A stretch of DNA of 63,546 nucleotides, filler included. It is 7 parts of 7 records of this genome, joined end to end, with 100 filler letters (N's around TTAATTAATTAA, not from the genome) between each part and the next. Parts side by side here need not be neighbours in the genome. Positions count along the whole stretch, not along the records: positions 37,408 to 46,422 come from SRR2962707_4726; 6 more parts are not named here. One strand, given 5' to 3'. A program made the translations under genes and the position numbers. Under the pieces are notes generated by a model. The model had not been told where the DNA came from, did not search any database, and saw only the letters and a list, made by a program, of their open reading frames with translations. This document shows positions 1 to 63,546 of this stretch, one piece after another (position 1 is the first letter of the stretch; each line of letters starts with the position of its first letter).

Positions 1-28
1 GTGAGTGAGTGAGTGAGTGTGTGAGTGA
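1..28. repeat. (GTGA)n microsatellite at contig start
   Basis: Tandem GTGA units seen directly. The complementary (CTCA/CCCA)n run closes the contig at ~6983-7010. Confidence 0.8.
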
Positions 29-310
29 GACAAACTGCAAGAGGTGAGTCGTCGCGCTGCCGACGTGTCGCTACGACCAACTAACTCGTTCACTGACTTT
101 GTCTCGTTGGCACGGTGGGCTTGGTGCAAGTTGTCCGCACTGTTTTTGTTTTTCGTCGGTCGTTTTGTGGGTTTCGTCTTGGAGACCGCGGTTTTCGCTT
201 TATTTTTTATTTTTATTTTTATTTTTTTGTGTTTTGTTTTGTTGGCCAGGCTGCTTGCTGACTTGCCCTTGCATTTCGTCCTTCTCTTCCAATCCTCAGC
301 GCACGACGAG

Positions 311-1986
311 ATGGTGGATATCACGACGCTGCTTCTGGCGCCTGCAGACCGCATATTGTGTTTGATGGGACTTGTTGCGGCCATGGGACTCTCGCACGAG
401 CTCATCGCTGCTCGCAAACTGTGGCAGACATCGTGCCGGCACGCTTCTGGTTTGGTTGTCGTGGCCTTCGTCTATGTTCTTATCTGCGTTGCGTTCGTGG
501 CCTTCTCAGAGCTATCGCTTGTGGATTTTCAGGCGCATCTCGGGGCACTGCTACCGCCGGCAGTCGAGGCGTCCCTGTTGGGAGATGTTGTTGCCACGTT
601 GGTCTGCTTCGCCTTCAGCTGGGTGCTGAGCAATTCCTCGATGTACGATGCATACTGGAGCGTGCTGCCACCTGTGATTGGTGCATATTGGTGGTTCAAG
701 TCGTTTGACTTTGACCTCGACGATACTGCTACAAGCCTCGACTTTCATGCGTCGCCGCGCAACAGTCGACGATACCTCCAGGTGAGCGCAGGCAACCCCA
801 CAAATATCTGTCGCGGTAAGGCGTCCGATTGTCAGTTTGGAATTAATCGAGATTATTGGTGCTCTCGTTGTTGTGGTGGTTGCGTGTTGCGTGCTGGCTT
901 CAGATGGCCGTGTACGTAGTGTGGGCTTTGCGGCTGACGTACAACTGGGCGCGGGGATGGCCGGGCCTGCATCATGTTGACTGGCGCTACGTGCCAGGTG
1001 CCGCCTCACCTCAGCCTTTCTCGCAAAGACAGTGCGTTTCACAGAACCTGTTTGAACCAAAACGTTTGCTTTGTGTTGCAAACTTTGACACTTACGTGTT
1101 GTTGGCGACACGACTAGGGCTCCCGTTGCTTTCTGGGCAATGTCGTTTTTCTCCTTCCATCTGTACCCGACGATCGCTGTTTTCATTGTACGTTCCACCT
1201 GGTGCATTGTTCACTCGTGCAATTGAGCCGTGTATCTCGCTGATGCATGTGTTCTTAACGTTTTGCTGTGTTTTGAAGGCCATGGTCCCATCTTCTGTAA
1301 CACTGTACGCTGCAAGCAGTGACACTCCGGCTGAACCGCTGAACGTGATTGACCTCCTCGCTTTTGCAACAGGCATTGGCGCTGCCTTGCTGCAACATGT
1401 ACGTTCAACAAGCACGTCACGCTCGTTTACCAAAACAGTTCACACGGTCACGTGCAGACAACTTTGTGTTGTCCACTGCAGGTGGCAGACAACCAAATGT
1501 TTGAGTTCCGCAAGCGCAAGAACAAACGCCCAGAGGATGTTATGGTTGAGGGTTGGTTTTGTTGAACTTTTATGCATCGCAAGAGCATGTTGAAGCCATT
1601 CAGGCTGGATTGAATAGCTTGTGCTGTGTGATGGTATCAACGTATAGGTGTGTGGGGATACAGCCGACACCCGAACTACCTTGGCGAAAACATGCACTGG
1701 TGGGCACACTACCTTTTCGCCCTGGCGGCAACTGGTGCGTGACTTTGCAAACGAACTGGAAAAGTGTTGTGACATTTCCGTTGACTTCCTTTCGCGTCAA
1801 CGCTTTGAATGCACATTTTCAGGTGGATCTCTCAACATGTTCTACATCGCCTGCCCACTCTCGATCACAATTCTCTTCCTCACAGCAAGCATTCCGATGA
1901 TGGAAAAACGCATGCTCCTGAAACGTCCTTCGTATCAGGGTGTCATCGACAACATTCCGATGCTAATTCCGTTCACAAAATGCTAA
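311..1986 (+). CDS. DUF1295 / steroid 5-alpha-reductase-like integral membrane protein (spliced, ~7 exons)
   Basis: Exons give family motifs SNSSMYDAYWSV, WALRLTYNWARGWPGLHHVDWRY, FHLYPT, VADNQM, WGYSRHPNYLGE, SIPMMEKRML. GT-AG introns, e.g. 782-903. One junction near 990-1120 is uncertain. Confidence 0.85.
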
Positions 1987-2014
1987 GTAAGAATTTTAGA
2001 GGCTTACTCTCATG

Positions 2015-4094
2015 CTAGTCAATATCACTGGTTTCGCAGTCCGTGGGCGGCTGGTTGACTAAAACGTCATCGCACAGTCTATAGTTCACAACCGCACTTC
2101 GAATGCGCAAGGCGACCATGTGCTGCGCTGTCGATGCACCCCACAGTTGAGCATGCCCGTCCATTTCATTGTTCATTGCAAATCCAATGCAATCCACGTT
2201 CCCACCTTCGCCAGCAAACACAAATGCACGGCCTGACGCGCGGCACAGTGTTCAGAAATAATGCACATGTTCAGCAACAAGCCTAACCAGACCAACTTCA
2301 AGGCAACAGACACAGATTCCTCACCATTGCTCTCTCCCAGCATGCTTGATGCCTGTCCAAAGTTGGTGGAATCATTGAAGCTTGCCACAACAAACTGTTG
2401 CAACATGGTGGTTGGGACCATGCCGGCGTTGTTAGCTACTGTGTGCGTCGCGCCAAACAAAAAGGCAGCCTCGAGACCCACGCCCGTGTCAGTAACATTA
2501 CCGCTTCCAGTCGAATTTGCTGATGGAAACGCTAGGGTCTTGTCCCAAAAACTTGGGTGCAGTTGAACACTGGAAAATCTGTTCGTCAGAGGATTGGGCC
2601 TAGCAGGTCAAAAAAAGGCCAATGAGCAACACGGATGCGAATTCGCTCACATTTCAAAAATCAAGCACCCACTGCAAAGGTGACGCACCAAACCAAATGC
2701 ACCCCGATTTGGCACTGATCTACCATAAGTTGTGAGAAAGATCCCCATGGACCAGTTGCTGGCGCCAGAGCCTGAGCCTCGACTCCAGCAACTGGATCGA
2801 CCATCGCGGTCCATGCGCTTCCATGGGCATATCCAAGTCTCACCCCAGTGTTTATACCAAAGAAAAACAAGTCCGCGGCCGTGTAGCCATCGGCGCTGTG
2901 GCGTTCATGCATCGCATTGTCAGGCACGGCGATCAGAAATCGGCGGAACCCATGGCTGCAGCTGAGAAATTCGCAGTCACTAAACACCCACGAACCGTCC
3001 AAGCCACAGTCCTACATTTGCGGGGTTTAATGCAACGAGCGCAGGAAGCACCGTAAAACTGCCGCGGCACCGCTCAGTGCCTTCTCCGGTAGACCCCGGT
3101 CCGCAAATGTCGGGTCCAGGACGTGGGCCGAAAACTCGGTCAGCGGCATTGATGATAAAGCGCAGATTCTGGAAAGACATTACATCCTCCGCTTGCTCAA
3201 CACACACAAAACGCCCAAAGCCCCAGCCGTGGACATTGCGAATGGTGCTTTGTCCATGCCCACCGCCGGCAAAATAAATGAAGTCCACAAAGCCGGCACC
3301 AATTACATCCGTGACGTACACGCGCCGTCCTGGCAGACGAACACAGAGCCCGTTTTGTCAATGGGCAGATCAAGCATGCATGCCGCCCTAACACGCGCCA
3401 CTGTAAACGCTCTACAACAGTGCGCCCTGGTCACCTCTAACGTACCTTCTGTTATGTAGAATGTTGGCCCCACTCCCAAGCTGTACACATGGTCGCTCAG
3501 AAAACCAGCGTGCGCCTCGGTAAAGTTCGCGTAATGAAAAGGCGATGTCATGTCGTCCCCGAGAATCTCGTCATCCGTTGGAAAGGGCATTTCATCGTAA
3601 ATGATTTCAAGCCCGCGCACAACGCATCCAGCCGTGAGCTCGAACAACGGACGCCCAGGCACTGTCGCAGTGCCACCAGGGCGTCGTCTCCGCACCGCTG
3701 GACGAGCCAGAATACGAGAGCCGCCAGTCGTGTTGAAGTCACCGGGTGCACCAAATGCCCACGGTGGACTGGGCGCTCCAGCAAGGTTTCCAACAATCTG
3801 AACCCCATTCGGCAATGAAACTGTGCCCGTCAGCACATACCCTGCCCCAAGTTCCGCAGCTGGAACGCCCACGCAGCCGGCAGTTGAGGCGACTGCCGCC
3901 ACTGCCGCAACAAAAGCAGGTGTATCATCGTGCACGCCATCACCGAGTGCCCCGAAATCTGTCACTAGCACGCAGCTGCCATGAACAGCAGCCTGCGGTT
4001 GTTGACTCTCTGGTGCAGTCCGCGGCCGCGAAGAAGGTGCGGCAGCTGTGTAAGAATGAACAACAACCAGGAGCAATATCGCGACGCGGCACAT
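2015..4094 (-). CDS. Secreted pectate-lyase-superfamily (Pectate_lyase_3-like) beta-helix protein, spliced (~5 exons)
   Basis: Signal-peptide-like MCRVAILLLVVVHSYTAAA, then the VTDFGALGDGVHDDTPAFVAAV motif. ORFs 3303-4106, 2980-3321, 2661-3002, 2173-2481 and 2015-2221 join through GT-AG introns. Confidence 0.7.
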
Positions 4095-4610
4095 TGCGCG
4101 ATCCAAAGACCGTCAACGTGCGCACATTGTTTTCGTGGCACTGTTTAGCGCGTCCTGTCCTTTGCGTTATCTTTTCTTTTGTTCTTCTTCTTGGTTTAGT
4201 TTTTGGCTTTTTTTTAGTTTTCCTTTCTTCTTTTTTTTTTCTTTTTCTTTCGAGAGAGTCTCGAGAGTCTCGAGGGAGTGTCGTGCACGAGTGCGGGTGA
4301 GGGTGTCTGAGTGAAAATACAACGCGCTTTTTACTCAATCAGGGGAGCATCCTATCGCCCTTGCCAATGAATGCACGACTGTTGTCTCAAACGCAATTCA
4401 TCGGTTGAGTGACGAGGTGGGCGACGCATTGTTGTTCTGTACACGAAGGCAGAAACACCGTGTTCATGTCACCCAGGTGTGCCTCCGTGAACGCTTTGGC
4501 GATTGTCGCGATTGATTCTATGATCGTGAGTACGGCATTTGTATTGAGCCCAGGTCCATCGGTGCAGTGGTTTTGGCCAGAACGATTCGGAGCTTTTAAC
4601 ATCGGTTAAA

Positions 4611-6455
4611 TTAGTTGATCGGAGGACGCACAGAACAAGTGGGGTCTGCCTTAAGGCGGGCTATTTGTTGGCGCAGCTGCGCAATCTGGTCTCCTTGCCT
4701 CGTCCAGGCTGCAATGAGTACTGCCACAAGCACGACAAGCACCGCAACCAGTGCTGTCAGAACCATTGAGATTTGCGCAGTTTTGCTCCCGTCACACAGC
4801 TCATCTTGAAGCCGAGTTTCGATTTCAACAAAAGCTTCCTCTTGGTCAATGTCTTGATCCGCATCCAATGGGTCCATCAACTCGTCATCTGATAACTTGG
4901 TGTTCCGGTCGAAACCAAGCGGGGTGATGTCGTCGGCTTCTGAAAAAGTATTCGCTTCGTCACCTTCAGCATTGCTGGCAACTTGAAAAGCAGAATTGAC
5001 TTTGTGATTTTGATTCTCGGACTTTGCAGTGGGCGTATCATCTTGAGGTGGTTCTTGACTGTCGTTGTCATCGCCGTCATCCAGGACGTTGACGGAAAAA
5101 CGTGCATTGGCCTGGTGCTGTACGAGTACTTTTGCAAAGCTCATTGACCCTTGCACTGCAGCGATCTGCGGGGCATGAAGCAAACAAAAAACTGAAATCA
5201 AGCTGCAGGCTTTTACGCGTTTTGAGTGAAGGTACAGGCACACACTGACCTTGAGCGCTGTGAGATGCTGTTCATTTTCCAAGGAGGACATTGCCTTCGC
5301 CTCGAGAAGTTTTGCCAAAATGCTGGCATTGTTGTGCAGTGCTGCGAAATGAATGGGCGCGGACCCAGAGTCTGGCATGGCAGACGACAGACGGGGTCAG
5401 ACCACCATCGAAGGCCCTTGCTGCCGGAACCAGACGAAGTGCGAATCGATTGGGTGTTTGGCGCGCAGGCAGTACAGACAGCCAAGTGCCACCATTAGAA
5501 CATACTTCTGGCAACATTTGGATCAGCTTGATGCTCAAGCAAAATGTCTGCCAGTTCTGTATTGTCAACCAGACAGGCCATCGCTAAAGGAGATGTCCCG
5601 TCGTTTGCTGCTTGCTCAACATTTGCTTTATTCTCCAACAACAGCACCGCTGCACCAGCATGCCCATTGGAAACTGCCAACAACAACGGCGTCAGCCCAG
5701 CTTCGCGAGTTCGAAGGTCGGGTTCGAAAGACCGATGGCTGGACAAGATCTAAGGGCGAGATCAGCGTGGCGAATTTAATAGCGAGCGAGTGACAAGGTG
5801 GCTTCCCGGCATGTTGAACGTCATACACATGACAAACCTGCAGAACATCAACTTGCCCCGTCGACGCTGCTACATGCGCGGGGCTTTGGTAGTCTGGAAG
5901 CGTGGGAACGTTAACGTTTGTAATCTTTGCGACAACAGCGGCAACGGTTGCTGTGTCGTGGTCTCTGATTGCAACGTGCAGATCCACATACAATGGATTC
6001 CGGTCGTTTTTCTCAGCGGCTGCTTCTTCGTCAGCTGCCCTTTGTGCACTCGAGGCGCCAGACTTTGATTGTATCGTGGACGTCAAATTTGCAGCTGCAC
6101 CACGGCCTTTCTTTTGCCGACGGCGCCTACGCCCAGATCGTTTGGGGTACAAGACGCGAATTTCTTCGACTTTTGGGGACTCAGCGCTCCTCGGGTATTC
6201 TCCGTGCTGACCAACTGAAGTTGTCGGACTCTCGACGTCGTCAGCCCGATCGTGGTTCTTCTCGTCGGAAACAGAAGTCCGAGCTTCAGCGATATCAACA
6301 GATGCGCTTGCCTTCGCACTTTCTCTTTTAGGCGACTTAACCATTGCGACGAGAACAAAAGCAAGAAACGAGTGAATGAGAAAACGAAAGCACTCGTCGG
6401 CCACCTGCCAGGCTCCCTCGCGTGCAAGCAAAGCTTCTTTAACGTTTAACGCCAT
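4611..6455 (-). CDS. Ankyrin-repeat protein with acidic linker and C-terminal transmembrane helix (spliced; start 6455 or 6344, 3' end uncertain)
   Basis: Ankyrin repeats SPAHVAASTG, TPLLLAVSNGHAGAAVLLL, TSPLAMACLVDNTELADILL, APIHFAALHNNASILAKLL. Hydrophobic ISMVLTALVAVLVVLVAVLIAAW near the C-terminus. Confidence 0.75.
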
Positions 6456-7010
6456 GAATGCTTGCCGCCGTCGTTAGCATCGTTGATTGGAGCATCGTCA
6501 AGATGAGAGCAGCAGCTGTTCGTTAGTACTTCAACCTTGATTGAGCGTGCAACTATCAGCCGAACAAGAATAAAATTGTCCTGAAGAGTTATTGTGCAAC
6601 CGCAATGTCAATGGATCCACTTTTGTGCGACATGTTGCAGAACACTAGCCAAGCGGGGGTCGCACAGCTTTAATTAATTAAAGGTGGCCCCAGGTGTTCG
6701 TGCCTAGCTTGGTGGCTGGCACAGGAAGGTACGTTCTTTTCGTGCTGCAACTGACCCTTCAAGTACAGGCAGGCAGAGAGGAGCAATCGACACCGACTGA
6801 CGAAAAGCGGAGCGTTCCACCGATCGAATCGAATCGCCTGCTTGATTTGAGTGATGCTCTCCGTCCAAGCTTGGGGAGTGTGTGTGGACGCTGGGTCAGC
6901 CAAGCGTCAGTCCGCAGAGAGAGAGAGAGCTTGTAGAGCAAAGATGTAGCAGCAAGCGAGAGCAAATCCTTCACACGCAGACTCACCCACCCACCCACTC
7001 ACTCACTCAC

Positions 7011-7110
7011 NNNNNNNNNNNNNNNNNNNNNNNNNNNNNNNNNNNNNNNNNNNNTTAATTAATTAANNNNNNNNNNNNNNNNNNNNNNNNNNNNNNNNNN
7101 NNNNNNNNNN
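7011..7110. other. Artificial contig spacer (N44-TTAATTAATTAA-N44)
   Basis: N runs flank a 12-mer with stops in all six frames. Confidence 0.98.
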
Positions 7111-7219
7111 CTCTCTCTCTCTCTCTCTAGAGCTCTCTCTCTCTAGAGCTCTCTCTCTAGCGCTCTCTCTAGAGCTCTCTCTAGAGCTCGCTCTCTCTGG
7201 AGCTCTCTCTCTCTCTCTC
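7111..7219. repeat. (CT)n / CTCTAGAG low-complexity microsatellite
   Basis: CT runs interrupted by TAGAG units at contig start. Confidence 0.85.
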
Positions 7220-7638
7220 CATCGATCGATCTGTCTGACTCACTTTCACTCGCTCAGGACAGACACACGCAACGACGCGCACTCCCACACACTGATGCCT
7301 GCATACCCTGCAGGTGGCGAACTTTACCACAAGACCAAAACAGTTGTCCTGAGTGAGTCGCTGTGGCGATGCTGCTTCCGAGTTCATGGTGCGTGAAGAC
7401 GTACGGAGGTTTGTTGCCGCATTGCAACTCCAGGAAAACCAACGAACGAATATTGATTTTTTTCGTTGGTTCGTCTTTTGCTTGTGTATTCGTTGATTTT
7501 TAAGTTGCTGTGTCTTCAATCAACCGCTGCCCTTGAAGTCATACGAATGTCTGAGTAAGCCTTCGTGGCATGGGCGCGAAGCCCTTCCATCTACGCAAGT
7601 CTTCAGTGCCGACTCGCACTTGCCGCGCCACGTCGTCG

Positions 7639-10600
7639 ATGCGGCGTTTTCTTGTGGACATCGCCTTCTGCTTTTGCTTCTCACTTGCGCTTCACACCAG
7701 ACTCGCTGCTGGTGAATGCCTCACGCCCCCCGACAGCGACAGCGACGGCGTCTGCGACTTTTCCGACACGTGCCCATTTGACCCCTCCAACGACCTGGAC
7801 AGCGACAGCTTGTGCTCTTGCCCACAAAACCCCTCTTTGAGTGATACAGATGCGGACGGAATCTGTGACGAAAGCGATTCTTGCCCGCTCGACGCTTCCA
7901 ATGCAGATTCGGACAGCGATGCCATTTGCAATCTTGTGGACGCCTGCCCCGCCGACGCACTCAATGACAACGACAGTGATGGGCTTTGCGACGGCTCGGA
8001 TTCTTGCCCGAACGATATGCTCAATGATGCTGACAGTGACGGGATGTGTGGACTCACCGATCCTTGCCCTGCAGACCCACTGAACGACTCAGATAGTGAT
8101 GGCATTTGCGATGGCGGCGACAGTTGCTTGGAGGACAACTTGAACGACGCTGATAGTGATACTATTTGCGATGGTGTTGACTCGTGTCTCAGTGATCCTA
8201 CCAACGATGATGACGACAGTGATAGGATATGCGACACCGTCGATTCTTGCCCGTTGGACGATCTGAACACTGACGCAGATAGTGATGGGCTATGCGACAA
8301 TAGCACTGACCAATGTCCAGGGGATAGTTTCAACGATGGGGACAGCGACAGTGTCTGCGATGGCGTTGACTCGTGCCGTGGTGACTCGACCAATGACGCC
8401 GACAGCGACGACGTGTGTGGGCTTGCCGACGTGTGCCCCGATGATGCGTCGAACGACGCCGACAGTGACAGCGTGTGCGATACGGCTGATAGTTGCTTGG
8501 GCGACGCCAGGAACGACGCGGATAGCGACACCGTTTGTGATCTCGTTGATTCTTGTTTGAATGACGCAGGCAACTTAGACAACGACAACGATGCAATTTG
8601 CGATGCTGTTGATCCGTGCCTGGAAGATGCCGTAAATGCTGATGGCGACAGCGATGGTTTCTGTGATAGCAAAGATTCTTGCCTAAACGACGCCTTGAAT
8701 GACAAAGACAGTGACGGTCTCTGTGATGGTGTAGACTCGTGCCGTGGGGATGCCTTAAATGATGCAGACGGTGACGGTGTGTGCGCTGCGTCTGACGACT
8801 GCCCTTTCGATTCCTTAAATGACGCTGACAGTGATGGAATTTGTGATGGCAGCGATTCGTGTTTGAACGACAGTCTGAATGACGGAGATAGTGACGCCGT
8901 GTGTGATTTGGTCGACTCTTGCCGTGGCGATGTGACAAACGACTCCGATAGCGATGGCATATGTGGTGCAGTGGACAGTTGTCGTTTTGACGCTTTAAAT
9001 GATGACGACAGCGACAACGTGTGCGATGGGGAAGACAGCTGCTTGGATGATGTGTTGAACGACGCGGACAGCGACGGAGTTTGTGATGGCGTCGATTCGT
9101 GTCTCGAAGATGCGGAAAACGACTCTGATAGCGATGGCCTTTGTGCGAGCTTTGATTCATGCCCGTCGGACGCCATGAATGATGGCGACAGCGACAGAGT
9201 TTGTGACAGCATTGACAGTTGCCGAAACGACTCACTGAATGACAACGACAGCGATCAGGTGTGCGACGGTGTGGATTCTTGCCCTCGCGATGCCTTGAAT
9301 GACGATGACAGTGACGGTGTATGCGACGGGGCTGACTCTTGCGCAGATGATGCACTGAACGATGGCGATAGTGATGGTGTTTGCGATGGAGCCGACTCCT
9401 GTCGCGATGATTCATTGAATGACAGCGACGGCGACAGCATATGCGATAGAATTGACTCTTGCCGGGACGATCAATTGAACGACCTCGATAGCGACTTTTT
9501 GTGCAGCGCGGTAGACTCCTGCGCGACAGACGCCTTGAATGATGAGGATTTTGACGGCATCTGCGACAGCGTCGACTCATGTCGCAACGATGATTTGAAC
9601 GATGCTGACAGTGATGACGTGTGCGATGGTGTGGACTCCTGCCTTGGAGATGCAACCAATGATGGAGATGGAGACGGCATATGTGACGCCATGGACTCAT
9701 GTCCAGCTGATGCTGCAAATGACAGCGACTCTGATGATGTGTGCGACAGCGTTGACTCCTGCCTCGGGGATGCTTCCAACGACGCCGACTCTGATGGAGT
9801 TTGTGACAATAAGGACTCATGTCAAGGCGATCTCCTGAATGATGCAGACAGTGACAATGTGTGTGATGGCACCGAATCGTGTCCTGGAGATTCGATTAAT
9901 GACGTGGACAGTGACAGTATTTGCTCCTCGTTAGACTCTTGCCCTGTTGATGAGCTGAATGACATCGACTCTGACGCCCTCTGTTACAATGACGATCCAT
10001 GCCCGACAATCTCCCTCAACAAAGTGGACTTGACGAGCAAATGTGTTGACTACTTTTGCAATGATTTTAACGGAGACGGTGTGTGTGATTTTCAAGCGAT
10101 TGTCATGCCAAGTTCCCTATTTGTTGTTGTCAATGGACTTGGCACAGAAGTATTGCATGACGCTGCAACGACTGAGCTATTTCGAGACGTTCTGCGCCAA
10201 GCACTGCAGAAGGAACTTGCCGCATCTGGTTTGTACAGTCTTGGACATTTGACAGTCAACACACCCTTCTGTGGAGGCACGATTGCGCGCCGTGCCTGTG
10301 ATGCAACCACGACGTCCACGACCACAACAACAATGGCGTCCATTGCGACAACGCAAGCCTTTTCCGCCGCCACGACAACCCCAGTTGTGGCTGCGGTGCC
10401 AAATGCCCGACGAGCATTGGGACGGAGCAAAGCTGATCTAACAACTCAGTCGCAGAAGGTCAGACGTTTTCTCGGTGCTGCGAACTCCAACCCAACTGCG
10501 ACATTTGAATATTTTGGCACAATCCAAGTCCCAACAAGCCTTCGTTTGGACGCTACGAGCTTACTAATTCGAGTTAAGGACACGGTTGCCGTAGCGGTTG

Positions 10601-12559
10601 AAGACGGAACACTTCGTGACACTATCGCTGAGTTGTTTTCTCAAATGGGGTCCCTGGCATTCAATAGTTCCTTTGTTCAAGAGCTTCAGTGCGTGTCTTT
10701 TACCGGACCTTATTCTGTCATTGCTGATGATTTCTGAGTGCGTCACTTGTTTCACTGCACTGACCACCGCTTTGTCCCCTGGCTTTGCAGGTATTTTGCT
10801 GCTGGCAATGAATCTGAGCTGGCAGAGCTTATCAATGTGGACACCACACTCGCTCCAACTACAACGACGACGACCACCACCACCACAACAACAGAGCAAT
10901 TCCCCCTCTGTTGTTGCCAAGCAATTGACCGAGTTACAGGCGACATATTGGCATCTGTGTCTCACTTGTGCAACAACGACGGTTCGAATTTCCCATGATG
11001 CGGCCATGCGCAGTTCCGACATGCGTCTCCAAATTTTCGCTCATTTGGTGTTCGGTGCTTGTGGCTTTGTAGGCCTTCTCGCCATAAATTTCCACGCAAA
11101 CGCAGTATGTGCATTGGGCGGAGAAAGGCTAGCAGAACGTACGTTCATTTCAGTGCTCTCAATGAATGAAACAGCTTGTGTTTTAGAGCCTAGTCCTAAT
11201 CCATTTTATCAATGTTGAACTTTGTAGCAGAGTTTGCGGCCTCGTTCTGTCCCGTTCTGGCGGAAAATTGCAGTGACCTTCGAAATGTGTCGCGGGCTCA
11301 GTATCGACAGGCGGGCTTCGAAGATTCAACGTTTGTTGTGCAGTGCAGCCCAAATACACTCACAACCCAAGGCCCCTCGACAACTACCACCACAACCACG
11401 CAGTCCTTCGTGGAACTGTGGGACGGCGGGGCTTTTTGGCTCGTCATCTCACTTGTGATATTATCCGTCGTGGGATTGATTTTTGGTCTTGTGTTTTTTT
11501 TTCGGCATCGGCGGTTGCAGGAAGGTCCGTGCATCAGCATTGAATGAAAATGTGATGCAGATTTTCGAACGTTCTGTCGATAGTCTTATTAGTAACGGTT
11601 TGGTGTCGCGCTGTTCGCTCGCATGATGTGCATAAAGAGCGACGCCAGCAGGAACTGTACGACGAGTCCATTGCTCGCGCGTCGAAACACCCTTTCAATA
11701 CTCGACGCGACCCAAGCGCTGTAACAGTCGCAGTAGCTTCTCCAAGTTCGCCCGGTGGACGTTCCACGGCGATTGGTGGACAAGATCGATTCAAATACGC
11801 CACTGGAGCCTTTACTTTGCGCCAGTTAATCAAAGCCGTCTACGATTTCCTGAAGGTCCGTTGCACCGTCGCACGATTGTGGCTGGAGCGCGATATGGAG
11901 GCCAGCATTCGGGTACATGTGAATGTTTTTTATTTGTTTATTTTTTTTTGTCTTTGTGTCTGTGTGTAGGAGCACAACCCTTTGATCAAGAAAAAAGCAA
12001 AACGGCTTGCCCAGGTCTACTACGGCCGCGAAGCAAAACTTTTTTTGAAGCTCAAGACGACTTATGGAGGTAAACCTTACTTTGGAAAGATTGAAGCTGG
12101 TTTTGGTTGCGCTTTTTTTTCGCTCTTCTCCTATTTGTTTTGTGCTCACTTTGGGCGTGTACGTCTTTTCTTTTTTTTTGTTTTTTTCCCAAAAAAGCCG
12201 TTCCGGAAATGCCTCCGGACTTTGATGACGCAATCATGTTAATGGTTGCGGGGAACATGGTGAGCGCCGCCCAGCTTATGCGCTTGTCGGGTCGAAATGA
12301 ATTGTCAGCTTTCCCAACACCAAGCCCACGACGACGTCGCAACGGCAGTCACGAAGATAACGCAGCTTCAAGTCCTTCAGGAGGTGAGATAGAAATGCAA
12401 TTCATGCAGCCGGCTGGCGAAGCGTCTCGAGCTGACCCAGAGCGCTCCAGTCCTTACACTCACGCTCCGAACGCGTCCAACAACTACGGTGGCATGAGCG
12501 GCAGGTTGTCACCAAAGACTCCAAGAGGGTCGATGAGACGTGCCAGCGCGGTTGTGTAG
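7639..12559 (+). CDS. Type I membrane protein with ~38 thrombospondin type-3-like Ca2+-binding repeats, Thr-rich stalks, TM helix and cytoplasmic tail (6 exons)
   Basis: Signal peptide MRRFLVDIAFCFCFSLALHTRLAAG; 20-aa unit NDxDSDGxCDxxDSC; first intron 10689-10790; TM AFWLVISLVILSVVGLIFGLVFFF; stop at 12559. Confidence 0.8.
7732..10002 (+). repeat. ~38 degenerate 60-bp coding tandem repeats (DxDxDGxCDxxDxC)
   Basis: I counted 38 Cys-pair units in the translation, one of them truncated. Codons are strongly diverged between units. Confidence 0.9.
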
Positions 12560-12743
12560 ATGCCAGGCGCGATTGATGCCACAAACGCGCAACTGTCGCG
12601 GCGGCAGCACGCGCCAGTGATCAGACAAGTGTCAATTGTTCAAGCATTGGCAACTGAATGTTCGAAGCCAGTGCGAAAAGTTGGTGAACTCTTGGGCTTA
12701 ATTTAAAACGAAATAGTCTATCCTCACACGTTGTATGCAATTG

Positions 12744-13955
12744 TTATGGATACGGACCTTTGTCCACTCCTTGCCGCCACGGTCGAGCGGTCACGACCAG
12801 GTCGGGGAACCACTTTGCACATTCGGCGACCGCTGTCACTACGCCTGGCAAACCATGCGTATCTCTGCTTAAGCCACCTCCGCGCGCCAACGGACTTGTG
12901 CTGAGGACGGCTGTTGCATTGTTCAACACTTGCGCCGCGAGCGCCAAAAAAGTATCGCAGGCGGCATGAACTCTAGTTTGCAGGTCAGAACCTCCCGTTG
13001 CGTTGGCCGCGCGGGCAGCTTGAAACACCCCATCGAGGTTAAGCCAGTTGTTCAGGGTGTCTGCCCACAAGCCTGGCACCCCTGACGCCCCTTGCAGAGT
13101 AAGAGCAAAGTCACGGACCACAGACGGCAGCGGCCATGGCCGATGGACTGCGTTGTAAAGCGAGTGGGCAGCCATACCTGCACCGAGACACGCAGACACG
13201 CTGGCCACGTGCTGTTGTGGGGGGCACCATTCGCCAGTCGAGTTATCGAGGTGGGTTTCCATGGTGGCGAACCACCAGTCGAGCAACGGTTGCAGAGTGG
13301 CCAAAGGGGTAAAGTTCGCCATCAACAACACCGCTGGCACTGCCACGAGCTTGTGGGCGCAAGAATGCACACTATCGCAGCCGACTCCCGGGACCGGGAA
13401 CGGGCCTTCCAGCAGCGGGAGAAACGTGGGCGCCCACGCAGACTTGTTCCGCGCAACGCCTTGATAGTACCGATTCGGGAACGCGGCATTTCGGTCAATG
13501 AGCAACAGCGCGGCCGTGGCGTAGCCGCTAGAGTGCCAGGGCTGGAAGCCTGCCAGGCTCTCCTCCGGAAGCGTGTTGAAAAACCCGGTCGTCTCGTTCT
13601 GAAAGCTGTTGATGTGCGCGGCGTACGCGTCTGCCCCGGCGGCGCTCAAGTTCAACGTGTTCGTCAAGTAGCGGACGTTCAACACGTCCGTGGTGCCGTA
13701 CAGGCTGCTCGTGCTGCGGTCGTGAGGGAAGAACGAGAATGCGAACTCGCTTGCAGGCACCGCGTCGGGGGCTTTGAACTGCTCAATCCATCGCTCCAGC
13801 ACGGTCGACTCAAAATACCGGAAATCGTGAGGTCTGCCGGAGGTCGGGGCAGCAGCAGGTGCGTGAAGCCGGAGCACACCGGCAGTTTTTGGGTTCGCAG
13901 CAGCGCAGTGCGAGAGAGCGGCTGCAACCAGCACCGCAAACCAGCGAATGCGCAT
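12744..13955 (-). CDS. Secreted intronless hypothetical protein, possibly a prenyltransferase-like (alpha/alpha) toroid
   Basis: 403-aa ORF with signal peptide MRIRWFAVLVAAALSHCAAA and recurring helix-Q..G.(F/W) motifs (SFQNETTGFF, HLDNSTGEW, TLQGASGVPGLW). The fold is an inference. Confidence 0.6.
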   Translation of the reverse strand: MRIRWFAVLVAAALSHCAAANPKTAGVLRLHAPAAAPTSGRPHDFRYFESTVLERWIEQFKAPDAVPASEFAFSFFPHDRSTSSLYGTTDVLNVRYLTNTLNLSAAGADAYAAHINSFQNETTGFFNTLPEESLAGFQPWHSSGYATAALLLIDRNAAFPNRYYQGVARNKSAWAPTFLPLLEGPFPVPGVGCDSVHSCAHKLVAVPAVLLMANFTPLATLQPLLDWWFATMETHLDNSTGEWCPPQQHVASVSACLGAGMAAHSLYNAVHRPWPLPSVVRDFALTLQGASGVPGLWADTLNNWLNLDGVFQAARAANATGGSDLQTRVHAACDTFLALAAQVLNNATAVLSTSPLARGGGLSRDTHGLPGVVTAVAECAKWFPDLVVTARPWRQGVDKGPYP

Positions 13956-14047
13956 GAGCCTCGGAAAGTAAGCCGCCTCGACAGGTCTCGACGAACAGCA
14001 AACAACCTGGAAGAAGCAAAAAAAATAAAAAAAAAAAATGAAAAAAA

Positions 14048-14147
14048 NNNNNNNNNNNNNNNNNNNNNNNNNNNNNNNNNNNNNNNNNNNNTTAATTAAT
14101 TAANNNNNNNNNNNNNNNNNNNNNNNNNNNNNNNNNNNNNNNNNNNN
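14048..14147. other. Artificial contig spacer
   Basis: N-TTAATTAATTAA-N. Confidence 0.98.
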
Positions 14148-14615
14148 GGCGACATTGTCGAACTGGTTGGCCCAGATCGCGCCACGGGGATCGGATTTTG
14201 CGATCTGCTCGGCTAGCCGGCCCGACAATCGAACGTAATTGTTGGGGTTGCGATAGGGCGCGGCAGGGACTTCCACCAGTTCGGCGCCAAGCAGACGAAG
14301 GGCGTCCTTCTTTTCCTGGCTCTGGGTTTCGGGGATGACGATAACGGTCTTGTAGCCCAGGGCGCAGGCAACCAGCGCCAGTCCGATACCGGTGTTTCCC
14401 GCCGTGCCTTCAACGATTGTTCCGCCCGGGCGCAGGAGCCCCTTGGCTTCTGCATCGCGAATGATCTCCAGAGCAGCGCGGTCCTTGACCGACTGGCCGG
14501 GATTGAGAAACTCGGCCTTGCCAAGAATGGTGCAACCCGTGGCCTCTGACGCGGCGTTGAGGCGAATGAGAGGCGTGTTGCCGATGGCGTCGAGAACCGA
14601 ATTGATGGCTGGCAT
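14148..14615 (-). CDS. cysK: Cysteine synthase A family PLP enzyme (3'-truncated by contig end)
   Basis: [23 protein letters not shown] (PLP lysine), [17 protein letters not shown]. Confidence 0.9.
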
Positions 14616-14776
14616 GGTTTTTCCCGTTTTTGACTGTGGGTTCACAGGCTACCTGAGACTAGGCAGCCCGTTCTGGCTTCTCAAGAGGTCTGTTGCAAGA
14701 AACCTGATCTCCCTGTGTCTGAGTATAAGGGAAAATTTGCCTTCAATCGGCAAAAATGAGAAATGGCATGGCCGGG

Positions 14777-14802
14777 TGATCCGTATTGCGCCTGCGGGCG
14801 TA
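14777..14802 (+). promoter_or_regulatory. ECF11 (RpoE/ChrR-type) promoter for chrR
   Basis: TGATCC-N16-CGTA, matching the known alpha/gamma-proteobacterial RpoE-ChrR promoter consensus. Confidence 0.8.
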
Positions 14803-14887
14803 TGGAATATGAATTGGAATTGATATGAACGGCTGTCTTCCGTGTCCGAGCGGAGAAGTCGTTGAATTGATGGAAAGCTTGATACGC

Positions 14888-15532
14888 ATGGTGCGTGAAC
14901 ACATCGACACGATCGACTCGCTTCTTGCCCGGTACGTTGCCGGGACTCTTCCGACCCCGGCGCGGGTTCTGGTCGAAGCGCATCTGGAACTGAAGCCGGA
15001 TAACCGGATCAAGGTTGCAAATCTTGAGGCCATGGCCGGTCTTGAACTGACTGCAATTGATCCCGTCGCGCTTGATGACCGTGATGCAATGCTCGCTGCC
15101 GTGCTCGGATCGAAAGCGCCTGATGCTTTTGCTTCGGTGCGCGGGGGTGAAGAACGGGTTTTTCCCAAAGCGCTGTATGATTTTGTCGGCTTTGATGCCC
15201 GCGATGTTCCCTGGCGCACCAAGATGCCGGGGTTCAAGGAATATGAGCTTGGCGACATCGAGGGATGCCACGTCAATCTGTTCTGGATAAAGCCGGGCCG
15301 GACCGTGCCTGCCCATACCCATGAAGGCAGCGAATTGTCGCTCGTGCTTGATGGCGCTTTCAGCGATGCGCGTGGGCATTATGGCCGCGGTGATATTTCG
15401 GTGGCTGATGATTCTGTTGACCACCGCCCGAGCGCTGACACGGGGCGGCCCTGCATCGGATTTGCGGTGATGGATGCACCGTTGAAGCTCACCGGATCGT
15501 TCCGGCAGTTGATTGGCGATATCATCGGCTGA
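14888..15532 (+). CDS. chrR: ChrR-family anti-sigma factor (anti-sigma domain + cupin); HxxxCxxC cysteines absent
   Basis: LLARYVAGTL...VEAHL N-terminus; cupin PAHTHEGSELSLVLDGAFSD...DH.P...CIGFAV..APLK.TG. Confidence 0.85.
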   Translation: MVREHIDTIDSLLARYVAGTLPTPARVLVEAHLELKPDNRIKVANLEAMAGLELTAIDPVALDDRDAMLAAVLGSKAPDAFASVRGGEERVFPKALYDFVGFDARDVPWRTKMPGFKEYELGDIEGCHVNLFWIKPGRTVPAHTHEGSELSLVLDGAFSDARGHYGRGDISVADDSVDHRPSADTGRPCIGFAVMDAPLKLTGSFRQLIGDIIG

Positions 15533-15554
15533 GCCGCCGTCACTCTCGAGAGTC

Positions 15555-15580
15555 TGAACCAACAGGCCGTCTGGAACGTA
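15555..15580 (+). promoter_or_regulatory. ECF11-type promoter for the SDR gene
   Basis: TGAACC-N16-CGTA, 36 nt before ATG 15617. Confidence 0.65.
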
Positions 15581-15602
15581 TGATGTTCCAGACGGCCTTT
15601 TT
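15564..15602 (+). terminator. Intrinsic terminator after chrR
   Basis: 14-bp perfect stem AGGCCGTCTGGAAC / GTTCCAGACGGCCT with a 7-nt loop, followed by a T run. Confidence 0.7.
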
Positions 15603-15616
15603 GATTGGAGACACAC

Positions 15617-16420
15617 ATGAGCATTTTCACCGCCACGCCAGCCGATGGATCAGCCTGGGTGACCGGTGCATCGAGCGGCATCGGCAAGGCCTTGGCACTG
15701 GATCTGGCGGGTGAGGGGTTCACGGTCTATGTCACGGCGCGCAGCGAGGATGCACTGGGTGCGCTGGCGCAGCAGTCAGATGGGCTCAAGGGGCGCATCA
15801 TCGCGGTCCCGGGTGATGTCACCGACACGCAAGCGATGGCCGAAATCGTGCGGCAAATTGATGCCGAGGGCAATGGACTGGCGCTTTCGGTGTTCAATGC
15901 GGGCGTCTATCTGCCGGTGCACGGCGAAACCCTCAAGGTCTCAGATTTCGACAAGAGTTTTGCAGTCAACCTTTCGGGTGTGGTCAACGGGCTGGTTCCA
16001 GCAATAGAGCACATGAAAGCGCGCGGCCGCGGGCAGATCGCCATCGTCTCGTCGGTCACGGGTTACGGCGGAATGCCGACCAGTGCAGCCTATGGCGCGA
16101 CCAAGGCGGCGCTGATCAACATGGCCGAAAGCCTCAAATTCGATCTCGACAAATTTGGCGTGCGCATCCAGGTGATCAATCCCGGATTTGTGGATACGCC
16201 GGCGACGGCGGACAATGCCTTCGAAATGCCGGCCCTGCTGCAGCCGGAAGAGGCGGCCAGGCGCATTGCCAAGGGGCTCAAGTCTGCCTCCTTCGAAATC
16301 ACCTTTCCGCGCCGCTTCACCTATGTGCTGAAAGCGCTGCAGTTTCTGCCGTATCCCGCCTATTTCTGGCTGATGAATGCGGCAACGGGCTGGAAGAAAC
16401 GGCCGCTTGAAAGCCGTTGA
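15617..16420 (+). CDS. Short-chain dehydrogenase/reductase (RSP1087-like)
   Basis: TGASSGIG, NAG, catalytic S...YGATK; GGAG ribosome-binding site at 15607-15610. Confidence 0.9.
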   Translation: MSIFTATPADGSAWVTGASSGIGKALALDLAGEGFTVYVTARSEDALGALAQQSDGLKGRIIAVPGDVTDTQAMAEIVRQIDAEGNGLALSVFNAGVYLPVHGETLKVSDFDKSFAVNLSGVVNGLVPAIEHMKARGRGQIAIVSSVTGYGGMPTSAAYGATKAALINMAESLKFDLDKFGVRIQVINPGFVDTPATADNAFEMPALLQPEEAARRIAKGLKSASFEITFPRRFTYVLKALQFLPYPAYFWLMNAATGWKKRPLESR

Positions 16421-16427
16421 TCCAGCT

Positions 16428-17783
16428 TCAGGCTGTCTCGATTCGGTTGCGCAGGGATTTCTGCGCGGCTTCGTCGATCGGAAAATTCCACATGATGGCG
16501 ATGCTGACGAGTTTTGCCGCAATCGGGACCCAGGCGTAGGCGATGGCCAGAGCGGTTAATCCTTCTGCCGATGCCTTGTCTGCGCCGGGATTGAAGCCGA
16601 ACACCGCTAGCGCCGGAAATACGACGCCGACGCCTCCGGCAAGCGAGAGTTTGGTGGCAAGGCTCCAGGCGGCAAAATAGATCCCGGAGCGCTGTTCGCC
16701 GGATGCAGCGGTATCGACATCGATGACGTCTGCCTGAATGGCCGGTGGCAGGGAAAGATCAAAGCCGAGCAGTAGTCCGGTCACGCCGCAGATTGCCGCA
16801 AAAGCGATGAGTGATCCCTCGGGCAACAACGGCGCCGGGGCAAAGGCTAAGCAAGCGGCCAGCATGGCATAGCACCAGGCCCGGTGCTTGCCGAAGCGCT
16901 GCGCCGCCCATGCCGCCAGCGGAACACCAGCGATGGCGCAGAGAAAATAGAAAAACAGCAGCGGCCCCCGCGCGTCGGGCAGACCGAGACGGGCCGAGAC
17001 GAAATACAAAAACAACGTTGCCGGTATGCCATTGGCCAGTCCGTTGAGGAAAAACGCGGCGATGAGGCGCACAAACGGTCGGTTGCGGGCGAGATGCGTA
17101 AGCCCGGCTTTGAAATCGACGCGCATGCGTGAATGTTCAGCCGGTTCGGGCGTGGTGAAAACGGTCACCGCACCAAACAGGGGCAGCCCGATCAAGATGA
17201 CCAACCCAAGCACCGCCAGTCCATGAATTCCGCTTGCCTGATCAAAGCCGATGGCAAAGGGCAGGGCGATGGCGATGAGTGTGCCGGCAAGGGTCAATCC
17301 CTCGCGCCAGGCAGTGATGCGGGATCTGCCGTGGTAGTCGGTCGCCAGTTCTGCGCCCCAGGCCGAAAATGGGATCAACGCTGCGGTATATCCCAGTGAC
17401 AGCAACAGGCCCCAGCCGGCCAGCCACAAGGCGCCCGCATCGACCGGTGGCCAGAACAGCATGAAGGCGGAGATTGCCGTCAGCGGCAGGCTTATGGCGA
17501 ACAGGGTGCGGCGGCGGCCGAGGCGGGGGCGGAAGCGGTCTGCAGCCCAACCGATCAGCGGGTCGTTGATGGCGTCAAAAATTCGGACAAGCAGCAAGGC
17601 AAAGCCAACGGTGGCAAGCGAAAGACCGAGCGTCTCGGTGTAGAAGGTGGGAATCAGCACATAGAGCGGCAGGGTGAGGGCTGCCAGGGGTATGGCTGGC
17701 AGCGCATAGGCGATGATGTGTGGCAGAGCGAGATGCCGGGATGTCGCCTGCTGAACGGAGGCTGCGTCAGAGCTTGAGGCCAT
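16428..17783 (-). CDS. MFS transporter, GPH/MelB-like sugar-cation symporter family (RSP1089-like)
   Basis: About 12 hydrophobic segments; RIFDAINDPLIGWAADR...GRRR; AELATDYHGRSRITAWR; QADVIDVD...G.YFA. Confidence 0.9.
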   Translation of the reverse strand: MASSSDAASVQQATSRHLALPHIIAYALPAIPLAALTLPLYVLIPTFYTETLGLSLATVGFALLLVRIFDAINDPLIGWAADRFRPRLGRRRTLFAISLPLTAISAFMLFWPPVDAGALWLAGWGLLLSLGYTAALIPFSAWGAELATDYHGRSRITAWREGLTLAGTLIAIALPFAIGFDQASGIHGLAVLGLVILIGLPLFGAVTVFTTPEPAEHSRMRVDFKAGLTHLARNRPFVRLIAAFFLNGLANGIPATLFLYFVSARLGLPDARGPLLFFYFLCAIAGVPLAAWAAQRFGKHRAWCYAMLAACLAFAPAPLLPEGSLIAFAAICGVTGLLLGFDLSLPPAIQADVIDVDTAASGEQRSGIYFAAWSLATKLSLAGGVGVVFPALAVFGFNPGADKASAEGLTALAIAYAWVPIAAKLVSIAIMWNFPIDEAAQKSLRNRIETA

Positions 17784-17849
17784 TTGTTCCCTGGTCGTTG
17801 GCCAAAGCCCCGTCACTGCTATCCGTGCGAGTTCAGCTGTAGACGTGCT

Positions 17850-17875
17850 TACGCTCAGACCGCTGAAATGGTTCA
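17850..17875 (-). promoter_or_regulatory. ECF11-type promoter for the MFS gene
   Basis: Minus strand reads TGAACC-N16-CGTAAG. Confidence 0.7.
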
Positions 17876-17925
17876 CCCCGCCGAGCGCGTGCCCTCAGCG
17901 GGGTGAGAATGACGACATCTGCTGT

Positions 17926-19176
17926 TTAGCTGTAGACGACCTGCCGGACGTTTATGTGTCCTGAGCGGAAGCCGGCCTCGCAGTAGTACATGTAGAACTC
18001 CCACAACCGCTTGAAGCGGAGGTCAAAGCCCATCGGCTGAACTTCGTCCCAGACGTTCCAGAATCGCTCTCGCCATTCGGCAAGTGTTCGGCCGTAATCG
18101 GGGCCGAAGGCACGATGGCCGACCATATTGAGACCGGCTGCTTCGCCCAGTGATGTCAGATGATTCTCTGTTGGCAGCATGCCGCCAGGGAACACATAGC
18201 GCTGGATGAAATCCGGATTGGAACGGTAGGTCTCGTAGGCTTCAGGCTTGATGGTGATGATCTGCAGGCCTGCCTTGCCACCGGGCTTGAGGCACTGCCG
18301 CACCTTGGAGAAATAGGTCGGCCAGTATTTTTCGCCCACCGCCTCGAACATCTCGATCGAGACAACGCCGTCATACTGGCCGGTTTCATCACGATAATCC
18401 TGAAAGCGAAGATCGACCTTTTCCGATAGCCCTGCTTTTTCAATGCGCTGGCGGGCAAAGGCCAGTTGCTCTTTGGAGATGGTCAAGCCGGTGACGCGGC
18501 AGCCGATTTCGCTGGCGGCGAATTCGGCAAAACCGCCCCAGCCACAACCGATTTCCAGCACATGATCACTGGATTTCAGACCGGTAGCATGCGCCAGCGC
18601 CCGGTATTTGGCCGTCTGCGCGCTTGCCAGATCATTGGCGCCATCAGCGTAGAGCGCCGAGGAATAGGTCATCGTCTCATCGAGCCATTTCGCATAGAAC
18701 TCGTTGCCGAGATCGTAGTGGGCGGAGATGTTTTTCCTGGCCTGGGAACGCGAGTTGGACCGGAGCCAATGGCGGATCTGTTCAACCACACGGGCAACGC
18801 CGCGCGCGCCTCCTGCCAGAGAATCTCCTACTTCCACGTTGACCAGAAACAGCTCCAGGAATGCGGTGACGTCGGGGCTTTCCCAATCGCCATCCATGTA
18901 GGATTCGGCAACACCGATAGTGCCGCCTGTCAGAGCGCGGTGGGTCAGGTTCCAGTTGTGCAGTATCAGCGTGGCTTCAGGCCCCGCCGCACGGCCTTCG
19001 ATCAAAACGGTGCGGCCGTCCGGCATGCGGATAGACAACCGCCCGTGACCCATGTGCAAGAGCCCGCGCAACGCCATCTTGGCCTTTGCCGGGAGCCCGC
19101 GCAGATAAGTCGACAAATTGTCCGTCGAGAGCTTTTCCGCCGTTTGATGTGTCGTCCAGGTGGCTTCAGTCTTCAT
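17926..19176 (-). CDS. cfa: Cyclopropane-fatty-acyl-phospholipid synthase family SAM methylase (UfaM/CfaS-like)
   Basis: NISAHYDLGNEFY, MTYSSA, VLEIGCGWGG, SIEMFEAVG, FIQRYVFPGG, YCEAGF. GGAGG RBS upstream of 19176; alternative start 19209. Confidence 0.92.
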   Translation of the reverse strand: MKTEATWTTHQTAEKLSTDNLSTYLRGLPAKAKMALRGLLHMGHGRLSIRMPDGRTVLIEGRAAGPEATLILHNWNLTHRALTGGTIGVAESYMDGDWESPDVTAFLELFLVNVEVGDSLAGGARGVARVVEQIRHWLRSNSRSQARKNISAHYDLGNEFYAKWLDETMTYSSALYADGANDLASAQTAKYRALAHATGLKSSDHVLEIGCGWGGFAEFAASEIGCRVTGLTISKEQLAFARQRIEKAGLSEKVDLRFQDYRDETGQYDGVVSIEMFEAVGEKYWPTYFSKVRQCLKPGGKAGLQIITIKPEAYETYRSNPDFIQRYVFPGGMLPTENHLTSLGEAAGLNMVGHRAFGPDYGRTLAEWRERFWNVWDEVQPMGFDLRFKRLWEFYMYYCEAGFRSGHINVRQVVYS

Positions 19177-19212
19177 GAGCGCAGCCTCCGCCGTCTCGCA
19201 TTGGTTCATCCG

Positions 19213-20070
19213 TCACGGTCTTGCCACCTGACGTTCGAACTTTCCCTGATCGCGAAAGCTCGCACTGGGAGGCGGCGCCGGGCGCGGCACGTAACGCATC
19301 CCCTTGAGCCACAATTTGAGCGCCTCATAATGGATGCCGCCGACGATTTTCCACGTCAAAAGCGGAATCTGCAAGAGGCAAGCCAAAATTGATTCGCTCG
19401 ACATCGCTCGCCGGCTGCCGTTGTAGGTGGCCGCAAGCAACGGGCCGGACTGGTCGGTTTCCAGAATCCGCCACTTCAGTTGCTCGCCCGGAAGGTTCAT
19501 GCGGAAATTGTAGCGCGCTTCCATTTCGACAAAAGGTGACACATAAAAAAGCTTGGTGCGGCTCTGGCGAATGCCTGCCGGTGTCATGTCGCCGTCTTCG
19601 ACCTTGCAGACATAGGTGTGGTTCTCGCCAAAAGTGTTGCGCACCTCGTAAACCAGGGCCAGAGGCTGCTCGTTCCGGTCATAGGCGTAGTAGACGGACA
19701 ACGGGTTGAACACCTGGCCGAAAATGCGTGGGTAGCAAGCCAGCTCAATACGGGCCGCCGGCTGATCAACACCTGCTTCATCAAGCAAGGCGTCGATATG
19801 GGCGCGCAACGAGGTCTGGTTTGCGCCGCGCAAATGGTCAGCTTCATAAAATGACATCACATTTCGCCGGTTGACCGAAAACAGTGGCGACAGACCGTCG
19901 GCGTCGGCAAGTCGGTCGAGGTCGATCAGTATGGAGTAGACCGTGTAGCGGAACCTGTGACCGACCGGCTTCATGCGCTGATGCATGACGTCTCCGGCAT
20001 ACAGGCATGCGGGTGCACGTTTCGCGCTTTCGTCCGGCAAAGGGTTTCTGGGGGCGGCGCTCATTGTCAT
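19213..20070 (-). CDS. DUF1365 family protein (UfaO-like)
   Basis: GDVMHQRMKPVGHRFRY, PRIFGQVFNPLSVYY, EVRNTFGENH, KLFYVSPF, IHYEALKLWLKG. ATGA overlap with the upstream stop. Confidence 0.88.
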   Translation of the reverse strand: MTMSAAPRNPLPDESAKRAPACLYAGDVMHQRMKPVGHRFRYTVYSILIDLDRLADADGLSPLFSVNRRNVMSFYEADHLRGANQTSLRAHIDALLDEAGVDQPAARIELACYPRIFGQVFNPLSVYYAYDRNEQPLALVYEVRNTFGENHTYVCKVEDGDMTPAGIRQSRTKLFYVSPFVEMEARYNFRMNLPGEQLKWRILETDQSGPLLAATYNGSRRAMSSESILACLLQIPLLTWKIVGGIHYEALKLWLKGMRYVPRPAPPPSASFRDQGKFERQVARP

Positions 20071-21407
20071 GCTGCCACTTCCGTTGTTCGGCTGGCGTTC
20101 ATGCGCCATGGCAGAACGGCGCCGAGTGTTTCGGCGGCCAGGATCCCGGAGGTCAGGCCGTCTTCGTGGAAGCCGTAGCCGGTCCAGGCTCCGGCGAAAT
20201 AGGTTTTGTTGTCACCCTGGATCTCTCTCAACCGGGCCTGAACCTCCATCGCATCGGTTCCGAATTGCGGGTGGTCGTAGCTGTACTCGCCAAAGACCAG
20301 CTTTGGATCAGGTTCGCGGTCGGGATTAAGCGTCACGAACAAAGGCTTGGCGGGATCAATGCCCTGCAATCGGTTCATCCAGTAGGAGACGGCCACATTT
20401 GCATCACTGCGCTGATCGGACGAGCGCAAATAGTTCCAGGAGGCCCAGACCTTCTTGCGGGTCGGCATCAACCGATCGTCACGATGCAGCACCACCCGGT
20501 TGGGACTGTAGGGAATGGCGCTAAGGATCGACTTTTCCTCGTCGGTTGGACGATCGAGAATACGCAGCGCCTGATCGGTGTGGCAGGCGAGAATCACCCG
20601 GTCATAGGTTTGAGTGGTGCCGGTGGTGTCAAGGATATCAACGCCATCGGCGCTCCTGCGGACAGAGACGACACCGGCATCAAGCCGTACCCGGTCGCCT
20701 AGTGGCGCAAGAAGCTTGGTATGATAGTTGCGGCTGCCGCCGGTTACTGTGCGCCAGATTGGTCGCTCCAGGTAGATAAGGCGATGATTCTCGAAGAAAT
20801 TGACGAAATAGGTTGCGGGGAACTCCATCATCTTCTTGGCTGGCGTCGACCAGATGGCAGCGGCCATCGGAACCAGATAATTGTTCATGAAGCCCGGTGA
20901 GAAGCCGCGCCAGTTGAGGTAATCGCCAATCGAGCGGGCAGCCAGATGTCCCTGGGCGCGATCCTGGAGGCAAATCTTGTTGAAACGCAGGATTTCGCGC
21001 AACATCATCAGGAAGGAGGGGCGCAGCAGGTTGCGCTTCTGGGCAAACAGGGTCGACAGATTGTCACCGCCCCATTCCATCTTGCCGTGATCAAGCGACA
21101 GGGCAAAACTCATGTCACTGTCATGTGTCTTGACGCCAAGATGCTCAAACAGGGCTGTCAGATTGGGATAGTTCAGCTCGTTGTAGACGATAAATCCGGT
21201 ATCTACGGAAACGGGCGTGCCGTCATAGTCGATGTCGACCGTCGCGGTGTGGCCTCCGGGGCGTTTTTCGGCCTCGTAGAGTGTCACGTCGTGCAGATCC
21301 CGCAGAGCCCATGCAGCCGAGGCGCCGGAAATGCCGGAGCCAACGACGGCCACTTTCAAGCGTTTCGGCCCGCTGGTGACGGGAAAGGCCTTCAGGTGAA
21401 CGTTCAT
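20067..21407 (-). CDS. FAD-dependent oxidoreductase, amine-oxidase/COG2907 family (UfaD-like)
   Basis: VAVVGSGISG, GGHTAT, VDTGFIVYNELNYPNL, WASWNY, YWMNRLQ, GAWTGYGFHEDG. ATGA overlap with the photolyase stop. Confidence 0.9.
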   Translation of the reverse strand: MNVHLKAFPVTSGPKRLKVAVVGSGISGASAAWALRDLHDVTLYEAEKRPGGHTATVDIDYDGTPVSVDTGFIVYNELNYPNLTALFEHLGVKTHDSDMSFALSLDHGKMEWGGDNLSTLFAQKRNLLRPSFLMMLREILRFNKICLQDRAQGHLAARSIGDYLNWRGFSPGFMNNYLVPMAAAIWSTPAKKMMEFPATYFVNFFENHRLIYLERPIWRTVTGGSRNYHTKLLAPLGDRVRLDAGVVSVRRSADGVDILDTTGTTQTYDRVILACHTDQALRILDRPTDEEKSILSAIPYSPNRVVLHRDDRLMPTRKKVWASWNYLRSSDQRSDANVAVSYWMNRLQGIDPAKPLFVTLNPDREPDPKLVFGEYSYDHPQFGTDAMEVQARLREIQGDNKTYFAGAWTGYGFHEDGLTSGILAAETLGAVLPWRMNASRTTEVAA

Positions 21408-22873
21408 GCGACTTCCTTGATCTGCTGATAGGCAGCCAGTGCACGGTCGCGCGCCAGCTTATGGTCGACAATTGGGTGAGGGTAGGTGTCGCCGAGGCGA
21501 ACGCCTGCAGCGGCCAGAGCCAGCTCCGGTGCTGCCCATGGCTTGTGGATGAATTTCTTCGGCATCTGCGCCAGTTCAGGTACGAAACTGCGGACGTAAT
21601 CGCCTTCGGTGTCAAACTTTTCGCCCTGCAGCACCGGATTGAAGATCCTGAAATAGGGAGATGCGTCAGCACCGGAACCTGCCACCCATTGCCAGCTTGC
21701 GGCGTTGGAGGCCGGATCCGCGTCGACAAGAGTGTCCCAGAACCAGTCTTCGCCGGTGCGCCAGTCGATCAGCAGATGTTTGGTGAGAAACGAAGCGACA
21801 ATCATGCGGACGCGGTTGTGCATCCAGCCGGTCTGCCAGAGCTGGCGCATGCCTGCGTCAACAATCGGATAACCGGTCAGGCCTTTCTGCCAGGCGGCAA
21901 GTGCCCTGGCATTATTGAGCCAGGGAAAGCTGTCGAACTTCGGGTTGTGATTCTTCTCTGCCAGAGCCGGTTCGTTGACCAGCAGATGCCAGGCAAATTC
22001 GCGCCAGCCAATTTCCTTGCGGAATTTGGTCCGATCCGCGGGAGCGCCGTCAGTTTCAGTGTTCTTCAGCGCCTCAAAAATCTGAGCCGGGGTGATTTCG
22101 CCATTGGCCAGATGTGGCGAGAGCCCTGAGGTGGCATCGACGCCGGGAATGTCACGGCGCTCATCATAGCCCTGCATCCGGTCTTCGATGAAATCGGCGA
22201 GGCGTTCATGCGCGCCGGTTTCCCCAGGCGTCCATGCATCCACCAACCCACCGGACCAGTCGGGTTTTGTTGGCAGCAGGCGCCAGCTGTCCAGGGTTTC
22301 CGTGGCAAGATCTGAAAAGCTGGCACAAGGTGTCAGCGATTCTGGCGCTTCAAGTGGCGGCCGGTTTTCGAGGTCGGGTTCCATTACGCGCCAGAACGGG
22401 CTGTAGACCTTGTAGTGAGTGCCGGAACCTGTGCGCAGCTTGGTCGGCTCGTGCAGGAGTTGGCCGGCGAAGCTTTCGCAGACAAGGTTTTGGCCCTGAA
22501 TATCTGCCTTGAGAGCCGAATCAGATTCCAGATGTGCCGGATCGTACCGCCGGTTCCAGTAAACCGCTGACGCGCCCGTGGTCTCGATCAGGCCGGGAAT
22601 CAATTCAGATGGATCGCCACTGAGCAGAACAAGTGGTGCGCCCAGGCCTTCGAGGGCTTCGGCCAGGGTTTCGAGTGAGTGGTGCAGCCACCATTGCCGT
22701 GCAGCACCCAGCGCGCGTCCAGCGCCTCCTGCTTGCCTGATGTAGACGGGGACAACCGAGCTGTGCTGGGCGGCTGCAACAAGCGCCTCATTGTCCTGAA
22801 TGCGCAGATCGTTGCGAAACCAGACGATAGCCGGATCTTGAAAATGGGATGTGTCGCGTTCCATTCGATGCAT
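21404..22873 (-). CDS. phrA: Deoxyribodipyrimidine photo-lyase (CPD photolyase/cryptochrome family)
   Basis: WFRNDLRIQDN, TSGLSPHL, WREF, TGYPIVDAGMRQLWQTGWMHNRVRM, WQWVAGSGADASPYFRIFNP. Start 22873 or 22864. Confidence 0.93.
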   Translation of the reverse strand: MHRMERDTSHFQDPAIVWFRNDLRIQDNEALVAAAQHSSVVPVYIRQAGGAGRALGAARQWWLHHSLETLAEALEGLGAPLVLLSGDPSELIPGLIETTGASAVYWNRRYDPAHLESDSALKADIQGQNLVCESFAGQLLHEPTKLRTGSGTHYKVYSPFWRVMEPDLENRPPLEAPESLTPCASFSDLATETLDSWRLLPTKPDWSGGLVDAWTPGETGAHERLADFIEDRMQGYDERRDIPGVDATSGLSPHLANGEITPAQIFEALKNTETDGAPADRTKFRKEIGWREFAWHLLVNEPALAEKNHNPKFDSFPWLNNARALAAWQKGLTGYPIVDAGMRQLWQTGWMHNRVRMIVASFLTKHLLIDWRTGEDWFWDTLVDADPASNAASWQWVAGSGADASPYFRIFNPVLQGEKFDTEGDYVRSFVPELAQMPKKFIHKPWAAPELALAAAGVRLGDTYPHPIVDHKLARDRALAAYQQIKEVA

Positions 22874-22917
22874 TTTTTCCGCTTTGGCGAAAGTCGCCGG
22901 GCCTTTTGAACTCGTCT

Positions 22918-22943
22918 TACGGATCTACGTAAAAGCCGGATCA
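22918..22943 (-). promoter_or_regulatory. ECF11 promoter for the photolyase-oxidoreductase-DUF1365-cfa operon
   Basis: Minus strand reads TGATCC-N16-CGTAAG. Confidence 0.82.
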
Positions 22944-23001
22944 ACAGTTTCGCGAAAAAATGCTGAATTGTTACGGAGTTGTGGGAATTCACCCCGGGAA
23001 C

Positions 23002-23039
23002 AAAAAAGACCGCAATCCTCTAAAGGATGCGGTCTTTTT
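23002..23039 (-). terminator. Intrinsic terminator downstream of the tRNA (possibly bidirectional)
   Basis: AAAAAAGACCGCA...TGCGGTCTTTTT inverted repeat. Confidence 0.75.
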
Positions 23040-23045
23040 GTAATC

Positions 23046-23075
23046 TGGCTCCCCGGGCCGGATTCGAACCAGCGA
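23046..23075 (-). tRNA. 3' fragment of a tRNA, most likely tRNA-Asn (cut by contig end)
   Basis: Minus strand TCGCTGGTTCGAATCCGGCCCGGGGAGCCA gives a T-arm, acceptor strand, G discriminator and CCA. The anticodon is not in the window. Confidence 0.75.
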
Positions 23076-23175
23076 NNNNNNNNNNNNNNNNNNNNNNNNN
23101 NNNNNNNNNNNNNNNNNNNTTAATTAATTAANNNNNNNNNNNNNNNNNNNNNNNNNNNNNNNNNNNNNNNNNNNN
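23076..23175. other. Artificial contig spacer
   Basis: N-TTAATTAATTAA-N. Confidence 0.98.
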
Positions 23176-23396
23176 AAGAAGAAGAAAAGAAGAAGAAGAA
23201 GAAGAGAGTATTCTCGCCTTTTTTATTTCAATTACGTCAGGTCTTCGCCTGTAGTTGTTTGAGAAACAGACTCCTCGATTGCGAGGCGCGTGCGCCTCGC
23301 CTTTCCCGTGAGGTGAGCGAGTGGAGAACCGGCTCGTTTGTGCTCGCGATAGCTGAAACTGCTGTTGCTGCCTGGTTCTCTCCAACAGTCTCCACC

Positions 23397-24908
23397 ATGA
23401 GCGCTCACAAGACGAACTACGAGCGCAGAGCTTGGACGAGCAAGGAGGACGAGACGATCGCGGAACTGGTCAAGAAGCACGGGCTGAAAAAGTGGTCTGT
23501 CGTGGCAGCGGAGTTGAAGCAGCGGAGCATTGGCCCCCCGAGAACGGGCAAGCAGTGCCGCACGCGCTGGCTTAACCACTTGGACCCGAGCATCAAGCGA
23601 GAACCGTGGTCTGAGGAGGAGGAGAACACGATCTACAGACTGCAGAAAGAGATCGGCAACAAGTGGGCGGACATTGCCAAGGAACTTCCGGGGCGGACCG
23701 ACAACGCCATCAAGAACCACTGGTACTCCACCATGCGCCGCAACATGCGCCGGGTGGCGAAGGAAATCACCCAAAAAATCAAGGAGGTCGGCAAGGCAAA
23801 CGTGGACGTGTCCAGTCTTGAGTCACTCAAAGACTTCCACATGCCGCTGGAGATCAACCTGCAGAATATCCTCGGCCAGCTTACCGAGAGCGACACGGCA
23901 ATGTTCAATCGTTGTTACCAGATGCTTCAAAACAGCATCCGTGTCAAGGAAGAGCAGGATAGTAAAGCAATTGCTGCGCGACAGCGACTGGCAACCAAAC
24001 CGTCGAGCACCCTTGGTGCGGGAGGTGCCACAGCGGGGGCTTCAACTAACCGTGCTGCAAGACCGGGGAGCAGCCACAAGCGGAAACTCAGCCGACCGCC
24101 TGTTCTCAATACTACCAGCTCATCAGCCACCAAAGCACAGTCTGGGAAAGCACGTGTGCGTCTGGACACGGCCACTGCAGGGCTATCCATGCCCTCTCCT
24201 GCGCTTTCAGCGTCGAGTGTCCCCAGCCCATCTCGCAACAAACTTCACCAAGACATTCTGTTCCGGTTACTGGCGGGAGGAGGCGGAGCGAGCCACAGTA
24301 GCGGCAGCTTGGGCACAACGCCCAAAGGGCTGCCCACCCCAGGCGCCCTCCTCTCCCCGCGAATGTCCATGTTCAGCAATTCTGGCACCCCTGGAAGCAC
24401 ATCTGGTCACGACGAAAGCTCCTTGTTCACACTGCCCACTCCTCGTCTCGGGCACAACCTGTTTTCGCCAGCGTCGTCTACATTTGCACCGTCAATGCTC
24501 CTGACTCCAATAATTTCACCAGGCTTCTTGGACTCTGCTGTTAGTCATGGCGGGCCTGTCACTGGCCCAGGTGGCAATGGCAGTGGGCCGCAAAAGTTCA
24601 CTTTCGACTTTGATGGTACTCTCAACTCAAGCGGCAGTAGCGGTGGACCTATTAGTGCGGGTGCTGGTCCGAATTTGAAGAGCCCGCTCTTTCCTGGCAT
24701 GCGGATGCTGTTGTCGCCTTCCGTGGATGGAACGTTCGCTGGAGCTTGGACGCCGACGCCAGGGTCCGTGGCTGGGTTCGGCAGAGCGCCCATGCTGGAC
24801 ACGGCCCTTGTCGCGTCACCCAGCAACGCTGCGAAATCCGCGAGTAGTTCTGGTGCACAGAGCGCCTCCAAAGCTTCAACAGGCGGCAGGTCGGCAAGCG
24901 CTCGTTGA
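23397..24908 (+). CDS. R2R3 MYB transcription factor, intronless, with long S/T-P-rich tail
   Basis: WTSKEDETI...W...RTGKQCRTRWLNHLDPSIKREPWSEEEE...GNKWADIAKELPGRTDNAIKNHW. Confidence 0.92.
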   Translation: MSAHKTNYERRAWTSKEDETIAELVKKHGLKKWSVVAAELKQRSIGPPRTGKQCRTRWLNHLDPSIKREPWSEEEENTIYRLQKEIGNKWADIAKELPGRTDNAIKNHWYSTMRRNMRRVAKEITQKIKEVGKANVDVSSLESLKDFHMPLEINLQNILGQLTESDTAMFNRCYQMLQNSIRVKEEQDSKAIAARQRLATKPSSTLGAGGATAGASTNRAARPGSSHKRKLSRPPVLNTTSSSATKAQSGKARVRLDTATAGLSMPSPALSASSVPSPSRNKLHQDILFRLLAGGGGASHSSGSLGTTPKGLPTPGALLSPRMSMFSNSGTPGSTSGHDESSLFTLPTPRLGHNLFSPASSTFAPSMLLTPIISPGFLDSAVSHGGPVTGPGGNGSGPQKFTFDFDGTLNSSGSSGGPISAGAGPNLKSPLFPGMRMLLSPSVDGTFAGAWTPTPGSVAGFGRAPMLDTALVASPSNAAKSASSSGAQSASKASTGGRSASAR

Positions 24909-25139
24909 GCTCACGGAAAAAATGAAAGGCACAGAGTTTGAGCATGGTGCAACACCCAACGCACCGGAACGCCTACAGTTGTGGTCGGGTGGGGTTCACT
25001 TCCCAACCTCCTTTCCTGCACAAGCGACAGAGAAGCGTCCCTTGTTCGAAGCCTGTGAAACTTTTTTTCATGTGCAGCTTTTCAAAACTAATTTTATATT
25101 TTATGAACAGAACTAGTGACGGACTTTGCACTTAGTGTC

Positions 25140-28100
25140 TCACGTTTGCTCCTTAGCAACTTCTGTTGGTGACGGCGTGTGCGTATCATTTGGCTGTGTA
25201 GCTTGCTGGTTTGCTGCCGCATCATCGGGGCGTGTTGTGTCAGGCGTCGGCTCAACCGGCTCGTTGACCACATCTTGAGACTGAAGCGCTCCAGCGTCAA
25301 GCTGAGCCTGTTGCTCGTTGTTCTCCAACAGTTCTGGTCCACCCTGCTTCTGCTGTTGGTCGGCGTCATCAAGGCCATAAATGAGTTTCTTAGACGCAAC
25401 GACCCCAAACACGCCATGATTGTACGGCACCAAGCCAGGCTCAGGCTGAAGCCTTTGGCGACTCTCGGCAAACTTACGACCCCATTTTTCATCCAGTTTT
25501 TCTTGAGTGTGCGGTGTGTAGTTCATTACTGGCGCCTGCTGCACGCCATTGCTTGGCTCCAGACCGGCAGTAAACTCCGTTGGACTTCCCCCACGTGGCA
25601 GCGGGGACGTGCCAGGCGAGGTCGACGGTGAACGCACCTGGCGTTGTTTCGACGTTACCTCGCGACGCTGAACGTACCCTGGCATAAGAACCGTTGCAGG
25701 TGGAGCACCACGACCCCCGTCCCTCCACGTCTTTTGGTCGACACCAGGTTGAACAGCGGCACGATGGCGCTTGCCACTCGTGCTTTTGGTGGAGGTGGGC
25801 AGAGACGCAGTTGGAGACGGGACAAGCTTGGGTAGACTCTTTGCAGCAGCGGTCCCTGGCGGCGGTAGTTGGCTCAGGCGCGACTGACCAACAAATTCCA
25901 CCGGCTTGACTTCTCTTAGTAGCACTCCATCAGCAAGCCTGCGAGCACGACGTTTCAGTTCTGCCTTCTGCTGCAACAGTTCATCCTGGCGCAGTACGAT
26001 GTCAACGTCCAGATCTTCCAGGGAATCATCTGAATCTGAGTCGGACAGGTCATCCAGCCCCAGATCTGACACGCGATCTCCAGGCCCTCCGCCCTGATCT
26101 ATGAATCCGGACGGTGGTGCCGGCGTGCCAGCCATGACTGCCGCGGCATGTGCGGCAGGGTCGTAGCGGCTTGAAAGGTCGTGTAGCATCGGCTGGTGAC
26201 CTGCGGCCTTCCGGCTGGCGTGCCGCTGCTTCTCTGCGAGCAAGGCGGCGCGCTTGGCACGTTTCTCTTTTTCGCCGCGAAGGGCTCGCCGCTTTCGTCT
26301 CGCTTCGGTCAGACGGTTGGTCGCCAGCTCGTTTCGAACCCACGCGCGGTTGTCCTTTCCAAAAGCCCCACCACTCACTTCGTTCTCACTACCGCTGTGA
26401 TCTGAGTAGAACGGGGTGAATGGCGCCAGAGCATCGCGCATTTCTGCATCCTGCTTTGCCCGATGTCGAGCCTCCGCCTCTGCCGCAGATGACTCACGAT
26501 CCATTGCCGCCATGATCTTGAGTTCCTCCGCCTCACGGGCGCGGTCTTCAGCGGCGCGCCGGGCATCATCCTCGCCTGCAATGTCATCGAGGACACGCTG
26601 CGCATCAGCCAGTACTGCGAGACGCGCGGCATTACGTGCCGTACATGCTGCGCGAACGGTCTGCACTCGCTCCATTTCTCTGCGTAGATGGTTCAGCGCG
26701 TCTTCTCGTGCCAGGGCCTGGTTGTTCCACGCCTCACGCTCGGCACGAGTCATGCCGTCAGGATCGTCACGGCGCTCACGATCTTCGCGCCGCTGCTTGA
26801 CCACAAGCTGCCACAACCGTGAGCTGCGATCATGCTCAAGCTGTTCGCGACGCTTGGCATCATCGATTGCTTGCTCGCGCATTTTTTGTTCCTCTTTCGT
26901 CTGCATCCATGCGCGCATTCGTTCTTCCTCCTGTTGCATCAATTTGCGCTCCCGTGCCTCCCGCTCGCGCTCCTCATCATACAGTTCATCCTGGTTATCC
27001 ACACCAAGCCCGCGCCTGTAGCGCCATTCTGGCCGTGCCGTTGGTGAGCCGGGACGCATTTGCGAGGGGTCCATGTTGCGCGTACGCGTTGACATGGTAT
27101 CGAGGAACGAAAAGTATATGCATTGGTCGCGGAGCATTCGAGCAAGCCTGTCTTCCTCCATCATGTCCATTATCTCCCGCTGCCGTCGCAATTCGTCGTC
27201 ATACATGCGCTGGCCGCGAAGTTTATGCTCTGCTGCATCCTCTGCCATCATCAAGTTGGTCTCACGCTGCGCTCGGTCTGCCTCTTGCATGAGATGATCG
27301 TCGTGAGGATCCAGACCAAACGCACACGTGGTCCACCACCGCTTTTTATTGAGACAGTAGTCCCGCACAAATCGTTCCCAGGCTTCAACTACGCTACTTG
27401 CCATGGGGCGGCGCTTTTTGCGTGGTTGATTCGCTAATCGCACACGCTCCATCTTTTCATCGAAGCCCATATCAAAAATATCGATTTCTGGATACGTCTC
27501 CCACACCCGCAAGGCATCTGGATCGTAGGCCTCGCCTTCGGCCAACAAGTCCAGCCGGCGGTCTTTCTCTTGCAACGTAATATATTCCTGCACCAGCGCG
27601 ACACGCTCCGTCAGAAACTGTGTGCGCAGCTCCCTTTGATTTTCGTACCACTCACAGAAGTGAAGCTTGTCTGTATTGACTGCAGCTGCTGCAATATCTC
27701 CACATTCCTGAGCGTACTTCTTCATGACGATCGAACGCCCAGACCACCCTCCAGTAGCACAGGCCACTTCGCGCTGCGTAAAATTAAAACGGCGCATCTG
27801 GGAGCCACGAGTTGGTGCTTGGAACCAACGTTGGAATTCCAACCAATGCTGGCTTTGCCCATCTTTGGCGTCTTTAATCTTCGTCCAGGACCCAAAATCG
27901 AAGTCGCGCACTCGCAATAGATTGGTGTCTAGCTTCGGCTTCTCAAACGTGCATTCAGCACGAACTTCGCGGTCACACAGCGCTGCAAGCATTTCGCGCG
28001 TCTTTTGCGACAAGTTCAGGCCCGTATTGAAAAAATACGCGCCGTGAACGGGTCTCACAAACACCCGCAACGATATGGTGTCCGGGTTGCGTAGTGCAAA

Positions 28101-31100
28101 CTCTTCAATCACGGATGGATTCTTCTGATACCACTCCACTAGATCACGCTGCCGTTGTTGCCGTTTGCGGTCTAGCTTTTTCTTGGATTCTAAGGACACC
28201 ACCCGTTTCATCATTTCAAGGGCTCGCGCCTTTGCTTCTGAAGAATCGTGCGCGCCATGAGCGTCGCCACTTGCAGCTCCGGGGCCATGACCGTCGTTGT
28301 GCAAGTGGCGACTTTCTACAACTTTTTGGAAAGCCCGTACGGACATGCCGAAGAGTGCTCCCACGTCGGCGCTGGTCGCATTGATACTCTTCATGAGCTC
28401 AATGGTGTTTTGGGCAGCATGAAGCGAGTCCTGCAGCTCGTTCAACTGCGACCCTTGGTGAGCCCGGCTGCTTGGTCGCGACCTTGGGTTTTCTCCCTGC
28501 TGTTGCTGCCGTTCCCTCGCGGCACGAAGCATTTTCATCTGCGATGCGACCAAGCCGGCCACGTGTCGAAGGCGGGGGACGGTATCATTTTCCATGTCCT
28601 CTTGTTGCCGCAATACCGCTGCCGCGAGCTCCAAATCTCGAAGTCCGCCCTCGACATTATCCAACTCCTGATCCCAGGTGTCAATGCCGTGCACAGGGCC
28701 ACCTAAAGGTGAGGTTGCACCCTTGCCAAGCTCGTAGTCTTGATACTGCACGCGCCACTCATCGCTCTCCGAAATGTATCCGGATGTCGATCGCAAGTTC
28801 TTAGCGACAGCCGTAGCATCCACAAGCCCTGAAGTCAATCTGTCGCAGCTGTGTTTTACCAGCAGCACGAGTCCTTGGCCGGATGGATCATTCAATATGA
28901 GGTGAAATGCAGCCTTTGTTGCAGCAACCACCGACCGAAGCTGCTGCCGAACACGCCTGCTCGGATCTGCTGGGTCTGCAAACTTGTCCAGTCGCACCAC
29001 AAAATTGAGACTACCATCTTCGTGACACTCCTGAACACTGACGTCCGAAGGATTTAAGCGCGGCACCGGCACTCGCAAGGTCTGCACGTGTTCAGACGAA
29101 TTACTGTCAATGCCGCCAGTCGCCAAGGCGAGGAGCGCAGCTTTTTGAGCAGCTTGTGCTGCCTCTGCGACAGTGATGTCATCAGCTTCCTCAAAGTCTT
29201 GCCCGGTCACCTGCTGCAGCCCGATCTCTTTACTGACCAAACCGCCTGTGCGGGCAACTGCTTCCAGGTCACACGCCCTTTGCGCACGCGAGAGAAAAAT
29301 GTCGACAAGAACTTGCTGGAAGTCCTTTTGAAGGATAGTTTCGAGACTGAGACTCCGGAACACAACTCCGCCACTCAATACAGGCAGTAAACGCCGCGTG
29401 AAACCTCTTACACAAAAGCGAGCTTCCTTGCGGTTCCGTGCAGCTGCTGTTTCTGGGATATGCAGGTCACGTTCGGCTTCTAAAAGTCGCCGAAAGAAAA
29501 CTCGTCCCAGCTGCGGAGGGCCAAAAATTTCATACCTGGCAAGCGCAACGCCGAATGCAGAAAAATAGGTCAGGAACCACGCCACGTGCACATAAGCGTC
29601 GATGCGCACGAAAGACTGCACCTCCAGCACCGATTAACGTACAGGCGACGGGCGATGGCCTCTTTGTGGGGGACTTGATCGCTCAAAAGGTGAACCAGAA
29701 ACGATGCACGGGTTCCCTCCACGTGATGAAACTTTACTTGGTTGACGCTTATGGTGACATGATGCTCATTCAACTTGCACATTGCGGCCAGCGCAGTACG
29801 CAGGGCGTAAACTCCCAGATCCTACATTATGGACGAATGCACAGCACCATTGGAACCGCAGCAGCCAAATGAGCAAGCGTGAAGCCGCGATCGTCGCAAC
29901 ATTGAATAGGTCTGAACTGCACGGTGATTCAACAATTACACTTCCTACCTGAAGAGGAGTGCGGCGAAGCACTGTGCCAAAATCACAGCCCTCGACCGCA
30001 ATGTGCCCGCAAAGGCCTTCCATAATCGTCAAGTGATCGAACTCGGTTGCACCTTGATCTGTTCCAAGACCTGCCAGGAAGAAATTGCGCTGATGCGTAG
30101 ACCGAAACCAGTCACGAACCATCCCCCACCGTCGGCGTGCGTCCTGTGCGAGCGACGCGTCACGGACTTCGGCTGCTGCGATCACATCTGCACGCAACGA
30201 TCTTCCTCGACTGGATCCTGTTCCAGGTCGACTGCTGCTAAACGCAGCTTGCGCGACACTGCCAAAAGGAGACGCGGGCCGGCTACTGCCTCGATCCCGA
30301 GGGCTTGCAGGCGATCCTGGTCGACTGCTACGTACCCCACGCAGCAGCGGGGATCCAGAGCGACTGTTACTGCGACTTCGGCTGCGGCTGCGGCTGCGGC
30401 TACGAGACCTGGAGAGACCATGAGCAGCTTGTTCACCGCCAGAACGAGTGCCTGTTGCTAGCCGCAAGCTGCCAAAAGCACCACCCTCGGAACCTCCTTG
30501 AGTTGTCCCGCGCCGCCCTGGAGACCCCGGGCGAGAAGACGTGGGGGAGTTGCTTTGAGAGGTGCTTCGCGAGGTCACTCGGCCCGCATTGTCACGCACT
30601 TGGCCGGAAAGCGCGTCGTGCTCTTCTTCGTGTTTGGCATCTACGATGACCGCCAGCTTGTTGTCTCCGTCAAGCTGCTGCCAATATTGGTCCATGAGCG
30701 TTTCGTCCTCATGCAGCAGTTCTAACTGGCGCCAGTAAGTCTCTTCGCGCGCTTCATCGCACTGGCGATACCAATCCGCATACCTGCCCACCCCACCCGA
30801 AAAGGAACATGTGCTGTGACCAAGCTGAACAGAACAAATTACGCAGGGCACCCGCATATGAAGCAGCTCGTCGGCGTCGACTAGTGGCAGCCAACTTACG
30901 CTTTGAAATGAGCTTTCTTCGGGCCATCCGGCCCTGTGCGATGATCGGGGTGTGGGAGAGTGTGAGCATCAAAACCTCCTTTGCTCTGGGCAAGAACTGA
31001 TACGTTGTGTATGAAAAGACTCTGCGTCACCTCTGTCTCGCGTTGAAGCTCGGACAGTTCAGCCCAGGGCTTTGGGCCAGGGTAATCTAACGGCAACGAT

Positions 31101-34100
31101 GGCATCGGCAACGTTGGAGCTCGCGGAGGAAGTACTGCAAGGTCATCCAGAGTTGGGGCTCGCAGCGGAACCTGTCCATACACGCGCAGACAGTTCATCA
31201 TCGGTGAAACATCGGCTACAACGTGTAGAACAGGAGCACGATGCCAGATGTGCGCGAACAAAAAGGGAGCATCCATTTCTTACCGCCGCTGGTGGAGGCG
31301 AACCCGGAGGTGACGGTGGCCGGTCTTCAAAGGTTGGTGCTACCTCTTTGGCTGTTGTGATTGCGAACTGTGATGCCAAGGACGCCGCGGCATTTTCACT
31401 GCCAACAGTGGGTACATCGAGAAAACTACCCCGTGGTCCCACACTGCTCGCTTGGGTTGGCACAGCGACCTCCTCTGCGGCAAGCTTCGATGTTTTAAGA
31501 GGTACCATTTTACGTCGAGTTCCCTTCTGCTCCTTGACCTTGCGCACACGGTCGTAGTACCTGGCACGCATGACACACCGCACATTACTCCAGCGAATGA
31601 CTTGTGTGCATCGGATCTAGCAACGACAAACTAACAAAGGGACTCGAAACGCACTCGTTCTCTCGCTCTTGGGCTTTTGCTGAAACAGTTGCGGACCACT
31701 TTCTGGAGGCGGCTACAGCCCTGGCAACTTTGGACGTCAATGCGTCTGGCTTCGAGCCCTTCGTAACAGTCGCGTTGACCATCATGACATTTTTTAGATC
31801 ATGCGGAGCAATATCGTGCTTGGATCGCTCCTCTAACCAAGGCCGATCTGCGTCTCCAACTCCAGAGCTACTCGTGTCAATTGTTGCAAACATTGTGCTT
31901 CGTGCAAGGCTATTCAGTCGAAGTTTTCGCTTTGTCCGTTCTCTCATTTTCGTTTCCTGCGATGCGCTGGAAGCCCGAGCACTTCCCTTTGGAAGGCCAA
32001 AACGTAGTTTGCCCGACGCAGGCCGGTACAACCCCCCACTCTCTGGCCGATGTAGGCCATCGTCGTCGGCCCAACCCGAAGTTGCCCACGACGCCTCTTC
32101 CCACTGACTTTTTCCTGCCTCGCCAGCCACTTGGGTCGCCATTGCTTTTTCATCTGTCAAACGAGAAGCTGCATTGAAAGTTGACGTTGTTTGACTCCCC
32201 ACTTGTTCTGCCTTGGATTCTGAAGTTTGCTGCGCAACATCGTCCGAAAAGCGATGGTTCGGGCTCACACGAACACTATGACTGCGTTCGTGCGCCGCGG
32301 CTTCCCGTGCGACGCTTGCTTTCCGAACAGCTTCGTGGGCAGCCTTCCTCGCAGCCGCGGCAGCCGCATGAGCGGCGCTGGCCCTGGCCTCTGCCTCAGC
32401 AATTTTAATCTCCGTGCCGGCGCCTGGAGAATCGATATTTTGGTGTTGTTGCAGCTGCAGCCATGGCTTTTGGCGGTCCTGACGAGGAGGAGGGGACGCC
32501 CGCTTCTTCTTTTTGATGTGCTTTGGTAGTCGGTCAAGCTCCCGCGGATCAAATCGTTTGGTTGCAACAACCTCCACCGTGACAACAGCGGAAGCAACTT
32601 CTGGGTGCTCAATTGCTAGTCTGTCTTGCTCCGTCAATGATAGTACCTGGTGCTCGTGCTCGGCTGCCTTTGCCGCGACCTCTGCACGTCGCGCCGCAGC
32701 TTCCGCGGCTTCCGCGGCTTCCGCTGCCACCACGGGTCCGGGGCGTGCAACTTGGTGAGGCTCGGAAAGGCCAATGCTCTGTCGCCCGTTTCCGACCACT
32801 CCGCCAACAACTTGGACACCGCGGTCATCGCCGGTGAATTCTGCAACGACGTCAACTACTGCCTGTTGTGGTAAGACCACGCGACTTGAATCCACATGCT
32901 GAGCGCCTGGTTCAACTTGTGACACTTTTGCAACACCAGCCTCAACAGCTGCACGCCGTGCTGCTTTGTCTATCTTGTATTGGACGATGGCTTCCTCGCG
33001 TTCGGCAGCACGGATAGCCTCGGCTGCCTCTTCTCGAGCTTTCCACTCCTTTAGCCTTTTCTTGTCAGCAATGCGATCGAGCTATAATTCAGGACAACCA
33101 CGGCGAGTACAAAAGGAAAGCGCACATAAGTTGAGTGAAACTCGCGGGCACTGTGTCTGAAGAAGCAAAAGCGCTCCATCTCTTGGACGCACCCGCTTTC
33201 GCTCCTCTGGATCCAAGGCGTGTTTGGGCGGCAACGGTGCCAATTCTTCGGTTCTCTTGGGTACACGCTTTTGGTGTGCAGGGATGGCGGTTTCAAAAAG
33301 CTTGCCCCGTGGTGCAAGATACAGTCGGCATGCAGTTGGCAAATCAACTGGGTCAAATTCCTGTAAAGGGCGTGGATAGGTCAAAATACTGTTCTCCGTC
33401 ACAATACTCTTTCGCGCTCGGTAAAACGCCTACACGACGAGCAGGCAAACCAAATAAAGACCAAGTCCCAAAGTGCAGACAGAAGCACGGCAGCCGGATG
33501 TTCAAACGCATGCACTTGCACGGCAAACATCAACGTGCCTGCTTATATCGGAAGAAAGAGGATCCCCGCTTGCGCCATTGTGCGGGCCACGGAAATCGCA
33601 GAACGTGGTGAGCAGAGAGACCCACAATGAAGCGCACGCCGCCGGTGCCTGCTGCTGCTGCCGCGACGCTCACCGCTGCTGTGGGCCTCACATAGCACAA
33701 CGTCCCGTAAACGGGTTCACTAAGCAAAACCACCTGCAAGGGCTGCAGCTCCATCTGCAACGCACCACCGGATTTTCCATGAGCATGACTATCCCCGTCA
33801 GCCACAACCAAATGAGAAAGGCATATCGTGCAGTCGTTTGATGCTGACAGAAGCCACTGATACCCTCGCCGTCCTCTTGCAGCTGACGTGACTTCTTCCA
33901 ATGCGCTGCTCTGGAGTGCAGTGACACGGCCCGAGTGCAACTGCATCGACTGCAATGGTCGCGTGAGCGTGGCAATTTTCGCCCCTGGAGCAAGCTGAAA
34001 GTCGGGGAGTCGCCAGCGTTCAACGACACCAGAAGAAAATCCCAGGGCAATAGTGGTGAGACTGAGCTGGCAGGCCGCCGTCAGTTTCTTCCGTTTGAGC

Positions 34101-36763
34101 GCTGCGGCCGAAGAACGGAAAAATGCTCGCACTGTCCATCGAAGCCTTCCTTTTGGTGCATTAGATGACGACGCCATCAGCAGCGACGATGATCTGGGCG
34201 AGGCTGAAGTTGAAGGCATTGAGCCATATCGATTCAGACGCGTCGTCGCTGGGGCACGGCTTTGAGCACCACTACTGCGCAGGTTTACACTACTAGACGT
34301 CTTGCGTAGCGACTTTGAGCGCGAGAACCCTGGGCGCACTACCGAAGTGTCTTCAAATTCCACACTCCATATTTTTACCTCTCCGTCGGCACACGCCGTG
34401 GCAACCACTGTTGACGCGACGACGTCACTTGACTGTCCTGCCGAAGCGCTCTGCTGCTTAGAGGGAAACTTCCAAACCATAATTTCCACCACCTCTTTGT
34501 TGTGAAAGCGGTCAGGGGACTCCGCTGCATCAGATTCGAAACTCGAGAGACTCCACGCATGGACACCGCCATTATCCAGCCCAGCCAAAACCACCGCGCG
34601 CTGCAACCGCTCCCCTACCGCGCTCCCATGCCGAGGGATGATTGCGAGGGCGGTAACTGAATGCAGCACGCCACTTGCCTCTGTTCCAGATCGGGGAACA
34701 AGAGTACGAAGCCGCGTCCCCTGCGGCATACTAACTACATCGACAAAGCCCGTGTTCCATCCCACGAGGGTGCAGCCCATCGCCTCACTGTACAGCACGC
34801 GAGTGACTTTCGCCTTGGCTGCTACCGCAGTCGCTACGCCGATACGCGAATGCGGGGGCAGCTTTGATTGCTGCGTGCCCGCACCGCTGCCATCAACGGC
34901 GCTGGAGGTGCGCAAATTACCATGAGTCGAAACCGTCATGACTCGCAAGCTCGAGGATGAAAGATCTCGTGCAACAGCAGACGGCGCACGCAAAGATGGC
35001 CTGCGGACTCGGTTTCCGCGTGGACCCGAAGGCGACGCTAACGCAGTCATAGTAGCCTCTGCCTGCTCCGGGTCTTTGCCATCGGACGGACTGTAGATGG
35101 TTCCGTACAGGATGGCTTCATTGTCACGATCACATCCAGCACTCAGCGGTGGCTTGGACTCAATTGAAACTTGAGCTTGCAAATGCATATAACCATCTGG
35201 GGTGGGAAGAGTGGCGACTTGCTGCAAGCAGGAAGACGCAGATCCATTACGAGGGTCGTGCAACTTCAACAACAACAGCGAGTTCGTGGACGCCACCACG
35301 ATGAACAAGTCAAAAGGGCCCTTGCGAAAACCTGAACTGGGTGCTTCACTCGTCCCAGCGTCGCTGGCCGGGACACGCATGAAGCACATTGTCGTTACCC
35401 CATGCTCAACCTGCCTCGCTGCAGCGCCAGGGCTCAATGCCTCATTGCGCCTGCGCTGGGTTTCAAGCGAAAGGCTTGCCATCCGCCGAACACCGTGATC
35501 TGTTACATGCCAGCAGCACAAGTTCTCATTTGCATCCAGAGTAGCCAGGACCACGTCATCGTCTCCAGGCTTGGGTGGCGCAGCAACCGTTGCAGGATGC
35601 AAGTGCGCCCCGTCGGCCTTGTTCTTGACTGGCCGCAAGCTTGATGTTGCAGTTGCAAATGCCACAACTGGCGTTTCAAGAACACCATCACCAACTCGAA
35701 CTGTGGCCTGGAACTCATCTGTCCAAGCATCAAATGCGGATTCCTGGGCAGGGAACGTCAACGTAAGGCTGTTGTGGTATCCAACGAACAACCCCCCATC
35801 CTGGTAATCGCCTTGAAGAAGGCCTGCCATGGATTGCTTCAAGATGCCTTGCTCATTATCCCAAATGCATACGATGCCGCCAGGTGCAACGTTGCCGATA
35901 ATATGACCGAGAACCTCGTCAAACGCCACAGCACAGACAGAACCGCCCCCAACATCGGCTGTGGTAATCTCCAGCCGCTGTGTCAGCCGATACGGTGCGG
36001 CTTTTGAGTTTTTGCTGTGGCGCAAGCAAAAGACATTGATCCCGCCAGGAGCTTTGACCGCGTCCGAAGCGTTCGCTTGGCTGGGGTTGGGGGCACTGGC
36101 CGAGCTCAGACCGATTGCCAGCTCTCCATTCGTGTGATTGAACGCCGCGTGCGTGACAGACTGGCCGGGTTGCGAGACCTGCTCGTTGAGATAGGTGCGA
36201 ATGAAGAAGTCTCCGCCTGCCACAGCGGGTGTCCGAGGTTTAATAATCTTCCCCGCGCTACCGCTCTTTGCGCTTAACTCCCGTTTCTTTTTCTTTTTCG
36301 AAGCCTTCGATGGGGGGGTCTCAGCCCTCGACTCCACGCAAACAATCGTAGCCTTGCAACCACTCTGACCTTTGCGTAGGCCCTGTGCATCAATCAGAGC
36401 AACGCCCCCGGAAGTGCTCTCCGTGTTTCCACTCACTCCATCGTCGACGATGATAAAACACTTGCGGGTCGGAACGTACTCCACGAACACGGCCGTCTTA
36501 CCGAAGGGTAGCGACGCAATCTGCGACAGTGTGTCGTCCCCGAACTTGAACGCCACAATGTCGGTAGATGTGACTGCAACGAGCACACCGTGTTCCTCAT
36601 CGAAAGCGACTTTGTGGAGGAAGGTTTCTTGAGGCCCATTTCCAGCCGCGTTGCGAGGCGCGCCCACAGGAACTTGGTTGAGCACTTGGACAAGTCCGGG
36701 AGCTTCCGCTTGAGTTCCACCCCCACCACCACCAGCAGAGCTGCCATCAGCGTGGAAAGCCAT
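25140..36763 (-). CDS. Giant (~3,615 aa) protein: N-terminal WD40-like propeller region, RS-rich linker, long charged coiled coil; 8 exons
   Basis: Introns 33430-33538 (GC-AG), 33082-33192, 31561-31654, 31172-31283, 30784-30899, 29822-29948 and 29536-29642 give one open frame of 10,848 nt. WD-like VATACADGEVKIW, LAGLDNGGVHAW, LHSGRVTAL..LLSASNDCTICL. The true start may lie upstream. Confidence 0.7.
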
Positions 36764-37307
36764 TGAAGGCAGACCACAGGCTTCAACTTTAGCCCTGGCG
36801 ACAAAGGCCAGGACGAAGAGTCGGGCTCATCCTTCCGAAGTTCGAAGTCGAATATTTCAAAAGTCAAAGGAACAGGCTCAGGCTCGGCCCTCAAAGGGTC
36901 ACAAGCCACGTCCCCTCACCTCACCCAACTCCAAACCACCCTCACAACCACCACACAGACCTCAGGGGAGTAGAGTTCTACCAACGGCACCAACACAAAG
37001 ACAAAAAACAAAACAAAAACAAAAAAAAGGACAAAAGAAACGACCGCGAAAGGACAAACGCACAACAGCGCGGCGCAGACCGTTCCCCTCGTTCGTGGTC
37101 AACCACTCTTTCGAGTGGAAGTCAACCGAAAATGTTGTTGAACGCCACGCCACACAGCAGCAGCAGCTTCGACCCAACCAAAGGACACTCCAACAGCGAG
37201 TGAGCGAGAGAGTTGTGAGAAAGTGTTGAACGCCACACAGCAACAGCTTCAACCCAACCGCAGTAGACTCCAAACGACCAGACGAGTGAGTGAGTGAGTG
37301 AGTGAGT

Positions 37308-37407
37308 NNNNNNNNNNNNNNNNNNNNNNNNNNNNNNNNNNNNNNNNNNNNTTAATTAATTAANNNNNNNNNNNNNNNNNNNNNNNNNNNNNNNNNNNNN
37401 NNNNNNN
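37308..37407. other. Artificial contig spacer, flanked by (GAGT)n and (CAGG)n microsatellites
   Basis: N-TTAATTAATTAA-N. Confidence 0.98.
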
Positions 37408-37496
37408 CAGGCAGGCAGGCAGGCAGGCAGGCAGCATCTCGGTTCGCCCCTCCTGCTCCTGGGCACACGCGGTGGACCGATCCAGCCATTCTCAGC

Positions 37497-40400
37497 ATGG
37501 CCACCGACTCGGAGCTCCTCGACCTCGTGAGCATCGAGCCGCAGTCCGCGGCTGATGCCGAGGCCGTGTGGGCGAAGGTTCTCGCCTTCCCAGCCGACAG
37601 GACGGCAGCTTTCAACGCCCGCGACTACGACAAGCGACTGCCATTGCACGTGGCCGCGCTTCGCCAGGCCCCCAGTCAGGTGCTACGCTTTTTGGCAACT
37701 CGTACTGTTCGGACGTATCGAGCTCACGTTCAGACCCAGCAGCAGCAGCAGCAGCAGCTTTACGATGGGCAGGATCCAGATGCTGAGACTGCCGCAGCAG
37801 CACAAGCAGTCGCAATGGAAGCCGCGGGAGGAGCTGCAACTGCTGTGCCACTCTCATACATGATTGTCGCCGGTATGTGGGACGAGGTGCTGTCAGCTGT
37901 TGAAACCGTTCCGGATGCCACGCTGGAGGCGGTGGACGTGTGGAATCGGACGCCGCTTGTGTGGGCAATTAGTTGCGGAGCTCCGGCAACAGTGCTGGAT
38001 GCTTTGGCAGCGCGACTTCCGTGTGGCGCTTGTACTTGTGAGACGCAGCAACGTCGATTCGCTCTGCATTATGCGACCGAGAGAGTGAATCGGCACCCGG
38101 AAGGACCCGATGCGGGCGCGTTGCTCGCGGAAAAGATCCTGAACGCACATCGGCCGGCCTGTCGTGAACGAGAGGCGCAGTTTGGGGTACTCCCGCTTCA
38201 TCTTGCTGCGAGTCACGGGGCACCAAAGCACTTGATTTCGGCCTTGCTGGCTGAGTTTCCCGAAGGCATTCATGTTCGAGATACAGGAGGATACTCTGTT
38301 TTGACCTACGCGGTTGGAGGCAACTTGACAGGAGTAGTACCTCCAATATCTGCGCTCGAAGAAATCATTTCGGCAATGCCGATGGCTTTGCAGCTTGGGG
38401 ACAGAGACTACCATTGCCAGCCCCTTCACTGGGCTTGCTTTGACTCCGCTCAACCTTTTGAGGTCATTGAACTTTTAGTCAATAAGTGCGTTGTCGATTC
38501 CATTTGTCGCATTGGCGAGTCAGCCCAGTCAATTGGTTGACGATCCATTATTTTCGGTGGTGACTTGTTTTCGTGCTGACTTCGGATATGTTTTAAAGAT
38601 CTTTGAGTTTGTACGTGCGATGATCAGGTATCCGGAAAGTCTGTTCGTGCGAGACAAGTCGGGAAAGCTTCCTATTATGTATGCTGCGCTCCGAGACACG
38701 TACGTCATGGTGCGCGCTGCGCTTTTCTCTTTTACTCGCTCCGTTATTGACTTTTCACGGGCTTGCGCCTGCCGCACTTGGGCTGCCTGATGTGGGATTC
38801 AGGTCAACTCGTGACTCGCATGCGGTGAGGTGTTTGGAAGTGTGCAAATATCTGTACAAGAGCATGACCAAAGCTACGACCAACAAGTCTGCAAGACAAA
38901 GCTCAGTGGGACAAGTGGGCGATGCTGCTGGCGTTGAGTCTTGGACAACTTTGCGAGCGAGTGCGAAGGCGCCACCGCTTCCAGGGCAGTCTCCAAGCTC
39001 TGATGTCACGCTTTCAGATCTTCATTCTATCTTGCAGGACGCGGTATGCCCACTTGTGAAGCGATGGGCTCAAACGCTGACATGTTACCTTGGCCGGTTC
39101 GTGGGGTTGTCATTGTGCACGTTGTCGTGATTTTTGTCGCCACCATGCCGACTTTGATCTTTTCACAACAAAACAACTTGCAGAATGCGCGTGGAATTTG
39201 CTTACACATTTCCAAATGTTTGAATGTAGGTACTCCGTGGCCCCTGGACGAGCGGTGCATGCTTCAGCAACTGCTACAGTGCGTTTGGCTCGGGACGAAA
39301 CATGCCACCCTGCAGCTCCGGTTGCACTCAAGTGGATGCGTAATCGAGATCAGTTTGTGCGAGAAATAAAGCTCCGCCAGCAGGTTGGCTGCGGAGGCTC
39401 GTACGTCGTCCCTGTTCGCGCATGGCACGTTCCCAAAAAAGAGTTTGACAATATTATGTCAGAGCTGCGCAAAAGCAAAAATGCCCTCTCGTTGAAGGCA
39501 CTGTCACCTCGTTCGCTACGAGCGCGACGGAAAGCGGTTGCAGCTGCAGCTGCCTCAATTGCAGCTCAAAAGTTTGCAATCGGTGATTTCCTTCCATCGG
39601 AGAAATGCCAAGATATATTAGATCTAAGCGACAGTGTTGACGAACCTCAGGAGGACATAATATTTACTGAAGAAGGTGTCGATATGCCTTATCTTCTCGT
39701 CATGGACAGTGGAGGACCATCGCTGTTTCACGTCCTCGCCTCCCAGCGCATCGCTGGAATTGATTCAGCCAAGTGCAGTGCCCTTTTTAAGAATCTTGTG
39801 GAACAGACTGCACGTTTGCACGCGGACGGAGTTGCTCATTGCGACATCAAGCCACGGTACGTGCAAAAGGCATGCCACGAAATGGTAGCTGTGATCAGCG
39901 TCATTGCTTACAGTTTTGAACTAAACGGCTACCTCGCGATGGATACATGACACAGCAACGTCCTTTGCAAAGAAGAAGTGACTAACAACAATGTCACGGG
40001 TGGGACTTCGCCTCATTCAAGCCATCGTAAAGAAGAAATTGAGCCAATTGAGGCAAAACATGTCTCGGACGAAGAAGGTTTCGGCAGCAACGGAAAAGAA
40101 AGTGATGTTGAGTCTTGCAATGATGAAGCTATCTTGCTAAGTCGCCCCCCTCTGCGAAGTGCAAAGAGCTTCTTGGTGCGTTCGCGAAGTGCTATGAATT
40201 GTGCATCTTGGAAATGGCCACTTGATGTTGATGTCTACGTTGGATCTACTGCTTCTCGAAAGGTCCATCGTGACCCAGAAGATAAAAAAGCAACACAGCC
40301 ATCGTTTTCGCTGCAACTGTGCGACCTTGATGCTGCTTTGCCTCTTGGATCGATTTTTCCGCGTGGAATGAAGTTTTCGAGTGCATACTTTGCACCTGAG

Positions 40401-43400
40401 GTTGCCATTTGGCACGCAGCAGACCCAACGTTGTCAATGGAGGTAGTTGGCACGCATTGTGTTCTGCTCTGTTGAGATCTGTATTTGGAGGTCAAGTTGC
40501 AAGTCGTGTCGTACTGAATTCGATGATGATGTTTACGCGCAGGACCGACCGATTCTGCAAGTTGACGAAAGCCTGGACGTGTGGTCGTTAGGCGTTGTCT
40601 TGTACGAAATCTGCACAGGTCAGCATTTATTCCCGCAAGACATGGGGAACGACAACATGGTGAATCCACTGGACATAGCACGCTTGCGTGTGTGGCTTTG
40701 CGCGGACGACGACTTGCTGCGTCATTGCTTTAGCCAACAATCAGACGAAGAAGACACGTTCATGGATACGTCCGTGGATGATATGAGTCCTCATAGTCCT
40801 GGAGGTAGCGCTCTTGGGACCCAGACCAGTGCTGCAGTACAACTCCAGCGACAAAGAAAAGATGCACAGCATCTCATCCGTTGGTGCTTGCAGCGAGACC
40901 CGCAACAACGACCATCACTGAATCAGATCCTTTCACACCGATTCTTAGGTGGGTCTCTCGTCCCACCCAGTCCAGATGTTGTAATGGCTGCCGGTGGCCC
41001 GGTGATCGCACAAAATTCTAGACGAATGAGGTACCACTATTTCATTTCGCACATGCAGGCAAGTCCACTTGTGTTCGAGGAATTTGCTGAAAATGTCAAA
41101 GTATCAGTGTCGTCACAAACGTTCCCACAGCTGTCGTTGCACCAAACTTTTGCTATTTGCGTGGTTGGGTAGGCGGAAGCGAGTGGAGACTGCGGCACTC
41201 TGTTTCATCTCTTAACAGGAATGGGATTGAAGTGCTGGCGTGACATGAACCAAGCAAATATTACTGAGGACGCTATGCGACAGGGCGTGTACGTTTGTGC
41301 TGCGCGTCGATTATCGTACCATTTTCCTTGCCAACCTTGTTCCCTTGCTTGACGAAATCATTCAATGCGGTTTGCATGCAATGGGCTTCTCATCTCATTA
41401 GTTCCTGTCTCGCCTATTTTGTTTGTCTGTCTGCGTGGGCTCATCGTAGGTATGACGCCGATGTGTTTATATTGTTTCTGACAAACAGTGTACTCTCACG
41501 CCGATTTTGTCTTATGGAGATTGGGTGGGCCATCCAGTTTCAGAAACCAATCCTCGTTGTACAGGAACAGGAAGAACGGTTCTGGCCTTGGGATATGCGT
41601 AGGTGGCAAAACGATTGCTGTACTCGTGTGCGTGGCCAATGGGTCAAGGGCGAGTTGGGGGTATCCTTTGCGGACTGTCCAACAGCCGTAAAACAATTAA
41701 TCATAGAGATCAACGATTCTGGGACTGCTCTGCCGTTTCGACGCCGCGACTTTGAAGCAGCTGCACTGGTGCACGAGATCGCAAAGCGTTCAAGTAGATT
41801 TGAAGACGTACTTTGGGGGCGTGGCCTCCCGTGGCAGCAACCAACGACGCATGTTCCTGGGTTTCGATCGGTTCGATTTCTTCGGCAATTGGACTCTCCA
41901 GCGGGTGCTGTTGTGGAGCAGGAACTCCGCAAGTCATTTGAGTACCTGTGTAGCCCGCAGTCGCTTGTGTGGAGCAGCAACAGCGCCAGTCCGAGCGAAG
42001 ATGGTTTGCCACCACAGCGGCCATCCCACGCGATTGTATTGCTGTGTTTGGAAATGATCGAGAAGGATGGCCCCGTCAAGGCGGAATTGAAGACATTGGT
42101 ATCACAAGGTGTCCCAATCCAATATATTTATGTCGCAAACAGTACGACGGGTTTCGATGCAGATGACAAAAGTCGCAGTGCGCAATTCGATGACGGGGTT
42201 GCATGGGATTTTGGTGTATTTTATAGTGGGCCTGAAAGCGAGGTAAAAGCCTCGATTTCCAGCCACGAGGCTTTGGTCTACCGTCCTTTTAACCCTCGGC
42301 CTCGGCGATATGAGCACAAGGCTCTTGTGCGAGAGCTTTTGAAACGCATGCAGCCTGATGCTTCAGGTCACGAGATGGACTGTCCTGCAGCCTCACCTCG
42401 CTCCGTCGGAGCACAGAAGAACGGGCCCGAACCCCGAGTTGAAGAGGACAAAGGAGGAGCGGAGGTTTCTGCTGCGGCAAAAAGTTGGTTGCACTTAACG
42501 AAGCGGCCAGCCTTCAGCGGTAGCGACGTAGTCATCGAGGCTGCGAATGGCCACCACACACACACCGTAATACTTTGTCACGGCCTGTACTGCACAGGGC
42601 ATGATTTTCAGCTCCTTCCTTTTGTTGTTGACACTTTGATGAAACGTATCGAACAGCTCAACACGACAGCAGGCATTTCAAATTCGACAAAACAGTCATC
42701 AGTTCCGGATGCGACACGTTCGCAAATGGCTGCGCCGTGGGGCGGTGTGCGCTACATCTTCCCAACAGCTCCAAAACGGACAATATCTTGGCCAGTGGGT
42801 ACGTCTTTGAAGGTGCTTACTTCGCCGTTCTCTTGCATTGTGTTTGGCGGTCTTCGGCCTGTCTGACGCACGACTTGCAACAGAATGATGATGGGTTTTG
42901 AATGGATTGTGTGCAAGGTGACGAAGCCGGTGTTCATGCGTGGTTCAACTACTTTTCCGACGAAACAGGCAACGATGCGTACGACGATATTGATGTCGAA
43001 CAGCTGGACGCAGCAACAACGAAACTTCATGCAATTCTTGACTACGAGTTTGCAGCGCTGGATCCACGTGGTGCGTAAAGTCACATGTGCGGTTTTGATG
43101 TCTCGGGTTGGAGAGCTTCGAACCCTGAACAATGTCGTGCGATTGTCTTAGGAAGCGGAGAGAACAACAATATCAACGCTGTCCTGCTTGGTGGATGCTC
43201 ACAGGGAGGTTTGTTTTCTTCAAACATGCTTGCCTTGAATTGCGTGCTGAAACGTGATTTTCCGCACTCACTCCAATGGATCTTCGTCGCAGTGCATGGC
43301 TAAGAATACCCACAAACTCTTGGATTGAACAACGCTGGTAAATACATTATGATGCTTGGGTAGGAACCATGGCTCTGCATGCTGGACTAACATATGCAGA

Positions 43401-44030
43401 AAAACAAAAGCGGAGAAAACGCAACCGACACCATGGGCCACCGCGACACACACTGGCGGCGATTGTGGCTCTGCGCACCATTTTATTGGAAGAAACTCCG
43501 CTGTACGGAGGCTCAGCGCCTCCAATTCGAATATTTTCTGCTGCAGAAGACGAGGTTTGATGCACTGCGCTAGTGGTACTCAGGAATGCGAAACCTGGTC
43601 GTCGTGCTTGTTTTGCTAACAGTTGGTATCGTGCAGGTTTTCGTTGGCGCCCTTCAGAGACGTAGTTTTGCTCGGCTTGCCGCCTGTGGCGACGCAGACG
43701 TTGAGTGGCATGTGGAGCCCGGACTCACTCATGTTCGTGTGCACTTCGTGTGCACTACTGTGAACCACGAGCGTATCGACGCCGTAATGGTTCACACTGT
43801 GATATTTGTTTTGGACAGCATGCATAATTACTGTGCGGTGTCGGTGATTGTCCCAGGTGATGGATTCTGTTATGGAGCTGTGGTACGTCGCTAAAGTTAT
43901 GGCGATTCAATTCTTTGGAGTCCCAGCAAATCATCCTGGACTCGACGCTGCTCTCGGTCGAAAGCAATGGGAGGGGTGGAAAACCACCAGCGAAGTGCCG
44001 CCGCGTCGGCAGCTACCAGTCTGCACTTAA
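37497..44030 (+). CDS. Ankyrin repeats - Ser/Thr kinase - TIR - degenerate TIR-like - phospholipase/carboxylesterase (APT-like alpha/beta hydrolase) fusion, ~1,706 aa, 13 exons
   Basis: Exons 37497-38485, 38628-38699, 38803-39096, 39230-39856, 39956-40442, 40543-41058, 41173-41288, 41450-42798, 42918-43070, 43152-43208, 43364-43554, 43637-43732, 43857-44030 sum to 5,121 nt in frame. Motifs: LPLHLAA; VALK..E, HCDIKPRN, DLD, APE, DVWSLG; FISH...CWRDM...DVFILFLT..SRRFCLMEI; HGL, FPTAP, GCSQG, D, H. Confidence 0.8.
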
Positions 44031-44102
44031 AAGAATTTCAATAAAAATTACCAATCCAAAATTCAACATACCATGAACGTGCCTGCAGACAACAGCCGCG
44101 GT

Positions 44103-45995
44103 TTACATCAGTTTTTGTGCTTGTCTTCTGCACATGTATTTGGGATTCGTTGCAATGAATACTATGCTGTCAGTCCCATACACCCTTTCAGCGTTCACAA
44201 CGTTGAAATGATCAGACAACAGACAATTCAAACGCTTTGTGTGCTCGTGTGATCGGTGCCCAGCATTTGCAGCAACAACACAACCTTCGGAGCTGCTGCA
44301 AAGTTTGCCAATGTCAGACCAAAGTTGAGACTTGAACACACACTTTGCTAAGGATCGTTCTGACAAGAGGTCGACAACAATGCCTGAAAAGCAAGCGCCC
44401 TCGCGAGGACACCCCTGATCGGAGGCCAGTTCGGCAGCTTTTGTGCAGAAAGACAGAGCATCTGCGTGGTGGACTGTGGTCGACAATATTTCGCCAGTGG
44501 CCTGGTTGCGTGGACAAAAGTAGCGTGCAGCTCGGATGACTTGTTCGTCGATCTCAACACATTCAACTGTTCCACCTTTTTCGACAATAGCCCGCGACAT
44601 GAGACCACCTCCAAACCCAAGAACGAGGTAATGATCGGCCTGCTTGTTTGTGCATGAGCTCTTGGGTTGCAGTGTCTCGTTTTCAAAAGTCCCGTTGGCA
44701 CGTGAGGCACTAAAGAGAGCATCGACAATGGTTTTTCGGTATCCGCACAAACTCCACAAGGGCATTGGTTGACAGAGCGGCACGATAGACGTTCGGTTTT
44801 TGGCCGTACGACCATCGCAAACACTGGGTGGTGGACATGCTGGTAGCGCAAACAACATGTCAGACTCTGCGAATCCTTGTTCCCACAAACCGGAGGGCTC
44901 AAAGAACAATCTCCGAAGCACGGTCGATACAGGTTTCGAAGGCTCACTTGACACATGGCGCTGTTTGCGCAACACCGTGGGCTTCAAACGAACATCAACC
45001 ACAGCAACACCTTTGGGGTGCACATACGATACTGCATGAAAGAGGACATTGAATGCATCTGGTTGCCTTCGCTGCACTTCCTGCAGCAGAGACCAAACGT
45101 AAGTCGCACCATCGAGGAGTCCGTGAACAGAGTTGTCGCTTTCGGCTTGATTGGTTTCTTTTTCGAATGGCTGCAATTTCGGTTGCTCTTGGTCATGGCA
45201 TGGTGTAAACAGTGCGGAGATGGCAATGATACTGTCCAAACAATCCTCCGCGGCTTCAGCAACATCTCGGTTGCTACTGCGGCGAAGAGCAAGAAGAGGA
45301 ACCAACACGTTACATTCTATCAACCAGAGTATGGTCCGTGCAGGGAGAACACTCTTGTTCCGAGAGTTTGAGGTTTTCAGGTTGCGTTTGCGCTCGACCA
45401 CGCAACGTTCTGCACGGCGAAGGGTCGATTTGGGGGTGACGGCACTATGACAATGGCAGAGATGCAAATACAGTAGATCCAACGCAGCAGCAATGCGGTC
45501 GTCATCGGCATCATCATCGCTGTCGTCGTCCTCGGTTTCAACAGCAATGCCGCCAACATTGGTCTTAGGATGTGCCTTGTCGATGGCGGATTGGGATGCA
45601 CGCTGCAAAAACCTTGCATTTCGGTGCCTGTTGAGGTGTGTATTGCCCCACAGGCTTGCCACGACGTGTGCTAGCAAGCAGCGGTAACGCCCTGGAGGCA
45701 AATCTGCCCACGGAGCGGATTTCCCATCGCGAATGCAGTCTGCTTGAAGGTCAAGCTCTGTGCTTGAAAAGATCCACTCCGGTTGCCCAGTTAGGGAAAA
45801 AGAGTCAAAGGCCGCAGCCAAAGCCACTGGAAGAGAAGAATTCATCACCGCTGCATCCTCATACCCGGTTGTGGGAGCAGCAGCGGCGCAACCTCTCTTC
45901 GAAATGGGAGACCCCGGTCCACGCAACTTTCGTTTAAAGCAAGGCTGAGCATCTCTGCCAGCACTCGGCGAGCAGGCACCAGTGCTGCTCGCCAT
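44103..45995 (-). CDS. Protein with C-terminal class I SAM-dependent methyltransferase (spermidine-synthase-like) domain
   Basis: YLVLGFGGG, VECVEIDEQVIRAARYF, HADALSF, GIVVDL. N-terminal region not recognised; start uncertain (frame open to 46118). Confidence 0.7.
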   Translation of the reverse strand: MASSTGACSPSAGRDAQPCFKRKLRGPGSPISKRGCAAAAPTTGYEDAAVMNSSLPVALAAAFDSFSLTGQPEWIFSSTELDLQADCIRDGKSAPWADLPPGRYRCLLAHVVASLWGNTHLNRHRNARFLQRASQSAIDKAHPKTNVGGIAVETEDDDSDDDADDDRIAAALDLLYLHLCHCHSAVTPKSTLRRAERCVVERKRNLKTSNSRNKSVLPARTILWLIECNVLVPLLALRRSSNRDVAEAAEDCLDSIIAISALFTPCHDQEQPKLQPFEKETNQAESDNSVHGLLDGATYVWSLLQEVQRRQPDAFNVLFHAVSYVHPKGVAVVDVRLKPTVLRKQRHVSSEPSKPVSTVLRRLFFEPSGLWEQGFAESDMLFALPACPPPSVCDGRTAKNRTSIVPLCQPMPLWSLCGYRKTIVDALFSASRANGTFENETLQPKSSCTNKQADHYLVLGFGGGLMSRAIVEKGGTVECVEIDEQVIRAARYFCPRNQATGEILSTTVHHADALSFCTKAAELASDQGCPREGACFSGIVVDLLSERSLAKCVFKSQLWSDIGKLCSSSEGCVVAANAGHRSHEHTKRLNCLLSDHFNVVNAERVYGTDSIVFIATNPKYMCRRQAQKLM

Positions 45996-46422
45996 CACAA
46001 CGAAGGGCTCACCGAGCGCAACTTTGAGTGTGATGGCATAATCAGCAGCAGTCAATCCCGCTTCGAGCAGAAGGAGCTTAGACGCTACGGACCGTTTCGT
46101 TGGCGTGTCTTTCCCCACTTTTTCGCCTGAATATCACGACCCTTCCTTGTTTTACTCACCTACGACGGCCCTTCCACTCAACTTCCCACTCAACAGGGGT
46201 GAACAACAACCCACTGCCGCATCCAGCCAACGTGCATCCGTAATTGACCCCCCCAGTCAGTCACTCGCTTGGTGACAGCGAGCCTTGTTGTGAAGTGAAG
46301 CACAGGAAAAAAAATGAAAAAAAAAATAAAAATTGCGCGGGCTCGAAAATGGTTTGGGTGTAGAAGCTGTTCGAGGGCGGTATGCCCCTTTGAAAAAAAC
46401 AAAAAACAAAAAACAAAAAAAC

Positions 46423-46522
46423 NNNNNNNNNNNNNNNNNNNNNNNNNNNNNNNNNNNNNNNNNNNNTTAATTAATTAANNNNNNNNNNNNNNNNNNNNNN
46501 NNNNNNNNNNNNNNNNNNNNNN
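46423..46522. other. Artificial contig spacer
   Basis: N-TTAATTAATTAA-N. Confidence 0.98.
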
Positions 46523-46753
46523 GCTCTTATGACGAGCTGCTTTGTTTTTGTGATATAGGCCTTTATCAGCTGCTTTGTCTAGCTTAGATGTAGCTAGAAC
46601 GTAAGCTGCTTGTGCATCAGCTTGATTACCTGCTTCGATGGCTGCATCTACTTTTTTCAAGTATGTGCGAACCATAGAGCGCAGGCTACCATTATGAGCG
46701 CGACGTTTGATCGCCTGGCGCGCACGTTTTTTTGAACCGGCGGAATTTGCCAC
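46523..46753 (-). CDS. rpsT: 30S ribosomal protein S20 (3'-truncated)
   Basis: GTG start; [28 protein letters not shown]...[10 protein letters not shown]. Confidence 0.95.
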
Positions 46754-46981
46754 AGTCTGGCTCCTTTCGTTTATATTAGGAAACGGCACAGCACTGTGCT
46801 GCGTCGTGAAATCAATGTCAAGTATGACTTCATAATCTCGCGGCGGATTTTACCAGTTTTTGAGCATGCCACAACCCCATTATACAAATAATCACCAAAT
46901 CTACTGGCTTATTTCCCTAACTTGTTGTGGATTCAGGTGGTATTCTTGCTCCAATTTGTTGGAATGGTTAACAAAATTGCT

Positions 46982-48550
46982 ATGTCGGAAAATAATATCA
47001 CCCCGAAAAAAACATCGAAAAATAACTCATTATTGCGATCAGGTGTTTTGGTGTCCGTGTGCACTTTCTTGTCCCGTATCTTGGGGTTGGCTCGAGATTC
47101 GGCATTAGCGTATGTGCTGGGGGCAAGCGCAGGTGCGGATGCGTTTTATGTGGCGTTTAAAATCCCCAATTTTTTCCGTCGTTTATTTGCTGAAGGGGCG
47201 TTTGCTCAGGCGTTTGTTCCTGTGTTGAGCGACTATCGAGTGAACGAGACGAAAGAAGAGGTTCGCGCTCTTATTTCCGCAGTGTCTGGCTCCTTGGCGT
47301 TAGTGCTGCTGTTGATTACCGCGTTGTTTATGGTGTGCGCTCCGTGGGTGGTGTATCTCTTTGCGCCTGGGTTTGCAGCAGACGGCGAGCAGGCACGGTT
47401 AGCGTCTGAGCTGCTAACCATTACTTTTCCGTATTTGCTGTTTATTTCACTTACGGCATTGGCGGGTGGCATTCTCAATGCCCATGGCGAATACGCAGTG
47501 CCAGCCATTACGCCCATTTTTCTCAACATTAGCTTATTGGTTGCTACCTTGGTGTTTGCGCGCAATGCCTTGGACGCAGAAACTGCCGTGGCATGGGGGG
47601 TCTTTTTTGCAGGGCTGGTTCAATTGCTCTTCCAAATGCCCTTTCTGGCGCGCCTCAAATTACTGCCAATGCCGTCTCTTCAGTTTCGTCACCCAGGTGT
47701 GAAGCGCATTTTGATCTTGATTGGTCCGGCGTTGTTTGGGGTCTCGGTCGGGCAAATCAATTTGCTCTTAGACACTGTGTTGGCGTCGTTTCTGCAAACG
47801 GGCAGTATTACGTGGCTGTATTTGTCTGATCGTTTGTATGAATTGCCGCTGGGGATTTTTGCGATTGCGATTAGTACCGTGATTTTGCCTTCTTTGTCGC
47901 GCAGTTTTGCAGGCAAAGACCCGAAAGCATTTTCGGATACATTGGATTGGGCGCTGCGAATTTTATTGTTGATCGCAGTACCGTCGGCATTGGCATTGTT
48001 TATGTTGGCTGAGCCATTGATTGCGACCATCTTTTATCGGGGTGAGTTGACCGTGCATGATGTGACGAAAGCCGCGCAGAGTTTACAGGCGTATTCTTTA
48101 GGACTGATCTTTATGATGCTCATTAAGGTGCTGGCGCCTGGGTATTACGCTCGCCAAGATACGCGCACACCAGTGCGAATAGGGATTATCGCGATGGTGG
48201 CCAACATGGTGTTTAATCTGATTTTAGTGTGGCCTTTGGGCCATGTTGGATTGGCCTTGGCGACCAGTTTGTCGGCGGCGTTAAATGCATTTTTGTTGTG
48301 GCGCGGGTTGCGAAAGCAGGGTCATCATCAGTTTTCTCATCATTGGAAATTGATAACGAGGGTGTTAATCGCGGCAACGGCGGCCTTGGCGGTGTGGATC
48401 TATTTCTTTCTGCAACAGGGTATGGTGTGGACGCAAATGACTGATCTGCATCGCGTTGGTGAGGTGCTTCTTGTGGTTGTGGTTGGTGTGACTGTCTACG
48501 TAGGTGCCGCGGTACTGGTGGGGTTGCGACCGTCTTCTTTCAAGCACTAG
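46982..48550 (+). CDS. murJ: Lipid II flippase MurJ (MviN)
   Basis: SRILGLARD, DAFYVAFKIPNFFRRLFAEGAFAQAFVPVL, DRLYELPLG; canonical position between rpsT and ribF. Confidence 0.96.
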   Translation: MSENNITPKKTSKNNSLLRSGVLVSVCTFLSRILGLARDSALAYVLGASAGADAFYVAFKIPNFFRRLFAEGAFAQAFVPVLSDYRVNETKEEVRALISAVSGSLALVLLLITALFMVCAPWVVYLFAPGFAADGEQARLASELLTITFPYLLFISLTALAGGILNAHGEYAVPAITPIFLNISLLVATLVFARNALDAETAVAWGVFFAGLVQLLFQMPFLARLKLLPMPSLQFRHPGVKRILILIGPALFGVSVGQINLLLDTVLASFLQTGSITWLYLSDRLYELPLGIFAIAISTVILPSLSRSFAGKDPKAFSDTLDWALRILLLIAVPSALALFMLAEPLIATIFYRGELTVHDVTKAAQSLQAYSLGLIFMMLIKVLAPGYYARQDTRTPVRIGIIAMVANMVFNLILVWPLGHVGLALATSLSAALNAFLLWRGLRKQGHHQFSHHWKLITRVLIAATAALAVWIYFFLQQGMVWTQMTDLHRVGEVLLVVVVGVTVYVGAAVLVGLRPSSFKH

Positions 48551-48627
48551 ATTCGTTTCATGGCGTCATCGATGCTTCTTGCTGAGGTTGTACTAGTTCT
48601 GGCCTACCTTCAGGTGGTGATCTGCTA

Positions 48628-48633
48628 TATAAT
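48628..48633 (+). promoter_or_regulatory. Putative sigma70 -10 box upstream of ribF
   Basis: TATAAT 48 nt before the ATG; GAGG RBS; no clear -35. Confidence 0.35.
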
Positions 48634-48681
48634 CTCGGTTATTTTTTCGGCACTGGGTGGGATAGTCTTGAACGAGGTACT

Positions 48682-49605
48682 ATGGAGTTAATTCGCGGTA
48701 TTCATAATATCCGTTCAAAGCATAAAGAATGTGTGCTGACGATAGGGAATTTCGACGGCGTTCATCGTGGCCATCATGCCATCTTGAACCGCGTCAAAGC
48801 GCTGGCGGAACATTATCAAGTGCCGGCAGGCATTATGATTTTTGAACCTCAGCCAAGGGAGTTTTTTACGCCCGATAAAGCGCCAGGTCGTATTAGTCGA
48901 CTGCGTGATAAAGTGCACTTCTTGAAAGGGCAGGGCATTGATTATGTGTTGTGCTTGCCGTTCAACCCTAAGCTTCAGCAATTGGATGCGAAGGCTTTTT
49001 GCCAGCAGATTCTATTTCAAGGATTGTCCGTTCGTCATTTGGTGGTAGGAGACGATTTTCGTTTTGGCTGTGATCGCCAAGGGGATTTCGATTACCTTAA
49101 ACAATTTGGTGAGAGTCATGGCTTTGATGTGGAAAATACCCCATCGGTATTGAACGAGGCCGGTGAGCGTATTAGCAGTACCTTGGTGCGCCAAGCATTG
49201 GAAACTGGTGATATTGACGCCGCCCAAGAAAACATGGGTCATCCGGTCATTTTGGGTGGGCGAGTCATCGGTGGTCAGAAGTTGGGTCGCACATTGGGCT
49301 TTCCTACGGCTAACGTTCATTTAAAAGGGACTCAGCCTGCGTTGTCAGGTGTGTATGCGGTGCAACTTGACGTTGCAAGCGTAACGCACAATGGTGTGGC
49401 TAATATTGGTGTGAGACCAACCGTACAAGGCAAGACGCCGATATTAGAAGTGCACCTTTTTGATTTTAATGGTGATCTGTACGACAAATATGTTCAGGTA
49501 ACCTTCTGTCGCTTTATCAGGGCAGAGCGAAAAATGGCCAGCTTAGATGCGCTGGAAAAACAAATTCAATGTGATAAAGAAGAAGCAATACTCTTTTTTG
49601 CCTAA
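48682..49605 (+). CDS. ribF: Bifunctional riboflavin kinase / FAD synthetase
   Basis: TIGNFDGVHRGH, VGDDFRFG, ISST, GRTLGFPTAN, LEVHLFDF. Confidence 0.97.
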   Translation: MELIRGIHNIRSKHKECVLTIGNFDGVHRGHHAILNRVKALAEHYQVPAGIMIFEPQPREFFTPDKAPGRISRLRDKVHFLKGQGIDYVLCLPFNPKLQQLDAKAFCQQILFQGLSVRHLVVGDDFRFGCDRQGDFDYLKQFGESHGFDVENTPSVLNEAGERISSTLVRQALETGDIDAAQENMGHPVILGGRVIGGQKLGRTLGFPTANVHLKGTQPALSGVYAVQLDVASVTHNGVANIGVRPTVQGKTPILEVHLFDFNGDLYDKYVQVTFCRFIRAERKMASLDALEKQIQCDKEEAILFFA

Positions 49606-49644
49606 TCAGTGAACTGATGATCTTTGAGGATAAATCGATAAACC

Positions 49645-52467
49645 ATGAGTGATTATAAACCGACGCTTAATTTGCCAAAGACAGACTTCCCTATGCGTGG
49701 AGACTTGGCAAAACGTGAACCTGCAATGCTGAAGCAATGGCAGGATATGGATCTATACAACAAAGTACGCGAAGTCAGTAAAGGCCGTAAATCTTTTATT
49801 CTTCATGACGGCCCTCCGTACGCAAATGGCAGTATTCACATTGGTCACGCGGTTAACAAAATCCTCAAAGATATTATTGTTAAATCAAAAACCGTCAGTG
49901 GTTTTGATGCGCCTTACATTCCAGGTTGGGATTGTCACGGCTTGCCGATTGAGCACAAAGTAGAACAGTTGATAGGCAAAGCGGGTACCAAAGTATCGTA
50001 CAAAGAATTCCGTGCCAAATGTCGCGAATACGCTTACACGCAAATCGAACAACAGAAAAAAGATTTTATCCGTTTGGGCGTAATGGGCGATTGGGAAAAC
50101 CCATACCTTACGATGAACTTCCAAACCGAAGCGAACATTGTTCGTGCCTTGGGTAAGATTGCTGAAAACGGCCACCTCGTTAAAGGCTTTAAGCCAGTTT
50201 ACTGGAGTGTGGTGGGTGGTTCTGCCTTGGCTGAAGCCGAAGTGGAATACCAAGATAAAACGTCATTGTCATTGGATGTGCGCTACGCGCCTCAAGATGA
50301 AGCGGCGTTGTTGGCAAAATTCTCTGATGTAGAAGGCGAAGGCAAAGTATCGGTTGTTATCTGGACAACGACGCCTTGGACCTTGCCTGCTAGCCAAGCG
50401 GTTTCTGTTCACCCTGAGTTTAACTATGCCCTTGTTGAAGTGGACATGGGCTTGGGTAAAGAGCGCTTAATCGTTGCTGAAGACATGGTTGAAGGTTTGA
50501 TGGTGCGCTACGGTGTGTCTGATTTCCGTATTGTGGGTCGTACTATCGGTGCGGATCTACAAGGCACTGTCTTGAATCACCCATTCTTGGAACGTGATAT
50601 CCCCGTTATTCTTGGCGAGCACGTGACCACCGAAGCCGGTACAGGTTGTGTGCATACCGCACCAGACCATGGTGTAGACGATTTCAACGTCGGCCGTGAA
50701 AATGGCATTGGTACCATTAACCTAGTACAAGACAATGGCGTGTATTCAGATGCCGCTGGTGAATTTGCTGGCTTGCATGTTTATAAAGTAGATGGCGCAG
50801 TGCTTGAAGCATTAAACCGAAACAACGCCTTGGTTTTCGAATCGAAAATTTTCCACAGCTACCCTCATTGCTGGCGTACTAAAACACCATTGATCTTCCG
50901 CGCGACACCACAGTGGTTTATCAGCATGACCAAAGAAGGTTTGTTGGATGCGGCCAAACACGCAGTTGAAGGTGTGAAGTGGGTGCCAAGCTGGGGACAA
51001 AATCGCATGGAAGGGATGTTGAATAACAGCCCTGATTGGTGTGTGTCTCGTCAACGTACTTGGGGTGTTCCGATTGCTTTGTTTATCAACAAAGAAACGC
51101 AAGAATTGCACCCAGAAACACCACGTTTGATTGAAGAAGTTGCCAAACGTATCGAGCAAGAAGGCATTGATGCTTGGTTCGAAATGGACGCAGAAACCCT
51201 ATTGGGTGATGAAGCGGCAAAATACAGCAAGGTGACTGACACGCTAGACGTATGGTTTGACTCTGGGGTAACGCATTACTCTGTCATCGATCAGCGTGAC
51301 GAATTAAGTTTCCCGGCCGATTTGTATTTGGAAGGTTCTGATCAGCACCGTGGTTGGTTCCAATCGTCGTTGAAAACGTCCATCGCGATTCGCGGTGTGC
51401 CTCCGTACAAGCAAGTGCTTACCCATGGCTTTACAGTGGATGGCGACGGTCGCAAGATGTCGAAATCATTGGGTAACGTATTGTCACCTCAAAAAGTGAT
51501 GGATACCTTAGGAGCGGACATCATTCGTTTGTGGGTAGCGGCAACCGATTACACCACTGAAATGACTGTTTCTGATGAGATTCTGAAGCGTGTTGCAGAT
51601 TCATACCGTCGTATTCGTAATACCGCGCGCTTTATGTTGTCTAACTTAAGTGGCTTCAATCCAGCAACGGATGTTGTTGCAAGCAAAGACATGTTGGCCT
51701 TGGATCGCTGGATTGTAGATCGTGCCGCTTTGTTGCAAACAGAGTTGGATACGGCTTACAACGAATACCAATTCCACACAGTTAATCAGAAAATCCAAAA
51801 CTTCTGTTCTGTGGATCTAGGTGGTTTTTACCTAGATATCATCAAAGACCGTCAGTATACGACTCAGCCAAACAGCTTGGCTCGTCGCTCTGCGCAGACG
51901 GCCTTGTACCATATCATGGAGGCCTTCACTCGCTGGATTTCGCCAATCTTGAGCTTTACCGCGGATGAGTTGTGGCACGCTATGCCAGGTGAGCGAGTTG
52001 AGTCTGTCTTTTTAGAAACATGGTACGAAGGATTAGAAACGTTGTCTGGTGATGAGCCAATGGGACGTGAATTCTGGAAGCACGTGCTGGAAGCTAAAGT
52101 CGCTACTAACAAGGTATTAGAAGCCGCACGCAGCGAAGGCAAGATGAAGGCCAGCCTAAGTGCAGAAATCACCTTGTATTGCGATGAGGCATTGCAAGCG
52201 ACATTGAGTCGTCTTGATGATGAGTTACGCTTTGTGCTGATTTCTTCTGATGTAAAAGTATTGCCATTGGCGCAAGCGGGTGATGATGCCGTAGCAACAG
52301 ATCTTGATGGGCTAAAAGTTGTGGTAGCGTTAAGCAGCAATGAGAAATGTGTTCGCTGCTGGCACCACCGTCCAGAAGTTGGTCAGCGTGCCGAACACCC
52401 AGAATTGTGTGATCGTTGTATTTCCAATTTACCAGATGGAGAAGGTGAACAACGCCTTTACGCCTAA
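49645..52467 (+). CDS. ileS: Isoleucyl-tRNA synthetase (type 1)
   Basis: [35 protein letters not shown]-terminal CVRCW...CDRC zinc site. Confidence 0.98.
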
Positions 52468-52973
52468 TGACCATTCGTTTTGTATGGCAACAAGTCCAGC
52501 GCTGGTGGGCGCTGGCACTTGTTATATTTGCAGTAGACTGGCTGACTAAGCAATGCATTGAAGCAAGCATTGCTTATGGTCAGACTGTCCCTGTTCTTCC
52601 CTTCTTTGATTTAACGCTGCGTTATAACACGGGGGCTGCTTTTAGCTTCTTAGCAAATGCAGGCGGCTGGCAGCGTTGGTTCTTCTCCTTTATCGCATTA
52701 GCTGTCGTAATCGGCATTAGTTGGCGCTTGGTTAAAGTGGCCGCTACGAATCGTTGGGAAGCCTTGTCACTGAGCCTCATATTAGGCGGTGCAGTTGGCA
52801 ATTTATATGATCGATTGGTTTATGGTCACGTTGTCGATTTTCTAGAGTTTCATTGGCAACAGTCTTGGTATTTTCCTGCTTTTAATGTGGCGGACAGTGC
52901 CATCACCATTGGTGTTATTTTGATGTTGTTAGAAAGTGTGCTGGCAAAGCCACAGAAAGGCCCGAAAGAATGA
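52467..52973 (+). CDS. lspA: Lipoprotein signal peptidase II
   Basis: NTGAAFSFL, GGAVGNLYDR, VVDFL, FNVAD. Confidence 0.96.
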   Translation: MTIRFVWQQVQRWWALALVIFAVDWLTKQCIEASIAYGQTVPVLPFFDLTLRYNTGAAFSFLANAGGWQRWFFSFIALAVVIGISWRLVKVAATNRWEALSLSLILGGAVGNLYDRLVYGHVVDFLEFHWQQSWYFPAFNVADSAITIGVILMLLESVLAKPQKGPKE

Positions 52974-53401
52974 ATGTAATTACCACGAATAGTCAGGTGA
53001 CTTTGCACTTTGAGTTGTCTTTAGAAGATGGCCAAATAGTCGACTCTAATTTCTCTCATGAGCCCGCTCGGTTTGTGTTCGGCGATGGCAACTTACTGCC
53101 TGCTTTTGAAGAAGTATTGCTGGGCATGAGCGTGGGCCAAGAAGGTCGTTTTGAAATGTCGCCAGAGCAAGCCTTTGGTGCGCGAAATGAAAGCAATATT
53201 CAGCGTATGCCGCGTTCTCAATTCTCGATGGATATAGAAGAGGGCATGGTGGTGTCGTTTGCTGATGCCAGCAAAAACGAATTGCCAGGCGTGATCGCAG
53301 AGATCAGTGACAATGAAGTGCTGGTGGATTTTAATCACCCCTTGTCTGGTCGCACCTTAACTTACCGAGTACAAATTGTAGCGGTAGAGGAGGCAGCATG
53401 A
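52970..53401 (+). CDS. fkpB: FKBP-type peptidyl-prolyl isomerase (SlpA)
   Basis: [27 protein letters not shown]; lies between lspA and ispH. Confidence 0.92.
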
Positions 53402-54348
53402 GTTTTGCTATTCAGTTAGCCAATCCTCGTGGTTTTTGTGCTGGTGTAGATAGAGCCATTGATATTGTAAATCGCTGTTTGGATTTGTTTGAAGCGCCTA
53501 TCTTCGTTCGCCATGAAGTGGTTCATAACAAGTTTGTTGTTGAGTCCCTTAAAGCGCGTGGCGCTGTCTTTGTTAACGAGTTAGACGAAGTGCCGGATGA
53601 CAATATTGTCATCTTTAGTGCGCACGGTGTGTCTAAAGCGGTTCGTGATGAAGCCGAAAAGCGCGGTCTTAAAGTGTTTGATGCTACCTGCCCGTTAGTG
53701 ACTAAAGTTCATCTAGAAGTGCTTCGTTATTCTCGCGATGGTGCTGAGTGTATTTTGATTGGTCATGATGGTCACCCTGAAGTAGAAGGGACCATGGGGC
53801 AGTATGATAACAAGCAAGGTGGTGCTATTTACCTTGTGGAAAACCCTGATGATGTGGCCAAGCTAAAAGTAGAAAACCCAGACAAACTCGCTTTTGTCAC
53901 GCAAACAACACTTTCTATGGATGACACCTCTGTCGTGATTGATGCCTTACGTCATCACTTCCCTAATATTACAGGGCCGAAGAAAGACGACATTTGTTAC
54001 GCAACCCAAAATCGTCAAGACGCAGTGAAGACGTTAGCGAAAGAGTCAGAGCTGGTATTGGTCGTTGGCTCAGTCAATAGCTCGAACTCAAACCGCCTTC
54101 GAGAACTGGCGGAGAGAATGGGAGCGAAAGCGCATTTAATTGATAATGCGAGCGAGATACAAAGTGACTGGTTGGCTGGTGTTCGTAGCGTGGGTGTTAC
54201 CGCGGGTGCCTCGGCGCCTGAAATCTTGATAAACGAAGTAATTGATCGTCTTATTCAAGAAGGTGGTAATTCACCAGAGGAGCTTAAAGGGAGAGAAGAG
54301 AATGTTTCTTTCTCTATGCCTAAAGAGCTTCGAATCGTTGAATTATAG
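53398..54348 (+). CDS. ispH: 4-hydroxy-3-methylbut-2-enyl diphosphate reductase
   Basis: [43 protein letters not shown]. Confidence 0.97.
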
Positions 54349-54354
54349 GTGCTT

Positions 54355-54445
54355 TCATTTTTATTATAAAAAAATGAATCTTTTATTAAAAAGTACTTGC
54401 GCTAAAATTTTCACGATGTATTATACGCACCCACTGACACGGACA
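54355..54445 (+). promoter_or_regulatory. rRNA operon P1-type promoter (rRNA genes beyond contig end)
   Basis: AT-rich UP element, -35 TTGCGC (54397-54402), 16-bp spacer, -10 TATTAT (54419-54424), GC discriminator, then CCACTGACACGGA as in the E. coli rrn P1 start region. Confidence 0.75.
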
Positions 54446-54545
54446 NNNNNNNNNNNNNNNNNNNNNNNNNNNNNNNNNNNNNNNNNNNNTTAATTAATTA
54501 ANNNNNNNNNNNNNNNNNNNNNNNNNNNNNNNNNNNNNNNNNNNN
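54446..54545. other. Artificial contig spacer
   Basis: N-TTAATTAATTAA-N. Confidence 0.98.
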
Positions 54546-54574
54546 GCGAGGGAGAGAGAGAGTGAGTGAGAGAG

Positions 54575-57500
54575 ATGAGCGAAGGAAGCACAGCCGTTGA
54601 TACCAGTGGCGGCGAGTGGGAACGGCATTTCTCCGAGGATGGGTCGCCTTACTTTTACAACACCGTCACGCAGGAAGTGCAGTGGGACGTATCCGAGACT
54701 GCTGAGCCGGCCCAGTATGGAGAAAGCGATGCGTACTATGCTGAGTACAACACTTCGGGGGGTGAGGACGGGCAGCACGCGTCTTATTACGGATACCCCG
54801 AGGGCGACGGCACTACGTTCAATGAAGATGCGACGTACAATGAGAGTGCCGGCTGGCAGCAAGAACAGCCGGAGCAGCCACAACACTCACATGCTACCGC
54901 TCATTGTAGTGGGACAGTTCACTCTTGGGAGGAGGATGGAGGTCAACAGCCCTCGCACGAAAGAGGGAATGACGAAGTGGTTTACGACGTGGACCCCGAC
55001 TCCTATGCGTCTGACAACACGGTCATCGTGCACGAGGAGCCGGTGAATGTGGTGAATCATGCCAGCTCTGCAGATATGTATGCTGCAGCTAAAGATAACA
55101 ACACAACCCCAGAGCAAGACGTTGGAGATGGTACAAACGGTGCTGATGACAGCGGGACTGAGCTTGCAGAAGGATGGCAAGAAGTGGTTGACGAGGCGGG
55201 GACTTATTTCTGGAACCCAGCCACAGGCGAGAGCCGCTGGGAACGCCCTCCCCGACTTGTCCGTAATTTGATGTCAGCAACTTCTGTTGCGTCGTTTTTG
55301 CCCGGAGCCATTGACAGTGGCCGTGCCACCGGATCACACGCAGCCAAAGACCAGCATCTTGGTGCGGAAATTCAGCCAAAGGCACTTACGACCGCGGGCG
55401 CGAAGCTCTCGGACCCGGCAGACACCACTGAGGAGAAAGTGGAGCTGGAAGTGGGTTGGGAAGAACAAAAGGACGAAAATGGGTACACTTACTATTGGAA
55501 CAGTGCCACTGGGGAGAGTAGATGGGAAGCTCCCCTTCGACGTGCGATTAGCAAAATTGGCATGCTTCGGGCCTTGAACAACAGCAGTAAAAAGAAGGCA
55601 TTGACTGCTGAAGAAGTGATTGCCGAGCACCAAAGACGGTTTGTGTCTATTTTGTCGACGTTGCCTTTGCCTGTGACGTGCTTGCCGCTGAAAAATAACC
55701 AATGTCTTGGGAATCACTTTGTGTCAGGTATAGACCAAGCTCACCAGGATCCCATCGCGACGACGATGGCGAGGTGATCCCGTGTCCTGCAGATTTTGAT
55801 CCAAAAGAATGGGCAGCTATGCCCCGCGATCTTCAAAAGGAAATGGCAGATGGTGCAGACGACGATGGCCTGCAACTGCAGTCTGAGGCTGGAAATCAAG
55901 TGAGGGTGAGGCACAAACCGAAGACAAACGGCCCTTCCGCGCCGGAAAGCACAGAAATTTTGCCTGCGTCAAGGCTTGCGGCAGACACAAATGTTGCACC
56001 AGAGCAAGCTGCTGCAACTGAGGTGAATGTCCAAGAGCAAGGTGGTCATTCTTGCTCGCTCGGAGTCATGGACAACGATGGAAATTGGCAGCAAGTTGCA
56101 AAACCAAAGTCTGCTGTCGAAATTTCAGAAGCCGTTGACAAGCGAAAACGAGAGTACGCTGGGTTCTCAAGCACTTTTCCACACACGCTATCCATCCAAC
56201 AAACGCCAAGGTGTTTTTCAGGCTGCATCGCTTTGACAGCGGTCTGACTTTTCCGAGTGTTGCCCTCCTATTTTGCAGATACACGAATGAACTTGCACGG
56301 CTCCGCGTGAAGGATCTGCGTAACCTTTCGGCAAGCCTTCAGTTGTCGACAATAGGACTTCGGCCAGACTTGACCAGTCGATTAGTAGAAAAAGAAGCCG
56401 CAGCCCTTCGCGACAAACTCGAGGCTGAGGCAAAAATTCAGGGTGAGAAATTCCGCAAAGCAAACAGGGCCAGCCTCCGCATTAGTGTAACGTCGACGCC
56501 CCGGTCTTCGGGTGCTACGCCGTTAACATCCCCACAGGATTACACGCCTGGAAGTGCACTTCGAGTAAATAGTCGGCAACTAATGCAGCATCGAAAGCGC
56601 GCAGTACGCTCTGAGCTGCAAGCTGTGGAGAAGGTCGTCTCCATTGATAAAAAACTGGCATCAGATGCAACGCTATCAGTCGCCCATCGTCAGCGTCTGG
56701 CTGCTATTGCAGCGCGCAAAGATGAGTTGAATGCAGCTTTGCTGAATTCATGTGGGCTTACCGGACTGAAACGACTGCGGCGTGTGGGAATTCAAGGTCA
56801 CCATTTTGATGAGTGCGTATTAACTTTGCGCTCATGTTGTGTTGTGATGCCTTTGTGCCTCTGTGTGGACGCAACGTCAGAGATTTATTCCTGTTGACCG
56901 TAATTGTACGAAACTAGCTTTTCTTTTTTTTTTTACTATTCACGTGATTCTCGCCTTCGCCCTCAGGTACTGTCGGGAACTTGAGGAGGAGGTTTATGAT
57001 GTTGACACATCGATTCGCGGAGGAGGATCACACCCCGTTGAAGCTCGCATTAAGCAAGCCCAACGCCGCAAAAGTCGCTTGCGCAGTGGCCGAAGGCAGT
57101 CTCAAGTACCTACGACTGGCCGGCGGGGACCAACCGTGCCAGGTGAGGCTGCGGCAATAGCCAGCGGTGTAGCATCTGCGCGTGGAACACGGAACACTAG
57201 TGTTGTGGTTGTAAATGACATGACGACATCGACATTCTCAGGACTGACTGGGCCTCGTAAGACGTAAGTGCATCATCACGGGTGTGGCTGTGTGCCTTTC
57301 GTGCCAATGATGGCGTAGGATCATTTGCGTGCATTTTATTTCAGTGCTGATTTTTGCACGGACATGTTTGTGATGCGGGCAGTTACTTTTACCACAGCCC
57401 CAAGTTGTGCAGGGTATGGGGTGTTTCAATGCACCGAATGCCACAGCATGTTCCTCTTCTGATCCCAAGCCCCGCAGAAAACCGCCTAGAAGGCGATTTT

Positions 57501-60500
57501 TCAGCCTCCTTTGTGTGTGGTGTGGCCTTGGGTTGGCTCCACACCCAGCAGTTGGAAGATATCGAGGACAGGGAGCGCAAATACCGCGCATGGTACGTTT
57601 CAGACTTGTGATAAAAAACATGCCGACCTTCAAAGAAGCTCGCTTTGGTCGCAAGTGATTTTCCGTAATGGTTCTCGATCCCGGTAGGTACAACGCCACA
57701 CATGTACCACTCGAGAGAGGGACCCATGATCGACAGGAAGTGCGCGCTGGGAGTGACGGAGGTCGGGTGGTTGATGCGGCGGAACGTCGGAAGCGGGCAA
57801 TATTTGAGAAGGACATGGCGACCCGAGAAGCTGCAGCCGATGTTGGGCCAATCGCAGAAACGCGGAAGGCGTGGGCGCAACTTGTTGCGGTGTCAAAAGT
57901 TTTTGACCCTCACGCTCAAGTGGCGACCACCACGAAGGTCCTTGACGAGGCCAGGATGTTCAAGGGGTGGGGAGCGAAGAAGAAACTTCGTGCGGCAGAA
58001 GACGCGGCAAGAAGTGCGGCAGCAGCCGCTGGAAAACGAGTGAGCGACGTCAACGCCGCTATTGCGACGGTTCTTTCTCTCAGCAAGCGCGACAGCAAGG
58101 ACGCGATCGAGGATTGGCGTGTGTACGCTGTTAACCCGTTGGCTGACGGGTATGTATGACTCTATTGACAACCGATGGTTGCAGGGTCAAGCTTGGCTTG
58201 TGTGTGATTGGGCCGTTTTTTTGAAGCGGCTGCGTCCTTTCCTATGGCATCATAGATTCCCTGCCGCTGCTCGGGCGGTGTCTGCCGTCCTGTGCCCCAT
58301 AAAGCAGAAGGAAGATTTGAGATCTTATCCCGATGGAATCGCAGCAAAGGCTCGTGATTTGCCGTCGCAATCCTCTGATGTACCGAGCATTCCAAGTCAT
58401 TTTGCGTACAACGCGCGCACGCTCCGCGGAAGATGGGTTATGCTTGGCGGGGGATACTCGAGTCTCACCACCGAAGGTTCGAGCATCGGCGTGGATAGTG
58501 GGCCGGTAAGTGTTGAGAACATTCCCATTTCCGTTGGGGCACAAGCTGAAGCAGAGTTGGATGAACGATGGGAGAAAGAAGCTCGGCGCAGAAAGCGATG
58601 GCAGGAAAAGGCGGACGAAGCTGTGCGTGCGGAGAAGGAGCGCCGCGGGATGTACGTATGGGCACGTGCGAGCGTTCTTGATATTTCTCTGCTTTTGTAT
58701 GACAATATGACTAGGTTTATTATTCGAGTACGTACGACTGTTTCGAAGGTACGCTGAAGATATCAGTATACATCGTCGACGAGCCAAGTCTTTCCTGGCC
58801 AACAATCGAAAACGTATTGCTTTTCAAGTACAACAAAAGCGAAAATTCGATCGCATGTCTGACGAGCTCGCAAAGTACGGGAACTGGCAGCTGAAGAGAT
58901 TACAGTGGCGGTCTGCACTTGCGTGCCATCCGGACGGGAATACTTTTCTCCTGCACGATGCCGCCAAAGGGTATGACGTAGTGTTGAAAGAAAGCGTGGT
59001 GCGACCTGAAGACGGCGAGTTTTGCCTCGAAGCCTTTATGTGCTTGCGAAATCACTGCGCTGCACTGGGAACCGACGCACATGTCGCACAAATCAAGCAA
59101 ACTTTTGTGACACCACTGCTCGGAGATCGTGCATCAAATCGTGTCCGGTTTGGGCTGTTGACCCGCTTTGCGGGTGGTGGAACTCTTGTTGACCGTGCTC
59201 AGCATCGAGTCCCTCCACCACAAGCCCTGAGTTGGGTACGTCAAATTTGTGCTGGGCTCGCAGCGTTACATGACTGCAAAATGGCGCACGGGCACTTAAA
59301 CCCGAACGCAGTTTGTTTTGACGAAGTGACGGGTGGGGTGGTTCTTGGCAACGCCAACATTAGCCGCAGCGCTAATCGAGACGAGGCAAAGAGCATGGAA
59401 GAGGATTTGACAAATGTTGGCCATCTTCTTCGTCTGATGGTCAGTGGAACGAAAGGGAGAACGCACACAACTGTAAGTACAGTGGCCACTCGCAATGTCG
59501 TGCGAGACGGTAATCAAAGCAAATTGAATGAGGATTCCAATCGTCGACGTGCAGCTGCAGCTAGCGTGCCGTGGAGCAATGGGCGAACCGTGGCCTCCCT
59601 GTTGGATGCGTTGGCCCCACAGCGCGCGCATCCTACGTCCGCTCATGAAGTGATTGGTCTGATTGATCGAGGAATGGTGTTGCGGGTGTCGAATTTGGCG
59701 ATTCCGTTGCAGGCGGACGCTGCTCCAGCTACTGAAACGCTGGACAATGCGCATCACTTCCATTTTGGAGACATTCGGCGCCAGGGTAGGCTCGAAGTCC
59801 CTGGCAGTGACGCTGGTGATACATTTTTTGAGGACGTGGAGGAAAGTACTGCCAAGTTCGTAGACAGGGAAAGGCACGCAAGCATGCACTTACAACCGCG
59901 TCAAGCAGACGGCGTTCAGTTCTCAAACAACCTGCTTTTGAATCCGGCAGCGGAAGATGGGAGTGCAATGAAGACCCCCACAGGGACATCTCGCGAAAAC
60001 ATCAACCTTCCTTCCGCATCGCAGGTAACAACAACTGACCGGCAGGAAGTGGCTGCTAGCAAGCGACATCGGCGATCATTGGCTGTTCCGGCTGTTCGAC
60101 GCGGCCCCCGTCCTGGTGCGGGACGCAGCTTGACAGCAAAACTCCCTGTGCGATTCCCAGCGAAGCCCATGCGTAAGCCTCAAGTAAAGGACTCCACCAA
60201 GGATTCACACACAAGGGTCAACGAGTCGAGTCCAGTGTACCAGGTGAACGTGGAGAAAGCTCTTTGTCGACAGGCTGCTGAAAAGGCATTGGCCAACCAT
60301 GCCGTGTTTCTGATGACAACTGAGGGGCGGGACAAGCTGCAGCAGCAGATCGCGCTTTCAGCACGATTGCGCACCCGGCTGATGGAACTACTGCCGAACG
60401 GCCATTTTGAGACCAATGCACGATTGAAAGAAGCACACGAATTATTTGCGCAGTTTGACTTAAACACCGGATGTCGGCGCGAAAGGGGCAGTCGGGATGA

Positions 60501-61518
60501 CGCAGACGATGTTGTGGTCGCAGTTGTTGTTGATTTTTTTCGTGGTTTGTTCCACGATGACAGTAACGCTCGCGAGGCTGAAGAGGCAGTGCGAGTGGCC
60601 GAGGCGCAGGCCGCCCGAAAATCCGAAGAAATCAGGCAGCGGCTTCTGGAACGGGCAGCAGAAACCGAAAAAAACGACTCCGAAGCTTCCCTGCACGACA
60701 GGGACGAAGATCAAATTACCGAGCCGACGCCAGACGTCACAGCATCAGCCACTTCCGCTAAATTGCAGGCCTTGAAGGATGAATCGACTCAGGTGAAGCG
60801 AGATGATTTAAGCGTTTCCTTGGCGAGGACCAACAGTTCGCGGTTGTTTGATCCATTAGTGAGCGATCGCGGGTCAAGTTTGGGAAACGCTTCAAATGAG
60901 GTTTGCGGGGACAAGTCATCCAATACTGGAGGAGAATCTGATTTGTTGATATCACGACAAAGTACCTGTGATGAACTCGCACAAGCTGTGTTTGCTGCAC
61001 TGGATATGGAGAAAATGGGGACTGTCTCCTTCCACAAATCCTTGTACTCATGGTTTCGTAGGCAAGAAAAATGTCTGCTCCGGGTACAGGCTTTGCAGGA
61101 GGAATGCGCTGCTGCTACCGCTACTGTTCGCGCGGACGGGAGTATTGGAACCCGCGCCAAGATTGCACGGCTACAAAATGAGCTTACCAAAAGCATATTG
61201 TTGGTGGAGACTCGGTGTGATGAAGTTGATGCTCGGGAACGAATGTCCGCTGCGAAGGTGCGAGATGCCGAAACTGCGGCAGTGCTGAAGTACAGAGAAT
61301 ACCACCCCCCACCAGCGCCGCCATTGTGGTCACAGGTCGCACTATTGCGCAGAATGAACGAGGTCGGGTTAATGCAACGCAGCAACTACGACCAGCAATT
61401 ACTCGATCTTGGTGATGAAGGGGGAGCTTTTAGGAGGCAGTTACTCGGAACCGAGGATGTTGATGAGGGTAAGGGTATTTTCAACGAATATGACTACGAC
61501 TGGGATCTCGCAGAGTAA
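54575..61518 (+). CDS. ~2,043-aa multidomain protein: 3 WW domains, UBM-like motif, SAP domain, pseudokinase, degenerate EF-hand-like motifs; 8 exons
   Basis: Introns 55639-55727, 56154-56278, 56813-56966, 57264-57382, 57593-57687, 58123-58255 and 58652-58748 give 6,132 nt in frame. WW: W...YFYN..T..VQW, YFWNPATGESRWERP, YYWNSATGESRWEAP. PADFDPKEWAAMPRDLQKEM; LRVKDLRNL....LSTIGLRPDLTSRL; QICAGLAALH...AHGHLNP. Confidence 0.72.
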
Positions 61519-61840
61519 GTTCCTTGCCCATTCCACCAGAAAAGGACTTTCACTTTTCCAGATTTGTCCACGGAAATCCACTCGCAATTCTTTCGTGTGG
61601 GAAAGCTTTTTATTAGCGTTTGTAACGTTATTTATTTACTTTTATGATTCATCTTGCTGTCATTGTTTTAAGTTTGTGAAATGTAAACTTGATTTTAATT
61701 TCCGGTGAGCGCAACAGAGCGCAACTTCCACTCTTTGAAAAATCAGGCAAGGTTGGTTGTTGAGGGGCTTCTGTGGCTAAGTTGTTGCTGCGACATCGAT
61801 TGGTAAGTTACGGTGATTTGTAATACGAAATTTGTCTCCT

Positions 61841-63546
61841 TCATTCGCGGTGACTGTCTGGTTTCCTGGGGATGTACGCTTCCATTCCGTGGCCATCTGT
61901 AACGAACTCCTCCCACTTGTTAGGGGAGTGAAACCAAAACGTTAACCTGAGGTTCAGCAAGAGCCAATGGCTGAATGAGCACCCTTTCGACCGGAACAAC
62001 ACGACCTTGGGTGGAATTCCACAGATTTCGTATTTCACTTACGACACGCTAAAGCCTTCGGACTCCACTTCATGGGCCCATCCTGCTGGCAAGTATCTAC
62101 GCGGTGCAACAATGCGTTGTAAACTTGGGCGAACAAACTACCAAATGAAGTGTTCGAAGAGCAAACGCAGAACATGTCAAGTCAACAGCCTACAGTGTTT
62201 CGCCTTCGTCAATGAAGAACACCGACTGCGTCGCAGTCAGCGGGCGAGGAAAAAACGCTGGATCGACCCCTTCAGTCGCTGTTCCAAAGGTGCTGAAGCG
62301 CGTTTCAAAACCGTAGAACTTATATGCGTCGGGGCTACCAGAATAACCACAGGTGAGGAAACAGTGATCAGTGATGTGGCCAATTCAACGGTCGTTGGTA
62401 CCCCGCATGCAACGCAGCACAATGGGTGCTGGCTGCGCACCGAGGTTGTGCGCTAAGAAACCCATCTTCAGACACCGAGTCCGGGGGAATGATAAAATCT
62501 AATTTCAATGCGTCATTTGGGCTCATGATCCTCCTGCAAACAGGCATACAGCACAACAACGAATCGAGAAAACTATCGTGCTCTCTTGATGCCGAAACCG
62601 GGCAATCAGGTGGTCAATTTGACTATCAACAACGGACCACCGTTTTCTTCCTCGAATCACGGCATGTAGGTTGTCCAGGTTGTCGTAGTGAAGACCCGAC
62701 TTCCCTGGCATTGGACGCCGAAGAGCCTCTGCCAAAATGCAAGAATGTGTTGGCAACGTCATTTCAGAAAGGGCTGCACACGAAACGTAATGGCGGGCAA
62801 TACAAGCACTGGGTTCACTCCCAAGACTGCGCACATACCAGCCAAAGAAATATTGTTATAATCTTGTGTCACAACGTCATGCATCCCAATCGCAGAGTGA
62901 CCTAGTTTCAGTCGTAAAACCACAACAGACGGACGCGGCCGCAGCAAAAAAAAATTAGTGGCGCATTCAAACCACTAGCAGCAATTGGCAAGGTCAGTCA
63001 CGGACTAACCCATCCACATTGTGACAGAAGTGAAGCGTTCTTTGAGATCTGCGGCTTGTACAAAAGGCGGAAGGGGAACCTGGGTGAAGAATCAGCAACA
63101 CGACTAAAGCCATGGGTGGTAGGTTGTTGCAATAGTTCCAGTTTTACATCTCCACTTTCATACCTCATCGGGCATGCGGTTGAGGGGGAAAAGCCGAATA
63201 TCCTATTAGTGCCACAGGCAGCAAAACCGAAAAAGAAAAATCACTCACAAAAAAAGCGGATAGCGCACACAGGATTGCAGCGTGTACGCTGGAGCAACTT
63301 TGCGTGAGAGTTGGTCCTTCCGTTGGCCTGTGTTGTGATAAATATCGCTTACTCTTTGTTCACGTCGAGGGGACCCTGCGTCGAAATAGCACTTGTGCAA
63401 CTGCGTATTCATTGGTTGATCTTCATCAATGAGCAAATGAGAACTTGGCACATTTTCGTTCTCATTATTGTCTTGGGTCCAATTCCAGGAGTCAATAGCC
63501 TGCGACAAAAAAATGACACCACCAGCACCAGCACCAGCACCAGCAC
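61841..63546 (-). CDS. JmjC / cupin_8 2-oxoglutarate-Fe(II) hydroxylase (spliced, 5' end outside window or unresolved)
   Basis: SGLHYDNLDNLHAVIRGRKRW (HxD, K); spliced IDEGETL|YLPAGWAHEVES (distal His); last exon LTFWF...stop 61841. Confidence 0.78.
63519..63546. repeat. (GCACCA)n microsatellite at window end
   Basis: Tandem hexamer seen directly. Confidence 0.8.

What the first reader, a model, noticed from the sequence alone, without database searches (positions are those of the whole stretch)
37497..44030. Single-polypeptide ankyrin-kinase-TIR-serine hydrolase: candidate self-contained immune/cell-death module in a protist
Seen: 13 exons splice into one ~1,706-aa frame that the ORF track shows only as fragments, and the TIR start appears only after a GC-AG intron (FISHMQ|AEASGD). 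The kinase keeps its Lys, alphaC Glu, HCDIKPRN, DLD and APE motifs. The TIR keeps the Glu in SRRFCLMEIGWA. The hydrolase keeps GCSQG Ser, Asp (AEDE) and His (GLTH). Established: that Glu position is catalytic in SARM1, plant and bacterial TIR NADases. TIR-derived signals activate lipase-like EDS1/PAD4 in plants, and phospholipases act as effectors in bacterial CBASS. Inference: sensor, switch, NAD+-consuming signal generator and lipid/deacylase effector are fused in one chain. I do not know of this architecture being described.
Basis: partly seen in the sequence, partly recalled or inferred. Interest (0 to 1): 0.82.

Follow-up and report, generated by a model that had tools for sequence, protein, structure and literature searches.

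The report
Ankyrin-kinase-double-TIR-hydrolase fusion gene in a protist
This is a real, spliced protist gene encoding one 1,677-residue protein that joins ankyrin repeats, a protein kinase, a SARM1-like TIR domain, a hidden second TIR domain and a serine hydrolase; it looks like a self-contained immune or cell-death switch, but nobody has tested its function.

Summary
A transcript-derived public protein (P0013, 1,677 aa) maps letter for letter onto window 37497-44030 (+). The GC-AG intron at FISHMQ|AEASGD is real. One 5,144-nt spliced contig joins all 14 exons, so this is a single mRNA.

All quoted motifs are present: kinase K486, E497, D657, D755 and E780; TIR E1028; hydrolase S1522, D1587 and H1620.

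New here:
- TIR1 is structurally closest to SARM1 (Z 15.9, rmsd 2.0 Å). This was measured on a model of a ~50%-identical relative.
- The "linker" is a cryptic second TIR domain (Z 11.7 to SARM1) without a conserved catalytic Glu.
- The kinase-TIR-TIR core defines a family of 266 clusters. Its N-terminal repeats vary (Ank, LRR, WD40, WWE). Source labels place members in stramenopiles, Rhizaria and Picozoa.
- The hydrolase is an APT/SOBER1-type Abhydrolase_2 domain, not EDS1- or patatin-like. It was added once, in one small clade.

"Kinase TIRs" were named, uncharacterised, in choanoflagellates in 2018. I found no paper describing the full architecture. Function is inferred: a kinase-gated, SARM1-like NADase with an attached deacylase. 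This is a new variant of a known kind, of moderately high interest.

The parts
37497..44030 (+). Whole coding region: 14 exons, 5,031 coding nt, 1,677 codons plus TAA stop
   Evidence: P0013 maps letter for letter. Start and stop codons checked. One spliced 5,144-nt contig covers it.
37497..38485 (+). Exon 1 (aa 1-330, ankyrin repeats)
   Evidence: Pfam Ank_2/Ank_5
38628..38699 (+). Exon 2
38803..39096 (+). Exon 3
39230..39856 (+). Exon 4 (kinase N-lobe to HCDIKPR)
39956..40175 (+). Exon 5 (insert between catalytic loop and DLD)
40176..40262 (+). Intron 5: 87 nt, in frame, no stop.
   Evidence: Spliced out in P0013, P0001 and the X1 contig. Translation.
40263..40442 (+). Exon 6 (DLD, APE)
40543..41058 (+). 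Exon 7 (kinase C-lobe, start of TIR1: YHYFISHMQ)
   Evidence: Pkinase 53 bits on this fragment
41059..41172 (+). Intron 7, the only GC-AG intron (GCAAGT...GGGTAG)
   Evidence: One search shows a joint skipping 114 nt whose cut can shift by up to 4; only the +2 cut gives a near-canonical GC..AG.
41173..41288 (+). Exon 8 (TIR1, AEASGD...)
41450..42798 (+). Exon 9 (rest of TIR1, all of TIR2, linker, start of hydrolase)
   Evidence: Used as query.
42918..43070 (+). Exon 10
43152..43208 (+). Exon 11 (GCSQG nucleophile elbow)
43364..43554 (+). Exon 12 (ends with AEDE)
43555..43636 (+). Intron 12. It is retained in transcript isoform P0001 (1,589 aa), which then stops after AEDEV and lacks His1620.
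   Evidence: P0001 mapping, TGA after 43557
43637..43732 (+). Exon 13 (ends with GLTH)
43857..44027 (+). Exon 14 (C-terminus), followed by TAA at 44028-44030
37611..38863 (+). Ankyrin-repeat region (aa 39-374; spans introns 1 and 2)
   Evidence: Pfam Ank_2 47.1 bits, Ank_5 44.2 bits, Ank_3, Ank, Ank_4
39095..40950 (+). Protein kinase domain (aa ~452-930; spans introns 3-6). It has a ~90-residue insert before DLD and no canonical GxGxxG loop.
   Evidence: Pfam Pkinase 79.2 bits, cutoff 31.7. Motifs and family conservation. Nearest solved chain is TTK/Mps1, E 1.4e-6.
41029..41840 (+). TIR1 (aa ~957-1135; spans introns 7 and 8), SARM1-like, with the catalytic-position Glu
   Evidence: Pfam TIR_2 26.6 bits, just under the 28-bit cutoff. 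Fold of the equivalent part of relative P0002: SARM1 TIR Z 15.9, rmsd 2.0 Å, 129 aligned.
41862..42353 (+). TIR2 (aa ~1143-1306): a cryptic second TIR domain that Pfam does not detect
   Evidence: AlphaFold2 model of window:41847-42365, pLDDT 88.1. VIA-align: SARM1 Z 11.7, TIR-1 11.1, IL-18Rbeta 10.9, Cat1 10.3. Foldseek best hits are TIRs.
42543..43946 (+). Abhydrolase_2 (APT/carboxylesterase-type) serine hydrolase domain (aa ~1370-1650; spans introns 9-13)
   Evidence: Pfam PF02230 41.3 bits, cutoff 23. PDB: APT1 E 0.006; profile hits 4f21 1.6e-7, 3cn7 2.4e-7, APT1 1.7e-6.
39330..39332 (+). Codon of kinase Lys486 (VALK)
39843..39845 (+). Codon of kinase catalytic-loop Asp657 (HCD)
40323..40325 (+). 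Codon of Asp755 (DLD, in place of DFG)
41047..41049 (+). Codon of TIR1 Ser963 (FISH). By my own reading, not a tool alignment, this is the conserved strand-A serine whose phosphorylation blocks TIR NADases in a 2025 preprint.
   Evidence: Ser in 40 of 41 family sequences. Preprint 10.1101/2025.04.09.647920, abstract and section 5 read.
41517..41519 (+). Codon of TIR1 Glu1028 (SRRFCLMEIGWA), at the catalytic-Glu position
   Evidence: Glu in 60 of 60. Invariant in alignment A2. Aligned to the Glu of Cat1 CWDEL.
43199..43201 (+). Codon of hydrolase Ser1522 (GCSQG)
43549..43551 (+). Codon of hydrolase Asp1587 (AEDE)
43730..43732 (+). Codon of hydrolase His1620 (GLTH)
44040..44045 (+). AATAAA, 10 nt after the stop. 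The spliced contig ends at 44051.

Best explanation
Shown:
- One nuclear gene of a heterotrophic stramenopile (source label Incisomonas marina) is transcribed and spliced into a single mRNA.
- The mRNA encodes a soluble 1,677-aa protein with five parts: ankyrin repeats, a Ser/Thr-type protein kinase, TIR1, TIR2 and an Abhydrolase_2 serine hydrolase.
- The kinase keeps its catalytic Lys, Glu, Asp, Asn and Asp residues.
- TIR1 is SARM1-like in fold and keeps the catalytic-position Glu1028.
- TIR2 is a cryptic TIR fold without a conserved Glu.
- The hydrolase keeps an intact Ser1522/Asp1587/His1620 triad.
- The kinase-TIR1-TIR2 core is shared by a protist family whose N-terminal repeats vary (Ank, LRR, WD40, WWE).
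- The hydrolase was added once, in the small clade that contains this gene.

Inferred mechanism:
- The ankyrin repeats hold the protein in an off state or sense a ligand or partner, much as the ARM repeats do in SARM1.
- The kinase acts as the switch. It could work by autophosphorylation or by phosphorylating TIR1, for example at the conserved strand-A Ser963.
- Once released, TIR1 self-associates, with TIR2 as a built-in non-catalytic TIR partner. TIR1 then cleaves NAD+ (or a related nucleotide) through Glu1028. That would deplete NAD+ and/or make an ADP-ribose-derived signal.
- The C-terminal hydrolase removes an acyl group from a lipid or a lipidated or acetylated protein, as a second output or a feedback step.
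- The biological setting is most likely cell-autonomous defence or stress-induced cell death.

The confidence given (0.45) is for the inferred mechanism as a whole; the anatomy under 'Shown' I hold at about 0.95.
For: Gene and mRNA:
- Exact 14-exon mapping of P0013.
- All 13 junctions lie in one 5,144-nt contig.

Domains: Pkinase 79.2 bits, Ank_2 47.1, Abhydrolase_2 41.3, TIR_2 26.6.

Kinase: residues are conserved across 16 long relatives.

TIR1:
- The model of relative P0002 has most 10-residue blocks of residues 1-497 at pLDDT >90.
- Foldseek gives 26 matches at E<=1e-3, led by the plant TIRs RPP1 and RUN1, then TIR-1, SARM1 and SPARTA.
- VIA-align gives SARM1 TIR Z 15.9, rmsd 2.0 Å, 129 of 131 residues, and TIR-1 Z 15.7, over model residues 174-338.
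- The family profile aligns its Glu with the Glu of the NADase Cat1.
- Glu1028 is Glu in 60 of 60 sequences. Ser963 is Ser in 40 of 41. R1103, R1104 and E1107 are kept in 62 of 62.

TIR2: the window's own sequence folds at pLDDT 88.1. The top 14 VIA-align rows are all TIR-containing chains, Z 8.8-11.7.

Hydrolase: its closest stand-alone-length relative, P0194, aligns end to end with SOBER1 (1.1e-13) and carboxylesterase 1AUO (4.2e-13). P0194 positions S141, D192 and H224 are invariant in A3 and map to S1522, D1587 and H1620.

Family:
- 266 clusters at E<=1e-3.
- Pkinase is present in 21 of 21 long members scanned. N-termini vary: LRR_6, Ank, WD40, WWE, C1.
- The hydrolase-bearing proteins form one clade, support 0.996.

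Other:
- No membrane-span-like segment; the highest 19-residue hydropathy is 1.56.
- Phosphorylation of the conserved TIR serine blocks NADase activity in plants and SARM1 (preprint 10.1101/2025.04.09.647920, abstract and section 5).
Against: - No activity has been measured for any member. NAD+ cleavage, kinase activity, esterase activity and any immune role are all inferred.
- TIR_2 on the window's own protein is just below Pfam's cutoff (26.6 vs 28 bits).
- The TIR1 fold was tested on a relative that is ~50% identical overall, not on the window's own chain.
- Single-sequence PDB search with TIR1 found no TIR, only a weak BlsM hit at E 1.4. The profile hits to TIR chains are marginal (E 0.0013 and 0.038).
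- The EIGWA..KPI motif also resembles CMP hydrolases of the nucleoside 2-deoxyribosyltransferase-like fold, so the substrate need not be NAD+.
- The kinase lacks a canonical glycine-rich loop.
- The hydrolase part of the model was not confident (pLDDT <50).
- PADLOC gave only weak ThsB hits (E 0.006-0.007).
- Nothing links the gene to infection. The window's spacers remove any real genomic context beyond 9 kb.
Confidence: 0.45

Rival explanations
1. It is a signalling scaffold, not an enzyme. The two TIR domains act only as protein-protein assembly modules that bring kinase domains together. That would be a fused receptor-adaptor-kinase pathway, as proposed for the choanoflagellate 'Kinase TIRs'. 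The output would be phosphorylation, not NAD+ cleavage.
For: - Richter et al. 2018 proposed exactly this streamlined role for Pkinase+TIR proteins (PMC6040629, passages read).
- The kinase catalytic residues are conserved family-wide.
- Adaptor TIRs (IL-18Rbeta, IL-1RAcPb, MyD88, TIRAP) are among the structural neighbours of TIR2.
Against: - Glu1028 is kept in 60 of 60 sequences, together with an invariant RRR..E motif. Such conservation is expected of an active site rather than a mere interface.
- TIR1's best structural neighbours are the enzymatic TIRs SARM1, TIR-1, SPARTA, AbTir and plant TIRs.
Confidence: 0.2
2. It is a SARM1-like metabolic stress executioner or NAD+ homeostasis regulator with no role in sensing pathogens. 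The ankyrin repeats and kinase would read the cell's metabolic or calcium state, and the TIR would tune NAD+ or make calcium-mobilising cADPR-type messengers for ordinary physiology such as feeding, encystment or motility.
For: - TIR1 is structurally nearest to SARM1 and TIR-1 (Z 15.9 and 15.7). From recalled knowledge, their best-known role is in neuronal NAD+ metabolism.
- One family member carries EF-hands (P0211, precomputed Pfam PF13499/PF00036).
- Relatives of this gene carry an N-terminal FAD-dependent oxidoreductase domain (P0004, DAO 42.4 bits).
Against: - The N-terminal repeat types vary across the family (Ank, LRR, WD40, WWE). That is the pattern seen in diversifying receptor families rather than in a housekeeping regulator.
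- The distribution is patchy.
Confidence: 0.18
3. The hydrolase is not an effector. It would be an integrated regulator or decoy: a domain that keeps the protein off (for example by removing an activating acyl mark), or a bait that detects pathogen factors aimed at APT/SOBER1-type hydrolases.
For: - The nearest solved relatives include SOBER1. From recalled knowledge, not tested here, SOBER1 suppresses an effector-triggered response in plants.
- The hydrolase occurs only in one small clade of a family that otherwise works without it.
- An isoform lacking His1620 exists (P0001).
Against: The Ser/Asp/His triad and the surrounding motifs are invariant across the 6 sequences aligned. This argues for a working enzyme, although a working enzyme can still be a regulator.
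Confidence: 0.1
4. The fusion is an artefact. Separate neighbouring genes would be joined by transcript mis-assembly or read-through, so no single polypeptide exists.
For: - Both lines of transcript evidence are assemblies, not single long reads.
- Run X1 is only guessed to be RNA and may be the same data as the EukProt transcriptome.
Against: - All 13 introns keep one frame with no stop over 5,031 nt.
- Domain boundaries fall inside exons: exon 7 holds the kinase end and the TIR1 start, and exon 9 holds TIR1, TIR2 and the hydrolase start.
- The same order of domains occurs as single uninterrupted ORFs in ~50%-identical relatives on other contigs (P0003, P0004, P0005, P0038).
Confidence: 0.02

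Closest known systems
SARM1 / C. elegans TIR-1 (repeat domain - oligomerisation domain - TIR NADase)
   Same: - TIR1 is closest in fold to the SARM1 and TIR-1 TIR domains (Z 15.9 and 15.7, rmsd 2.0 and 1.9 Å, 20-23% identity).
- The catalytic-position Glu is kept.
- An N-terminal helical-repeat domain precedes the TIR, as the ARM domain does in SARM1 (recalled).
   Different: - No ARM or SAM domains were found by Pfam.
- Instead it has ankyrin repeats, a protein kinase, a second TIR and a hydrolase.
- Homology beyond the TIR fold is not shown.
Choanoflagellate 'Kinase TIRs' and 'Kinase TLRs' (Richter et al. 2018, PMC6040629; passages read)
   Same: - A Pkinase domain directly followed by a TIR in one chain, without a membrane span.
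- Also uncharacterised.
   Different: - They were reported as unique to choanoflagellates. This family carries stramenopile, Rhizaria and Picozoa labels.
- Whether the two are homologous was not tested, because no choanoflagellate sequence was in hand.
- Tandem TIR, ankyrin repeats and hydrolase are not described there.
Plant TIR-NLRs and TIR-only proteins (RPP1, RUN1, ROQ1, SNC1)
   Same: - TIR fold (Foldseek E 6e-6 to 1e-3; Z 12-14).
- A S-x-x-[W/F]-C-x-x-E helix motif, seen here through the Cat1 alignment.
- The logic of a variable repeat sensor plus a central switch plus a TIR.
   Different: - The switch is a protein kinase, not an NB-ARC ATPase; no NB-ARC was found in P0013.
- The domain order is reversed: repeats N-terminal, TIR C-terminal.
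- No EDS1-family partner is known or implied.
Acyl-protein thioesterase 1/2, LYPLAL1, SOBER1 and bacterial carboxylesterases (Pfam Abhydrolase_2)
   Same: - Pfam PF02230 is above its cutoff.
- GxSQG nucleophile elbow and an aligned Ser/Asp/His triad.
   Different: - It is fused to a signalling protein rather than free-standing.
- It has extra inserts, including a basic KQKRRKRNRHH stretch after the nucleophile helix.
- The substrate is unknown.
Bacterial TIR defence proteins (Cat1, SPARTA TIR-APAZ, AbTir, ThsB)
   Same: TIR fold with the catalytic Glu: Cat1 aligned at E 0.038; SPARTA Z 13-14 and AbTir Z 12.6.
   Different: - Eukaryotic, intron-bearing and fused to a kinase.
- Only weak PADLOC ThsB hits (E ~0.007).
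- No relative was found in the viral contig scan.

Membership tests
TIR domain superfamily (enzymatic TIRs) | TIR (flavodoxin-like) fold | tested here: met
   TIR1 was tested on the model of relative P0002: SARM1 TIR Z 15.9, rmsd 2.0 Å, 129 aligned; Foldseek prob 1.00 to RPP1, RUN1, TIR-1 and SARM1. TIR2 was tested on the window's own sequence: SARM1 Z 11.7 and 13 further TIR-containing chains on top.
TIR domain superfamily (enzymatic TIRs) | Pfam TIR_2 score above the gathering cutoff (28 bits) | tested here: inconclusive
   P0013 scores 26.6 bits, E 9.2e-6, just below the cutoff. Of the 21 long relatives scanned, 12 exceed it, for example P0100 at 46.4 bits.
TIR domain superfamily (enzymatic TIRs) | Catalytic Glu on the helix after strand C | tested here: met
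   TIR1 Glu1028 aligns with the Glu of Cat1 CWDEL and of the 9m0n TIR. It is Glu in 60 of 60 sequences. In TIR2 the equivalent position (E1217, my manual alignment) is Glu in only 15 of 62.
TIR domain superfamily (enzymatic TIRs) | NAD+ (or nucleotide) cleaving activity that depends on self-association | not testable with these tools
   Needs an enzyme assay.
Eukaryotic protein kinase superfamily | Pkinase profile above cutoff, plus catalytic Lys, Glu, HxD Asp, Asn, DFG-type Asp and APE | tested here: met
   79.2 bits against a 31.7 cutoff. K486, E497, D657, N662, D755 (DLD) and E780 are present and conserved in relatives.
Eukaryotic protein kinase superfamily | Canonical glycine-rich loop GxGxxG | tested here: not met
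   The region reads RYSVAPGRAVHASATATV. The family pattern is RY..G..VH.S.T. This is atypical, but the other catalytic residues are intact.
Abhydrolase_2 (APT / carboxylesterase) family | Family profile above cutoff | tested here: met
   PF02230 scores 41.3 bits against a cutoff of 23.
Abhydrolase_2 (APT / carboxylesterase) family | Ser-Asp-His triad at the family positions | tested here: met
   GCSQG aligns to GFSQG of APT1. Through relative P0194, Ser, Asp and His align with SOBER1 and 1AUO. They map to S1522, D1587 and H1620, which are invariant in 6 of 6 sequences.
Abhydrolase_2 (APT / carboxylesterase) family | Alpha/beta-hydrolase fold | tested here: inconclusive
   The hydrolase part of the P0002 model had pLDDT <50 because the alignment was shallow. 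No second model was made.
Choanoflagellate 'Kinase TIRs' | Pkinase followed by TIR, with no transmembrane segment | tested here: met
   Domain order. The highest 19-residue hydropathy is 1.56, inside an ankyrin helix. Definition from PMC6040629.
Choanoflagellate 'Kinase TIRs' | Sequence homology to the choanoflagellate proteins | not tested
   No choanoflagellate member was retrieved. The protein libraries searched carry few names.
   Pfam on P0013 at E<=0.01 lists Abhydrolase_2 only and no lipase_3. That EDS1 is of the lipase_3 type is recalled.
NLR / STAND receptors | NB-ARC or NACHT NTPase between sensor and effector | tested here: not met
   No such family was listed for P0013. A kinase occupies that place.

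The most novel reading that the evidence does not exclude
The gene belongs to an unrecognised, widely scattered class of protist cytosolic receptors. In this class a protein kinase, rather than a STAND NTPase, couples variable repeat sensors (Ank, LRR, WD40, WWE) to a SARM1-like tandem-TIR NADase. It would be an NLR-like immune or cell-death system built on a different switch. In the Incisomonas lineage the receptor has additionally captured its own deacylase, so that sensing, switching, NAD+ signalling and a lipid or protein-deacylating output sit in one chain.
Probability: 0.3. Interest if true: 0.8.

Novelty: new variant of a known kind. Interest (0 to 1): 0.62.

Why it matters
TIR domains are the most widely shared immune module of life, yet almost all functional knowledge comes from animals, plants and bacteria. 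A recent atlas states that several purely eukaryotic TIR clades are uncharacterised (PMC13142454, section 5 read).

This gene gives a concrete, expressed and clonable example from a free-living bacterivorous stramenopile. Its SARM1-like TIR is hard-wired to a kinase, a second TIR and a hydrolase. If the TIR is an NADase gated by the kinase, three questions become directly testable:
- how TIR enzymes are controlled by phosphorylation;
- what a tandem TIR does;
- whether deacylation is a TIR-linked output.

It would also show that receptor families of the form "variable repeats + switch + TIR" arose with a kinase as the switch. If the TIR is not an NADase, the family is still an unstudied kinase family of marine protists.

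Tried and rejected
- Whole genome: none is held for this window, so paralogues outside the window could not be sought. tblastn of P0013 against the window found only the gene itself.
- RNA runs: no listed holder is on record as RNA. The one run (X1) is only guessed to be RNA. It nevertheless holds the spliced form.
- Single-sequence PDB search with TIR1: no TIR hit, only Blasticidin M at E 1.4.
- Profile A3 against PDB: swamped by kinases, because the long rows kept their columns. It was replaced by P0194 alone.
- Hydrolase fold: the first AlphaFold2 job gave pLDDT <50 for that part.
- Self-association of TIR1-TIR2 (2 copies, residues 955-1310): complex prediction gave no verdict, score 0.00. 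This is not evidence either way.
- PADLOC: generic kinase hits and weak ThsB hits only.
- Viral contigs: 5 pattern matches, none confirmed.
- Earlier findings of this scan: three look-ups, nothing.
- Literature: seven searches found no paper describing an Ank-kinase-TIR-hydrolase protein or a TIR-APT fusion. 'Kinase TIRs' occurs only in Richter et al. 2018 and its preprint. The word 'kinase' does not occur in the main text of the TIR atlas preprint. Its supplementary tables, which may list this very protein and its TIR clade, were closed.
- Rejected idea, middle region as a disordered linker or a ligand sensor such as SAVED, STING or Macro: it is a TIR fold.
- Rejected idea, neighbouring genes as context: the window is a mosaic of seven pieces.

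Full report
**The gene model**

The + strand between 37.4 and 44.1 kb shows only ORF fragments. Pfam run on those fragments sees ankyrin and kinase pieces only.

I searched the large protein collection with the biggest fragment (exon 9) and looked for longer proteins. This returned a 100%-identical transcript-derived protein (P0001, 1,589 aa). Its cluster also holds a second isoform, P0013 (1,677 aa). The source labels both as EukProt EP00750 Incisomonas marina, a bigyran stramenopile.

A script that threads the protein through the window, allowing only GT/GC..AG introns, places P0013 without mismatch. The result is 14 exons from the ATG at 37497 to the TAA at 44028-44030. Twelve introns are GT-AG.

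It is 87 nt and in frame, and adds 29 residues, which explains 13 exons and ~1,706 aa.

P0001 differs from P0013 by retaining intron 12. That isoform stops after AEDEV and loses the catalytic His.

One public run holds 72% of the sampled words of the stretch. A single 5,144-nt contig from that run skips all 13 introns and runs from at least 37450 to 44051, just past an AATAAA. That run may be the same data as the EukProt transcriptome, so I count it as one line of evidence, not two.

Independent support for the fusion comes from relatives that are ~50% identical. They carry the same domain order as single uninterrupted ORFs on other contigs (P0003, P0004, P0005, P0038).

**The domains**

Pfam on P0013 gives:
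- ankyrin families (Ank_2, 47.1 bits);
- Pkinase, 79.2 bits;
- TIR_2, 26.6 bits (cutoff 28);
- Abhydrolase_2, 41.3 bits (cutoff 23).

No membrane-span-like segment is present.

*Kinase.* It keeps Lys486, Glu497, Asp657, Asn662, Asp755 (DLD instead of DFG) and Glu780 (APE). These residues are conserved in 16 long relatives. It lacks a canonical glycine-rich loop. It has a ~90-residue insert before DLD. It is only distantly related to solved kinases: TTK/Mps1 is the best, at E 1.4e-6.

*TIR1.* An AlphaFold2 model of the 825-residue relative P0002, built with a 57-sequence alignment, is confident over the kinase C-lobe, TIR1 and the following domain; most 10-residue blocks of residues 1-497 have pLDDT >90.
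- Foldseek against the PDB returns plant TIRs (RPP1, RUN1, ROQ1, SNC1), TIR-1, SARM1 and SPARTA at prob 1.00.
- The VIA-align second look places model residues 174-338 on the human SARM1 TIR domain (Z 15.9, rmsd 2.0 Å, 129 of 131 residues, 20% identity) and on C. elegans TIR-1 (Z 15.7).
- A profile of 40 kinase-free fragments aligns the family's ...LSRpFClkEigwA with Cat1's ...LKSDWCWDELEQA, Glu on Glu (E 0.038), and with a TIR-TPR protein (E 0.0013).
- In a 62-sequence alignment, Glu1028 is Glu in 60 of 60 sequences that have a residue there. Ser963 of the strand-A FISH motif is Ser in 40 of 41. An RRR..E motif (R1103, R1104, E1107) is invariant.

By my reading, not a tool alignment, Ser963 corresponds to the conserved serine whose phosphorylation blocks NADase activity of plant TIRs and SARM1 in a 2025 preprint (abstract and section 5 read).

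*TIR2.* The ~170 residues after TIR1 have no Pfam match but are conserved throughout the family. I folded the window's own sequence (41847-42365), giving pLDDT 88.1. A search of 48,161 representative chains that does not depend on Foldseek puts 14 TIR-containing chains on top: SARM1 Z 11.7, TIR-1 11.1, IL-18Rbeta 10.9, IL-1RAcPb 10.6, Cat1 10.3. Foldseek agrees weakly. At the position that I align by hand with the catalytic Glu, only 15 of 62 sequences have Glu. TIR2 is therefore probably non-catalytic. Its own conserved residues (W1257, F1259, E1278, R1283, E1293) are unexplained.

*Hydrolase.* GCSQG aligns with GFSQG of acyl-protein thioesterase 1. A family profile reaches Francisella and Pseudomonas carboxylesterases, APT1 and LYPLAL1 at E 1.6e-7 to 2.3e-6. 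P0194 is the closest short relative (267 aa, 35% identical to the query). It aligns end to end with SOBER1 and carboxylesterase 1AUO, including the Asp and His. Those columns are invariant in 6 of 6 sequences and map to Ser1522, Asp1587 and His1620. The fold itself was not confirmed, because that part of the model has pLDDT <50.

**The family**

HMMER with exon 9 against 1.84 billion representatives finds 266 clusters at E<=1e-3 and 136 at E<=1e-10. Nearly all match the TIR1-TIR2 part.

I scanned 21 long members with Pfam:
- 21 have Pkinase.
- 19 list TIR_2. One list was cut at 25 families and one had none at the threshold.
- The N-termini differ: ankyrin, LRR_6/LRR_4, WD40, WWE and C1.

A profile search for long proteins gives 30 hits:
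- 29 carry kinase families.
- 26 carry PF13676 (TIR_2).
- 11 carry ankyrin families.
- 5 carry PF02230 (Abhydrolase_2).

Source labels place members in Paulinella micropora, Picomonas judraskeda and two Picozoa assemblies, besides Incisomonas.

In a FastTree of the TIR1-TIR2 columns, the hydrolase-bearing proteins plus the 84%-identical fragment P0048 form one clade with support 0.996. I kept 56 of 62 sequences; six short ones were dropped. The hydrolase was therefore captured once.

**Interpretation**

What is shown is the anatomy. The roles are inferred by analogy. Repeat domains gate SARM1 and NLRs. All known TIR enzymes need self-association. Kinases can silence TIRs through the strand-A serine.

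I therefore read the protein as a kinase-gated, SARM1-like NAD+-cleaving switch with a built-in TIR partner and an added deacylase output. It most likely acts in defence or stress-induced death. My confidence in the functional part is about 0.45.

The main rivals are:
- a pure scaffold for kinase signalling, as proposed for choanoflagellate 'Kinase TIRs';
- a metabolic rather than immune SARM1-like role;
- a regulatory or decoy role for the hydrolase.

**Comparison with the known**

The hydrolase is of the APT/carboxylesterase type.

The kinase-TIR pairing was named in 2018 as 'Kinase TIRs', said to be unique to choanoflagellates, and left uncharacterised (PMC6040629, passages). This family shows the pairing well outside that group. 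Homology between the two was not tested.

A 2026 atlas of eukaryotic TIRs built on EukProt notes whole uncharacterised eukaryote-only clades but does not mention kinases in its main text (PMC13142454, section 5 and passages). Its supplements were closed.

Seven literature searches found no description of the full architecture, of a tandem TIR behind a kinase, or of a TIR-APT fusion.

I rate it a new variant of a known kind.

Noticed in passing
window 7011-7110, 14048-14147, 23076-23175, 37308-37407, 46423-46522, 54446-54545: The window is a mosaic. Six identical 100-nt spacers (N44-TTAATTAATTAA-N44) cut it into seven pieces of 6.9-14.1 kb. The gene studied lies on piece 5 (37408-46422), and its ATG is only 89 nt from the piece's start. 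Genes across a spacer are not real neighbours.
   Followed up: yes
window 46523-54445: Piece 6 looks bacterial. Its GC is 0.469, against 0.52-0.59 for the other pieces. It holds co-directional, intron-free ORFs for MurJ (471 bits), a bifunctional FAD synthetase/riboflavin kinase, isoleucyl-tRNA synthetase with the zf-FPG_IleRS finger, and LytB/IspH. It is probably a contaminant or prey/associated bacterium in the assembly. A gene transfer is not excluded.
   Followed up: partly
window 37308-37407 versus protein P0016: A gene call from another public record of this locus (P0016) reads real residues (MQVTASAGKA...) upstream of GRQAGRQ, where the window has N. That record therefore has sequence in place of the spacer.
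   Followed up: no
proteins P0004, P0023 and others (relatives, not in the window): The closest metagenomic relatives exist in a 1,900-1,935-aa form. It carries an extra N-terminal FAD-dependent oxidoreductase (DAO) domain in front of the Ank-kinase-TIR-TIR-hydrolase (42.4 bits; cluster list).
   Followed up: no
window 43202-43450 (aa ~1523-1553): The hydrolase of the window's protein has a basic insert (KQKRRKRNRHHGPPRH) right after the nucleophile helix. The relatives lack it. It could be a nuclear-localisation-like or lipid-binding patch.
   Followed up: no
window 44103-46133 (-), 23124-24908 (+), 54566-55777 (+): Other ORFs noted: a spermine/spermidine-synthase-like domain on the minus strand, 73 nt downstream of this gene's stop codon and converging on it; a Myb DNA-binding protein; and a protein with three WW domains.
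   Followed up: no
protein P0213 (relative, not in the window): One weak hit of the TIR1-TIR2 profile (E 1.1e-10) is a EukProt protein whose only precomputed Pfam family is NB-ARC. This hints that related TIRs also occur with a STAND switch in some protist.
   Followed up: no
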